The notes: a model not told the origin generated them from the letters alone. Positions 1 through 64,000 are shown, numbered from the stretch's first letter. The stretch is 64,000 nt of DNA from Anthoceros angustus (GCA_010909165.1 MU008169.1:1054001-1118000), one strand, 5' to 3'. Translations and numbers: made by a program.

Positions 1-1619
1 CCTCTGTCCCCTTTGGTATGCCATAGAATAGCCGTTAATTCTCATTATACCCTCTATATAACTTTGTCAATTCAGTCTCATTCCATGATAAAAATTCATC
101 CTTAGTGGACAAAATTTTTCTTCTTCTTCTAAAATAATTTATTTCTTTAAATAAATTTACAAACTGTATAAATATTTTAAATATATATAAATTTTTATAT
201 TTTAATAAATTTATATATTTAATAAATATTTGAAAATATACATGGAAGTCTGCATTGGGAATGAATAACTCCTAGGGCACCTAACAATTGGCGACCCGCC
301 GGAGCCCAAGGCAGGATGTTTAGAGCTGGCAGCCCCCGTAAGACCATGACGTTGGGGTATTGGTGGCATCCCATCCGAGCATTGCTCCGCACGCAGCTGA
401 GCCTTACTGAGGAGGACTTGAGAAGGACGATCGTGCTCGCCACGGTGAAGCAAGAGCTGCTCGAATGAAAACAACATGGTGTACTGCCGACCATCATTGC
501 ATTCGCATACCATGGCGCGAGGTAGGGTTCGGCAACCACCTGGTGTGGTCGGCAGCGTGTTAGGGTTTGCCATCCATGGCGGGCCATGGAAGAAAACTTT
601 ATGGCGGAAGGTAGGGTGGAAGGTGAAAACAATGTGTCACGGCTCTTTGTTTTGAAAGTTGCAAGGACAAAACATTTTCAACCGTACACCCTTTTCGAGG
701 AGGCGTGTGTGTCCCCTTTGGTGCTTGGTTGGTTAGGGCGCCAAAGCGGCCATGTGACCATGTCTTTGTAAAAAGATACCGTCTTTGGAATCTCTGGCAT
801 ATTCCTCAAGATCCCCACGGCTTGCATGGGTTTCATGAAAAAAAATGTCCCATCCTCATCCCCTTTGGTATGCCATAGAATAGCCGTTAATTCTCATTAT
901 ACCCTCTATATAACTTTGTCAATTCGGTCTCATTCCATGATAAAATTCATCCTTAGTGGACAAAATTTTCTTCTTCTTCTAAAATAATTTATTTCTTTAA
1001 TAAATTTACAAACTGTATAAATATTTTAAATATATATAAATTTTTATATTTTAATAAATTTATATATTTAATAAATATTTGAAAATATACATGGAAGTCT
1101 GCATTGGGAATGAATAACTCCTAGGGCACCTAACAATTGGCGACCCGCCGGAGCCCAAGGCAGGATGTTTAGAGCTGGCAGCCCCCGTAAGACCATGACG
1201 TTGGGGTATTGGTGGCATCCCATCCGAGCATTGCTCCGTCCGCACGCAGCTGAGCCTTACTGAGGAGGAGTTGCTGTCGTGATACAGGATGAAACGGCTC
1301 TTCCGTGTCGGGTGCTGCTGTAGATGCCTTTGCTGCAGAGCTGAACAGAGATGTTATTGGCGGAAGAGTTGGAGCGGAGGTTGCGGAAGCCGGTTACGGG
1401 CCTGGTCGTGTGGGAATGGGAATCCGCAAGCTGTACGTCAGGCCACGCCCATCGGTTCTGGTGCGCCTGGTTAGGGTGACAGAGGTGAGACCACAAGGCA
1501 CAGGAGGGTGGTTGGGGTGTCATGGTGTCGCAAATCGCGGGGGTCCGTCACAGTTGGCCACGTCCTCATTGAGGTTTTTGTTTAGGCTAACCAGGTTTTG
1601 TGCTGTGATTGCACAGGTC

Positions 1620-2360
1620 CCTCCCCATGGCGGAGGCGGGGAGGAGGAGGCGGGAGGCGGAAGGGTGGAGGGCACCTTCCCTCCCCATGGCGGCGGAGGA
1701 GGCGAAGGAAGGGTGGAGGCGGCGGAGGCGGCGGAGGCGGGAGGGCACCTTGCCCTCCCCCATGGCGGCGGAGGAGGAGGCGGGAGGCGGAGGCTCGGGA
1801 GGCGGGGAGGGCACGGTGGCCTCCCGTGGCGGCAACGCCCTTGAGGCCGTAGGCAGCGGGGAAAACATATTCCCTCCCCATGGCGGAGGCTCGGGAGGCG
1901 GCGAGCAGGAGGAGGAGGAGGAGGGCACCTTGCCCTCCCCATGGCGCGAGGTAGGGTTCGGCAACCACCTGGTGTGGTCGGCAGCGTGTTAGGGTTTGCC
2001 ATCCATGGCGGGCCATGGAAGAAAACTTTATGGCGGAAGGTAGGGTGGAAGGCGGCCGCGCAGGAGGAGGAGGGGAGGGCACCTTCCCTCCCATGGCGGC
2101 GGAGGCGGAGGCGGAGGAGGAGGAGGAGGCGGAGGCGGAGGCGGCGGAGGCGGGAGGGCACCTTCCCTCCCATGGCGGCGGAGGAGGAGGCGGAGGCGGG
2201 AGGAGGAGGAGGAGGGAGGGCACCTTGCCCTCCCATGGCGGCGGAGGCGGAGGCGGAGGCGGAGGCGGGGAGGGCACCTTCCCTCCCCGCCGACGGCATC
2301 GCCAGGGGGGCGCAGCAGGAGGAGGAGGAGGGAGGGCACCTTGCCCTCCCATGGCGCGCA
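1620..2360 (+). repeat. Array of about 10 palindromic GGGAGGGCACCTT(G)CCCTCCC units separated by variable GGC/GGA microsatellite
   Basis: Core units at ~1667, 1739, 1805, 1920, 2073, 2152, 2214, 2268, 2330, plus a degenerate one at ~1860. GGGAGGGCA-CCT-TGCCCTCCC is a 9-bp stem with a 3-nt loop, usually followed by CATGGCGG. Confidence 0.85.
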
Positions 2361-5300
2361 TCGCCCGGTGGAAGGTGAAAACAATGTGTCACGGCTCTTT
2401 GTTTTGAAAGTTGCAAGGACAAAACATTTTCAACCGTACACCCTTTTCGAGGAGGCGTGTGTGTCCCTTTGGTGCTTGGCATTTGGTTAGGGCGCCAAAG
2501 CGGCCATGTGACCATGTCTTTGTAAAAAGATACCGTCTTTGGAATCTCTGACATATTCCTCAAGATCCCCACGGCTTGCATGGGTTTCGCGAAAAAAAAT
2601 GTCCCATCCCTCTGTCCCTTTGGTATGCCATAGAATAATTCTCATTATACCCTCTATATAACTTTGTCAATTCGGTCTCATTCCATGATAAAATTCATCC
2701 TTAGTGGACAAAATTTTCTTCTTCTTCTAAAATAATTTATTTCTTTAATAAATTTACAAACTGTATAAATATTTTAAATATATATAAATTTTTATATTTT
2801 AATAAATTTATATATTTAATAAATATTTGAAAATATACATGGAAGTCTGCATTGGGAATGAATAACTCCTAGGGCACCTAACAATTGGCGACCCGCCGGA
2901 GCCCAAGGCAGGATGTTTAGAGCTGGCAGCCCCCGTAAGACCATGACGTTGGGGTATTGGTGGCATCCCATCCGAGCATTGCTCCGTCCGCACGCAGCTG
3001 AGCCTTACTGAGGAGGAGTTGCTGTCGTGATACAGGATGAAACGGCTCTTCCGTGTCGGGTGCTGCTGTAGATGCCTTTGCTGCAGAGCTGAACAGAGAT
3101 GTTATTGGCGGAAGAGTTGGAGCGGAGGTTGCGGAAGCCGGTTACGGGCCTGGTCGTGTGGGAATGGGAATCCGCAAGCTGTACGTCAGGCCACGCCCAT
3201 CGGTTCTGGTGCGCCTGGTTAGGGTGACAGAGGTGAGACCACAAGGCACAGGGAGGGTGGTTGGGGTGTCATGGTGTCGCAAATCGCGGGGGTCCGTCAC
3301 AGTTGGCCACGTCCTCATTGAGGTTTTTGTTTAGGCTAACCAGGTTTTGTGCTGTGATTGCACAGGTCCCTCCCGCAGGAAAGCCTATGGAACGCAATCC
3401 TGCTGTTGGGACGCAGCCAACGGCAGTGCCCTGGAATCAGCTAACACTTCAACAACAGCGGCAGGTATTGTTAAAACGGAGGCAACTGCAAATGCAACTG
3501 CAGCAGCATCGGCCCCATAGTGTTAATAGCAGATGGGGGCAGCAGTAGGGCGAACACTGGAGCTCTAGGTATTGAGAAGAAACCATCTGGCATGAACTGT
3601 GGCATCTCGACGCCGAGCGGAAGCAGATTAGGCGGAGGCTCGGGAGGCGGGCTGCGGAGGAGGAGGCGGAGGCGGAGGCGGAGGCTCGGGAGGCGGAGGC
3701 GGAGGCGATCCGCGGCACACCGGAGGAGGAGGAGGAGGAGGAGGCGGAGGCGGCGGAGCGGAGGTTGCGGAAGCCGGTTACGGGCCTGGTCGTGTGGGAA
3801 TGGGAATCCGCAAGCTGTACGTCAGGCCACGCCCATCGGTTCTGGTGCGCCTGGTTAGGGTGACAGAGGTGAGACCACAAGGCACAGGGAGGTGGTTGGG
3901 GTGTCATGGTGTCGCAAATCGCGGGGGTCCGTCACAGTTGGCCACGTCCTCATTGAGGTTTTTGTTTAGGCTAACCAGGTTTTGTGCTGTGATTGCACAG
4001 GTCCCTCCCCAGGAAAGCCTATGGAACGCAATCCTGCTGTTGGGACGCAGCCAACGGCAGTGCCCTGGAATCAGCTAACACTTCAACAACAGCGGCAGGT
4101 ATTGTTAAAACGGAGGCAACTGCAAATGCAACTGCAGCAGCATCGGCCCCATAGTGTTAATAGCAGATGGGGGCAGCAGTAGGGCGAACACTGGAGCTCT
4201 AGGTATTGAGAAGAAACCATCTGGCATGAACTGTGGCATCTCGTTTTCCCAGTTGGTGGCCTTAACTCTGCCTCATGTGCCTCAGGAGCAAGGCCAGCAG
4301 GTGGAAGCCCTGTTTCAGAGATTTAAAGTGAGCAGCTGGGGACTTCCTCTGCAGCATCTGGGTTCTGTGCTTGAATTCCTGAGTTGATCGGGGACGAGTA
4401 TGTGCACACACATTTTGGTCTGTGTGATTGGGACGCTTATGGCTTTCATTTGCTTACGATGTGCTTACGTCTCGGTGTTGTGTTGCTGTGTGCAGATAAA
4501 CGACATCACGCGGGAAGAATTTGTTGGAGGATGCCGAGTCATTGCGGGGATAACTTGTTCACGCAGGCAATCCAGCAGATGCACCTCAATGCCCGTCTTG
4601 CTGCTACCAATGTAATCAATAGTCAAATACCTGCTTGTGCAACTGCGTGCAGTACATTCTTTCCCCGTTGTGAGTGCTGATGGTTGTGTTGCCACAGGTG
4701 AAGGCAGAGCCGCAAACTCCACAATCTCAGCTATCTCCAGGACCTCTTTGTTTGCAGCAGCAGACGATCCAGAACAGACAAGCTGAGCTGCCGGGAGTCA
4801 GCTGCAACACCTGGGGTCACAAATTTTGGAAACTGTGAAAATGAGGTTGGTAAACAGTTCAAGCAGCAGTCGGGAACAGGACTTTTGTTGCTACACGTCT
4901 TCCTCTGACAGCTCCAGTGGTTAGCGGTAGTACCCAACAGCCTCCTTCCCTGGGGCAGAAGGCATCACCTCTGCAACCGCCTGGTAGCCAGTTTCTGCTA
5001 TCGCAGGGTTCAGCAGCTGCAGCGGACAAGCCATTGAGCAAATATCGGAGGTCGAAACTTTGGAAAGAACAGGAAAGGAGAGCGAGTGCGCCGACCAACT
5101 CCGCGAGGGCGAGCACAAGGGGAGGAAGCGCGATTACGAGGAATCGGACACGTGTCCGGCGGAGGCGGAGGCGGAGGCGGAGGCGGAGGCGGAGGAGGAG
5201 GAGGAGGAGGAGGAGGCGATGGCCGCCGCCGACGAGGCCGGGGGGTGGACAGATGGCGGATGCGCGATGCGCCGCGCCCGAGCCGCAGTCGAGCTCGCAT

Positions 5301-6801
5301 GGCGGTGGCGATGCAATGTCGCCATGCCCGAGCCGAGGTCGGCCATGGTGGCGGAGGCGATGATCGCCGCCGAGACCGAGGCCGACGGATGGCGCGATGG
5401 CGGGAATGAGGCGGGGATGCGGATGGGGCGACGCCATCCGCCCGCGGACAATGAGGCAACACTGGGCCGGTCGGCGGCGATCGCTGCAGGGAGTGGGATC
5501 GAGCGTGGCCGCTTGAGGAAGCCGATTCTGGAGGAATAACCGCCCATCGGTTCTGGTGCGCCTGGTTAGGGTGACAGAGGTGAGACCACAAGGCACAGGG
5601 AGGGTGGTTGGGGTGTCATGGTGTCGCAAATCGCGGGGGTCCGTCACAGTTGGCCACGTCCTCATTGAGGTTTTTGTTTAGGCTAACCAGGTTTTGTGCT
5701 GTGATTGCACAGGTCCCTCCCGCAGGAAAGCCTATGGAACGCAATCCTGCTGTTGGGACGCAGCCAACGGCAGTGCCCTGGAATCAGCTAACACTTCAAC
5801 AACAGCGGCAGGTATTGTTAAAACGGAGGCAACTGCAAATGCAACTGCAGCAGCATCGGCCCCATAGTGTTAATAGCAGATGGGGGCAGCAGTAGGGCGA
5901 ACACTGGAGCTCTAGGTATTGAGAAGAAACCATCTGGCATGAACTGTGGCATCTCGTTTTCCCAGTTGGTGGCCTTAACTCTGCCTCATGTGCCTCAGGA
6001 GCAAGGCCAGCAGGTGGAAGCCCTGTTTCAGAGATTTAAAGTGAGCAGCTGGGGACTTCCTCTGCAGCATCTGGGTTCTGTGCTTGAATTCCTGAGTTGA
6101 TCGGGGACGAGTATGTGCACACACATTTTGGTCTGTGTGATTGGGACGCTTATGGCTTTCATTTGCTTACGATGTGCTTACGTCTCGGTGTTGTGTTGCT
6201 GTGTGCAGATAAACGACATCACGCGGGAAGAATTTGTTGGAGGATGCCGAGTCATTGCGGGGATAACTTGTTCACGCAGGCAATCCAGCAGATGCACCTC
6301 AATGCCCGTCTTGCTGCTACCAATGTAATCAATAGTCAAATACCTGCTTGTGCAACTGCGTGCAGTACATTCTTTCCCCGTTGTGAGTGCTGATGGTTGT
6401 GTTGCCACAGGTGAAGGCAGAGCCGCAAACTCCACAATCTCAGCTATCTCCAGGACCTCTTTGTTTGCAGCAGCAGACGATCCAGAACAGACAAGCTGAG
6501 CTGCCGGGAGCGAGTCAGCTGCAACACCTGGGGTCACAAATTTTGGAAACTGTGAAAAATGAGGTTGGTAAACAGTTCAAGCAGCAGTCGGGAACAGGAC
6601 TTTTTGTTGCTACACGTCTTCCTCTGACAGCTCCAGTGGTTAGCGGTAGTACCCAACAGCCTCCTTCCCTGGGGCAGAAGGCATCACCTCTGCAACCGCC
6701 TAGTAGCCAGTTTCTGCTATCGCAGGGTTCAGCAGCTGCAGCGGACAAGCCATTGAGCAAATATCGGAGGTCGAAACTTTGGAAAGAACAGGAAAGGAGA
6801 G

Positions 6802-7845
6802 CGAGTGCGCCGACCAACTCCGCGAGGGCGAGCACAAGGGGAGGAAGCGCGATTACGAGGAATCGGACACGTGTCCGGCGGAAGCGCAGCGCCAAGGTGC
6901 CTCCGACGCCGAATGCCCGAACGCGCTCGCCGGAGGCGCGACGCGCCGAGCGAGAGAGCGATGAGGCAGCGGAATGCTCGACGCCGTGGAGGCCATGGAG
7001 GGCACAATTAAGGTTCTCCCAGATGATCAAGCGCATGGATGGAGGGAAGTAGGCGGCGCCATCCCTTGTGCTCGAGTTGCATCGGCGTTTTGGTTTTGCA
7101 TAGGGGCCGAGGCATGCGCCGAGGAAGGCCGCAGAGGGAGATAGGGTTTGATGCTACTGCAATTTTGCGATGTGTGCAGGGGACATCCTTTTTTGATGAA
7201 TGGAATGGCACCCTTATAATGTGAACGGCTCGTTGGAGGGACCGTAAACTTTGTTGGTGAGGTATCGACCGTGAATCGCTCGAACATGTCCTCGAATCGC
7301 CTTCCTCGCCGTTTGATCGCCATCATCTCTGCATTTGACGAAAAGCGCAATGGAGAAGGATGTCTGCTACTCCCGTAAAGCGGTGGGATCGGAGGAGTGG
7401 TAGAACAAATTTAAGCAGTGGATTCCCCAAATCCCACCACGGACAGAGTCTGCCACATGCACCCGATTTCTTGAGGCAACTGAAGGCGGCTTCTATGTTC
7501 CAGCAACATTTCAAACCCTCCACACGCCAGCGGCTGTGTCCGCGTCTTCTTAGCCAGGGACAATGGAATCGTGATTTTGTGAGGGAGCCTATCATGCTGG
7601 AAACATTGAGAAGGACGATCGTGCTCGCCACGGTAAGAAGCAAGAGCTCGCCGAATGAAAACAACATGGCCGCAGCCCATCATTGCATTCGCATACCATG
7701 GCGCGGCCGAGGTAGGGTTCGGCAACCACCGGTGTGGTCGGTAGCAGCGTGTTAGGGTTTGCCATCCATGGCGGGCCATGGAAGAAAACTTTATGGCGGA
7801 AGGTAGGGTGGAAGGTGAAAACAATGTGTCCACGGCTCTTTGTTT
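6802..7845 (+). other. Unidentified degenerate coding-like block (probably TE-derived), continuing as 640-1270
   Basis: Pieces recur at 421-860, 1940-2050, 2367-2620 and 9057-9190. Only short broken ORFs, and no intact donor in the window. Confidence 0.35.
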
Positions 7846-10800
7846 GCAGCAGCAGACGATCCAGAACAGACAAGCTGAGCTGCCGGGAGCGAGTCAGCTG
7901 CAACACCTGGGGTCACAAATTTTGGAAACTGTGAAAAATGAGGTTGGTAAACAGTTCAAGCAGCAGTCGGGAACAGGACTTTTTGTTGCTACACGTCTTC
8001 CTCTGACAGCTCCAGTGGTTAGCGGTAGTACCCAACAGCCTCCTTCCCTGGGGCAGAAGGCATCACCTCTGCAACCGCCTAGTAGCCAGTTTCTGCTATC
8101 GCAGGGTTCAGCAGCTGCAGCGGACAAGCCATTGAGCAAATATCGGAGGTCGAAACTTTGGAAAGAACAGGAAAGGAGAGCAGAAGAGGAGCAACTGCTG
8201 GGCAGCACAACTACCCAGACAATGGGAGTTACAGCAGTAGGAACAACTCAGCCAGTGCAGCAATCTCAAAATCAGTGACAGCAGATAGTTGCTGTCTCAA
8301 ATCACCAATCCCAAAAGAAGACACCTCCGCCGTCGACCAGCATCGAAACTTGTTTGCAAGCCAAAGTGGACCCCAGAATCCATCTAGACCACAGGTCTTA
8401 GACTCTCCTGCCTTGCAAAGAGTGGAGTCTTTGAGAGGCAACGAGCAAGAGCCTTTGTTATCCTCCCCGGTTATACTGCCCGTCTGACTGGCAGCTCTGC
8501 TGCTTCGACACCCATATCGTGTGCTTACTCACAAGAAACAACGTCATATGCAGAACGTGTCTTGCAACACTGTGGATTTCCCCCAAGCCAGGTCTGATGT
8601 TCTGTCTCTTAGCTCATGGTCCACGAATTGGATAGGCTGTAGTCAAATGTTTTCTCTCTTGGGGCCGGTAGATTTTTTGTTACTCACTGGTGCCGGTGTG
8701 GGATGTACAGGGAGTGCAACAGACTCCTGGTGTCCTTACAATTCGATCGGGTGGTTCTGGTCTGTCCATGCAAAAGAAATCAAATACCCCCATTCCAAGT
8801 GGCTTGACACCTACAAGTGCACAAGTACAAGGACAGGGACCTGTACAAAATTCAAGCATGTCTGAATTGTCAACCCTGGCTCAGTAGCAGGGAAGACTTC
8901 GATGACGAAGCCAGTGCTTGGTCCGAAGAAAGCTGCCGAAACTCCGCCACTATCTCAGCCCCCAAGGTTGGTGGTGTCCTATTATGTCAAATAGCTTGTT
9001 GTTCTTTGGATATTTATGTACGTGTACTGCGGATGAACCTGAAAGGTTTGGCATTTGTTGGTTAGGGCGCCAAAGCGGCCATGTGACCATGTGTCAGAAA
9101 AGATACCGCATCTGGAATCTACGGCATATTCCTCAAGATCCCCACGGCTTGCATGGGTTTCATGAAAAAAAATGTCCCATCCCTCTGTCCCCTTTGGTAT
9201 GCCATAGAATAGCCGTTAATTCTCATTATACCCTCTATATAACTTTGTCAATTCGGTCTCATTCCATGATAAAATTCATCCTTAGTGGACAAAATACTCG
9301 ACTCACCTCCAACAGCCCTGTCCGAGAGCTAACAGTGACAATTCGTGCGCCGGCCTCTGATGCTCTCAGCAGAGGCAGGATGCTTCTGGTTACAAACTGT
9401 ATAAATATTTTAAATATATATAAATTTTTATATTTTAAATAAATTTATATATTTAATAAATATTTGAAAATATACATGGAAGTCTGCATTGGGAATGAAT
9501 AACTCCTAGGGCACCTAACAATTGGCGACCCCGCCGGAGCCCAAGGCAGGATGTTTAGAGCTGGCAGCCCCCCGTAAGACCATGACGTTGGGGTATTGGT
9601 GGCATCCCATCCGAGCATTGCTCCGTCCGCACGCAGCTGAGCCTTACTGAGGAGGAGTTGCTGTCGTGATACAGGATGAAACGGCTCTTCCCGTGTCGGG
9701 TGCTGCTGTAGATGCCTTTGCTGCAGAGCTGAACAGAGATGTTATTGGCGGAAGAGTTGGAGCGGAGGTTGCGGAAGCCGGTTACGGGCCTGGTCGTGTG
9801 GGGAATGGGAATCCGCAAGCTGTACGTCAGGCCACGCCCATCGGTTCTGGTGCGCCTGGTTAGGGTGACAGAGGTGAGACCACAAGGCACAGGGAGGGTG
9901 GTTGGGGTGTCATGGTGTCGCAAATCGCGGGGGGGTCCGTCACAGTTGGCCACGTCCTCATTGAGGTTTTTTGTTTAGGCTAACCAGGTTTTGTGCTGTG
10001 ATTGCACAGGTCCCTCCCCGCAGGGAAAGCCTATGGAACGCAATCCTGCTGTTGGGACGCAGCCAACGGCAGTGCCCTGGAATCAGCTAACACTTCAACA
10101 ACAGCGGCAGGTATTGTTAAAACGGAGGCAACTGCAAATGCAACTGCAGCAGCATCGGCCCCATAGTGTTAATAGCAGATGGGGGGCAGCAGTAGGGGCG
10201 AACACTGGAGCTCTAGGTATTGAGAAGAAACCATCTGGCATGAACTGTGGCATCTCGTTTTCCCAGTTGGTGGCCTTAACTCTGCCTCATGTGCCTCAGG
10301 AGCAAGGCCAGCAGGTGGAAGCCCTGTTTCAGAGATGCGTAGTATCCCTCCACCAATTCGTCCAACACCTCCTCCGAAAGTTTGTCCACATTTTCCAGAG
10401 TCTGCCTTACAGAATCCTTGCCAAGAATCTGTAAAAAGGAGAGCGGTACAGGGTTAGCTTTGCAGTTTAAGCAAGAAAGAGTCCATGACAATCGACCTAG
10501 GCAAATGTAGAGGACAAAATACTCGACTCACCTCCAACAGCCCTGTCCGAGAGCTAACAGTGACAATTCGTGCGCCGGCCTCTGATGCTCTCAGCAGAGG
10601 CAGGATGCTTCTGGTTACAAACTTGACTCCGTAGAAGTTTGTGTTGAGGGTCGTTACCGCACCTTCAGGGTAGTAGAAGACGCCAGCATTGTTAACCTGA
10701 CAGAAGACGGAACCTTGAGAACGCCACTTGCAAACAGCACAAACTCATCCAACACGGCAATTTAGCATGATATGACGGCATCAACTAACCAGTATGTCGA

Positions 10801-13720
10801 CAGCACCGTACTTTCCTTCAACCAATCCGCAAGCTTCTGTGCCGACTCATCGCTTGCAACATCCAGCTGATGATACACAACCGGAAGGCCCTCGTCCACA
10901 AGCTTCTTCACAGCATCTCGCCCTCTCGTCTCGTCCCGTGAGGTCAACACTGTGGTTATCCCGTTCTGTGCTTGAATTCCTGAGTTGATCAGGGACGAGT
11001 ATGTGCACACACATTTTGGTCTGTGTGATTGGGACGCTTATGGCTTTCATTTGCTTACGATGTGCTTACGTCTCGGTGTTGTGTTGCTGTGTGCAGATAA
11101 ACGACATCACGCGGGAAGAATTTGTTGGAGGATGCCGAGTCATTGCGGGGATAACTTGTTCACGCAGGCAATCCAGCAGATGCACCTCAATGCCCGTCTT
11201 GCTGCTACCAATGTAATCAATAGTCAAATACCTGCTTGTGCAACTGCGTGCAGTACATTCTTTCCCCGTTGTGAGTGCTGATGGTTGTGTTGCCACAGGT
11301 GAAGGCAGAGCCGCAAACTCCACAATCTCAGCTATCTCCAGGACCTCTTTGTTTGCAGCAGCAGACGATCCAGAACAGACAAGCTGAGCTGCCGGGAGCG
11401 AGTCAGCTGCAACACCTGGGGTCACAAATTTTGGAAACTGTGAAAATGAGGTTGGTAAACAGTTCAAGCAGCAGTTTTCCAGACCGTTCCGGGAGGTGCC
11501 CCGTTGTTCCTCCAGGCCGGCTCGGTCATATCCGTGATAGTCCAGCCAGGGCAATAGGGGGTCACATACACTTTTTGCCCTGTAGGCCTGTCACCCAGCT
11601 GCTTAGCCAAGAGCCGAGAATACGCGTTCACAAGAGCCTTGGAAAAGTGGTAGTGAGTTTTGGCCCATGTGCCTTTCTCCGGCTCCTTCAGAGATGCGTA
11701 GTATCCCTCCACCAATTCGTCCAACACCTCCTCCGAAAGTTTGTCCACATTTTCCAGAGTCTGCCTTACAGAATCCTTGCCAAGAATCTGTAAAAAGGAG
11801 AGCGGTACAGGGTTAGCTTTGCAGTTTAAGCAAGAAAGAGTCCATGACAATCGACCTAGGCAAATGTAGAGGACAAAATACTCGACTCACCTCCAACAGC
11901 CTCCTTCCCTGGGGCAGAAGGCATCACCTCTGCAACCGCCTAGTAGCCAGTTTCTGCTATCGCAGGGTTCAGCAGCTGCAGCGGACAAGCCATTGAGCAA
12001 ATATCGGAGGTCGAAACTTTGGAAAGAACAGGAAAGGAGAGCAGAAGAGGAGCAACTGCTGGGCAGCACAACTACCCAGACAATGGGAGTTACAGCAGTA
12101 GGAACAACTCAGCCAGTGCAGCAATCTCAAAATCAGTGACAGCAGATAGTTGCTGTCTCAAATCACCAATCCCAAAAGAAGACACCTCCGCCGTCGACCA
12201 GCATCGAAACTTGTTTGCAAGCCAAAGTGGACCCCAGAATCCATCTAGACCACAGGTCTTAGACTCTCCTGCCTTGCAAAGAGTGGAGTCTTTGAGAGGC
12301 AACGAGCAAGAGCCTTTGTTATCCTCCCCGGTTATACTGCCCGTCTGACTGGCAGCTGATCCATCCCGGGAGGTTGGCGCCCACGACGACGAAGCTGGAG
12401 ACGACGTTGGAGTGGCCGGTGTTGAGCTTCAGCCCGGAGGACTGATTGTAGCACACCATGCCGTCCACCTGGACCCCGGACGAGGCCCAGTCCAGGTACA
12501 TGCACTGGACGCCCTGACGGCGTAGTTGCAGGAGAGGTAGTTCCCGGGTTGATCCAGTGCGAGGCGAAGTAGATGGCGGCCGCATCGGACGCCGTCGGCA
12601 GCCCGGGCGACGGTGATGTAGTTGTTGCTGATGGTGCTCAGCATGCAGTCGCCCACGTTGTGCTGCCCGGTCCTGCACTGCACCCCGCGAACGCCTGGTT
12701 CCGGAAGACGTTGTTGGAGACGGAGACGCCCACCGACATGCGGCGGAGGAACGCGCCCACCTGGGCTCCCGTGACGACGCTGTTGGTGAGGGAGACCGCG
12801 GCCGGGACGCGGCCCGGCCCGTCGCCCACGAACCCGAAGTCCACGGCGGCGACGTCGGACGGGAGGGTGGCGACGGCCAGGAGTCGAGGCCGATCTGGGT
12901 CGATTCCTGCACGTCGATGCGGCCCAGGATGTGGGTGGATTTCCCCAAGCCAGGTCTGATGTTCTGTCTCTTAGCTCATGGTCCACGAATTGGATAGGCT
13001 GTAGTCAAATGTTTTCTCTCTTGGGGCCGGTAGATTTTTTGTTACTCACTGGTGCCGGTGTGGGATGTACAGGGAGTGCAACAGACTCCTGGTGTCCTTA
13101 CAATTCGATCAGGTGGTTCTGGTCTGTCCATGCAAAAGAAATCAAATACCCCCATTCCAAGTGGCTTGACACCTACAAGTGCACAAGTACAAGGACAGGG
13201 ACCTGTACAAAATTCAAGCATGTCTGAATTGTCAACCCTGGCTCAGTAGCAGGGAAGACTTCGATGACGAAGCCAGTGCTTGGTCCGAAGAAAGCTGCCG
13301 AAACTCCGCCACTATCTCAGCCCCCAAGGTTGGTGGTGTCCTATTATGTCAAATAGCTTGTTGTTCTTTGGATATTTATGTACGTGTACTGCGGATGAAC
13401 CTGAAAGGTTTGGCATTTGGCTGGCAGTCTATGACTGTAGGTAGCCCTTTCTTGTGTTGGGCTGCAGTAAGAAGCAGAAAGTCGCGGGTGGTGATGCCGT
13501 TCAGAGCATTGATCAGTTCTACGATATCACGGTCGTGAGTGGCGTAAACCTCGGGGTTAGATGTTATTTAGATTGAGAAGAAGAAGAAGAATTTTATTTA
13601 AGTCCACTATTTTGTTGCGGGAAAGCCTAGGTGGTGTCCACAGGGAGCGTGTCTTCACAGGGTTCGCATACACAAAAACTAGTCTTGCATTTCATGGATG
13701 GACAAGAAGGTCCGAATGCA

Positions 13721-15623
13721 TTAGAAGTCCAGCAATTCGCGATCCATGTAAAATTTGCCCGATTGCAACTCACTTGCTGGCAACAAAGCGAGCCACACGC
13801 CATCCGCTCCTCCTTCAGCAGCAGTTTTCCAGACCGTTCCGGGAGGTTGGCGCCCACGACGACGAAGCTGGAGACGACGTTGGAGTGGCCGGTGTTGAGC
13901 TTCAGCCCGGAGGACTGATTGTAGCACACCATGCCGTCCACCTGGACCCCGGACGAGGCCCAGTCCAGGTACATGCACTGGACGCCCTGACGGCGTAGTT
14001 GCAGGAGAGGTAGTTCCCGGGTTGATCCAGTGCGAGGCGAAGTAGATGGCGGCCGCATCGGACGCCGTCGGCAGCCCGGGCGACGGTGATGTAGTTGTTG
14101 CTGATGGTGCTCAGCATGCAGTCGCCCACGTTGTGCTGCCCGGTCCTGCACTGCACCCCGCGAACGCCTGGTTCCGGAAGACGTTGTTGGAGACGGAGAC
14201 GCCCACCGACATGCGGCGGAGGAACGCGCCCACCTGGGCTCCCGTGACGACGCTGTTGGTGAGGGAGACCGCGGCCGGGACGCGGCCCGGCCCGTCGCCC
14301 ACGAACCCGAAGTCCACGGCGGCGACGTCGGACGGGAGGGTGGCGACGGCCAGGAGTCGAGGCCGATCTGGGTCGATTCCTGCACGTCGATGCGGCCCAG
14401 GATGTGGGTGGATTTCGCGATCTGGATGCCCCAGGAGCGGTAGATGAGGATGGCTGGGCAGAGCACCGACCCAGTACGCGTCGTGCGGGAACGACGACTC
14501 GCAGTCGCCGTCCGCCGCCCCGGCGCGTCCAGCGGGAGGTGCCCGTTGTTCCTCCAGGCCGGCTCGGTCATATCCGTGATAGTCCAGCCAGGGCAATAGG
14601 GGGTCACATACACTTTTTGCCCTGTAGGCCTGTCACCCAGCTGCTTAGCCAAGAGCCGAGAATACGCGTTCACAAGAGCCTTGGAAAAGTGGTAGTGAGT
14701 TTTGGCCCATGTGCCTTTCTCCGGCTCCTTCAGAGATGCGTAGTATCCCTCCACCAATTCGTCCAACACCTCCTCCGAAAGTTTGTCCACATTTTCCAGA
14801 GTCTGCCTTACAGAATCCTTGCCAAGAATCTGTAAAAGGAGAGCGGTACAGGGTTAGCTTGCAGTTTAAGCAGAAAGAGTCCATGACAATCGACCTAGGC
14901 AAATGTAGAGGACAAAATACTCGACTCACCTCCAACAGCCCTGTCCGAGAGCTAACAGTGACAATTCGTGCGCCGGCCTCTGATGCTCTCAGCAGAGGCA
15001 GGATGCTTCTGGTTACAAACTTGACTCCGTAGAAGTTTGTGTTGAGGGTCGTTACCGCACCTTCAGGGTAGTAGAAGACGCCAGCATTGTTAACCTGACA
15101 GAAGACGGAACCTTGAGAACGCCACTTGCAAACAGCACAAACTCATCCAACACGGCAATTTAGCATGATATGACGGCATCAACTAACCAGTATGTCGACA
15201 GCACCGTACTTTCCCTTCAACCAATCCGCAAGCTTCTGTGCCGACTCATCGCTTGCAACATCCAGCTGATGATACACAACCGGAAGGCCCTCGTCCACAA
15301 GCTTCTTCACAGCATCTCGCCCTCTCGTCTCGTCCCGTGAGGTCAACACTGTGGTTATCCCGTTCTGTGCAAGCTGCTTGGCTATCTCGTAGCCTATGCC
15401 TTTGTTGCCCCCGGTTACAACAGCAACGGTATCCTTGGACCACCATCTGCTTGAACCACAACAGGGGAGTGGCTGGGTAAGTATACTGGCGCGCTCGACA
15501 AAGCACAGACCCGAGCACATTACAGATGTTCCATGGCAGTCCAGACCTCGTCTTCTCACTCGTCATTGTAAAACCTTGGAGCTGCGTTCACATTCTGATA
15601 CTCGCAACTGCGAATGGCACCAT
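13721..15623 (-). CDS. Carbonyl reductase / neomenthol dehydrogenase-like SDR paralog, interrupted in this sequence by a ~690-bp piece of the beta-helix gene
   Basis: ATG at 15623. WWSKDTVAVVTGGNKGIG Rossmann motif, VNNAG, YHFSK. Same 4-exon layout as 40465-41668. Insert at 13848-14532. Confidence 0.8.
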
Positions 15624-16615
15624 ATTTATATCCCCTGCTGGAACCTTTCAGTCCCTTCCCGCTGAGGTTCCCTGTTTCACACGCGGCAAAAAACACCTCA
15701 AGCAGGAATCTTGTGAAAGGAGTGTCCCGGCAAACCGGAACTGTACAAGTTCCATGTTCCAATATACCAGCTCACTAATAGGTATATATTCAAAGACATC
15801 AAATTGAAGTCCATGAAGGGGAGGTACATGTTTAGTCTGCCAATTCAAATTATGTTTCTAGATCTAAAGTAAAATAATAAAGCCCATCAAAGAAAATTTT
15901 ACCTGTTTTATTCAATAAAAAAAATTTCAATCTCAGCTTTCTTTTTAAGATATCACTTTGAATCATATGAAAACTATAACATGTAAGTTACATGTTATGA
16001 GGTTCACACAGTTTTGATGATTGTATTTGTAAGTTGGATATTCTGCGTGCTTCGTAAAAGAGATTACATAAAACGTGTAAAAGTGATTACGTAAAGAACA
16101 CATGTGACATAGAAGTCTCCTAGCTCATATAGTGACTTATTTACATAGCACTTTTTAGCTAGCTTCATTATGCACATAGGGATTGACATATACATATTCG
16201 TTCCTTGCGTGTCCTCTTGATCGGCTTTCGACCCCTTTATCATTGTTCTCTAACAAACCCCTAACGCTCTTTTAGGCCCGGTTTGCTAATGAGCCTTATC
16301 ATTATTCTATAGAGCTCATAACATCCCTTCCCACATCAGAGGGCTGTACCTAATTAAAAGGTCTTTGATTTGCTAATGAGGATTATCAATTCATTTTGTG
16401 CACTTTGATGGGTTGGGTACCTTACACAGGTCTAGAAGTATCACAAATAACCATATCCAATTCCACAATCACTTTATCTTCCTTAGCGACTCAATAAAAT
16501 TCCTTTTTGGTGTAAAATTTGGAGATAAGTCATAATAAGTAGTCATACAACAACAACAACTTTATTGTATATGTCATACCACCTGACTAAGTACCCGGTA
16601 TCCTGATCTGTCCAT

Positions 16616-16651
16616 TTTGACAGGCTTAAACACATGATTAAGCCTGTCAAA
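16616..16651. other. Perfect 14-bp hairpin
   Basis: TTTGACAGGCTTAA-acacatga-TTAAGCCTGTCAAA. Confidence 0.8.
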
Positions 16652-17123
16652 TCATCCGATTTTGGAATCAACAACCCTAGCCCTTAGCCAGGACCACGGT
16701 GGTAGTGGTGCATAGTGATGCTACTCTGACGGGTTCCATACACGGTGGAACATGTTATTGTCTATAAAGATGTCTTTTATTCCCTCGTAGCCTTCATCAA
16801 AACCATGAGGCCTTTGTGGAGTATGTCGATTGCCTCAAGTCTAAGCCCAAAAGTCGGTACCAAAATGAGAAGAAGCGGACAAACTCCCACTAGACCTTGC
16901 AAGCTACACACGACAAACTCCCACTAGACCTTGCAAGCTACACACGTAAGATAAAAGCCACTCATAGTTGGATCACTTTGTCTCCACCTTGTTGTTATTG
17001 GAAGAAGAAAAGAATCCTAGGCCTGGGACAAAGGAAGTCTGGTCCTTTCAAGCTAGCCCTAAAATTCACTGGTCTGCCCTCATGGAAACATCGAACTAGC
17101 CAGGGAAACCAGGGAATATGTAC

Positions 17124-18892
17124 TCATCGGCTAGGCTGGGAGTAGTCGTCCGCAGCAGCGTTGGTGAACCAACGGCCAACCAGGACGCCGGGCTTGACGT
17201 TGTAGCGGGCAAGGTAATCCGCATCCGCCACCTTCTGGACCCCGTTCTGCGACTTGGGGCAGGAACGGAATCCCGGGTAAAGGTTGTAAACGGGCGAGGA
17301 AGGCGCCACCCCGAAGTCGAGCCCGTTAAAATCCGCAAACTGCATAACCTTACTGGTAAGCGGGGGAGCCGTGTAGTTAAGGCTGTTAAGCGCCGGCACC
17401 ACGCTCACATTCGCGCAGCTGAGATAAGTAGGCGTGTTCCTGGGCTTGCGCGGATCCACGATCACCAGCTCCAGCCGGTTCCCGGTGGGAATCCCGCTGC
17501 AGCCGCCGGTCACCTCGGTGGGCGCGCTCCCGGGCGGGTTGCAGCCGACGCCCCCGAAGCGGCTCAGCTTGCAGAAGTCCGTGAGCCAGGGGTACGCCTT
17601 GCGGAACGCGGGCGAGCTGTAGGACGCGATCCGCTGCGCGTCCCAGAACTTCCCGATCTCGGCCCGGCAGTTGTTGAGCTCGAAGTTCTGGCAGCTGATC
17701 CATCCCGGGAGGTTGGCGCCCACGACGACGAAGCTGGAGACGACGTTGGAGTGGCCGGTGTTGAGCTTCAGCCCGGAGGACTGATTGTAGCACACCATGC
17801 CGTCCACCTGGACCCCGGACGAGGCCCAGTCCAGGTACATGCACTGGACGCCCCCGACGGCGTAGTTGCAGGAGAGGTAGTTCCCGGGGTTGATCCAGTG
17901 CGAGGCGAAGTAGATGGCGGCCGCATCGGACGCCGTCGGGTAGCCCGGGGCGACGGTGATGTAGTTGTTGCTGATGGTGCTCAGCATGCAGTCGCCCACG
18001 TTGTGCTGCCCGGTCCCGCACTGCACCCCCGCGAACGCCTGGTTCCGGAAGACGTTGTTGGAGACGGAGACGCCCACCGACATGCGGCGGAGGAACGCGC
18101 CCACCTGGGCTCCCGTGACGACGCTGTTGGTGAGGGAGACCGCGGCCGGGACGCGGCCCGGCCCGTCGCCCACGAACCCGAAGTCCACGGCGGCGACGTC
18201 GGACGGGAGGGTGGCGACGGCCAGGGAGTCGAGGCCGATCTGGGTCGATTCCTGCACGTCGATGCGGCCCAGGATGTGGGTGGATTTCGCGATCTGGATG
18301 CCCCAGGAGCGGTAGATGAGGATGGCTGGGCAGAGCACCGACCCCGAGTACGCGTCGTGCGGGAACGACGACTCGCAGTCGCCGTCCGCCGCCCCCGGCG
18401 CGTCCAGCGGGAGGTGGAAGTTGAGGTTCTGGATGAGGACGTTGGAGGCGTTCCAGAGGACCAGGACCGGGCCGGCCGACGCGTTGTTGTCCAAGAAGAT
18501 CGTGGGCGACCGGTCGCCCGCGCTCGTGAGGATGGTGCATGAGAACTCCTCTGACAGGGTTATGGTGGACGGGGTTTTCAGGTCCGTTGCCACTGCCAAA
18601 GTTACCGTTGTGTTGGACGGGTACAGGGTCCGCTTGTACAGGTCCGCCGGCGTGTTCACCACGATTCGTTTTGCGTTCACGTATGTGGAGCACGGCCCGC
18701 CTGCAGAAATGACCTCTTCCATGTTAGCATCATGAAGTGAAGAATGCATGCAATGGCATGAAGAGGAAGGTTGGAGGAGATGGAGAGGATACCTTTTGCA
18801 GATACCATGGTGGGTTGGTGGCACAGGGTGGCCAGCGCTGAGATGCACAGCACCAGGCCGGAGTGGAAGAGAGCTGCATGGCTTCTAGCCAT
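17124..18892 (-). CDS. Secreted right-handed parallel beta-helix (pectin-lyase-fold-like) protein, about 558 aa, 2 exons (18892-18793, 18700-17124)
   Basis: Signal-peptide-like exon MARSHAALFHSGLVLCISALATL. A phase-1 GT..AG intron (18792-18701) splices in frame into the 574-aa ORF. Asn-ladder repeats (NVLIQNLNF, VSVSNNVF, STISNNYI) and a DAAAIY...GN...YLD..SSG motif. Confidence 0.8.
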
Positions 18893-19554
18893 TTTGCTCC
18901 CCAGCAAGAGAGAAGGGACTCGAGTGTGGAACCGTGAAGGAAGACTGCTCTTCTGTCTTGGGGCAGCAGGAGGAATGCGGGCTTCATATAGTGTGGGAAG
19001 GCCAGCTCCCATCATTGGGTGCACTGCTCTGGAGAAGCAAGTCTTGGAAGTGTGGAGGTTGGAGACGTTCGGTTTCAGAAATTCATGCCTGTTGCAAGCA
19101 CATGTTGTGAGCATTGGCCTTTGGCCTTCACGATTCCTCACCGCTGTCTTCTAATCTTGAAGTAGGAGGTTAAAAGTTCCTTGCTTGCAAATTGGAGCAC
19201 GACCACCATCACGGTGCTTTGTTTGTAAGCTTGAAGTAAGGGGAAGCAGTTAATGAATTAAGCTCAGCTGAGAGGCATCGGGCTCTTCAAGGTAGGTGCG
19301 TTGCAAAGAATTCATACATTGATGAGCATCGCTTCGTTTCTCATCTCGCATGCACCAAGGAAGAAGCGGGAGTTAAGGGTTACGGCCGTGGGTGGTGCGA
19401 AACCACACTCGTTGAACAGTCTGTGCAGATTTGCTATCCGGGCTAGGAGGATGGGGACTCTCACGTTCGTGCAAGAGGAGGAGGGCGATGTAGAGAAATT
19501 GAGGGGGCTAGACTAGGGCAGGAATAGGTAGGGGTGGTTGCTTGATTAGGTGGT

Positions 19555-20708
19555 ATGGCGGCAGCGGTGAGGTGCGTTCGGCACCTGCTGGGCAGGCTTG
19601 CAGTAGACCCGATTTCGCAAGGTCAGTCGCAACCGCTGGGATTGGCAGCTGCGGCAGGGGCAGGGGCAGGGGCGGGATGGTTGCACCATGGCCGGGTGAA
19701 TGGGGTGGCTGCACTTGCTGCGCAGCTGAGAGGTCTCTCCACGCTGCCCACCGCCCTGGAGAGCCCTGCTGCTGAAGCTGTGGAAAGCACGGAAGGTGGC
19801 GTTGGGCAGCAGGAAAGCCCGGCTCCGCCCCCCCCCAAGTACACCCTGGCGGCTGTGAAGCAGGCTGCGGATGTTGGGTACAGCGTGCAGGGACGCTTCG
19901 ACGGCAGCCACATATGGATCAAGCGGCAGCAAGCCTTCGCAGTTGTTCAGGTGGGTTGGGGTGCCGGGTGTGGTCGTTGCGGGATCCGATCCCGAACTCT
20001 GGTCTCACGAGGTGCTTGGCTGTATGGCAGGTGGGGTCACACCAGTTCAAGGTCACCCCAGGGGATCTCATCTACACGGAGAAGCTCAAGTACACTGACA
20101 TCAACGACAAGGTAGCAGGAAAGGGCGGAGAAGTGTTGATGTAAGTTTTGCGAGCAGCTGGGCTGGGCTGGCTTCTCATGGCTGGGCATACCATGTTGTG
20201 CAGCTGGCGTTGGAGAAGGTCTTGTTGGTGGGTACGACCACCAAAACCATCATAGGCAGACCCACAGTGCCCAACACCACTGTGTATGCAGCTGTGGAGG
20301 AGCATGTAAGCAAGCACTGTGACTTCTCTACTGTCGTTGCTCCAGTCATCCACCTTCTCTTCGTCTGCTTCATTTGGATTTGCTGATGGGGTGCAGGCAC
20401 TGGATGCTAAAGTGATCATCTTCAAGAAGAAAAGGAGGAAAAATTATCGGAGGTGCAAAGGTCATCGGCAAGTAAGCTACAACATGCTGTAGCTCCTTGT
20501 GATGGATCTTCCTCTGCATCTTTGGATGTGGCCCAGGGGACACATTTATACTATACTTCTGTGTGTAAGGTAGCTGGAACCTTAGATGCCCAGACTGTGA
20601 AGCTGTCTGACTGTTTCCTGCTTGCAGGAGCTGACTGCTCTGAGGATTCTCAACATCAACGGTTTCGAGGAAGTGAAGGATGCAGGACAGCTTGCCAAGG
20701 CTGCCTGA
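19555..20708 (+). CDS. RPL21: 50S ribosomal protein L21, mitochondrial type, 5 exons
   Basis: FAVVQ|VGSHQFKVTPGDLIYTEKL...|LALEKVLLVG...|ALDAKVIIFKKKRRKNYRRCKGHRQ|ELTALRI. Presequence-like N-terminus and GT-AG introns. Confidence 0.93.
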
Positions 20709-21549
20709 TGAGCTCTTCCTGGTGTCTGGCAATGTGAAATGTTCTGCATTTGCAAGGGGTGCATCTACAAGACGGATGGATACCTGGCCTCAAGAGATCT
20801 TCCGACGCGCATAACACATGTATAATTAGGCGGTTTGGAGGCCATCGAATCTCCTGGAGTCGCTTTCTTCTTACATGGTCTCTGACCCAGTGCTTGGGCC
20901 GTCAGGAGTTTGAGTTGTCGGCTATCAGGCATTCCATTCCCGGACAGAACGGCAGGATTTTTGTGACATGTTTCCTGTCTTGTTGTACCTGCCAACTTGG
21001 CTGGCGAGAGCTTCAGACGTAAGCATCCAGTTCTGGAGAGTGCGTGACTTCGAAGGTCAGAGACGCTTTATTGTGGCAGACACTTGCTTTAAAAACATGT
21101 GCCTTGGCTGTGCTACCTTCCTTCCATTGTATGTATACGTCTGCGTGCATGTACATACTTACGTCTCTTCTGCTACCATCCCACCCGTGAGCTGCAAGGA
21201 ACCTTCACGTGACTGCAGTTACATAGGGGTCGTCTCTGCAACAGACTCCGTGAGATTTTGAGTCACAAGGTTCACATCTAGTACGTAGTAGTGTCTGTAC
21301 TTCGAACTTCGGGTGAAGGCGTTGCTCACATCTTATTACTGTTCAAGAATGAATGCGACTTTACATTGGTGAAGCAAAGTCTGCTTCTGTGGAAGAGTTT
21401 TGACCAAAAAAGGATTCCTTTTTTTCGAGTTCGTGCATAAATACAGGACTGATGAACGGTAGTTTGGAAGAGAACTTCACCTTTATCGTCTGTTGGTTGT
21501 CATGGAAAACGAATTGATCACGGTGTCCCAGGTTTGAAGCATTTGCAGC

Positions 21550-23283
21550 TCATCTGCTCATGTTGTTTACAGTTGGATTGGTCCGTGTCTTTCTCAAGTT
21601 GTGTTCTTGGACAAGCTGCTCGGCGAACCAGTCCAAACGTTCCGAGTTGCTTTGAGAAAGCGTCCTTTTACCACCGAAGGGGTTGTGCTCCATCCCCATT
21701 TGCCCTAACAAATCATCTGCTAGCTTCATCAGTCTGTTCACATTGCTTCTGCTGGGGTCGTCCATCTCAGTCAGACAACGGTCTGGGAGACCAGAGACCT
21801 GCTACACACGACACGTTGTGGTTAAAAATCAAGTGATGTAAATGTGCTTCCGACAGACCGATATTGGCGGTGATGGTGGGCGATGCGGTTTGGCATCGTT
21901 TGCTGTTCCAAACCCCAACAAAGAAAACAGATAAGGGATTTCTGTTACCTGTATACGAACGTAGTTCTCACGATGCGCTCCAAAGGATATACAAATTGTG
22001 TGGTCCACAATGTCGGAGATCCCATCGAGCACAATTTTCACAATAGGTTTTGCCCACTGGAATGCTCCCCACTGGCGAACCTTCTTATACTTGTAGGTGC
22101 GATCAAACTGGCCCGTGCCTATTGACAGCACAAGCAGATCATGAACTCCTCGGACAGAAGGAAACTCACGCTTATTGTGCAACACATGGGTAATTGCCGC
22201 TGCAGTGGGATTGTTCATCACCAGCCCCCCATCCACCGCTGTGCACGTTGTTTTGCCGTCTATGGATGTCAAGTGCGCTGGCTTGAAGAAGGCAGGCACA
22301 GCAGAAGTTGCCCGGCAAACCTCCCACAGCCGAAAATCCCAAGTCTCTGCACCCAGCGCGTCAGCTCTTGAGAACAGAAAGGTTCCCGCGCTACAGAGAT
22401 CATAACAAGGAATAAGAACTGGTTTGATGGTATCCCTCAACGTCAGAGCACGACCCTCCCTCACCAGATGCTCTTTCAATACCTCCTCCAAATACTTGGA
22501 AGAGTACCTGGGAGTCAGAATTCCCCGCAAACTCGCCCATGGACGCTGCAGCTTCGGTATCTTGAAAATCTGTCGCCCCTTCTCAGCAATAAGTTTCCAA
22601 GTCTCCTCTCCCCGGAACAGGGGCCGACCCTTCCCATCGTCCGTGAAAAGCATAGTGGCAAGTATCCCGCCCACACTCGTCCCTGCTGCCACGTCGAAAT
22701 AATCCACAATTCGAGCCTCGGGATCCCCACTCTTCTTCTTCAGAGCTTCCTCCAGGTATGCCAAGACTCTTCCCGCAATGATACCTCTCATGCCGCCTCC
22801 ATCGATGGACAGGATACAGACTTTCCCCCTCTCCACGTCCGCTCCACCATAGGAGACAACCTCAGGCTTCTCGGGTTCTGAGGACATTCTCGCATCCCCT
22901 GCTACCTCCACATCCAGTTGAGGAAGCTCCGCGGAAAAGTGCGGACGCTGCTCCTCATTTTCTATCAAGTCAGTCGGAACCGCAGTTGACCGAAACGGGG
23001 AAGCAGGACCTCGGGTCGGAGAAGGTGCGCTACTGCCTGACACACGATTTCTGATCGGGCTCCTCCCAGGAGAAGGTGTGACATAACTTCTGGAATGTCT
23101 GGACCTAGCAGGACGATTGTTGGAGGCTGACAAAGTACCAATCTTGGACGCAGTGCCGGCGGTTTTCCTCGGGGACTCAACAGTCATGAATGGAGGAGGT
23201 TCACCGGCCACAGATCGATTTCCATAAACACCTTCGGTGTCATCATCCAGCTCCGGAAACAGGCTAAGTAACCTCGGCATCAT
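21550..23283 (-). CDS. Patatin-related phospholipase, pPLAIII-like, 2 exons (23283-21949, 21798-21550)
   Basis: ILSIDGGGMRG, DVAAGTSVGG, DGGLVMNNPTAAAITHVLHNKREFP, LLVLSIGTG. Second exon VSGLPDRCLTEMDDPS... Confidence 0.92.
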
Positions 23284-24739
23284 GCAAAATCTCAGGCTGC
23301 TACAACCATCTCAAATCAGTTAAGACAGAAATCCAAATTCGCCTCTTTACCGTCCTAGCTTGAGCTGTCCAGGAAATCGCAACAGGGAATGTCAATCACA
23401 GGTTGAGCAAAGAAGAAAAGACATGCTCCAGGCCAAGACCGGCCCCGCGAGAAACGGACAAAGGACTTCATGCCGGGAGGAAACACAATCTACGGACACA
23501 GGCCACAGGGGAGGGGGTGAAGCAATGTCACGGAATGCAAGCTAAGCTGCAGTACCTTTCACCAGGCAGGGAGAAAAAGCATTCAGCAACAGCAGCAGCA
23601 GCAGCACTCCTCAGTCTCTATGCCAGTACCGCACTCAATTGGCTAGATTGGCGAACACGAGGAGCCTTGGCGCGCCATTCCGCACTGTCCTGGGGCCGGC
23701 ACAAACCCCTGCACGGCTGACCATCACTCTACACGGCCGGGCACAGTGGAACAGCTGGAATTGTAGCACCTCCAAAACAGCACACAGTACACTGCTAAAC
23801 CAGTACTGCTCTGCTCCACCATCTCCAGTAAACTCCCCCCCGCGGCTGCAGTGACATGTGCCGACTTCCTCGCTATCTCCCTCGCTCAATTGACCCTCCC
23901 TTGCTGTCCTGTGAGGGGGAAGCCGCGATCAGAGGCTTGCAAGGGCAAATCCTGTGCGGAATCGAGGTGAAACCTGCAAGACATGAGTGCAGCCGCCGGC
24001 CGCAGGCCACAGCCCAGCTGATGCAACGGCTGTCATTCACTGCGCCGGCGCCGAATTCCCGATATGCAACATCAATGCCGCAACGGCATCGGGGGTGAAG
24101 CCGTCTGCTGTTCTGCCCGTTCCGCACACCGGAAGTTGTTAACAAACAATCCTCTCGAAATTGACTTTAGGGATTGCGTAACAGTTATCACAAGGTCCTG
24201 TTGGATGGTTGGATGTGCGGTCCCAAAGCCAGATAAGTACATTCATGGTACGATGGTGCTGTAGGGCTAATCACTATGCGGCAATAAAACACCAAGCAGA
24301 CATTTTTTACTCCATATTCAGAACCTTCATGTCTTAGTTGGGTACCTATTATAATATAATATAGAAACTCCTCAGTTCCTAAAATACTAAGATTTAAGGT
24401 CCTATCTTCTAGAGGGATATGTGAAAGGGAGAAACTCTTAAGTGGCATTCAAAAGTTACAAAATAAGAAAAACTCTTAAGTGGTATTCAAAAATTGTACA
24501 ATAGAAAAAACCTTTATCACAAGTTTCACCATCATGTCATCTAAAGCATATAGAAGGAGCATATAGAAGTCACACAAAACTACCATATAGAACTTCAAGG
24601 GCCGTACCCAACTTATAGAAGGAATTGTGTAGAAGAAGAAGAAGTCTATTATATCCAATTTGATTAAAAAATTCTTATCATAGGACAACCAAGCATATAG
24701 ATGGCAGGTTATGTAAAAGAAGAAAAGGTCTATTACATC

Positions 24740-25160
24740 CACTTGGAAGGAATTTTTCCCATCACGGTACTTAGTACTTAACAAGTTGTACTATAGTAAA
24801 CCTAAGTTACTTATACTAAGAGCATCACTTTTATCTAAGTGCTGGCACTTAGTACTTCATAACTTGTACCATATTGTGCTCGAGTTACTTGCACTAAGAG
24901 CATGTAAACACCTCATCTAAGTACCGATCTAAGTGCAGAATGCTTAAACGGCGTTCTTATAAATACGGATCCATTTGGCCTAAGCCATTTAGACGTCTAG
25001 TACCGATCTAAGCGCAAGATGCTTTAGCGGCGTTTTTATAAATATGTATCCATTTGGCCTAAGCCATTTGGACGTCTAAGTACCGATCTAAGCGGAGGAT
25101 GCTTGATAGCGGCGTTGTTATAAATGTGTATTCATTTAACCTAAGCGATCTGGACACACA
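24740..25160 (+). repeat. Dispersed repeat with internal ~60-bp tandem units (AAGTACCGATCTAAG...CCATTTGGCCTAAGCCATTT); copies at ~42005-42205 (+) and ~48775-49045 (-)
   Basis: Shared words such as ACAACTTGTACCAT, TAAG(C/T)TACTTGCAC, AAGTACCGATC and ATAAATGTGT(A/G)TCCATTTGGCCTAAG occur in all three places, with some substitutions. Confidence 0.7.
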
Positions 25161-25222
25161 GAAAAGAGAAGCGAAAGGCGCAAGAGGGCCACCAGCAAAA
25201 TTCATCCACCCAAAACTTTCAC

Positions 25223-25600
25223 TTGGTCCGGCATTGCCGCCGGACCAAGCCGGAGGCCTATCGACCCTGGATTGATCAAACTTCGTGGAGATGTTCCAGA
25301 CTTGCAGGACCTTCCCGTGTGGGGTGCTGTCTTTTTGGGAGAGGTGAACAATTCATTTGCGAAAGTGTGGCAGTGGAGGCTGCGACACCTATGGTAATGT
25401 TAAAACGGAAGCGACAGCAACAGCATCAGCCCCATGGCATTGCAGATGGGGGGCTAGCAGTAGGGGTAAACACTCTGGGTATTGAGAAGAAACCTTTTGG
25501 CGTGAGCTATGGCATCTCGTTTCCTCAGTTGATGCCCTTACTTCTGCCTCATTTGCCTCAGGAACAAGGCCAGCAGCTGGAAGCCGTCTTTCAGAGATCG
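25223..25600 (+). pseudogene. Truncated TAF4B N-terminal/RST derivative
   Basis: LGIEKKPFGVSYGISFPQLMPLLLPHLPQEQGQQLEAVFQR matches TAF4B exon 3. The start codon equivalent is degraded (ATCGACCCT). Confidence 0.8.
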
Positions 25601-26420
25601 TCCGTCAGCAGCAGAACTGCCAGTCATACGGGCAGTGTAACCACCTGGGGAGGGCTCATTGCCTTTCAAAGACTCCACTCTATCCAATGCAGGTGAGTCT
25701 GAACTCTATCAGCCTTTAGTTCCTGGCGAATTTGGTTGGCATGAAGTTGCTGCTTTCGTTGATTGGTAGCAGCAGGACGTGCCTTGAGTTGCATCTGCAG
25801 AATTATCTGCACTAACATGTCATCTCCGGCAACATCCTCGAAAAAAATCTTCCTGCCTGACGTTGTTCATTTTAAATCTCTCGAAAGAGGACTTCCAGCT
25901 GCTGGCCTCGCTCCTTAGGCAATTGAGGCAGAAATGAGGGCATGAACTAAGAAACCGAGATGCCACTGCTCATGCCAGATGGTTTCTTCTCTATACCCAG
26001 AGCTCCGGCGTTTGCCCCTATTGCTGGCCCTCCATCTGCAGTACCATGGGGCCGATGCTGCTGCTGCAATGCCCTGGGCTATTGTTGGAGTGTTGGCTGA
26101 TTCCACTGCAATGCCCTGCACTGTCTCCCGACAGCAGAATTGGCCTCCACAGGTTTCTCCTGCGAGGAAGAGTCTTTGTCACCGCCCTGCGCAGCCTCCG
26201 ATGCCACGCATTCACAAATGAAAATGTTCACCTCTCCAAAAACGACAGCTCCCCGTTACCAGAAGAGCAATTTCATCCTACATATCGGGAACATCTTCAC
26301 GAAGTTTACACCTTCAGAATCCATAAGCCTCCGGTGGCCAGTGTGCCCCTCACGCTCGCAACCGCGCCACACCATATTCTTCGAGAATTATCCTGCCGCT
26401 GCTGCTGCTGCTCGTTACAC
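25601..26420 (-). pseudogene. Intron-lacking truncated TAF4B RST derivative
   Basis: Reverse strand reads ATGGATTCTG...GAGAGATTTAAAATGAACAACGTCAGGCAGGAAGAT (exon 3/4 joined) ...QMQLKARPAATN, then a piece matching TAF4B 37123-37235. Contains stops and frameshifts. Confidence 0.8.
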
Positions 26421-27199
26421 GAGAAAGGGACTCTTTGGCTCGAGTTGAGGGGTTGCAATTTGAATAAATCTCAGTTCCTTGGCACTTTTTCTTCTAGCGA
26501 ATCGGGAGACCTTAGAGATATTTCAAACTAGGTACCTAGGTGTACATTTCCTTGGCACTTGAACCCGAGAATAACCGGGGGAGGGGGGTCTGGTGTACCA
26601 AAGAGGAGAGAGGCTTTTGCCTTTTTCATTCTATAACGGTCATTTAATATAATGTATAGCATGGCATACATGAAACAAAAGAAAACTTGGCCAATCGCCA
26701 CAGCTGAGACGGATCCTACACTATATGGATGGAGATGTCTATTGTAGTACACCTAAGCTACCTCACAGCCAAGACGTTTTCTACACCATGTGGTTGGAGA
26801 TGTGTAGTAAACCTAAGCCGGCCTCCTAGGCACCAAAGTGAACATCAAAAAGAAAGTTGTGAATGGGACTATATTCGAATCAAAGGAAAACATAAAACTT
26901 TGGGGCACATTCTCTGTTTTCTTAGTACACCGTAGGGGTCCTAGCCTATTTTTGTGATACTTATGCAACAATTTGCTACTCTCAATTTACTTGTCAGTAT
27001 GTATTGGTTTCACATCAAAAATCTGGAAAAAATACACGTGCATGTAGTTTGGCGTAGGTTCTCAAATGACCTTTTTCTTACTCCATTCCACTGAATGTGG
27101 TAACCACAACAAGCTTTATAACGTCCTGCAGGTTTCGGATGGTGATGAGCTCGAATGCCCAGTAATCCTTCTTTGGAGGCATAACAATTGCTCCGCACC

Positions 27200-28160
27200 T
27201 CACGCCCGTAAAAACACATTGTCTAGGGCATCCTTCCTGGAATTCCTAAATCCGCCGTGGAAGTCCTGAATCCGCCCAAGCTCCATGAGCATCGCCTCTG
27301 AACTAAGGCCAGAAATGTATCCTCCAAGTAGCCCTCGGTCCCATCCCTTATCCTGCATCACGCTGTAGTAAAGGGCATATGTCCATGCTGCCAGCATCAT
27401 TGCCTCGTGCAAGGTCTGGCAGTCCAGCAATTTCACCTCTTTTCGAGCTGTAAACTTAATCCTCAGGTATAGTGATTTCGCGTTTTTGCTTCACTGATAT
27501 CGAGCATGGCCGTCACCTACTCCCAAAACTCACGATTGTATTCAGCAACACTTTTCCCCTCCACCAATTTCACTAACTTCTCCCGCGCAACCCTCAAACC
27601 CTCTTGTGGGACAAACGTGGTTTAGAGGGCCGTCAGAAAGTCATTTAAATTTGCGAAATCGGTGAGCTTCCTTGTTCATATCTAATTATGGTGCCATAGC
27701 CACCAAGTGGACACATATCATGCCCCACAAAAATCTAGTTGCTAGATCCACATGTTGAGCCGGGAGCATCGGCTAAAGACATACATACCTCCTCACTTGG
27801 TCAATCCAATTATCCATTGGCCTTGGCTCCTACTTCCCAACGAAGCTCTCCGACTTTGAACCCTTCACCTTCTCCGTTGAGTCCGTGACAATGGATTCTG
27901 ATGGATTTACAAGACTGTTTGTAATGCTTGTTCAAGATGAGCGATTCGCTCGCCCAATGCTCGTTTGACTTGGGCAATCCTCGATTATTCGAGATGGCCA
28001 CTAGCTGCGCCGGCTACCAAGCATCAACGCCGGGCTCCCCCAATGCATGCCTACCGTCTTAGGACGCTCTGACTCTTGTCGCTAGAATTTGTCAAAAACA
28101 CAACTTCTTGCCAACTCCTCTGCCTTAGTGTCCTTAGCGTTGGACGAGGCTCTAATACTA
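27200..28160 (-). mobile_element. LTR retrotransposon (Ty3/gypsy-like) gag remnant with degenerate tRNA-Met PBS
   Basis: GCTCTAATACTA at 28149-28160 is a 2-mismatch version of GCTCTGATACCA (reverse PBS). Broken gag-like frame GKSVAEYNREF...KEVKLLDCQTLHEAMMLA. Confidence 0.55.
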
Positions 28161-30099
28161 GTTGTTATGCTTGAAGGCAAGTTACTTATTTTTAGGGGTT
28201 GGAAGTCGACATGAAATTTTTGTCTTTTGTTTTGTTTTCTGCTTATTTTTTTTGTCTTTGCTGTTTTTTAGTTCTTAGTTTCTACCATCATTGTTTGTGG
28301 TTGTAGCCATGCCATGTTAAGCCATGTCAAGTTAGAGGTTGTACAAAGAAGGTGCTTCAAGGATGATCGAATTTTTTTGAAAAAATCTCAGATTTCACAA
28401 CCTCCAGTCTCGGTATGATCGTGCTCCTATTGCAAATAATATGAGTGCTCAACACTCATATTCCTGTCGAGCATTTTTACTGGAGGGTCACCATTCAAAA
28501 CTATACATAAAATTTTGGACTTAAATAAGGTTTGTAGTCTAATTTTGAATTTTCTTTCATTTTCTGCAGATCGAGGCTTTCAGCAGAGATCTGTTTTTGG
28601 TTATTCTATGTTAATGACATTTTATTATCTTACTTGTGATGTTGTGTTGGGTAGATCATCACTAGAGTTGTGTGATCTGTTCGTTGGTATTTAAATTGAT
28701 TGTTATATGCTTTTTGATTTACGTGCACGTCTTGGTATTCATTATTCACAAGGTGATTGTGCTAATGACCTTGTACGAGAGAGACCGTCGCGCCCAGAAA
28801 CTAAGACGATTTACAAACTTTTTTTTAAACAACCAAAGGGGATGGCACTCCATTTCGGTACTAATCCTCTCGCAGGCTACTTTATTGTGGAGTTATTTTG
28901 GTTGGTGTATGTGCACCCGTCGCCAAAGAAAATTATGGGAGATTTTTTTTTTTTTATGTATATCTGAATAGTCATGCAAGTTACTTAATGGATGTTTGGA
29001 TAGTCACGTAAGTTACTTAACATATTTTTGTTTAATTTGATAGGGAAATGAGGAGCTCTTCACCTAGTTAGCTACTCCCTAGATGGATTGTATGTACCTC
29101 CATAGCCTTTTTAGTTTGGTTTGCAAGTGAGTTTACCTACTTGTTCTGATTTCTATCCAATAATTCTGCAACTAGTTTTATCCACTTGTTATAATTTTTA
29201 CCCACCTGCTCTAGTTGTGACAAGTGCATATTACTTATGTGATCTGAATTTTACTCACCTTATCTGGGGGTTTTTCCATAAGAGTACCTTCCAAAGCTCT
29301 TTCGTTAGCGTTCATGAAAATTAGTTGTCTTCAATTAAGCCGTGAAATAGGAAAAGGAAAGCCATGCTATACATGTCTACCCAAATAGTAGACCTTCGTC
29401 CCTACCACGGTCTACTTGTGGACTCCTATTTATGCTATACTTGTAGATTAGCTGCATGAAAATTTCATAAGGATTTAATATAGTTGTCGCGAAAATGAAC
29501 TAAGACCTCTGCAGTGTACTTAAGAGGACAAAAAATGTGCTCCAACTTGTTTTCTTGTTTCAGTCATGGGAATACGTCTTGTACATTATTCCCTTTTTGA
29601 TATCCGTCATGGTGCTCGCGAGGTTGACTTTGGTACATTTTGAGGCTGGCTTTGGTATATTGGCTCATACCAAATCGGACATCTTCAACCCTGTAGCCAA
29701 TCTTTTTTTTTTTCCATATATTATGTTACATAAACTACTTTCTGATTTTTTTGCTCGTAGGGTTGTGTGAGCAATGTGCATGCAACGAGGAAGGAAGGTA
29801 GTGGAAGCATCCAATAGGGAGCAATGGAGTGTGGAAGCTCGAAAGGCTGGCAGCGCAAGCAGAGCATCAGCATCAGAAGGAAGAGGAGTAGCGCAAGCAG
29901 TAGAGATGTGGTCAAAAGCGGGTCATGGATCGGTTTGTAAGGAGTGCTGCTGGGGAAATGGAGCATGCAAATCTGCGGGGAAGACACCGTTTGCGGTCAT
30001 CACACTGTGATGGCTTAGCATGTGATTATTAACTTAGTGCATAACTGTCGCTCCATTGGTTCCATGAAACAGCAGCTTATCAGGGCTTGTTCCTGCGAC

Positions 30100-33000
30100 T
30101 GTTGAGATGGCAAGTGTTGAGGTGGCAATTGCTGCAGCTGCGTATGCCTACGCTGTTGGTGTACCTGGAGACGATGCTATTGTTGCTTCGAAGTCTGTTC
30201 TTTGCGTTTCTTTTGTGCGGGATTCCTTGCCCTTTCTGAATTCAAAGGATCTTGTGTCTAGTATGGAGGAGGGAACTTTTCCTCTCCAAATTTCGTTGAG
30301 GCAGGCCAGGGAAATGCTCTCTGCGGATGCTCGGCGGGAATTTCCTCCTTTCTCGTTGTTCATCTCCGATGGTTTCAGGGGGTTGCAGCCAATGTTGCTT
30401 GAGAAGAGCTTGGCCGGGCTTTCCAGTCCGTCCTCCATGACCCCTCCATTCCTAGGTCCACGAGGGTTCACCTTTGCTCTTGTTCTGGTAAGGGCGCAAA
30501 CGCTTGGCTTCTGTCTTGTCCATGTATATGGCGTCTTGTCATCGCATCAACCACCTTCACCGCTGCGATGCGATTCCATCTTGCTAGCCTGCTCCAGCCT
30601 GTGGCGTCTTTCCTCCTTACCTACGAGTGCGGGCTCTGCCCTCGATGACTCTGGGGTTCACCTTGCTTGTTGTCCCCATGGGGGTCATCGCATCGCCACC
30701 CACGACGTTGTCCACAATGTCATGGTTGCCATAGGTTGTGAAAGTGGCTACATGGCCTGGAGGGAGCGAGGGTACACTCTTCGAACATGTCGCTCAATCA
30801 GGGCAACGCTGACTTGTACTTTCCCCGTGGTGACCAAGTGTCGGTGGCGGACGTGGAAGTTACTAACCCTGCTTGAGATATCATCTCCGCTTAGGTTATA
30901 ACAGCGTCTGTTTAGAAAGGGGTTTCTCCTGAAACCCCTTTTTGCACACGGACTTGGCCGGACCCCTTTTTGCACTTGAAAAAATCCACACTACAATCAG
31001 GGCTTTTGATATTTTTAGGACATGTTACATAACCTTTTGAATAATTGTTTTGATACGTTATTTGAGATTATAGATTGCAGTCGTGGCAAAACCTAAAGTC
31101 CCATTCTCTTTCGGCTTTTTTCAAGCGGACACAAAATTCGCAAACTTATGCGCACTCTAATGGTCTCCAACATCGGCAATCATTGCGGTGTTGGGCGATA
31201 TCTGGCATTTAGAGTTTTTAGGGCTTGCTGTAATTACAGTGCGCAAACTTGTTTTCTACTTCATTCATACTAGTCAATCCTATGACTATACTCTCGCTCA
31301 AGAATTTTTACAGGACTTTGTTCCTTAGACATTGGGACAATAATATTTCTTTGGCACGATGCTCTTGATCCACGCTAGTCGAGAATGAGAGTGGCATAGA
31401 GGCCAGGCCGCGAAACGCTCAAGATTCAAAAGATGCAAAAGGTTCTCACTACTAGTTCAAAGTTTTAACCACTAGAAAAAAGATGAGGGTTAAGTAAAGA
31501 TAAGAACATATCCACATTAGGGTGCTGCACAAAAAAGGTTGAAAATGTCGAAAGGAACCATTTAAAACAACAAAAATATCAAAATAAATACAAAAAAAAT
31601 GCAAAAATTTGTCAAAATTTTAGAGCAAGTGCGCGCACTTGCCTCAAAAAACTGGACTTTTTTGTAATTTTTTAAGGGGTTTTTAGGGTCTTTTTAGACT
31701 TTTTGCTTTTTTTTTCTTTAGATGAAACGTCTGGGAATGCACTAGGAGGCATGAACCATTTGGGTTCATGCTCCCGAGGCCCTTTAACCTTGGGTGCGCG
31801 CACTTACATCTAAACTCTCCAACATCGGCAATCATTGCGGTGTTGGAATACTAAACATTTAGAGTTTTTAGGGCTTGCTGTAATTACAGTGCGCAAACTT
31901 GTTTTCATTCTAGTCAATCCTATGACTATACTCTCGCTCAGAATTTTCAGGACTTTGTTCCTTAGACATTGGGACAATAATATCTTCTTTGGCACGATGC
32001 TCTTGATCCACGCTAGTCGAGAATGAGAGTGGCATGGTGCACTTTGGGCCACAAAGCGTCTCAAGATTCAAAAGATGCAAAAGGTTCTCACTACTAGTTC
32101 AAAGTTTTAACCACTAGAAAAAGATGAGGGTTAAGTAAAGATAAGAACATATCCACATTAGGGTGCACAAAAAGGTTGAAAATGTCGAAAGGAACCCTTT
32201 AAAACAACAAAAATATCAAAATACAAAAAATTCAAAATTTGTCAAAATTTTAGAGCAAGTCTTGCGCGCCTCAAAACTGGACTTTTGTAATTTTTAGGGT
32301 TTTAAGGGTTTTAGGGTCTTTTTAGACTTTTTGCTTTTTTCTTTGGATGAACGTCAGGAATGCACTAGGAGGCATGAACCATTTGGGTTCATGCTCCAGG
32401 CCCTTCTTGACCTTGGGTGCGCACTTGTGTGCACTCTTGGGCCTCACTGCCTGCAGTCTTGCCATCCTGCCCATGGTGCAGCGCCTTGCGCCCACCAGCC
32501 TGCCCGGTGCATGCACTTGTTCACCAGTGGGCCCCCGCATGTTTGATGATAACCCGGTACTAGGTCACCGAAAGAGACTAAACACCGTAAAGAATAAAAG
32601 GGGATAGGGTGTTCTTAAGCATTAGGGCATAGGATAGGTATATAAGAGTGGTCTAGGTGAACCTCCGCCGATGTACGCTACTTGTTATTTTGTCGGGAGT
32701 TCGGCACATCCTCATACCGCCAAAGGACATGCTTCCCCATTAGAAGATCATTTTCGCGTTCTTTTTGCACACGGACCGGACCCCTTTTGCACTTGAAAAA
32801 TCCACACTACAATCAGCTTTTGATATTTTTACGGACATGTTACCCGCAACCTTTTGAATAATTGTTTTGATACACGTTATTTGAGATTGTAGATTGCAAG
32901 TGCAAAAACCTAAAGTCCCATTCTCTTTTTTTCAACCGACATAAAGCGCAAACTTATGCGCGCACTTACATCTAGCTTCCAACATCCGCAATCATTGCGG

Positions 33001-34709
33001 ACGATACAAAACATTTAGAGTTTTTAGGGCTTGCTGTAATTACAGTGCGCAAACTTGTTTGCGCACCTACCTTTCATTCATACTAGTCAATCCTATGACT
33101 ATACTCGCCCGAGAATTTTACAGGACTTTTGTTCCTTAGACATTGGGACAATAATATCTTCTTGGCACGATGCTCTTGATCCACGCAGTGAGAATGAGAG
33201 TGGCATGGTCTCGCACTTAGAGTCGGGCCCACGCCAAACGCCTCAAGATTCAAAAGATGCAAAAGGTTCTCACTACTAGTTCAAAGTTTTAACCACTAGA
33301 AAAAGATGAGGGTTAAGTAAAGATAAGAACATATCCACATTAGGGTGCACAAAAAGGTTGAAAATGTCGAAAGGAACCATTTAAAACAACAAAAATATCA
33401 AAATAAAATACAAAAAATGCAAAAATTTGTCAAAATTTTAGAGCACACAGACTTGCCTCAAAAACTGGACTTTTGTAATTTTTTAAGGGTTTTAGGGTCT
33501 TTTTAGACTTTTGCTTTTTTCTTTAGATGAAACGTCAGGAATGCACTAGGAGGCATGAACCATTTGGGTTCATGCTCCTGTGCCCTTCTTGACCTTGGGT
33601 GCGCACTTGTGTGCACTCTTGGGCCTCCTGCTCGGTGCACGCTGCCAAGACCCGGCATCCTGCCACAGTGCGACTGCGCGCACCCGGCCCCTTGCCCCGG
33701 TGCATGCACTTGTTCACCCAAATGGGCCCCCGCATGTTTGATGATAACCCGGTACTAGGTCACCGAAAGAGACTAAACACCGTAAAGAATAAAAGGGATA
33801 GGGTGTTCTTCACGCATTAGGGCATAGGATAGGTATATAAGAGTGGTCTAGGTGAACCTCCGCCGATGTCTACTACTTGTTATTTTGTTGGGAGTTCGGC
33901 ACATCCTCGACCGCCAAAAGGACATGCTTCCCCATTAGAAGATCATTTTCGCGTTCTTTGCACGCATGCACAAGTTTGCACATAAGCGTTGTTTAGGCGC
34001 GCACTTATGCGCCTAGGCCCCCAGTATACAAAACATACAAAACCACACAAAATGCGTAAACTACGGACATGGCGAAATTATGGAACATTGAGGTCACTAG
34101 CCCTTCATCACTGCCAAACTAAATCGCCATGAACGAGTATAAAGCGCCCGGTAGCGGTCGGTGTAAATGACTCGACGAAGTGGTGCGGGCGAGAATGCCC
34201 AAAACCGATGGATGAACACCTACAAAACCAAACCAAACCAACTTGGGTTCCGAAATAGAGTTGGGAATTTTTCCAAAACCCCTTTTGACAGGAGAAACCC
34301 CTTTCTAAACAGACGCTGTTTTATCACTAACCATCCTGGTTGGGTTGCTGCCGGAGCTGCGACTCTCAAGGTCAAGAAGTACACCGGTATGCAAGCGGGC
34401 TGCGTCTTTATTCCGCTCGCTCTCGAAACGCATGGGGCAATGGCTGCGAACTTCGATAAATTTCTCAAGTCCTGTGCCAAATCCTACCACACCCGCAAGC
34501 ATAATACGAGGCTGTCTCTTTCTTATTTCACAGCTTACTTGAGACAACGAGTCTCCGTTGCTCTTCAAAGGGCCCTCTCGATGGCAATCCTTCATAAGGC
34601 GGCGACAGCAGATGGCGCTTCTTCCTCTCCCTCCATAGTTTGCAGGCCATTTGTTCTTCGCGCATATGATGTTCTGGGAGCAGGAGGTAACTTTAGGCAA
34701 ATAGCTTAG
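30100..34709 (+). mobile_element. CRE/R2-type non-LTR retrotransposon 3' remnant (CCHC knuckle plus restriction-like endonuclease), split by a TIR insertion
   Basis: HLACCPHGGHRIATHDVV and VADVEVTNP before 30901. KVKKY...FIPLALETHG...YLRQRVSVALQRA after 34319. Confidence 0.75.
30902..34318. mobile_element. Non-autonomous TIR DNA transposon (possibly hAT-type), containing about 3 noisy tandem copies of a 0.9-1.2 kb unit
   Basis: Perfect 30-bp TIR CAGCGTCTGTTTAGAAAGGGGTTTCTCCTG at 30902-30931 and its reverse complement at 34289-34318. No transposase ORF. The 8-bp flanks match only 5/8 (GGTTATAA vs TTTTATCA). Confidence 0.85.
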
Positions 34710-35227
34710 TCGCTCCTTTTACCTTGACCCCGGGGTCCACCTTGATTGTCCCCTACTGCATGGGTTTTTTTCCATCGTTGTTTCTCTCAATAAAATATAT
34801 CTAGACTTTCTTATAACTATAATAAAATATTTTCACTAAAAAAATACAATAGAATACAATACAACTAGTGTACTTTATGGCGCCTCTTATATATGATCTA
34901 CGAGACCTGAATGTTTTATAGAAACTGGAGCATCCTTTCATTAAAGGGCTTTTGGTTTGTCGCCACTTACCTTATAAATTGAAGGAAGACCTGCAGAAGC
35001 GATTGGTCTGGCAATTGAGGCCCCCTCCTCTCCCTACCACCTGCAGAGTGAGTCGTTCCTGCCAATTCGCTCCGCGGGTGCCCAAATATTTGTCCTGCGC
35101 AGCCGGGTATCGCGGTCCACTTGAGCGCCGGAGCAATTTTCATGCAGCAGGAGCAGCAGGATGATTCTCGTAGAATATTGTGTGGTACGGTTGCGAGCTT
35201 GAGGGGCACAGTGGCCGCCGGGTGCTT

Positions 35228-35827
35228 ATGGATCCTGCACTTCTCAATTTTCTTGAAGATGACGAGGTACTTTTCTAGGGATTTGGCCGCAGGCAAGGGC
35301 TCTCAGGCTCTGCGGAGATTGTGCTCAAAGGCATGGCCGTACTGAGGAGGAGTTGTTGTGGTGATACAGGATGAAACGGCTCTTCCCGTGTCGGGTGCTG
35401 CTGTAGATGCCTTTGCTGCAGAGCTGAACAGAGATGTTATTGGCGGAAGAGTGGGAGCGAAGGTTGCGGAAGCCGGTTACGGGCCTGGTCGTGTGGGGAA
35501 TGGGAATCCGCAAGCTGTACCTCAGGCCATGCCCATCGCTTCTGGTGCGCCTGGCAAGGGTGACAAAGGTGAGACCAGAAGGCGCAGGGGGGGTGGTTGG
35601 GGTGTCATGGTGTCGCAAATCGAGGGGGCATCCGTCACAGCTGGCCACGTCCTCATTGATGTTTTTGTTTAGGCTAACCAGGTTTTGTGCTGTGATTGCA
35701 CAGGTCCCTCCCCGCATGGAAAGCCTGTGGAAGGCAATCCTGCTGTTGGGACACAGCCAACGGCAGTGCCCTGGAATCAGCTAACACTTCAACAACAGCG
35801 GCAGGTAATGTTACAACGGAGGCAACT

Positions 35828-35858
<31 letters not shown>

Positions 35859-38800
35859 CGGCCTCAGCAGCAGCATCGGCCCCATAATATTGCAGATGGG
35901 GGGCCAGCAGTAGGGGCGAACACTGGAGCTCTAGGTATTGAGAAGAAACCATCTGGCATGAACTGTGGCATCTCGTTTTCCCAGTTGGTGGCCTTAATTC
36001 TGCCTCATGTGCCTCAGGAGCAAGGCCAGCAGGTGGAAGCCCTGTTTCAGAGATTTAAAGTGAGCAGCTGGGGACTTCCTCTGCAGCATCTGGGTTCTGT
36101 GCTTGAATTCCTGAGTTGATCGGGGACGAGTATGTGCACACACATTTTGGTCTGTGTGATTGGGATGCTTATGGCTTTCATTTGCTTACGATGTGCTTAC
36201 GTCTCGGTGTTGTGTTGCTGTGTGCAGATAAACGACATCACGCGGGAAGAATTTGTTGGAGGATGCCGAGTCATTGCGGGGGATAACTTGTTCACGCAGG
36301 CAATCCAGCAGATGCACCTCAATGCCCGTCTTGCTGCTACCAATGTAATCCATAGTCAAATACCTGCTTGTGCAACTGCACGCAGTACATTCTTTCCCCA
36401 TCGTGAGTGCTGATGGTTGTGTTGCCACAGGTGAGGGCAGAGCCGCAAACTCCACAACCTCAGCTATCTCCAGGACCTCTTTCTTTGCAGCAGCAGACAA
36501 TCCAAAACAGACAAGCTGAGCTGCCGGGAGCGAGTCAGCTGCAACACCTGGGGTCACAGGTTTTGGAAACTGTGAAAAATGAGGTTGGTAAACAGTTCAA
36601 GCAGCAGTCGGGAACAGGACTTTTTGTTGCTACACGTCTGCCTCTGACAGCTCCAGTGGTTAGCGGTAGTACCCAACAGCCTGCTTCCCTGGGGCAGAAG
36701 GCATCACCTCTGCAACCGCCTGGTAGCCAGTCCCTACTATCGCAAGGTTCAGCAGCTGCAGCGGACAAGCCATTGAGCAAATATCAGAGGTCGAAACTTT
36801 GGAAAGAACAGGAAAGGAGAGAAGTAGAGGCGCAACTGCTGGGCAGCAAAACTATCCAGACAATGGGAGTTACAGCAGTAGGAACAAGTCAGCCAGTGCA
36901 GCAATCTCAGAATCAGTCACAGCAGATAGTTGCTGTCTCACATAACCAATCCTTCTGTGTCTTGAAACAGCAAGTGGTATCCACTGTATTGAGTGTAAAG
37001 CAGGAGCCTCCAGAGAAGCAAAGTGATTCGTTTCAAAAGAAGGCACCTCTTCCGTCAACCAGCTATCGAAACTTGTTTACAAGCCAAAGTGTACCCCAGA
37101 ACCCATCTAGACCACAGGTCTTAGACTCACCTGCCTTGCAAAGAGTGGAGTCTTTGAAAGGCAACGAGCAAGAGCCTTTGTTATCCTCCCCAGGTGGTTA
37201 TACTGCCCGTCTGAATGGCAACTCTGCTGCTGCGACACCCATATCGTGTGCTTTCTCACAAGAAACAACTTCATATGCAGAACGTGTCTTGCAACACTGT
37301 GGATTTCCCCCAAGCCAGGTATGATGTTCTGTCTGTTAGCTCATGGTCAGGTGATCCACGAATTGGATAGGCTGTAGTCAAATGTTTTCTCTCTTGGGGC
37401 TGGTAGATTTTTTGTTACTCACTGGTGCCGGTGTGGGATGTACAGGGAGTGCAACAGACTCCTGGTGTCCTTACAATTCGATCAGGAGGTTCTGGTCTGT
37501 CCATGCAAAATAAATCAAATACCCCCATTCCAAGTAGCTTGACACCTACAAGTGCACAAGTACAAGGACAGGGACCTGTACAAAATTCAAGCATGTCTGA
37601 ATTGTCAACCCTTTCTGGCTCACTAGCAGGGAAGACTTTGATGACGAGGCCAGTGCTTTGTCAGAATAAAGCTGCTGAAACTCCGCCACTATCCCAGCCC
37701 CCAAGGTTGGTGGTGTCCTATTATGTCAAATAGCTTGTTGTTCTTTGGATGTTTATGTACGTGTACTGTGGATGAACCCAAGAGGTTTGGCACTTGGCTG
37801 GCAGTCTATGACTGTAGGTAGCCCTTTCTTGTGTTGGGCTGCAGTAAGAAGCAGAAAGTCGCGGGTGGTGATGCCGTTCAGACCATTGATCAGTTAAACG
37901 ATGTCACTGTCGTGAGTGGCGTAAACCTCAGGGTAAGATGTTATTTTGATTGTGGTTGTTGTTGGAAGTGGGGAGAATGCTGGTCTGTCTGTAATAGCCT
38001 CCTGCATTCTTGTCTCCTTGCAGGAGGAAGAAGAGCAGTTGCTGGCAGGACCAAGGCAAGAAAGCCGCACCACAGAGGAAACTCGGAAAGCTGTCCAAGA
38101 TGAAGAAGATAGGTTGTTTCTAGATAGAGGGTTTTTATGCAAAAAACTACATAACTTAGGTGAGCTGGCTTCTCCATCTTCTAAAAGAGTGCTGGGGGAA
38201 TTGTATGCACTGGTGGTTGTGTAGGACGTGGGAAATGCTCATGAGCAAAAACTAAACTGAACTTGTGTTGGGCCGGGCAGCTAAGGCCAAGGCTTTTCGG
38301 TCTGTGGGAGATGACATGGAGAAATGTTTGTCTAAGGTATGATGTTCCTCTGTGCGCCAACTTTGGTTTTGTTTTGAGCAAAGGCCATCGGCACTTGGTA
38401 GTGGCAAGTTGTTTCATCCTTCTAGGAGCTTTGTATGTAGCAGAATGTAGTGTCCTTATTCTGTGCAGCTATGCTTGTTGGCAGGCTACAGAGGAGTTTA
38501 TGCGTAGTATGTTGTACAGCATAGTCAAGCTCTCCAAGCAGGTACCACCTTACTTGCACTTTCTAAGTTCAAACGGGGAGGCCACTTTGTACCATAGTCA
38601 GCAAAACTCAAGAAGATTAGTAACGGAATGTTTTGGTTTGATAGCGCTGTGATTCTGAGAAGGACAGGCACAGGTTTGTGGTTACAACAGATGTACGGCG
38701 GGACATCCTTTTAAAAAGAAAGAAAGAAAAAGATGCTCTGGAAAAGAAGCAGGCTGAAGAGAATGAAAGGTTGCGGAAGATGACTGAGGTAGCCTGCTTA

Positions 38801-39743
38801 CATGTTGATAACATGCTGGTTGAAATCCACACTTCGCTTTGGGACAAGATCTGTATTCTTCTGCATCTGAGAAACTGGTTGCTTTTTCTGACAGTTGTGA
38901 AAAAACTGTTTTTCACCCGCCCAGAAAAAGGAGAGAGGCACGCTTGCAGATCTGGAAAGGGATGAGCTACGGGCAAAAGCTCAAAAGGTACGGAAAATGG
39001 CCTCTCTGACGTTAAGAGTTTTCGCCACTGTATGTTACAGTGCTCGTGACATGGTACGACTGGTTGTGATTGGCAGGTACAGCAAGAAGAGGAAGACAAA
39101 ATGAGAGCCAATGCAGCCAACATTGCTGCAAGACAAGCAATAGGTGCTGATGACATGCTCAGCAAGTGGACGATGCTAGCTGAACAAGGACGGCAGAAGC
39201 GGCAAGGTGGAGATACAGGTGTGTAGACAACCTGATACTCTCAAACCTGAGGACGGTGCATAATTCGAGGTTGACCGAGGACCAGATCAATTGAGCAGCA
39301 CGTGGTTTGCAGCTGACGGCCCTGGTGGTGCGAATGATCAAGAAAGGAGAATAGAGATAGGACATACAGGCCAAGGAGTTGGGCCAGGCAGACCACAGCA
39401 CAATGGAGGAGGTCCTATACCTGTGACGACAACTGGCAAACTCCCTGGTATTCTCACCCTTCAATCACTAGATGTGCGCCTCTTTCTCAACTTTGTTGAC
39501 TGAACTGGGTTCAAATCACTTCGTTTTTTGTTCATGTCAGGGCCGGGCTCAGGATCTGCATCTGCGAGAGGCAGACCCTCAGCTCAGGCTGGAAGGTCCC
39601 AACGCGTCATCACCATGAACGACGTTGTTGCTGCCATGGAAAGGGATCCACACTTTGGGAAGAGTACTTTGCTCTACGAGTTGTATGAGATGGAGAGGAA
39701 AACACCTTGTGACGTTGCAGATCGACCATTGACCAAGAGGTGA
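35228..39743 (+). CDS. TAF4B: Transcription initiation factor TFIID subunit 4b (RST domain plus TAF4 histone-fold domain), multi-exon
   Basis: Exon 1 [13 protein letters not shown] (35228-35266), exon 2 [22 protein letters not shown] (from 35370). RST domain [14 protein letters not shown]...FQRFK|[25 protein letters not shown]|[46 protein letters not shown]. Confidence 0.93.
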
Positions 39744-40464
39744 TTCGGCCGCGTATTTCTGGGCCTCATCAACACCGGTTGTGTAGGCGCCATTTATCTG
39801 AACCTAGATATGTATGTCAGCGTGCTTAAAGACCGGGCAGGGAGGCCCATCCCTGTGTGTTCACCACATCCGCGCCAAGGGCCCTCCGCCTGCTTTTTAA
39901 GCACGAAGATATAAACATTCTCTGTGCCAATGCTTTTGCTTCGCTGGCTAAGCCTCGAAGTAGCATCTTGCCTCTTGCTGTGTTAGCCCCTCACAAGGGA
40001 TTCTTGGAAGTCGGTCGTGATGGATATCTAAGAGTGAGCACACAATTGGTCTTATGCTGCATGTTGCCTCTTGGTGAAGAGGTATGAGTCTCTTTTAAAC
40101 GGTGTATCTATCCCTAACTGTCATGCTGGCTAACGAGGGAGATGTATGCATATTTCAATACTAGCCCCCCACGAGTTCTACCGAGGAAGTACGTACCGCT
40201 CCCAAGATGTTTTAATTTAAAGAAAAGGGCTGATTACCATGGAAGCTGAAGATGCAGCATATCCCACGCTACTTGTCATCACTGTTGGCCAACGCTCTTT
40301 GCGGGGAGATGGAGACACGTCGCGGAACAAAGAGTTCCGTTTTTTGCGGTTCAAGTTTGTTGGGGAAGCTTCTTGCCAACTTTCCTCCAGAGTTGTTTGT
40401 TTCTTTCCGCGTGTCAGCTCGAACCTGCGTCAGAAGGGACCGAAAGAATGAACTGGATATAAAT

Positions 40465-41668
40465 ATGGTGCCGAATGCAATTGCGTGGTATCAGAGTGTG
40501 AACGCAGCTCCAAGGGTTTACCATGACCAGTGAGAAGACGAGGTCTGGACTGTAATTGCCAGTGTCTGTGCTTTGTCGAGCACGCCTGTATACTTACCCA
40601 GCGACTCCCGTGGTGTGGTTCGAGCAGATGGTGGTCCAAGGGTACCGTGGCTGTTGTAACCGGGGGCAATAAAGGCATAGGCTACGAGATAGCCAAGCAG
40701 CTTGCACAGAACGGGATAACCACTGTGTTGACCTCACGGGACGAGACGCGAGGGCGAGATGCTGTTAAGAAGCTTGTGGACGAGGGCCTGCCAGTTGTGT
40801 ATCATCAGCTGGATGTTGCAAGCGCTGAGTCGGCACAGAAGCTTGCGGAGTGGTTGAAGGAACAGTATGGTGCTGTTGACATACTGGTTGGTTGATGCCG
40901 TCATTTCTTGCTTGCCGTGTTAGCTGTTGGATGAGTTTGTTTTGTTTGCAAGTGGCGTTCTCAAGGTTCCGTCTTCTGTCAGGTTAACAATGCTGGCGTC
41001 TTCTACTATGATAATGCACCTGAAAATGCTGTACCGACAATCAACACAAACTTCTACGGCGTGAAGTTTGTAACCAGAAGCATCCTGCCTCTGCTGAGAG
41101 AAGCAGAGGCTGGCGCACGAATTGTCACTGTTAGCTCTCGGGCAGGGCTGTTGGAGGTGAGTCGAGTATTTTGTTCTCTACATTTTGTTGTCGTTGTATG
41201 GTTTCTTGCTGGAACTGCAAAGCTAACCCTGTACGGTTCTCCTTTTTCCAGTATATTGACAAGGATTCTGTAAGGCAGACTCTGGAAAATGTGGACAAAC
41301 TTTCGGAGGAGGTGTTGGACGAATTGGTGGAGGGATACTACGCATCTCTGAAGGAGCCGGAGAAAGGCACATGGGCCCTAACTCACTACCACGTTTCCAA
41401 GGCTCTTGTGAACGCGTATTCTCGGCTCTTGGCTAAGCAGCTTGGTGACAGGCCTGCAGGGCAAAAAGTACATGTGACCTCCTATTGCCCTGGCTGGACT
41501 GTCACGGATATGTCCGAGTGGGCCTGGGGACACAGCCGGGCCCCTCCCGGAACCGTCTGGAAAACTGCTGCTGAAGGAGCAGCGAATGGCGTGTGGCTAG
41601 CGTTGTTGCCAGCAAGTGAGTTGCAATCGGACAAATTTTACTTGGAACGCGAAGTGGTGGACTTCTAG
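40465..41668 (+). CDS. Carbonyl reductase / (+)-neomenthol dehydrogenase-like short-chain dehydrogenase, 4 exons
   Basis: TGGNKGIG, VNNAG, IVTVSSRAG, YHVSK, CPGWTVTDM. Introns at about 40530-40627, 40888-40982 and 41157-41251. Confidence 0.9.
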
Positions 41669-42820
41669 AGCATTCGGGCCTGCTTGTCCATCCATGAAAT
41701 GCAAGACTGGTTTTATGTATGTTAACCCTGTGAAGACACGCTCCCTGTGGACACCACTTGAGGCTTTCTGCTGCTGTTTCTGCGCTGAGGCAGAGCCCGC
41801 TTTCATTGCAGTAGCTTGTCATTTTCGCTTGGTAGGTGCAGCTGCTTGAATGGATCTGGTCCTATCTGTCCGGTAGATATGTTGACACGTTGCCCCATTA
41901 TGTATACTTAATATCCCAGATGTTTATTCAATTCAGTGAATGCTCCTATGTACGTAGGTAAAACTTCGGGGGCCCGCTTAAGGCTTAAGAAGAAGAACAT
42001 GAAGAAACGGATTTCCTCCATGGGACCTGATACGTAACAACTTGTACCATGGTATGCCTAAGCTACTTGCACCAAGGCATCCTAAGCTACTTGCACCAAG
42101 GCATCCATTCCCTTTAGGCACCCCATTTAAGTACCGATCCATTCCCTTTAGCACCCCATTTAAGTACCGAAATGTTCTTATAAATGTGTGTCCATTTGGC
42201 CTAAGGCTGAAGGCCTTTATATAGATTCGCCGTCTATTTTGCTTTAACATTCATGTTCAACTTGTATACCCTAATCTCTTGCCCTATTTTCCCAGTTATA
42301 ACGTCTTCCTTGCAGCTCTTTGTTTTTCTTAGTTGTCTCCATTATGGGAGATAAGTGTGAGGCCATAGGGAGGACTCTTGTTCCTCTGGCTTTAGGTTCT
42401 ACCTCTGTCTCCACTCTTTTACGAGGCTGGTATAAATAAAAGCTCATATTTCTAAAGCTTTAAATCCTTTAAAAAATAGTTATTCCGAAACCTTTTGAAA
42501 TTTTGAGAATGTAAAGTCGGAGGTTACCATCACAAAGTGAACACATCATACAAGGCACATGTATCCAGGTTACTGTACTTGAAAGTTTGTTCACTGGCTG
42601 GCGAAGGAAAACGAAGTCAAGATTTCTTCGTCGTGGTCGATGTCAGGTTGAGGCGTCCAAGGTACCGGCGTCCGGCCCAGTCACGGGTGCCTCGCCTCGA
42701 GATGTTCGAGCAGGAGCGCCTGCAGCTGCAGGCGATTGCTACTTCTGCATTTTCTGCAGCGGCCCGGGCTCAGAATTCGCAAACCAGCAGCCTGGCCCGG
42801 AGGCCGGCACCGAATAGAAA

Positions 42821-45732
42821 ATGGCCTGCGGCAGCTGCATCGCACTGGTGAGTCTGCCAGTCCTGCTGCTGCTCATCAGGGCGGTTCTGGGCGACGTGAG
42901 CAACGGCACCAGCGACGGGGCGGAGGAGTGGGGCTACATTGACGTGCGCCCAGGTGACGATTCATGATGGCTTTCCGCATGATGATCCAGACAGGGGCGC
43001 GCATGCCGTCGCAAGCGTCACGCTCGGCGTCACGATGTGTCTCCATCGTGAGCAGTTGTTCCGCTTTGATGTTGACATGTCAGGTGCGCACTTGTTCTGG
43101 TGGCTCTACCACAGTCCCGGGAGAGAGGGCCGGGCTTCCGTTCCGCTCCTGCTGTGGCTCCAAGGCGGCCCGGTGAGAGATTGAATTGGGTTGATTGGGT
43201 TATGAATGAATTTTGTTTTTCGATTCCAACGCTGAGCACTCCGATCTCGCGTGGGCGTTGGCGATGGGCAGGGGGCGTCGGGGGTCGGGTATGGGGATTT
43301 CTCCGAGATCGGGCCTTTGGACGCGAAGCTCCAGCCCAATCCTCACACCTGGTTGAAGAAGGCGCATCTGCTGTTCGTGGTAAGCGGAGGTTGATGAAAA
43401 TCGCGGATTGGGTCGGACGATGTGCGATTTTGTGGAAGTGGCCGGCGTCCCAGTTGCTGACAAGGTTGCTGTGCATGGTGCGATGGAGCGCAGGATAATC
43501 CAGTGGGTACAGGTGAGAAGTGCGGGAGAGGAGTTCGTTCGTGAAACTTGTGTGGGAGTCGAGGTCGTGAATTTGTGGAGTGTTTTGTGATTTTCTCGAT
43601 CGAGATGGAGGACTGAGTGAGGGGTTGTTGGAATTGGTTGCCCAAGGTTTCAGCTATGTGGACGACACGGCGTTGCTCACGACCACCAACGCGCAGGTGA
43701 CTGCCGATCTCATGTGCCTCTTGACCGAGTTCTACCATGAGCACCCGGCGCTGGCGGCGAATCCCTTGTATGTCTTCAGCGAATCGTATGGCGGAAAGTT
43801 TGCTACAGAGCTGGGCCTGGCTCTTTACAATGCTACCCGCTCCGGGGGGCTCAATGTGAACTTTGCTGGTAGATTGTTCAGACTCTCTTGATGATCGTGT
43901 TGTCGGATTCGTCTGGTGCCCGAATCTCGAGCAAGTGTGGCATATGTATGAAGCTGTGCATCGGATTCCAGATGCTTGGATTCTTGCTAACCCCTTTCGG
44001 TGGACACGCCAGGAGTGGCTCTTGGAGATGCCTGGATCTCACCTCTCGATTCTGTGGTACGTAGCACAATGGTAGCGCAGCTCCAGGGGCATGTTCCTGG
44101 AAGAGTTTACAAGTGTCTGAAGGCCAGGTCTGAGCATAGGTGCATGTGTGTGGGCAGGTTTCATGGGGTCCTTTCCTTCAGAGCATGTCTCGGGTAGATT
44201 ATCAAGCAGCTGCGAGGATACAGAGGTACCGGGGCTTTTGAATCCTTCCTTCCTCTGGGTTGCGAGACAGCCACAGGTGGTGGAAGTTGTTGTGCAATGA
44301 TGAGGATATTGCTTGCTTTACATCGGGTTTGTGGCCCTGGCTCTTTTGTGTAGTGCGACAGATAAGCTAGTGCACCTGGTAGAGGCCCAGCGTTGGCTGG
44401 ACGCAGAAAGTGCCTGGCGGGCGTTGGAGACCGTCGTTCTCCAAGTCTCCAACGGCGTGGTGGGTGAAAAAGAGCAGTGGCATAGCTTGGGAGAAGTTGT
44501 GAGACTGGCGCAGGCCTCTGTCATGCTGAGCCGGACTTATGAGGATGTGCTTCTTGTGCCGCAGAGTTTTTACAACATTTTGTCCCCCGATTTTTCAAAC
44601 GCAGCTCCGCAGGGTGGAGTTCAGGCGTTTGTCGGCCAGACTGGGACTGGGAGTAGCACAGAAAGACTGCCTACCGCTGCCCCTGCCCCTTCTGATTACC
44701 TGCGCAAGCGGACACTGCAGTTACAATCCGATTCTGATGCAGATGGCATGTTGCTTGAGGGGCTCATGAACGGACCAATCAGACAAAAACTTGGAATCAT
44801 TCCTGCCAATTGGACGTGAGTATGGTCTCTCTTGTACCCTGTTGCAGTCACGAGTGTCTGCTGCTTGACCTAGGCCCGCATGTGACTTCACAGAACTTGT
44901 ACTGTTGCGCAGGTGGGTGACATCATCGGATTTGGTTTTTGCTGCACTTGCGGGAGACTTCATGCGAGACACCATTGCACAGGTACTCCATCTAGTTCGT
45001 CCGTTGGAAGAGCTAGAATTTGCTTTCACTTCCAGCCCCATTCATCCCATCCGGATGTTCCAATCTGTCTGTACATAACCTGCAGGTAACCGCACTGCTG
45101 GAGTTCGGCGTCAATGTCACCGTTTACAGTGGCCAGGTTAGCATTATTTACCTTGTATACAGATACGGCAGTATTATTTGCAAGCCTCCAAAGACTGTAA
45201 GCCACATGAGGCTCCATGAATGTCAACACCTGAGACTGATGTGCGGAGAAATGGTGTCTCTTATATGATAGCTGGACCTCATTTGCGCTACTGCCGGAAC
45301 AGAAGCCTGGGTTCAGAAGCTCAAGTAAGGGACGAGACGATTTCCTAAGACGCATGCACAGAGGTGAAGTCTTAGAAGGTGCCAAAAGCAATTGTGCAAC
45401 TTCTGACAAGGCCACCGTACGTGATAATTCTTTGTTCAGGTGGGGGGGCCTGGCAAAGTTCAATGCTGCCAGCCGAAAACCCTTGTACTTTGGAGAGCAG
45501 TCGACTGTTGGGTTTGTGAAGAAATACGAGAATCTGGCATTCTACTGGATTCTCGATGCCGGACATTTGGTGAGTTAACAAGTTATAAGACCATAAACAA
45601 TACCTGTGAACATTAGGTGCAAATAGGGGAACCGTGGTAACGTTGTTGTTTTGACTATGCTGTGTCGTCCAGCTACCTGCGGATCAACCTCGGACAGCTT
45701 TGGAGATGTTGGGCATGGTGACACGAACTTGA
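42821..45732 (+). CDS. Serine carboxypeptidase-like (SCPL51/SCPEP1 type), multi-exon
   Basis: Signal peptide, EEWGYIDVRP, AHLFWWLY, LWLQGGP, FSESYGGK (catalytic Ser), GVALGDAWISP, YSGQ|LDLICA, FYWILDAGH. Confidence 0.92.
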
Positions 45733-46599
45733 GCCTTGAACAGGATGTGTAGCTGCCAGCTAGCAGCTTCATTCAATCCAGACAGAAACATTCAATTGTT
45801 GCCAATTGCTGTACACTTTATATGTAACATGTTAGAAGATGATGAATTGTATTGAGGTCCATTAAGGACTTTGCATTGCAGCTATGTGCCGTCAGTCCCA
45901 CATCGTCAACGTAAATGCATATTTTCCTTGCAGACAGCTCTCGAGCTGCAGCACTCAAGATTGTCAGCATGTGCTCAAATTGCGGGAGCAGTGGCATGAG
46001 CAACAGGTGCTTGATAACCTGTTTGACAGTATCGTGGTTTTACAGAATGCTATGCTTGGCGTCGTGCAGGATACATCCAACAAGCAGGGTCACACCCCTT
46101 TTGGCAGCTGCGCAACATGCGAATGCAAGGTGCTGGCGAGACAGTACAGGAGCCTAAAACTCTTACAGGATTTTCCATCATTTGACAAGCCGAAGGTCCA
46201 AGCATCCAAGCTTTCCAGTGTCCACTGGCACAGAGCCCTCGCCCCGCTCCATTACTCCCACGCCACTTTCCCACTGTCTGACCCGAATATACGTCAACCA
46301 GGCGGCTTCGATTACCATTAAGATGGTGGTCTCACGCGGTGAACTCGGTCCAGGGAGTCCGGCGTGCCCACAGAGGGACGACACAAACAACCAAACAATG
46401 ATCTCCGCTCGTCGGAAATTCGCCATTCCCTAATCATCTAGGAGAATTCCTGAGCTAATCTACAAGTCTTGAACTTGCTCTGGTGAGCATGTCTTCAACT
46501 TGTGCTCCTGGCGAGAGCGTCCAGAACTTGCTCTTGGTGACGAAATTTCGCTCTTGCTCCTGCTGATCAGCTCTTCAACTGATACCTTCTGCTCCAGGG

Positions 46600-48480
46600 A
46601 AGGAGGCTGTTGAATACAACCGCTAACCACAGGAGCCGTCAGAGGAAGACGTGTAGCATCAGGGAGTCTTGTTCACGACTGCTGCGTGAACTGATTGTCC
46701 AGCGCGAGACCCTGAGTGTTGCACCTGAGTGGATCCTGGCAGCTCAACTTGTCTGGTTTGGATCGTCTGCTGCTGCAAAGAAAAAGGTCCTGGAGATGGC
46801 TGAGATTGTGGCGTTTGCGGCTCTGTCTTCACTTGTGGCAACTGCTGCTGTGTGTCTGCCGAGGTTTCTGACAATCTGAGGCAAGATCCTCAGAAGTTTT
46901 GATAGCCTGCAGCAATGGAATCGCTGGCACTGGGTTACAGTGGTGTTCAGACAACAGCGTCACCCTCTCCTGATCTGGCTGTTGGTGGGATTGCTGCCAT
47001 ATCTCAGACGCTGACTGTGACAGAACAGGTACATACTTGCATAACAGCCTTTTGTTGCTGGCGAATTAGTTTGGCGTGAAGTCGCTGCTGTCGTTGATCG
47101 GTGCCTCGAGCTGCATCTGCATAATTGTGTGCTTTAACATGTCATATCCCGCAATGGATCGGCATTCTCTAACAAAATCTTCCCGCGTGACCTGGTCCAT
47201 ATTATATCTCTGAAGGAGGGCTTCCAGCTGGTGGCCTGGCTCCTGAGGCAATCGAGGCAGAAGTAAGGCCACTAACCGGGAAAACTTGATGCCATGGCTC
47301 GTGCCAGATGGTTTCTTCCCAATACCCAGAGCTCCAGTGTTTGCCCCTACTGCTGGCCCCCCAGCTGCAGTACTATGGGGCCGCTGCTGCAATGCCTTGG
47401 GCTGTTGTTGAAGTGTTTGCTGATTACACTGCAATGCGCTGGGCTGTTGTTGAGGTGTTGCACTGGACTGTTGTTGAAGTGTTGGCTGTCGCCTCTGCAA
47501 TGCCCTGGGCTGTGGTTCACGCGTTGGCTGATTCCACTGCAATTCCCTGGGCTCTTGTTGAAGCGTTGGCTGTTGCTGCTGCAATGCCCTGAGCTGTCGT
47601 TGAAGTGTTGGCTGATTCCGCTGCAATCCCCTGGGCTCTTGTTGAAGTGTTGGCTGTTGCTGCTGCAATTCCCTGGGCTGTCTCCCGACAGCAGGATTGC
47701 CCTCCACACGTTCCCCCTGCGAGGAAGAGCGTTTTTCACCTTTGCCAGGCGCCCCAGTAGCGATGGGGGTGGCCTGAGGTACAGCCTGCGGATTCCCATC
47801 CCGCACACGACCAGGCCCATACCTGGCCTCCGCAGCCTCCGGTTCCACATATTCGCGAATAAGAATGTTCCCCTTTCCAAAATAGATAGCTCCCGTTGCG
47901 GAAAGAGCACTTTCATCCTGCTTATCGGGAACATCTTCACGCCGTCTGTGAGGTCCAGGATCCGTAAGCCTCCCGCGGTCAGTGTGCTTGGGCTGTATCC
48001 CGACAGCAGGATTGCGCTTCTCAGGCTCCTTCTGCGAGGAAGCGCGTTTGTCACCCTTGTCAGGCGCCCCAGTAGCGATGGGGGTGGCCCGAGGTACAGC
48101 CTGCGGATTCCCATTCCCCACACCACCAGGCCCATCCGCTTCCACATATTCGCGAATGAAAGTGTTCCCCTTACCAAAATAGATAGCTCCCGTTACGGCA
48201 AAAGCAGTTTCATACTGCATATCGGGAACATCTTCACGAAGTTTGTGAAGTCCAGGATCCATAATTCTCCAGCGGTCAGTGTGCCCCTCAAGCTCTCGCC
48301 CGTGCCACAAGATGTTCTACGAGAATTGTCCTACTCCATGAATTGCTCGGGCAGCGACACCTTGCTAAGCATGACATTTATTTTGGGCACCCCCGGATTC
48401 GAATTGGCAGGCATTACCTTACTCTGAGAACTCACTAGGTGATCCGGAGAAGAAGGGGCCTCAATTGCCGGACCAAATTC
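46600..48480 (-). CDS. TAF4B-derived RST-domain protein with duplicated N-terminus and Q-rich repeats; main ORF 48262-47066, with downstream TAF4B-like remnants
   Basis: MDPGLHKLRED..., GNGNPQAVP (twice), [15 protein letters not shown]...LQRYNMDQVTREDFVRECRSIAG. LPQVKTEPQTPQ at ~46840. 5' homology to 35003-35230. Confidence 0.75.
47380..47680 (-). repeat. Coding 42-bp (21-bp subunit) tandem repeat encoding QQQQPTLQQEPREL-like units
   Basis: Repeated GTTGAAGTGTTGGCTG...CTGCAAT(G/T)CCCTGGGCT. Confidence 0.85.
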
Positions 48481-49202
48481 AAAATATGTAACTTAACGGA
48501 TTACATACATGTGTATAGGTCCTTTGGTCCTTTGTGGATGCAAGGTGACGGGGATATAAAAGACAGATAAAAAGAGAGATTACGGGGACTGACGTCGAGT
48601 CCAATTTTTCTAAGTTAGCATTTAAGCGCATGAAACCCGTATCGGTTGGCGTTTTAGGGCATGGAATCCGTATCATGGCTTTAACCTCATGGACGCAGGG
48701 TGACGGGGGAATAAGACAGAGAGAGAAAAGTACTGAGATTACGGGCGATTGACTGTCGAGAGTCCAATCTTATTAATGTGTGTCCAAATGGCTTAGGCCA
48801 AATAGAAATAGATGCACATTTATAAGAAAAAAGTTATTGAGCATTATGTGCTTAGATGAGTACTTAGATAGTGTGCCTAGAGGGTGCGGATGCCCTTGCA
48901 TTGCTGAGCATTCTACTCTTAGATCGGTACTTAGATGGCATGCTTAGAGGGAATGGATGCCTTAGTGCAAGTAGCTTAGGCATATTATGGTACACGTTGT
49001 TAAGTACCAAGTCTCATGATAGAACAATTCCATCCAAGTGAACTATAATAGAACAAGAGGTTTATTATAGTCCATTTGATAGGCTTTCTTCATTGTCTTC
49101 TACTAGGGCCTCGTGGGAAGCGGAGGGGCTTTCTGCCAAGGAGATGGCGTGGGATGGTTTGAAAGAGAGCTTGTTTAGTTTAGTGCATGGCCGATGCAGG
49201 CG

Positions 49203-49380
49203 GGATGTTTTAGGAGAAGCTTGGTTGCATGGACGATAGTAGAGAGGAGTTGAGGATATTGGTCAACTATTCATACCAAGCTGAAGTATAAGGGATGTTT
49301 TAGGAGAAGCTTGGTTGCATGGACGGGAGTAGAGAGGAGTTGAGGATATTGGTCAACTATCATATCAAGCTAAAGTATAA
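49203..49380. repeat. Tandem duplication of about 90 bp
   Basis: GGGATGTTTTAGGAGAAGCTTGGTTGCATGGACG...GGTCAACTAT occurs twice. Confidence 0.85.
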
Positions 49381-49496
49381 AGTCTGATAGGAATGGCTGA
49401 GCTCCCGAGCCGGAGCCTCTTCACTATCTTGCTCCACTTCCAAGAGTAGGGTGTGTTGGTATGACCTTGTTTTCACACAACCCTGAACCCCCTGCT

Positions 49497-49750
49497 GCTC
49501 CTAAAGGACTTTGTTTTCATTTCTCATTGATGGATATTGAAGGACTTTGTTTTCATTTCTCATTGATAGTTGTTGAAGGACTTTGTTTTCATTTCTCATT
49601 TATGGTTGCTGAAGGACTTTGTTTTCATTTCTCATTGATGGCTACTGAAGGACTTTGTTTTCATTTCTCATTGATGGCTGCTGAAGAACTTTGTTTTCAT
49701 TTCTCATGAATGGCTGCTGAAGGACTTTGTTTTCATCTCTCATTGATGTT
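49497..49750. repeat. 36-bp minisatellite, 7 copies
   Basis: GAAGGACTTTGTTTTCATTTCTCATTGATGGCTGCT with small variation. Confidence 0.92.
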
Positions 49751-49957
49751 CAAGACTGTGCCTAAGCGTGTGTGCTCTCCCTCGTGTCTGTCTGACTCTG
49801 TGACATGTGTACATATACTGTATATGCAGGCTCGCTCTGAACTTCGTGCGGCACCCTGTGCCATAGTTCGAACCAAGGTTGAGCATGTGTATGCTTGTCT
49901 GTATGACATCTCTGCGTGACTGTATTAGGCTTGTGAGTATTACGATAAGACCCAGCA

Positions 49958-50080
49958 TCGTAGTAATTATGGTAGTAATTACCATCATAAGGTAAATTAT
50001 GGTAGTAATTATCATATGAGATAAATTATGGTAGTAATTATCATCATAAATTATGGTAGTAATTACTATCATAAGGTAAA
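49958..50080. repeat. AT-rich ~28-30 bp tandem repeat
   Basis: ATTATGGTAGTAATTA(C/T) repeated 4 times. Confidence 0.8.
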
Positions 50081-50274
50081 ATATTCTTTTAAAGTTATAT
50101 CTTATAGTAATAGAAATATAATTATATGACATGTAATTATTTATTTAATATAAAATTATGCATGTATGTAAGAAAGAATAAGTCCTTTACTATATTTTAT
50201 TGTTATAGTAATTACAGAAGTAAGATAAGGTAAGATGATCCTTGTAATGTTAAATAGACTGGAACGCTCACGGC

Positions 50275-50729
50275 AGACGACGGACGGGCGGACGGCTTTG
50301 GCACACTTAAGAGTGCGGCTTCGACGACGGACGGGCGGACGGCTTTGGCACACTTAAGAGTGCGGCTTCGACGACGGACGGGCGGACGGCTTTGGCACAC
50401 TTAAGAGTGCGGCTTCGAAAACGAAGGATCACTTTGGCACAATCGCAGCTTAGGATGGCTTTGGCACAACCGCAGCTTAGGATTGTGGAATGATGAAGGA
50501 AGCTTTTGCGGACGGCTTTGGCACACTTAAGAGTGCGGCTTCGACGACGGACGGGCGGACGGCTTTGGCACACTTAAGAGTGCGGCTTCGACGACGGACG
50601 GGCGGACGGCTTTGGCACACTTAAGAGTGCGGCTTCGAAAAACGAAGGATCACTTTGGCACAATCGCAGCTTAGGATGGCTTTGGCACAACCGCAGCTTA
50701 GGATTGTGGAATGATGAAGGAAGCTTTTG
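50275..50729. repeat. Higher-order repeat: [about 3 x 47-bp unit + variant subunits] x 2
   Basis: Unit GACGACGGACGGGCGGACGGCTTTGGCACACTTAAGAGTGCGGCTTC. The core CTTTGGCACA is also in the variant subunits. Confidence 0.9.
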
Positions 50730-51001
50730 CGATAAAAAATGCATGTGGCAGCAACGCATCGGGATAGGTTGGGGCAGCGTAGGCTATGGCTGACATGTAG
50801 GATGAACTAGAGATCTTACAGTTTCCTAGTTAATAGGTAAGATTGGCAGCATCCGAGATTATAGGGCACAAATAGTGTAGGCCTACACTTAGTAGGTAAG
50901 ATTGGTAGCATCCAAGATTGTAGGGTACAAATAGTGTAGGCGTGTAGGCCGCTCTGTCTGAGTTTGTAGGTTAGATTATCACACATCAACTAGAGGGAGA
51001 A

Positions 51002-51490
51002 ATGATAACTTTGGGGGATGCATATTGTATGCTAGAGAAGCTGGATACACATTTCCACGAGCATACTGCTATCACTTTTGTTCAATTGCTAACACATGTC
51101 AATGATCCTAGACAAAGAGGGAGTGACTCTGCTATGTTTTCTACAATTGCTCTGCACTTGCCGGATATATGGATTGCATGCAAGGAATTTGGTTGGCATG
51201 ATTGCTTTATTGCTGCTGTGATGCTAGATCCAAAGCATAGGAAGTTGCTACCTACCATTTCACCGACGGACAGATTGAAAAGTGAGCAGGTTATGAAGCA
51301 AGTCGGCACCTAATACTGGAGAGTTCAATCACTATCGACTTAGACCTGGTAAGTTATGCATTGATGGAGGAGATGCATTTCTCAGAAGGCTTGATGTATA
51401 ACAGCGCGGAACGGTGGGAAGCGTACGGAGAGGAATGTCCCCAACTTGCAGATGTAGCAAGGAAGTTGTAAAACATTCCTCCAACTGGAA
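51002..51490 (+). mobile_element. hAT transposase C-terminal remnant
   Basis: AAVMLDPKHRK, followed after stops by SAERWEAYGEECPQLADVARKL*NIPPT, which resembles the hAT dimerisation domain. Confidence 0.65.
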
Positions 51491-51895
51491 CAGGCGGGGA
51501 AAGAAACTGGATGCGTGATGCCCGCGGCGGGAGCCATTGAGGGCATTCGCGTCGATTTCGGGCATAGGGCGGGGTGCATGGCACACGGGGCACTGGAGGA
51601 TCGCGTCGATATGGGCCTGGGAAATAAGCTATGCCTGGGCTTGTGGACCAGCTCATATGGGCACCAACTCGGACGAGTCCTCGGATGGTGGCTATGAACA
51701 TATGTAGTCTTCAAGCAGTTCATGGATCATGTGAAGAAGCGAAAGAAACTATCTATACAATGTATGTCCCAGGGGAGCAGGGTCCTAGGGACTGAGACAG
51801 GACCGTCGCCGGCCCTCTTCTGTTGCTTTTGCCTCCCGTTCTCGTCGCCTTCGGTTCTTGTCCCTGTTCCTTTAGTGAATCTCGCTCTCAAGGAA

Positions 51896-54045
51896 CTAAT
51901 TCTTGACAAAATCTGATACCAGGGCTGACACTACTTCCGGCTTTTCCACATGTGGTATGTGACCGCTGTCCGGAATGTAGTGCAGAACAGACTTTTGCAG
52001 GTCTGCCTTGAACATCTGTAAAGCCAGCCAGAATTGTCTTTAGCAACAGCAACAGGCTGGGGTGTCAAACCTAGGGTGGGGTAACTAGCAGGTTTCCACA
52101 AGGAATCAGCACAGCAAATGTGAACGAGAACCTCCGGGTACTCTTTAGGAAGAATTTTGTCCTTCTCCCCCCATAGTATTAGAGTCTCCTTCTGCACCTG
52201 CATAGAGTGCATGCACACCCCCAACCCCCCAAAACTTTTCCTTGATGCACTCGTCATCCAATTGCTGCTTTTCATACACGACACAAAGCACAGCTACCGT
52301 GCAGATTGCAGGGTTGCTGCCACAACAGGAAGTGACAGGCAGACCTCTTTTACGTGCGCACTAACATTGTAGCCGCCACTTCGCATGAAGTCAACCAACG
52401 CGTCTGCCCAGCCTGGCATGAGGCAATGCAATCTCCCAACCTGTGAAGTTCAGCAAACCCAACGAACATGAATGTGCACTTGTCAGGAGAGTTTCACCCT
52501 TGGATGACCACAAAGCAAGACGCGACACAGAGACAAAGAGGGTGGGGTAGGCAGTACACGCATGGAGTCGAAGAGGATCTCTGCAGAAAGCTTGCTGAAT
52601 ACCAAAGTATTTGCATACGCCCTTAATGGCACACTCTTGAGAACTGCTGCCTGATTCAATCCATGAAAAGACATTATGACCGAAGAACCGGGGTTAACAG
52701 GCACATCATGCTTCCGAACCGATGCAAATGACGAGAACGTACTCCAATATACGCCAAGTACTTCGGCAGTGCATCTTTGTCTCCAATACCTTCTGCATAT
52801 CCTTGAGCATTTATGAGCACCAGCTTATGGACCTGGAGATAAGCAAATCAGCCAGTCCACTAGAAATTATTCCACAGAGATCCTTTTGTATGGTATGCAT
52901 CATGAGGGCAGTGGATACAGAAAGCTTACGGCATCTGGGTGAGCCAAGGTTAAGTCCAAAGCAGTTGCACCACCAAGGCTTGCCCCGATCAATATGACAG
53001 GCTCTCCAATGTGAGACTTCCAAAACTACAATGCAGACATTTCTGCTTGTTACTTTGCTTCTCGCCTGAGAACATGACATGATAACTGCACAGGGTCACA
53101 CACAACCAATCCATTGAGGTACCTCGTACAGGTGCTCTCGCTTGGCAGCCACTCCAAAGGATGAGATCCCTTTAGCTGCACACAAGATTTTAATCAGCCA
53201 TCACAGACACTTGCTGGCTAGTGGATGAAAGTGTTCTCTGGGATTTAGGTTTCCAGCCTCAACTAGAGATGAGGTGCAGAAATGGCCCCTTGCCTGTGTT
53301 CGAAAATCCCGAGCCAAGGATGTCAATAGCCCAGGGCCGAAGACCAGCCTTCTCAAGCAGAGGGAAAGTCCTCCGCCATTCTAGACACGAGCTACCATGA
53401 GGTCATTACCAAAAGAGGCAAAAGGACAGCAGCTTTAGTTGCAGGCAGTGCAGAAAAACCCCCTAAACTACTGATCTCCAAATGGTAAGGACACACACAA
53501 ACACCCAAAAAGGAAAGCCAAATCCACCAAAGCAAGTATCACCTATCAAACCCATGCAGCAGCATGAGTGGTGGCCAGTCCTTGTGAGCAACCCCAGGCG
53601 CCACGCAACTTGTCAAAATTGGATCAGCGGATAAGCTTGTCTGCCAGGACCAAAATCAGGGGAACAGGAACCTGGAACATGAACCTTACGCAGCAGCATG
53701 CAGCACCAGACGACGACACCACAAAACCTGCACTGGAAGCTGCTGAATCCTGGCAGCCATGTCTCGAGCAGCTCTTTCCTGGAGCTTCTCCACATCAGTC
53801 GGGAGAAAAAGTGGAAAGGTCTCCTCCAGCTTCTCGACCAGCGACACGGCTCTCACAGACACAACGGAGCCCGCCAACCTCCCTCTGCCTGTGACAAAGC
53901 TGGGCACATTCTGCCGTTTCACATTCCAGGGGCTGGGTCCTGACCACGATGACACTGCTGACACAGCTGCCCCTTGTCTTGCTGTGGCAGAGATGCACAT
54001 TGCAGGAACATGACATTCCCTGCACACGCTGCACATCGCTGCCAT
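51896..54045 (-). CDS. Alpha/beta hydrolase with probable plastid transit peptide, multi-exon
   Basis: FPLFLPTDVEKLQERAARDMAARIQQLPVQ, LLHGFD|SCLEWRRTFPLLE...WAIDILG, VGRLHCLMPGWADALVDFMRSGGY, TLILWGEKDKI, GHIPHVEKPE. Confidence 0.85.
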
Positions 54046-54908
54046 CCTTTCCTGGTCACAGCTTGCTGACAATGGGTCGCATGGCCGGCCCCAAGATCAC
54101 CCACCTCCCCAGTACCTTCAGCAGCGAATGAATGTACATGTCACAGGACCCAACTGGAAAACATCCAGCCTTACCTGTTCTCAATTCAAATGCCCTGCAG
54201 CCGGCCAGGCTTAACCTTCCTCGGTATCGCACACGGCTAGGATGCAGCATGAGGAGAGTTTAAGCCAGGTTTATTTTGGAGCGTGGAGAACTGCAGCTCC
54301 CACGGATTGGATTCCGAGTGCCTGATACTTGCCTGCTCGTTCATCGGGGAGACCAAGTTGCATCGGGATCGTTATCTGGAGGATGGTGTCAGGAATTGGT
54401 GACAGTTGCCAGTGAACGCATCGGCGGTGTTGTCGGAAGTGCTGGCTTATCACGTTGGACTGGAGGGCAACGACAGTTGTGTCTGGGAATCATGGTCTCG
54501 GGAAATCCTGTGCGTCGGCCAGCTTAGGTGAGATTGTGAGACCTGCGAGCATGTTGGTTTACTCTAGGTGTTGCAGATGCAAGACTGTGGATAGCCTGTT
54601 GAAGTTTTCGTGAGCTCAATCTTACTTGCTTTTCCCTTGTGGTGTAGTAGCAGACCAGGTTGATTTCTCGCTGCTTTACGGTCCTGTATCTCAGATTGCG
54701 CTTGGTCTGTTTGATCCCTACGGCTTGCCTGCTCGGCAGCTTTAGGTCATATCTGAAAGGGTGCAGACTGACCTGTGGAGAAGGCATGCTGGTGGATTTT
54801 TTCTGTGGATCAGCTTTTGTCTCCTGTTGTCCTGTGTGGTTGATCTAAGGCTTGCAAAACACATGGGAAGATGCCTCGTTCGTGGACACTGAGTGCTTTT
54901 TCTGACGA

Positions 54909-56123
54909 ATGGTCTATGCTCGATTTCTCCAGGTGGAAGCAAGGTGTAGTGTGATCATGTCGGGATCTATGCACCGAGCTCGGGTGGGAACACTTATCCT
55001 GCTCCAAAGACTACAGATCCAGATGCTCCAGAAGTACAGAGCAGTTTCCAGGCACTGCTCGATCAGGTCGAAGGTTCTGGGAGTCATGGTGCTTTGCCTT
55101 CTGGCCGGCTCACCGATAATGTGGTCATGGAACGTATTCGAAGGAGACTATGTTTCATCTTTTTCCCGTCCACGTGATTATGTTGCACTCAATCCTACCC
55201 TAGAAGAAGTTGGTGAGGCAGAGTTTGTGTGGCAAATTCCACAGAAAGCGAAGGCTGTACTTCTCCTTGCACATGGATGCCGCTGCAAGGCAACATACTT
55301 TTGGGACCAGCATGTGAATTGCACAACGTGTGTTGGCTTTCCTGAAGAGCGGCGTCTGGTTTTGGAGGCTTTGCGGAGGCATTATGCAGTCATAGCTATT
55401 TCCAGCCAAGGAAATTGTTGGAAAGATGGAGACAAGTACTATGTGAAGGACGTACTGCAGTCTTGGATTCAGAGAAAAGGATTAGAAGGGCTTGCTGTCA
55501 CAGCTCTGGGAGCTTCATCGGGAGGTTACTTTGTGTCAAGCCTTGCATTGGAGGTTGAGTTCAGGTCCCTTGTCATCATGATTTCATCAGGAAGTTTCCA
55601 CGCTTCCCAACCGATCAAGCCAACCTACCCTCCCACTCTGTTCGTGCACATGCCTAAGGATGCAGCAATGGCTGCAAGAGTAAGCAGTTCCATTCGGCTC
55701 CTGACAAAAGCTGGTGTGCTGACGAACGAGGTGAAATGTTTCCCGCTGCCTCTGACTCCCTCATTTTTCACTGAGAATATCCCAGGTCTGAGTGCGAGGA
55801 TGTCATCAAGGTTATTCCGTGCATTAAAGGATAGCGGGCTCCTGAATCGGAAGAACTTCCTGAGGCTGGATGGCCGCTACTCACACTGGCAGGCTGTCGC
55901 GACGAAGCGAAAAGTGTTGCCAACGGTACCTCCCAAAGGAAGACTGAAGTTCGAGTTTCAAATACAAGAGGAACTAAATCGGGCATATGGAGAGCACGAA
56001 ATCACCAGTCAGGAGTCGAAAGCAATATTTGACTGGCTGGATGACCCCACTTCTGCTGTGGGTGCAACGACCAAGACCGATCACCAGTCTGAAGTCCAAA
56101 GCAATCTTGGAGTGGCTGGATGA
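54909..56123 (+). CDS. Uncharacterised plant alpha/beta-hydrolase-fold membrane-anchored protein
   Basis: Uninterrupted 404-aa ORF with a TM-like segment, LLAHGC, CTTCVGFPEER, nucleophile-elbow-like GASSGG, YPPTLFVHMPKD and GEHE. True start uncertain. Confidence 0.8.
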   Translation: MVYARFLQVEARCSVIMSGSMHRARVGTLILLQRLQIQMLQKYRAVSRHCSIRSKVLGVMVLCLLAGSPIMWSWNVFEGDYVSSFSRPRDYVALNPTLEEVGEAEFVWQIPQKAKAVLLLAHGCRCKATYFWDQHVNCTTCVGFPEERRLVLEALRRHYAVIAISSQGNCWKDGDKYYVKDVLQSWIQRKGLEGLAVTALGASSGGYFVSSLALEVEFRSLVIMISSGSFHASQPIKPTYPPTLFVHMPKDAAMAARVSSSIRLLTKAGVLTNEVKCFPLPLTPSFFTENIPGLSARMSSRLFRALKDSGLLNRKNFLRLDGRYSHWQAVATKRKVLPTVPPKGRLKFEFQIQEELNRAYGEHEITSQESKAIFDWLDDPTSAVGATTKTDHQSEVQSNLGVAG

Positions 56124-57543
56124 CCCCGCCTCTGCTATGGGTGCAATAACCTAGACCGTCTGACGTTACTTCTTTCTCTGCACAAAGAGGTGTCAGGTTG
56201 ATTAGCAGCCAGTTTACAGCGAAGAGACAACGATGACTTACGTGCTTTGCTCCTGTGTGGCCTGGAATGACAAGTTATCTGGCAAGCTGTACAGTACTTA
56301 GCTTCTACAGACAGTGACCCTCATTGAATTGGACTTGCTTGGTCGAATAAAGAGAGCCCCTGTGAGTTCAAAGGGTGCTGTTGTCAAGCACATCCTCTTG
56401 TTTCGGCTGTGTTGGCAACAAATTGGCGATTCACTTGGTAGCTCATTACCTAGTATGGCAGCCCTGGACTGCATGGTAGAAAGTTGCATATCCACAAAGG
56501 AATGAAGACATACACAAGGGTTGCAACTGTTGTCCAGCTGCCATCCCTGCAGGCATGCTAGTGTGGCCTCACCTTCCACATAACCAGCCTGTCCTGCCTC
56601 CTCTTCTACGTGCAGAGCTAGTTGGATACTCCAGGAGCGGATCGAGGGAGCTCGAACTCCTGAACCCGACGTGCTGGCCCTGCACCACCCACTTCTCTGC
56701 GACGGGAGATGAAAACGAAAATAACCTGCGGATTGAACAAGAAAGAGCACTCTTCCTCCGTCCCGTAATCCATAATTTCGTTGTTATCATCATCTCGCTC
56801 CTTGTTGGCCAAGACTGCGTGTCCCGAAGGACGAGGTCAAGAAGAAGCGTTTGATGTCTTGTAGTCTGGCCGCTTGGTTAATTAGCATCGTTAGTGCGAC
56901 AACAAGATGTGTTAAGTTCAGTTAGTTCATTTTAAGTATTTACCTTTATGGAAATTATCAGGTCCTAGTACTTTAGGTTCTCGGTCGACAGTCTTTAAGT
57001 ACGTACACTTCCGGAAAAGTTTAGATTTCATATTCTTACCAAAGCCACACTCCCGGACGGAATGTAAGTGGCCTTCTGATTTCCACCTATCTAGTTCGAC
57101 CTCATGGGTATCCCCTACAGGCTGTGGCACTTAGAGATGTAGGTTAGGCATATGTACCCAATTTGTTCGGTAATCTACCTTCAAGTATTAGTTATCACTC
57201 TAACTTAGCCAGATATCTTTCAAGAACTTAAAATACATATCTCAAACACCCATGTATTTTATGGCAGCTTCTTAAAACCTAACCTAATATACCTAGCATG
57301 CCCCTTCTCTATATAATTGAGACCTTATATTCATTCCTATATTCAAAGGACAACCTCTTTTACTTCTCGTAAAGCTTAAAATTAGTTGTATATATTTGGC
57401 TTGTAATATCTGATATTTATTCATATTTTTAAAGATAACCTCTTTTACTTCTCGTAAAGCTTGAAATTAATTGTGTATATTCGGGATTAATATCTTTTAT
57501 ATGAGAATTTTATAAAGATTGATTATCTATTTATTTCTTTAAA

Positions 57544-58863
57544 ATGAATAATTCCCCTGTCCGAAGGCCAAGGACCTTTTCCCCTTCAGCGGATGTTTGG
57601 AATTCCTCAACCACCGAAGGCGATGTTGGAGTGAACAATGTACCTCTCAATCCTCCGGTAAATGCAGCCACTAAGATAAGTGCATATTATAGGGTTTAGG
57701 GTTTTAGTTGCAAATTGGGTGTTATAAGATTATGGTTAATGATTTAGTGCAAAGTTTTTTCTTAAATCTTATTTTTTGTCTTTTTACAGGAGGAAAACCT
57801 TCAAAATTATCACTTGGGCCAAAACAATAATATAGACAAAAAAAGAAAAGAAAGGAAGGTGGACAAGACTAATGAAGAGTACTGGAAGGAGAAAGGATTA
57901 CATAGCGGTGGCATACGTTTGAATCAAAAGTCACAGCTTTGTGATCTAACACCTGATGACGTGCTCTTGAGATATTTCGGTAGAGCGCAGGGGTATTTGA
58001 CTCTAGATCTTCATCAAAATCTGACTAAAAAGATGAAGGAAAGGATGGAAACTTTATACGAACAAATTTTTGACAAGCCTTTAGATTGGAATGAAGGCAA
58101 GATTAGTGTCAAGTTTGGGCGAGCCTTTCTTGCTCATGAGCTCCGAAGGACCGAAGTTGATTGGGCTCACTATGCTATGTCTGAACACATTCGTATTTTA
58201 AAAAGAAATGATAGGAGAATGCAAAGAAAGCGAAAACGAAGGGTAGATAGTGATCACGACATTGAAGGTTTTGAAAATGACCTACACCAAAACGAGGAAG
58301 CTGAAGCTGGCACTTTGAAATTTGGATACAGGTCGCACGAAGACTTCTGCAAGAATGTCAGGTCTAACTCACATAGAGCTGAATACATAGAAGGTGCCGT
58401 GACAGTAAAGGTGGGTCAGATGTTTGATAAGCATTGGGGAACCAAGATGTCTAACAATAAAGGGCGAGACAGTCTTTCAATTCAGTTCAATTCAGACGAA
58501 TCTAAAGTGAAGCAGGACAAGGAATTCCTAAAAGAGGGACTTGATCTTGCCGATAAAAAATACAAACACTTTGAGGATGAAATGCGTTTGACAAAGCGCA
58601 TGGAGGCAAACAATGCCACAATGCAGCACCTTGGAAACTCTGAGACTAATCGTCGTGCAGCTTGGAACAAATGGAACGTCGACGTGGAAAAATGGTTTGA
58701 ACACTTGAAGTACAAGTCGATGCGGGATACCCTCGCTCAAAGGCTTAGTAGGCTCGAGGTCCCGTCCCAAGTTACAATACCCCATAATGAAGACCTTGAG
58801 GACGCAGCTTCCTCTTCTGAACAAGATTTTGTTGTGAGTTGTCAAGACTCGACAGATCATTGA
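57544..58863 (+). CDS. Hypothetical protein (probably TE-associated); likely short exon 57544-57658 plus long exon from 57790
   Basis: 349-aa open frame in AT-rich context, preceded by a TTTTTACAG acceptor. NLS-like RKRKRR. No family recognised. Confidence 0.55.
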
Positions 58864-59099
58864 TAACAAGGTCTCCTTAGGACTGGTGACGGCTCCTGGT
58901 CACTAGTTGGAAGGGTGGTGGACACAGGGTCTAAAGGTTCACAAAAGCCACCCAAAACCATGTTTTCCTGATTTCATTAAAAAAAAAAACTCCTGAAGCT
59001 AGGAGCAAATCATAGAGGGATCTGTTTTCCCGTATTTGTATGTCTCATCTCATATTAGTTTGGCTAACCAGGTACATTGCCTATAAACGCAGATTTGAA

Positions 59100-62000
59100 A
59101 ATCGGCAATTTGTATGGACAACCAAAAGCAAACGCGCAATGGAAAGTCCACATGTGTTGTCCACCGTCATGGTCGCCCTCTGCATTAGTGGGGAGGGTCG
59201 TGGTGGCACCGGACGCCTGCATAAACCTTGCATCTCCCGCCCAATGTCGCTGCGGAGTGGAGGAAGATTTCGACCGCCTACCGCTCATGTCTCATACCCG
59301 CGACCCCCGCCCGCGAATCGCTTTGGAAGTGGCTTGCCACGCCTCGAATATTTGCAAGCGATGGAGACCCCACCTCCGACCATCAAACGAGAATTCCACA
59401 TGGGCGATGGAAATTGGAAGTTGACGTGGTGGCAATCACAACATGGGCAGTTCCTTTCAAGCACGCTGAGTGATCCCGCCCGCTTCATTGCTTGGTCCTT
59501 AAGGAATTTCGTTGAGGCGGAGTCGGTGCAACAAACTCGCGACATCACAGGTAACGTGTTGATCAACACCGGATTCCACCATCGGGGTTGGAGCGGTGAA
59601 TGGTGTGGAGGCAAAGGAGCACCGACATGTCCAGTGTACTTACCGTGGTCAAGGATAAAATTGAGAAAGTCATACATGTGTGTACCGAGGCGTGTTAGTG
59701 CGACTATCTGTGAAAGCGATTGATCATCGCCGATTTCAACATTGTCAGATTATGAGTGTTTCGTGAAATGATTGTCAGATCATCATTGTCTCTGTGAAAT
59801 CCTTACCTTGCCTGACTGTGCAGCAACAAACGCCCATGTTCTCGATCATCAATACCCGGCCAATCATGTTGAACACATTCTGTAATCGCCACCACTCCCA
59901 TGCTTCCTAGCTTGCTCCACCAAAGACCGTGTTCGTTGTCTAGGTCCGCCTGGACCTTGCCTGATGTGATGTTGTGTTCATAGCCCGCTTGCATGCACGA
60001 CCAAAGTGCGATACCACCGTCCGTGCTTAAGACCCCACACCGTTCCTCCTACCGTAATCCTCAAACAAACACGTAGCCTATCCACCGTCCGCACGACACA
60101 CCTCGATCCGTGAAGCAAAGTTTTCCAATCCTACATCCCCACCATCCGGCCGAAGCACCCGAGGAGGGTGCTCTTCGCCTCCTTCACTTGCCGCCTCGCA
60201 TCCCCAAGGACCATTGAGTTGTCGCTGCTGCTTCACCACATGCCATATGACCCTTGGTCTCGGGCTTCCTCGCTGGTCTCGCTTCAACGACATATGAACC
60301 CCGGCACCACCATGTTGTTCACCATGGGCTCCTTATTGAACGTCTTCCGCCTCCATAGCCAGCTCCTCGCCCACCTCCTCCTCTTCGGCCACCGTCCATG
60401 GAATTGATTCAAGGTCCATGAATTGAGCGCACTGGATCCACATCAATGTAAATGACATTACGGCATAATCGAATAAATGCTATCATACCCGAGATCCCCG
60501 CGACCTCCAAAGACCCAATCTCCTCATCACAATCAACCTCTTCAAGAGTCTTAGGGGCTTCGATAGGGGAAACAACCCGATCATCCGCAGTGTTGTAACA
60601 CAATTTTAGTTCCACCGCGCTCGCAAAACACAGTTGTCACCCACCGCCAAGTTGCGCGGTTCTCGAGCACAAACGGTTGAGGCACACAATCCTTATCCAA
60701 GCTCGCGCAAGTGAAAAGTCCTCGTGATCGACACCCTCCGACAATGTCACATTGGTTTTATGCCGAATAGTCGCCACAAAGACCGCACGCTTCCATCAGA
60801 CTTCTCTCACCATAGATGTGTCATCCGGAGAATGGAAGACCACAATACGAAATACCGGGATGTGGTGATGCCTTTGAACCGCATGATGACCCCTTCAAAC
60901 TCGCCTTGGTAAATCTTGTGTCATACTCGTGATTGGGGATCTAGATCCAAGCCTCGGGAGGTCTAACAACAACAAAGCATACGGTGGCTCTACAAACCGG
61001 GCCATGTTCACTATGTTCCACGATCCCGACCTTGCCGGGTTTTTCGCTTGGAGTCGCTCACGATTGTCACACCTTATCCTCGGTGTGGTCGATTTCAAGG
61101 CACGCTATGACTCCTCCATCCGCTTCCAAGCTCGCCTTGAATATGTGCTCCTTGAAGTTCTCGGTGGGGCACCCCACTCAAGGCAAGTGTTGGCACAGAC
61201 ATGAAAGACACATCCCCACCAATCAAATGCAAGCGGACGTTCTCTTCGAATGTACGGTGTGAATGCCTCCACTTCCATGACTTATAAGGACAAGAAAGAC
61301 AAGAGAGAAACTCGATTTGGGTATAGCTAAGTGTTCATCGAGGACTGACCAGATTTTTGAAGGCAGGGTGGAAGTTACTAATTTGATTCACCATGCAGTA
61401 ATCGGGATATCGCTTCGAACCTCTTCAAATGTCTCACAGTGCAAATGCTTGGCCAGTGTAACATGGATGAGGTTGAGTTTTTTGGCCTTGTCCACCCACA
61501 CGAACATTTGTTTCAATGTCAATTCTCCAGCCAGGACTTTCATGCATGTTGTCTTCAAGTTGTTGTTCCACAGATCGCTCGATGCCTGAAACACTTCCAT
61601 ACCCTCACCGTATACTAAGCTCCTTTGTGTCAATGACCAAGTTTGCTCTAACTGCCGTTGTCTTCCTTGAATTCTGGCCTCGACTGCTTTGTGAGAGCCC
61701 GAGCTTCCACCGCCGTGCAACGCTTGCCTCCACTTCTCAAAGATTTCATCCACGCATTTCCACACCTCATCATCAACCTTCGCAACACAATAATCCGTCC
61801 GGTTGTCCACGAGGCGGTGATAGTGACCTTAGGTCCATGCTTGGTCGCATCCCACTTAGGAACCCCGCCACCGGGCATATATCTCAACTTCGGTCTAAGT
61901 CACACTTGACCCATCAGCTGGCCTTCATCTCGATTCGATGTACCTCACACGGTCGATGAAAGTAAAAGTCTTCCGGCATCCGCAATGGTGTTGTGATCTG

Positions 62001-62500
62001 GCAACTAACCTCATCTCCTCATTTGTGAGGCCAAGAAGAACATATGCATCCATCCAGCATTTTGAACCAATGGATACAAGTCGGCTAGTCTAGATCCTGG
62101 AAGGAATGATTCCTCCCAATACATAAAATTTGTACACCCCGATCCACCTTATCCATGTCAAAGAAGTTCTTGTTGGGACCTGGGCCGGGTCTACAATGAC
62201 AATCATGGGCACACCACCACCACGTGGAATGCTTCATCTTTTGCATCAAAGCCTCCACCCAAGCCAGTCTAGCTTACGATTTTGCCAAACCGACATAGTT
62301 CTTCCGAGGTCTACCGCTGATGGACAGCTTTAACGTGGACTCCCATACTCTCTTTCCCGCAATTGCCTCTCGCAACATCTCTCCCCTCATCGTCTAGCTC
62401 ATCGTCATCCGTGGCTACAACCATCCTTGGCCTTCTCTATGAACTTTGGGAGCTCTTCGCCCCTCTCGGACATCATGTGCCATGCCCGCTTACTTGTTGA
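59100..62500 (-). mobile_element. Decayed large TE-like coding region with Ulp1-like and amino-methyltransferase-like traces
   Basis: Broken minus-strand ORFs include LLLLDLP (60895-61098), SPIEAPK...EVAGISGMIAFIRLCRNVIYIDVDP (60409-60615) and VDNTCG near 59150. Confidence 0.35.
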
Positions 62501-62549
62501 CCTTCCCACCCCTCCCTCCACGCCGATTGCCGACTCTCAATCCCTTCCT

Positions 62550-63862
62550 CTTTTTCCTCGATTGTCTACCCGAATCGGCTGACTTGAACCCTTCGAGTGC
62601 CATGGACCCAAATCCCGGTCCGTTGCATCCACCTCCGCCCCATCGTCATCTTCCACGTCTTCGTCGTGGGGCTCGGATATGATCCACCGGCCTCGGGCCA
62701 TCGGCGAATGCCATCGCCAAACCCCTCATTGTCGGTCCCCACCCGCATCCTCATCTTCGTCTTCACGGCCAGAGAGGTTAGGGTGACATCATCGCAGACC
62801 ATGGGCTAGGAAAAACCAGCTGGAGTGTGGGCGGACTGTTGCTTGGACTCACCGGACGTCCGTGGCTCGCAACCCTCTTACCAAGAGCTTTCATTTCGCA
62901 AACTAGTCAAACGTGTCCCGCTGAATTATATTTTGTGCCACCACCTTTTGTTGCGTTTCATGCGCGCGTGCATGCATGGCGGTTGCCAACGACACCGCAG
63001 TGGATGGATTTGCTGATCCCATTCCGCACTAGGAGTTGCCATTTGATTTCCACTCGCAGATGCCATGCTAGGGGCCTTCTCGCAACAAGATGCCCTTTCG
63101 ATGTAAGCAATGCATCATCCCGCACACCTTCTAAACATTGCTGGTGCAAAGCCTTGTGGAAGACACGATGTCCATCACCGTGTCGCAATGCCTCAAAGTT
63201 CTTGCCTTTTCCTCGATTGTCTACCCGCAATCGGTGACGGCTTGAACCCTTCGAGTGCCATGGATGACCCAAATCCCATCCACCTCACCGCCCCATCGTC
63301 ATCTTCCACGTCTTCGTCGTGGGGCCCGGATATGATCCACCGGCCTCGGGCCGCCGTGCCATCGCCAAACCCCTCATTGTCTGGTCCCCACCCGCATCCT
63401 CATCTTCGTCTTCGTCGGCTAGAGAGGTTAGGGTGACATCATCGCTGACCATGGGCTAGGAAAAACCAGCGGCTTGAGTGTGGGCGGACTGCTTGGACTC
63501 ACCGGACGTCCGTGGCTCGCAACCCTCTTACCGGCTTTCATTTCGCAAACTAGTCAAACGTGTCCGGAATTATATTTTGTGCCACCACCTTTTGTTGCGT
63601 TTCACGGCGCAGATCATGCATATCGGTGGCGGTTGCCAACGACCGCCTGCAGTGATGGATTTGCTGATCCCATTCCGCACTAGGAGTTGCCATTTGATTT
63701 CCACTTGGCGCAGATGCCATGCTAGGGGCCTTCTGCAGCAAGATGCCCTTTCGATGTAAGCAATGCATCATCCCGCACACCTTCTAAACATTGCTGGTGC
63801 AAAGCCTTGTGGAAGACACGATGTCCATCACCGTGTCGCAATGCCTCAAAGTTCTTGCCTTT
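62550..63862. repeat. Tandem duplication of about 650 bp with many small indels
   Basis: TTTTCCTCGATTGTCTACCCG...CAAAGTTCTTGCCTTTT occurs twice (about 62552-63210 and 63207-63862). Confidence 0.9.
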
Positions 63863-64000
63863 TCCGCTGGTTGGCACGCCACAATGTCAAAGTTCTTCAC
63901 CGCAGATCAGACTTTAACTCTAATCCATTGCGGTCCGCATTTAAGAGGCTCCTTGTGCTTGAGCCAGATCAAGAATATGACGACACCGCTCATCCTTCGT

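Follow-up and report, generated by a model that had tools for sequence, protein, structure and literature searches.

The stretch of DNA analysed here (the window, 64,000 nucleotides) begins with a same-strand mosaic at 1-15633, in which near-identical pieces are repeated and interleaved. This was found by self-BLAST and by a parse against a non-redundant reference locus of 7694 nt, which was the basis of the parse and of the shared-word counts given below. The pieces come from a truncated copy of a TAF4-like gene and the upstream block belonging to it, from an SDR-like copy and from a 574-aa ORF that has no name. A preliminary description had placed a patchwork at 7836-14541; it is present there, and its true span is wider. 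The features are as follows, with the evidence for each in brackets.

1-15633, plus strand: the whole mosaic (self-BLAST and reference parse).
1-7835, plus strand: left part, in which the block and the 5' half of the TAF4-like copy are partly traversed five times (self-BLAST, parse).
7836-9057, plus strand: extra pass through the TAF4-like copy, covering its middle and 3' part (reference 1744-2959; reference parse).
9287-9398, plus strand: detour 0, where the upstream block is interrupted by 103 nt of the SDR-like copy (= 14910-15021; word contexts and parse).
9390-15633, plus strand: backbone pass, TAF4-like and then SDR-like sequence in order, interrupted by four detours (reference parse).
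10328-10971, plus strand: detour 1, SDR-like piece (= 14729-15370, with 0 mismatches and 4 gaps; alignment, parse).
11467-11901, plus strand: detour 2, SDR-like piece (= 13817-13847 plus 14542-14940; word contexts, parse).
12349-12943, plus strand: detour 3, piece of the 574-aa ORF (= 17688-18288; alignment, parse).
13839-14541, plus strand: detour 4, piece of the 574-aa ORF (= 17705-18416; alignment, parse).
17124-18848, minus strand: the intact 574-aa ORF, source of detours 3 and 4 (ORF; Pfam, PDB and protein searches).
35336-39743, plus strand: diverged TAF4-like paralog, 93-95% nucleotide identity, with RST and TAF4 domain matches (self-BLAST, Pfam).
41768-40455, minus strand (opposite to the SDR-like copy): diverged SDR-like paralog, 89-91% nucleotide identity, with adh_short matches (self-BLAST, Pfam).

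The mosaic collapses to about 4.5 kb of non-redundant sequence, made up of the block, the N-half of the TAF4-like copy and the SDR-like copy, plus the pieces borrowed from the ORF. The TAF4-like and SDR-like labels had been given before, and the Pfam matches of the paralogs (RST, TAF4, adh_short) bear them out. The TAF4-like paralog was used as the outgroup giving the true order of the pieces, and the SDR paralog as the outgroup for the SDR-like pieces. In reference coordinates the backbone runs through 388-1322, 1362-1870, 1934-2398, 2474-3387 and 3380-4479, and it is colinear with the paralogs at 35336-37952 (plus) and 41768-40455 (minus) by self-BLAST. The donors of the mosaic pieces are all local (within 19 kb), and repeats of at least 97% identity were found by self-BLAST only within 1-18416. 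Every piece aligned on the plus strand in the reference parse, which is its donor orientation, as the preliminary description had it. The remainder of the window from 16 to 64 kb is orderly, with paralogs colinear over 2.6 kb (self-BLAST).

In the left part, the five passes lie at 1-420, 615-1625, 2367-3609, 3743-5083 and 5541-6802. Between them lie stretches, either G+C-rich and of low complexity or unique, that have no source in the window, and a Pfam search with ORFs in the G+C-rich spacers gave no match. The stretches 5084-5540 and 6803-7605 have no second copy within the window. The extra pass that follows comes from the block and goes back to it: the way in is the 10-nt word 7836-7845, and the way out is a word of about 10 nt, 9048-9057.

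Each of the five detours leaves at one shared 9-mer and returns at another. Detour 0 exits at 9287-9295 and returns at 9390-9398, about 40 nt downstream of the exit. Detour 1 is bounded by 10328-10336 and 10963-10971 and replaces 39 nt of TAF4-like backbone. The bounding words of detour 2 are 11467-11475 and 11893-11901 (63 nt of backbone replaced) and those of detour 3 are 12349-12357 and 12935-12943 (75 nt replaced). In detour 4, the SDR-like copy is left at 13839-13847 and re-entered at 14533-14541, which is the very next SDR-like 9-mer. Re-entry is 1-76 nt downstream of the exit in five of five cases. Since 252 such detours are feasible and 5 were used, a deterministic signature in which all feasible detours are taken was ruled out.

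The copies differ from each other mainly by indels. In a copy-to-copy alignment of 13.7 kb, 39 mismatches and 84 gap openings were counted, 69 of the gaps being of homopolymer type; between the true paralogs in the same window, mismatches are two to three times as frequent as gaps. The SDR-like detours carry zero substitutions relative to their sources. Detour 3 differs from 17688-18288 by 3 mismatches and 6 gaps and is 6 nt shorter. Detours 3 and 4 are mutually 100% identical over 578 nt and have 6 deletions in common relative to the intact ORF.

Thirteen junctions could be checked, and 11 of these lie on exactly 9 nt common to both donors, two on 10 nt and none on a shorter word. All 12 words listed in the preliminary description were recovered at their positions. 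Its claim of ten exact 9-bp junctions holds, as both donor contexts of each word are present elsewhere in the window with a mismatch at either end. Among these contexts are the diverged paralogs (35336-37952, plus; 41768-40455, minus) as well as the ORF at 17124-18848. Two further junctions had been described as about 10 bp long. The first, at 7836-7845, is clean. The second, at 9048-9057, is ambiguous, since the closest block copy in the window has no more than 91-94% identity and differs by a small indel directly behind the word. The thirteenth junction, again of exactly 9 nt, is in the left part of the mosaic on the plus strand (615-623 = 2044-2052 = 2367-2375). The junctions are without inserted bases, as had been stated, because each introduces a single new 11-mer and leaves the set of 10-mers unchanged. 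This was seen relative to the non-redundant locus at eight of eight junctions in 9058-13419, where the remaining absent 10-mers are all at indel or mismatch sites.

The 9-nt limit is a hard floor. In the 7694-nt locus, maximal words shared on the same strand number 1263 at 7 nt, 363 at 8 nt and 147 at lengths of at least 9 nt, and none of the 7-mers and 8-mers is used as a junction although together they are 11 times commoner than the longer words. If any word of at least 7 nt were usable, the probability that 13 of 13 junctions have at least 9 nt would be about 1e-14 by arithmetic from the word counts. Among the available words of at least 9 nt, 71% are 9-mers, 19% are 10-mers and 10% are of at least 11 nt; the corresponding shares of the junctions used are 85%, 15% and 0%. 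Above the floor, junction lengths follow availability, and longer, more stable pairing is not favoured. Words with a G+C content from 2/9 to 7/9 are all 9 nt long; the floor does not shift between AT-rich and GC-rich words and is one of length, not of pairing energy. After homopolymer compression, three words taken by inspection were 5-6 long. A floor in compressed bases was ruled out: the compressed lengths vary, and therefore the floor is counted in plain bases. As for orientation, inverted shared words of at least 9 nt number about 115 against 147 direct ones, and 0 of 13 switches are inverted (p about 5e-4 for 13 same-strand switches, again by arithmetic from the word counts).

Several of these properties bear on a real and very recent rearrangement, in which a polymerase would have switched among nearby templates in the manner of MMBIR/FoSTeS or of Pol-theta templated insertions, copying 100-700 nt and returning near the exit. 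Such mechanisms resemble the mosaic in their local templates (here all donors are within 19 kb), in the short word shared at each switch, in serial switching and in the replacement of a short stretch, as in the five detours with their nearby return. In MMBIR/FoSTeS and Pol-theta joins, microhomology is of variable length, mostly 0-6 nt, with a preference for longer or more G+C-rich stretches, and both inversions and untemplated bases occur often. Here, however, the words are fixed at 9-10 nt in spite of the abundance of 7-8-nt words, longer words are not enriched, G+C content has no influence, no switch is inverted, no untemplated bases are present and the SDR-like detours carry no substitutions. 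We therefore regard template switching as very unlikely.

The mosaic would be better explained as an artefact of assembly or consensus, that is, a walk through a graph of 9-mer nodes and not a rearrangement in the plant; judged from the sequence, we give this reading a probability of about 0.85. The hard 9-nt floor, the availability-shaped lengths, the 10-mer closure, the single strand and the indel-dominated copy differences were all observed directly. The artefact is preferred because the floor, the availability-shaped lengths, the independence from G+C content and the 10-mer closure are what a walk over 9-mer nodes produces. A single-stranded walk with 10-mer edges and 9-mer nodes had already been put forward as the leading explanation, and it also fits the local donors, the use of one strand and the mainly indel differences. 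We infer from this that the walk was made by software and not by a polymerase.

The true locus would probably consist of one or a few copies of the upstream block together with the truncated TAF4-like and SDR-like copies, and it would lie about 1.5 kb from the gene for the 574-aa protein. In spelling the contig, one step may have turned the reads of this repeat-rich stretch into a graph of 9-letter words and followed mostly the true sequence. At some words present by chance in two places, the walk would have taken the wrong exit, picked up a few hundred bases from an adjacent gene and rejoined at a second shared word. Over the left part it would have looped several times through the same sequence. 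Spurious copies of this kind could not be properly polished with short reads, and homopolymer indels would be left in them. Two of the observations may be read in another way as well. A guided consensus could return 1-76 nt past the exit, and a polymerase going back to its template could do the same. Differences consisting of indels alone would likewise be expected if the copies were genuine duplicates, identical and very recent, which are beyond polishing with short reads.

The copy differences are relevant also to a mixed case, in which block and TAF4-fragment units would truly be arrayed in tandem in the left part (1 to about 9 kb) and software errors would account for some junctions only. 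Real substitutions exist between certain block copies: 9058-9295 against 2483-2714 (91% identity, 11 mismatches) and 418-652 against 7606-7845 (92%). The two single-copy stretches of the left part also point in this direction. However, the majority of copies in 1-7.8 kb match the backbone at 98-100% identity and differ from it by indels alone, and the left-part junctions 615-623 and 7836-7845 follow the same 9-10-nt rule as the others. This mixed case is considered very unlikely.

Another suggestion of the preliminary description was a k-mer-preserving shuffle. A synthetic sequence, obtained by a shuffle preserving 10-mer counts or as a 9th-order Markov sample of a real window, would indeed change donor at shared 9-mers alone and stay on one strand, as here. 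However, about one position in five of the 64 kb has a 9-mer recurring by chance, and scrambling into pieces of about 10 nt would be expected window-wide, whereas the 16-64 kb part is orderly and its paralogs remain colinear. Besides, the contexts at the junction nodes are unbalanced between entries and exits: node 10328-10336 has three TAF4-type entries against two TAF4-type exits, which is impossible for a count-preserving shuffle of an unrearranged sequence. A shuffle preserving k-lets was ruled out on both grounds, and the chance that the sequence is synthetic is practically negligible.

Returning to the artefact, known k-mer-graph assembly or de Bruijn-type consensus (for example, early wtdbg) behaves in much the same way. 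Switches occur only at exact words at least as long as the node, joins create no new k-mers, one strand is kept if the reads are pre-oriented, loops and detours arise through locally repeated words, and spurious copies bear the indel noise of raw long reads. The walk seen here is mostly correct and always returns near its exit, and in this it differs from a free walk and appears guided. If the sequence is from the published Anthoceros angustus assembly, a candidate program is the k-mer-graph consensus module of wtdbg-1.2.8. That assembly (289 scaffolds, 119.3 Mb, 49.6% G+C) is based on Nanopore reads, and the programs used for it were wtdbg-1.2.8, Pilon and SSPACE (PMC7027989). The k-mer size of the wtdbg consensus program is settable (-k), and the values given for wtdbg-cns in other papers are 13 and 15, not 9 or 10 (PMC7016290, PMC6701489). 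The node of 9 nt implied here is far shorter than these documented settings, which speaks against the artefact. The wtdbg parameters are missing from the supplements to the A. angustus paper, and a literature search for reported misassembly in A. angustus yielded nothing useful. The NextDenovo corrector was rejected as the responsible step; it uses a 3-mer score chain and 8-mers at the flanks and has no 9-mer graph.

Two biological systems that build genes from fragments were also compared. Mutator-like elements generate a 9-bp target-site duplication, a length that the junction words recall, and capture by Pack-MULEs or Helitrons likewise gives a patchwork of several host-gene fragments. The 9-bp repeat of a Pack-MULE arises by insertion and flanks an element with terminal inverted repeats. 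In contrast to Pack-MULEs, the 9-mers here are no product of insertion and pre-exist in both donors, including the 89-95% identical paralogs 20-27 kb away, and in contrast to both element types the mosaic fragments are at least 97% identical to their neighbours. Self-BLAST detected no large inverted repeats in the mosaic, save one short AT-rich repeat in the block copies. Ciliate scrambled genes are similar in that pieces are joined at short words common to both partners. In ciliates, pointer length ranges between 2 and about 20 nt, inverted pieces are numerous, and the system depends on a germline genome distinct from the somatic one. Here, unlike in ciliates, the word length is fixed, no piece is inverted and the host is a land plant. 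The alternative raised in the preliminary description, a fixed-length pointer rearrangement, has nothing in its favour. That the joins are real, made by a hornwort process of template switching or recombination for which at least 9 matching bases of any composition are needed and which gives no inversions, is highly improbable; if true, it would be a length-measuring 'pointer' mechanism reshuffling neighbouring genes at many loci.

The pattern most likely has no biological importance and matters for quality control. It flags stretches of this assembly in which gene order, copy number and open reading frames are untrustworthy. Wherever a gene fusion, cassette swap, tandem amplification or 'scrambled' array is found in this genome, the first check should be for junctions of at least 9 nt, and the 11-mer/10-mer closure test can be a fast screen for such artefact junctions.

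Some observations concern the open reading frames themselves. Pfam and PDB searches with the 574-aa ORF gave no match, and a word-index protein search gave four relatives only, at 34-48% identity. For a patatin ORF, an exact look-up found no match, and the best matches of a protein search were from liverworts, at 80% identity or less. No hornwort relative of either ORF was found in the protein database searched. The Logan contig L001 is a distant relative and was left out of the comparison. A 387-aa frame at 13627-14790 on the minus strand spans two junctions and would resemble a fusion protein.

Self-comparison of the window placed all of the near-identical repeats (97–100%) within positions 1–18416, and only older, diverged repeats of 78–95% identity were found beyond 18416. 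A non-redundant reference of 7694 nt was tiled from 2367–3609, 4244–5083, 8182–9057, 13420–13847 and 14542–18848. Its components are as follows.

Upstream block
N-terminal half of a TAF4-like gene copy
SDR-like gene copy
Spacer
17124–18848, minus strand: intact ORF of 574 aa

Against this reference, the entire stretch from 1 to 15633, called the mosaic here, parses into same-strand pieces. Its left part (1–9057) goes through portions of the block and of the TAF4-like copy in five to six additional passes. Because position 1 is already inside a copy, the mosaic probably extends leftward beyond the window. The left-part passes are divided by G+C-rich low-complexity stretches with short purine-rich G/A repeats (1627–2360, 3610–3742 and 5157–5540). 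No source of the G+C-rich or unique stretches between the passes was found within the window, and the long minus-strand ORFs across the three G+C-rich stretches had no Pfam match.

All of the 12 junction words listed in the preliminary description were found in place. The 9-nt words are common to both donors as described there, and both parental contexts of each were recovered elsewhere in the window, diverged paralogs included. At these words the mosaic joins the left context of one parent to the right context of the other, and the bases immediately outside the words mismatch. A further 9-nt junction was identified at 615–623, the same word standing at 2044–2052 and 2367–2375. One of the two words described as about 10 nt stands at 10 nt. 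The other (9048–9057) is doubtful, as the window's block donor for it reaches only 91–94% identity and differs by a small indel just past the word. In total, 11 of 13 junctions are exactly 9 nt and two are 10 nt, in a tally that covers the junctions outside the three G+C-rich stretches.

Counted by length, the maximal words shared on the same strand within the reference number 1263 (7 nt), 363 (8 nt), 105 (9 nt), 28 (10 nt) and 14 (above 10 nt). If any word of at least 7 nt were usable, the probability that 13 of 13 junctions reach at least 9 nt is ∼1e-14 by our own arithmetic. The junction lengths track availability (85% 9-mers and 15% 10-mers observed versus 71%, 19% and 10% longer available), and there is no preference for longer pairing. 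Junction words with G+C contents of 2/9 and 7/9 are both 9 nt long; the threshold is a letter count, not a pairing energy. All 13 switches are direct, though about 115 inverted words of at least 9 nt were available versus 147 direct ones (p ∼5e-4). Between 9058 and 13419, the junctions add zero 10-mers absent from the reference and exactly one absent 11-mer each, and the remaining absent 10-mers are all located at indel or mismatch sites. Therefore, the mosaic is a valid walk through a graph with 9-mer nodes. The 9-nt floor, the closure of 10-mers and the single strand support the leading reading of the preliminary description, an artefact of a k-mer graph walk. With a probability of roughly 0.85, we consider the mosaic an artefact of assembly or consensus calling, with a simple locus spanning a few kb underneath, rather than a real feature.

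The k-mer-preserving shuffle that had been proposed beside it did not hold. A count-preserving shuffle or Markov sample would have scrambled the whole window, yet 16–64 kb is unscrambled, and the node at 10328–10336 has three entry contexts versus two exit contexts. Capture by a transposon that duplicates a 9-bp target was also ruled out because every word pre-exists in both donors, old paralogs included. Elsewhere in the window there are ordinary diverged tandem repeats at 30891–33959 (units of about 0.6–1.0 kb, 86–88% identity), minisatellites with units of about 36 and 47 nt at 49200–50730, and a duplicated stretch of some 660 nt (91%) at 62552–63865. The 9-nt junction pattern is absent from these three regions.

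The true order of the pieces can be read from two diverged paralogs, which were used as outgroups.

35336–39743, plus strand: TAF4-like gene, 93–95% identical, with Pfam RST and TAF4 matches
40455–41768, strand opposite to the SDR-like copy: SDR gene, 89–91% identical, with adh_short matches

The first of them is an apparently complete TAF4-type gene by its RST and TAF4 domain matches. Two older TAF4-like fragments of about 80–88% nucleotide identity were observed at 25400–26400 and 46580–48330 (minus strand). The local TAF4-derived sequence family is older than the mosaic.

Between 9390 and 15633, the walk follows what is taken as the backbone, first the TAF4-like sequence and then the SDR-like one, in the correct order with four detours; a fifth precedes them.

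Two detours through the SDR-like copy: 642 and 434 nt, replacing 39 and 63 nt of backbone
Two detours through the 574-aa ORF: 595 and 703 nt, replacing 75 and 0 nt of backbone
9287–9398: fifth detour, 103 nt

Exit and re-entry of each of the four backbone detours are 9-mers, and in the last one the 9-mer of re-entry into the SDR-like copy directly follows and overlaps the 9-mer of exit. All of the detours re-enter 1–76 nt downstream of their exit, though 252 such detours were possible. Such short returns are the single observation that speaks for real serial template switching, but a consensus guided by the backbone would equally return 1–76 nt downstream, and real switching is judged very improbable. 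An open frame of 387 aa (13627–14790, minus strand) spans two junctions, running from the SDR-like copy through a 574-aa-ORF piece and back into the SDR-like copy. It is most likely spurious, and a gene caller would call it a fusion protein. The biological interest of the mosaic is low; it is a caution for any fusion, cassette swap or scrambled array claimed in this genome.

Copy-to-copy alignment over 13.7 kb gave 39 mismatches against 84 gap openings, and 69 of the latter were of homopolymer type. In the self-comparison, the true paralogs in the window showed the reversed mismatch/gap ratio. The two 574-aa-ORF detours are identical to one another across 578 nt, and the same six bases are missing from both when compared with the intact ORF. 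The copy differences resemble an unpolished long-read consensus. The indel pattern alone would fit spurious copies as well as genuine duplicates that are identical and very recent, since neither can be polished with short reads. Some block copies are separated by true substitutions, and thus the left part could, with low probability, be a real tandem array overlaid by errors of the software.

In wtdbg 1.x, the consensus program works on a graph of the de Bruijn type. Its k-mer size is a parameter, set in other studies to -k 13 and -k 15 (PMC7016290, PMC6701489). The published A. angustus assembly (289 scaffolds, 119.3 Mb, 49.6% G+C) was produced from Nanopore reads with wtdbg-1.2.8, Pilon polishing and SSPACE scaffolding, and NextDenovo v2.0 is among the software (PMC7027989). 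For that genome project, the same publication lists BioProject PRJNA543716 and a k-mer peak at 132. A documented 9-mer step was sought for the candidate programs and was not found; the NextDenovo corrector is without one (PMC11046930).

The intact 574-aa ORF gave no Pfam or PDB match. A search of 5.8 billion proteins found only four relatives (34–48% identity), of which three come from Logan contigs and the fourth from a EukProt transcriptome. The ORF seems to represent a rare protein family that has no name. A single ORF at 21829–23283 (minus strand) is a patatin-like phospholipase (Pfam PF01734); in a database without hornwort proteins, its best relatives are from the liverworts Riccia and Marchantia at 73–80% identity.
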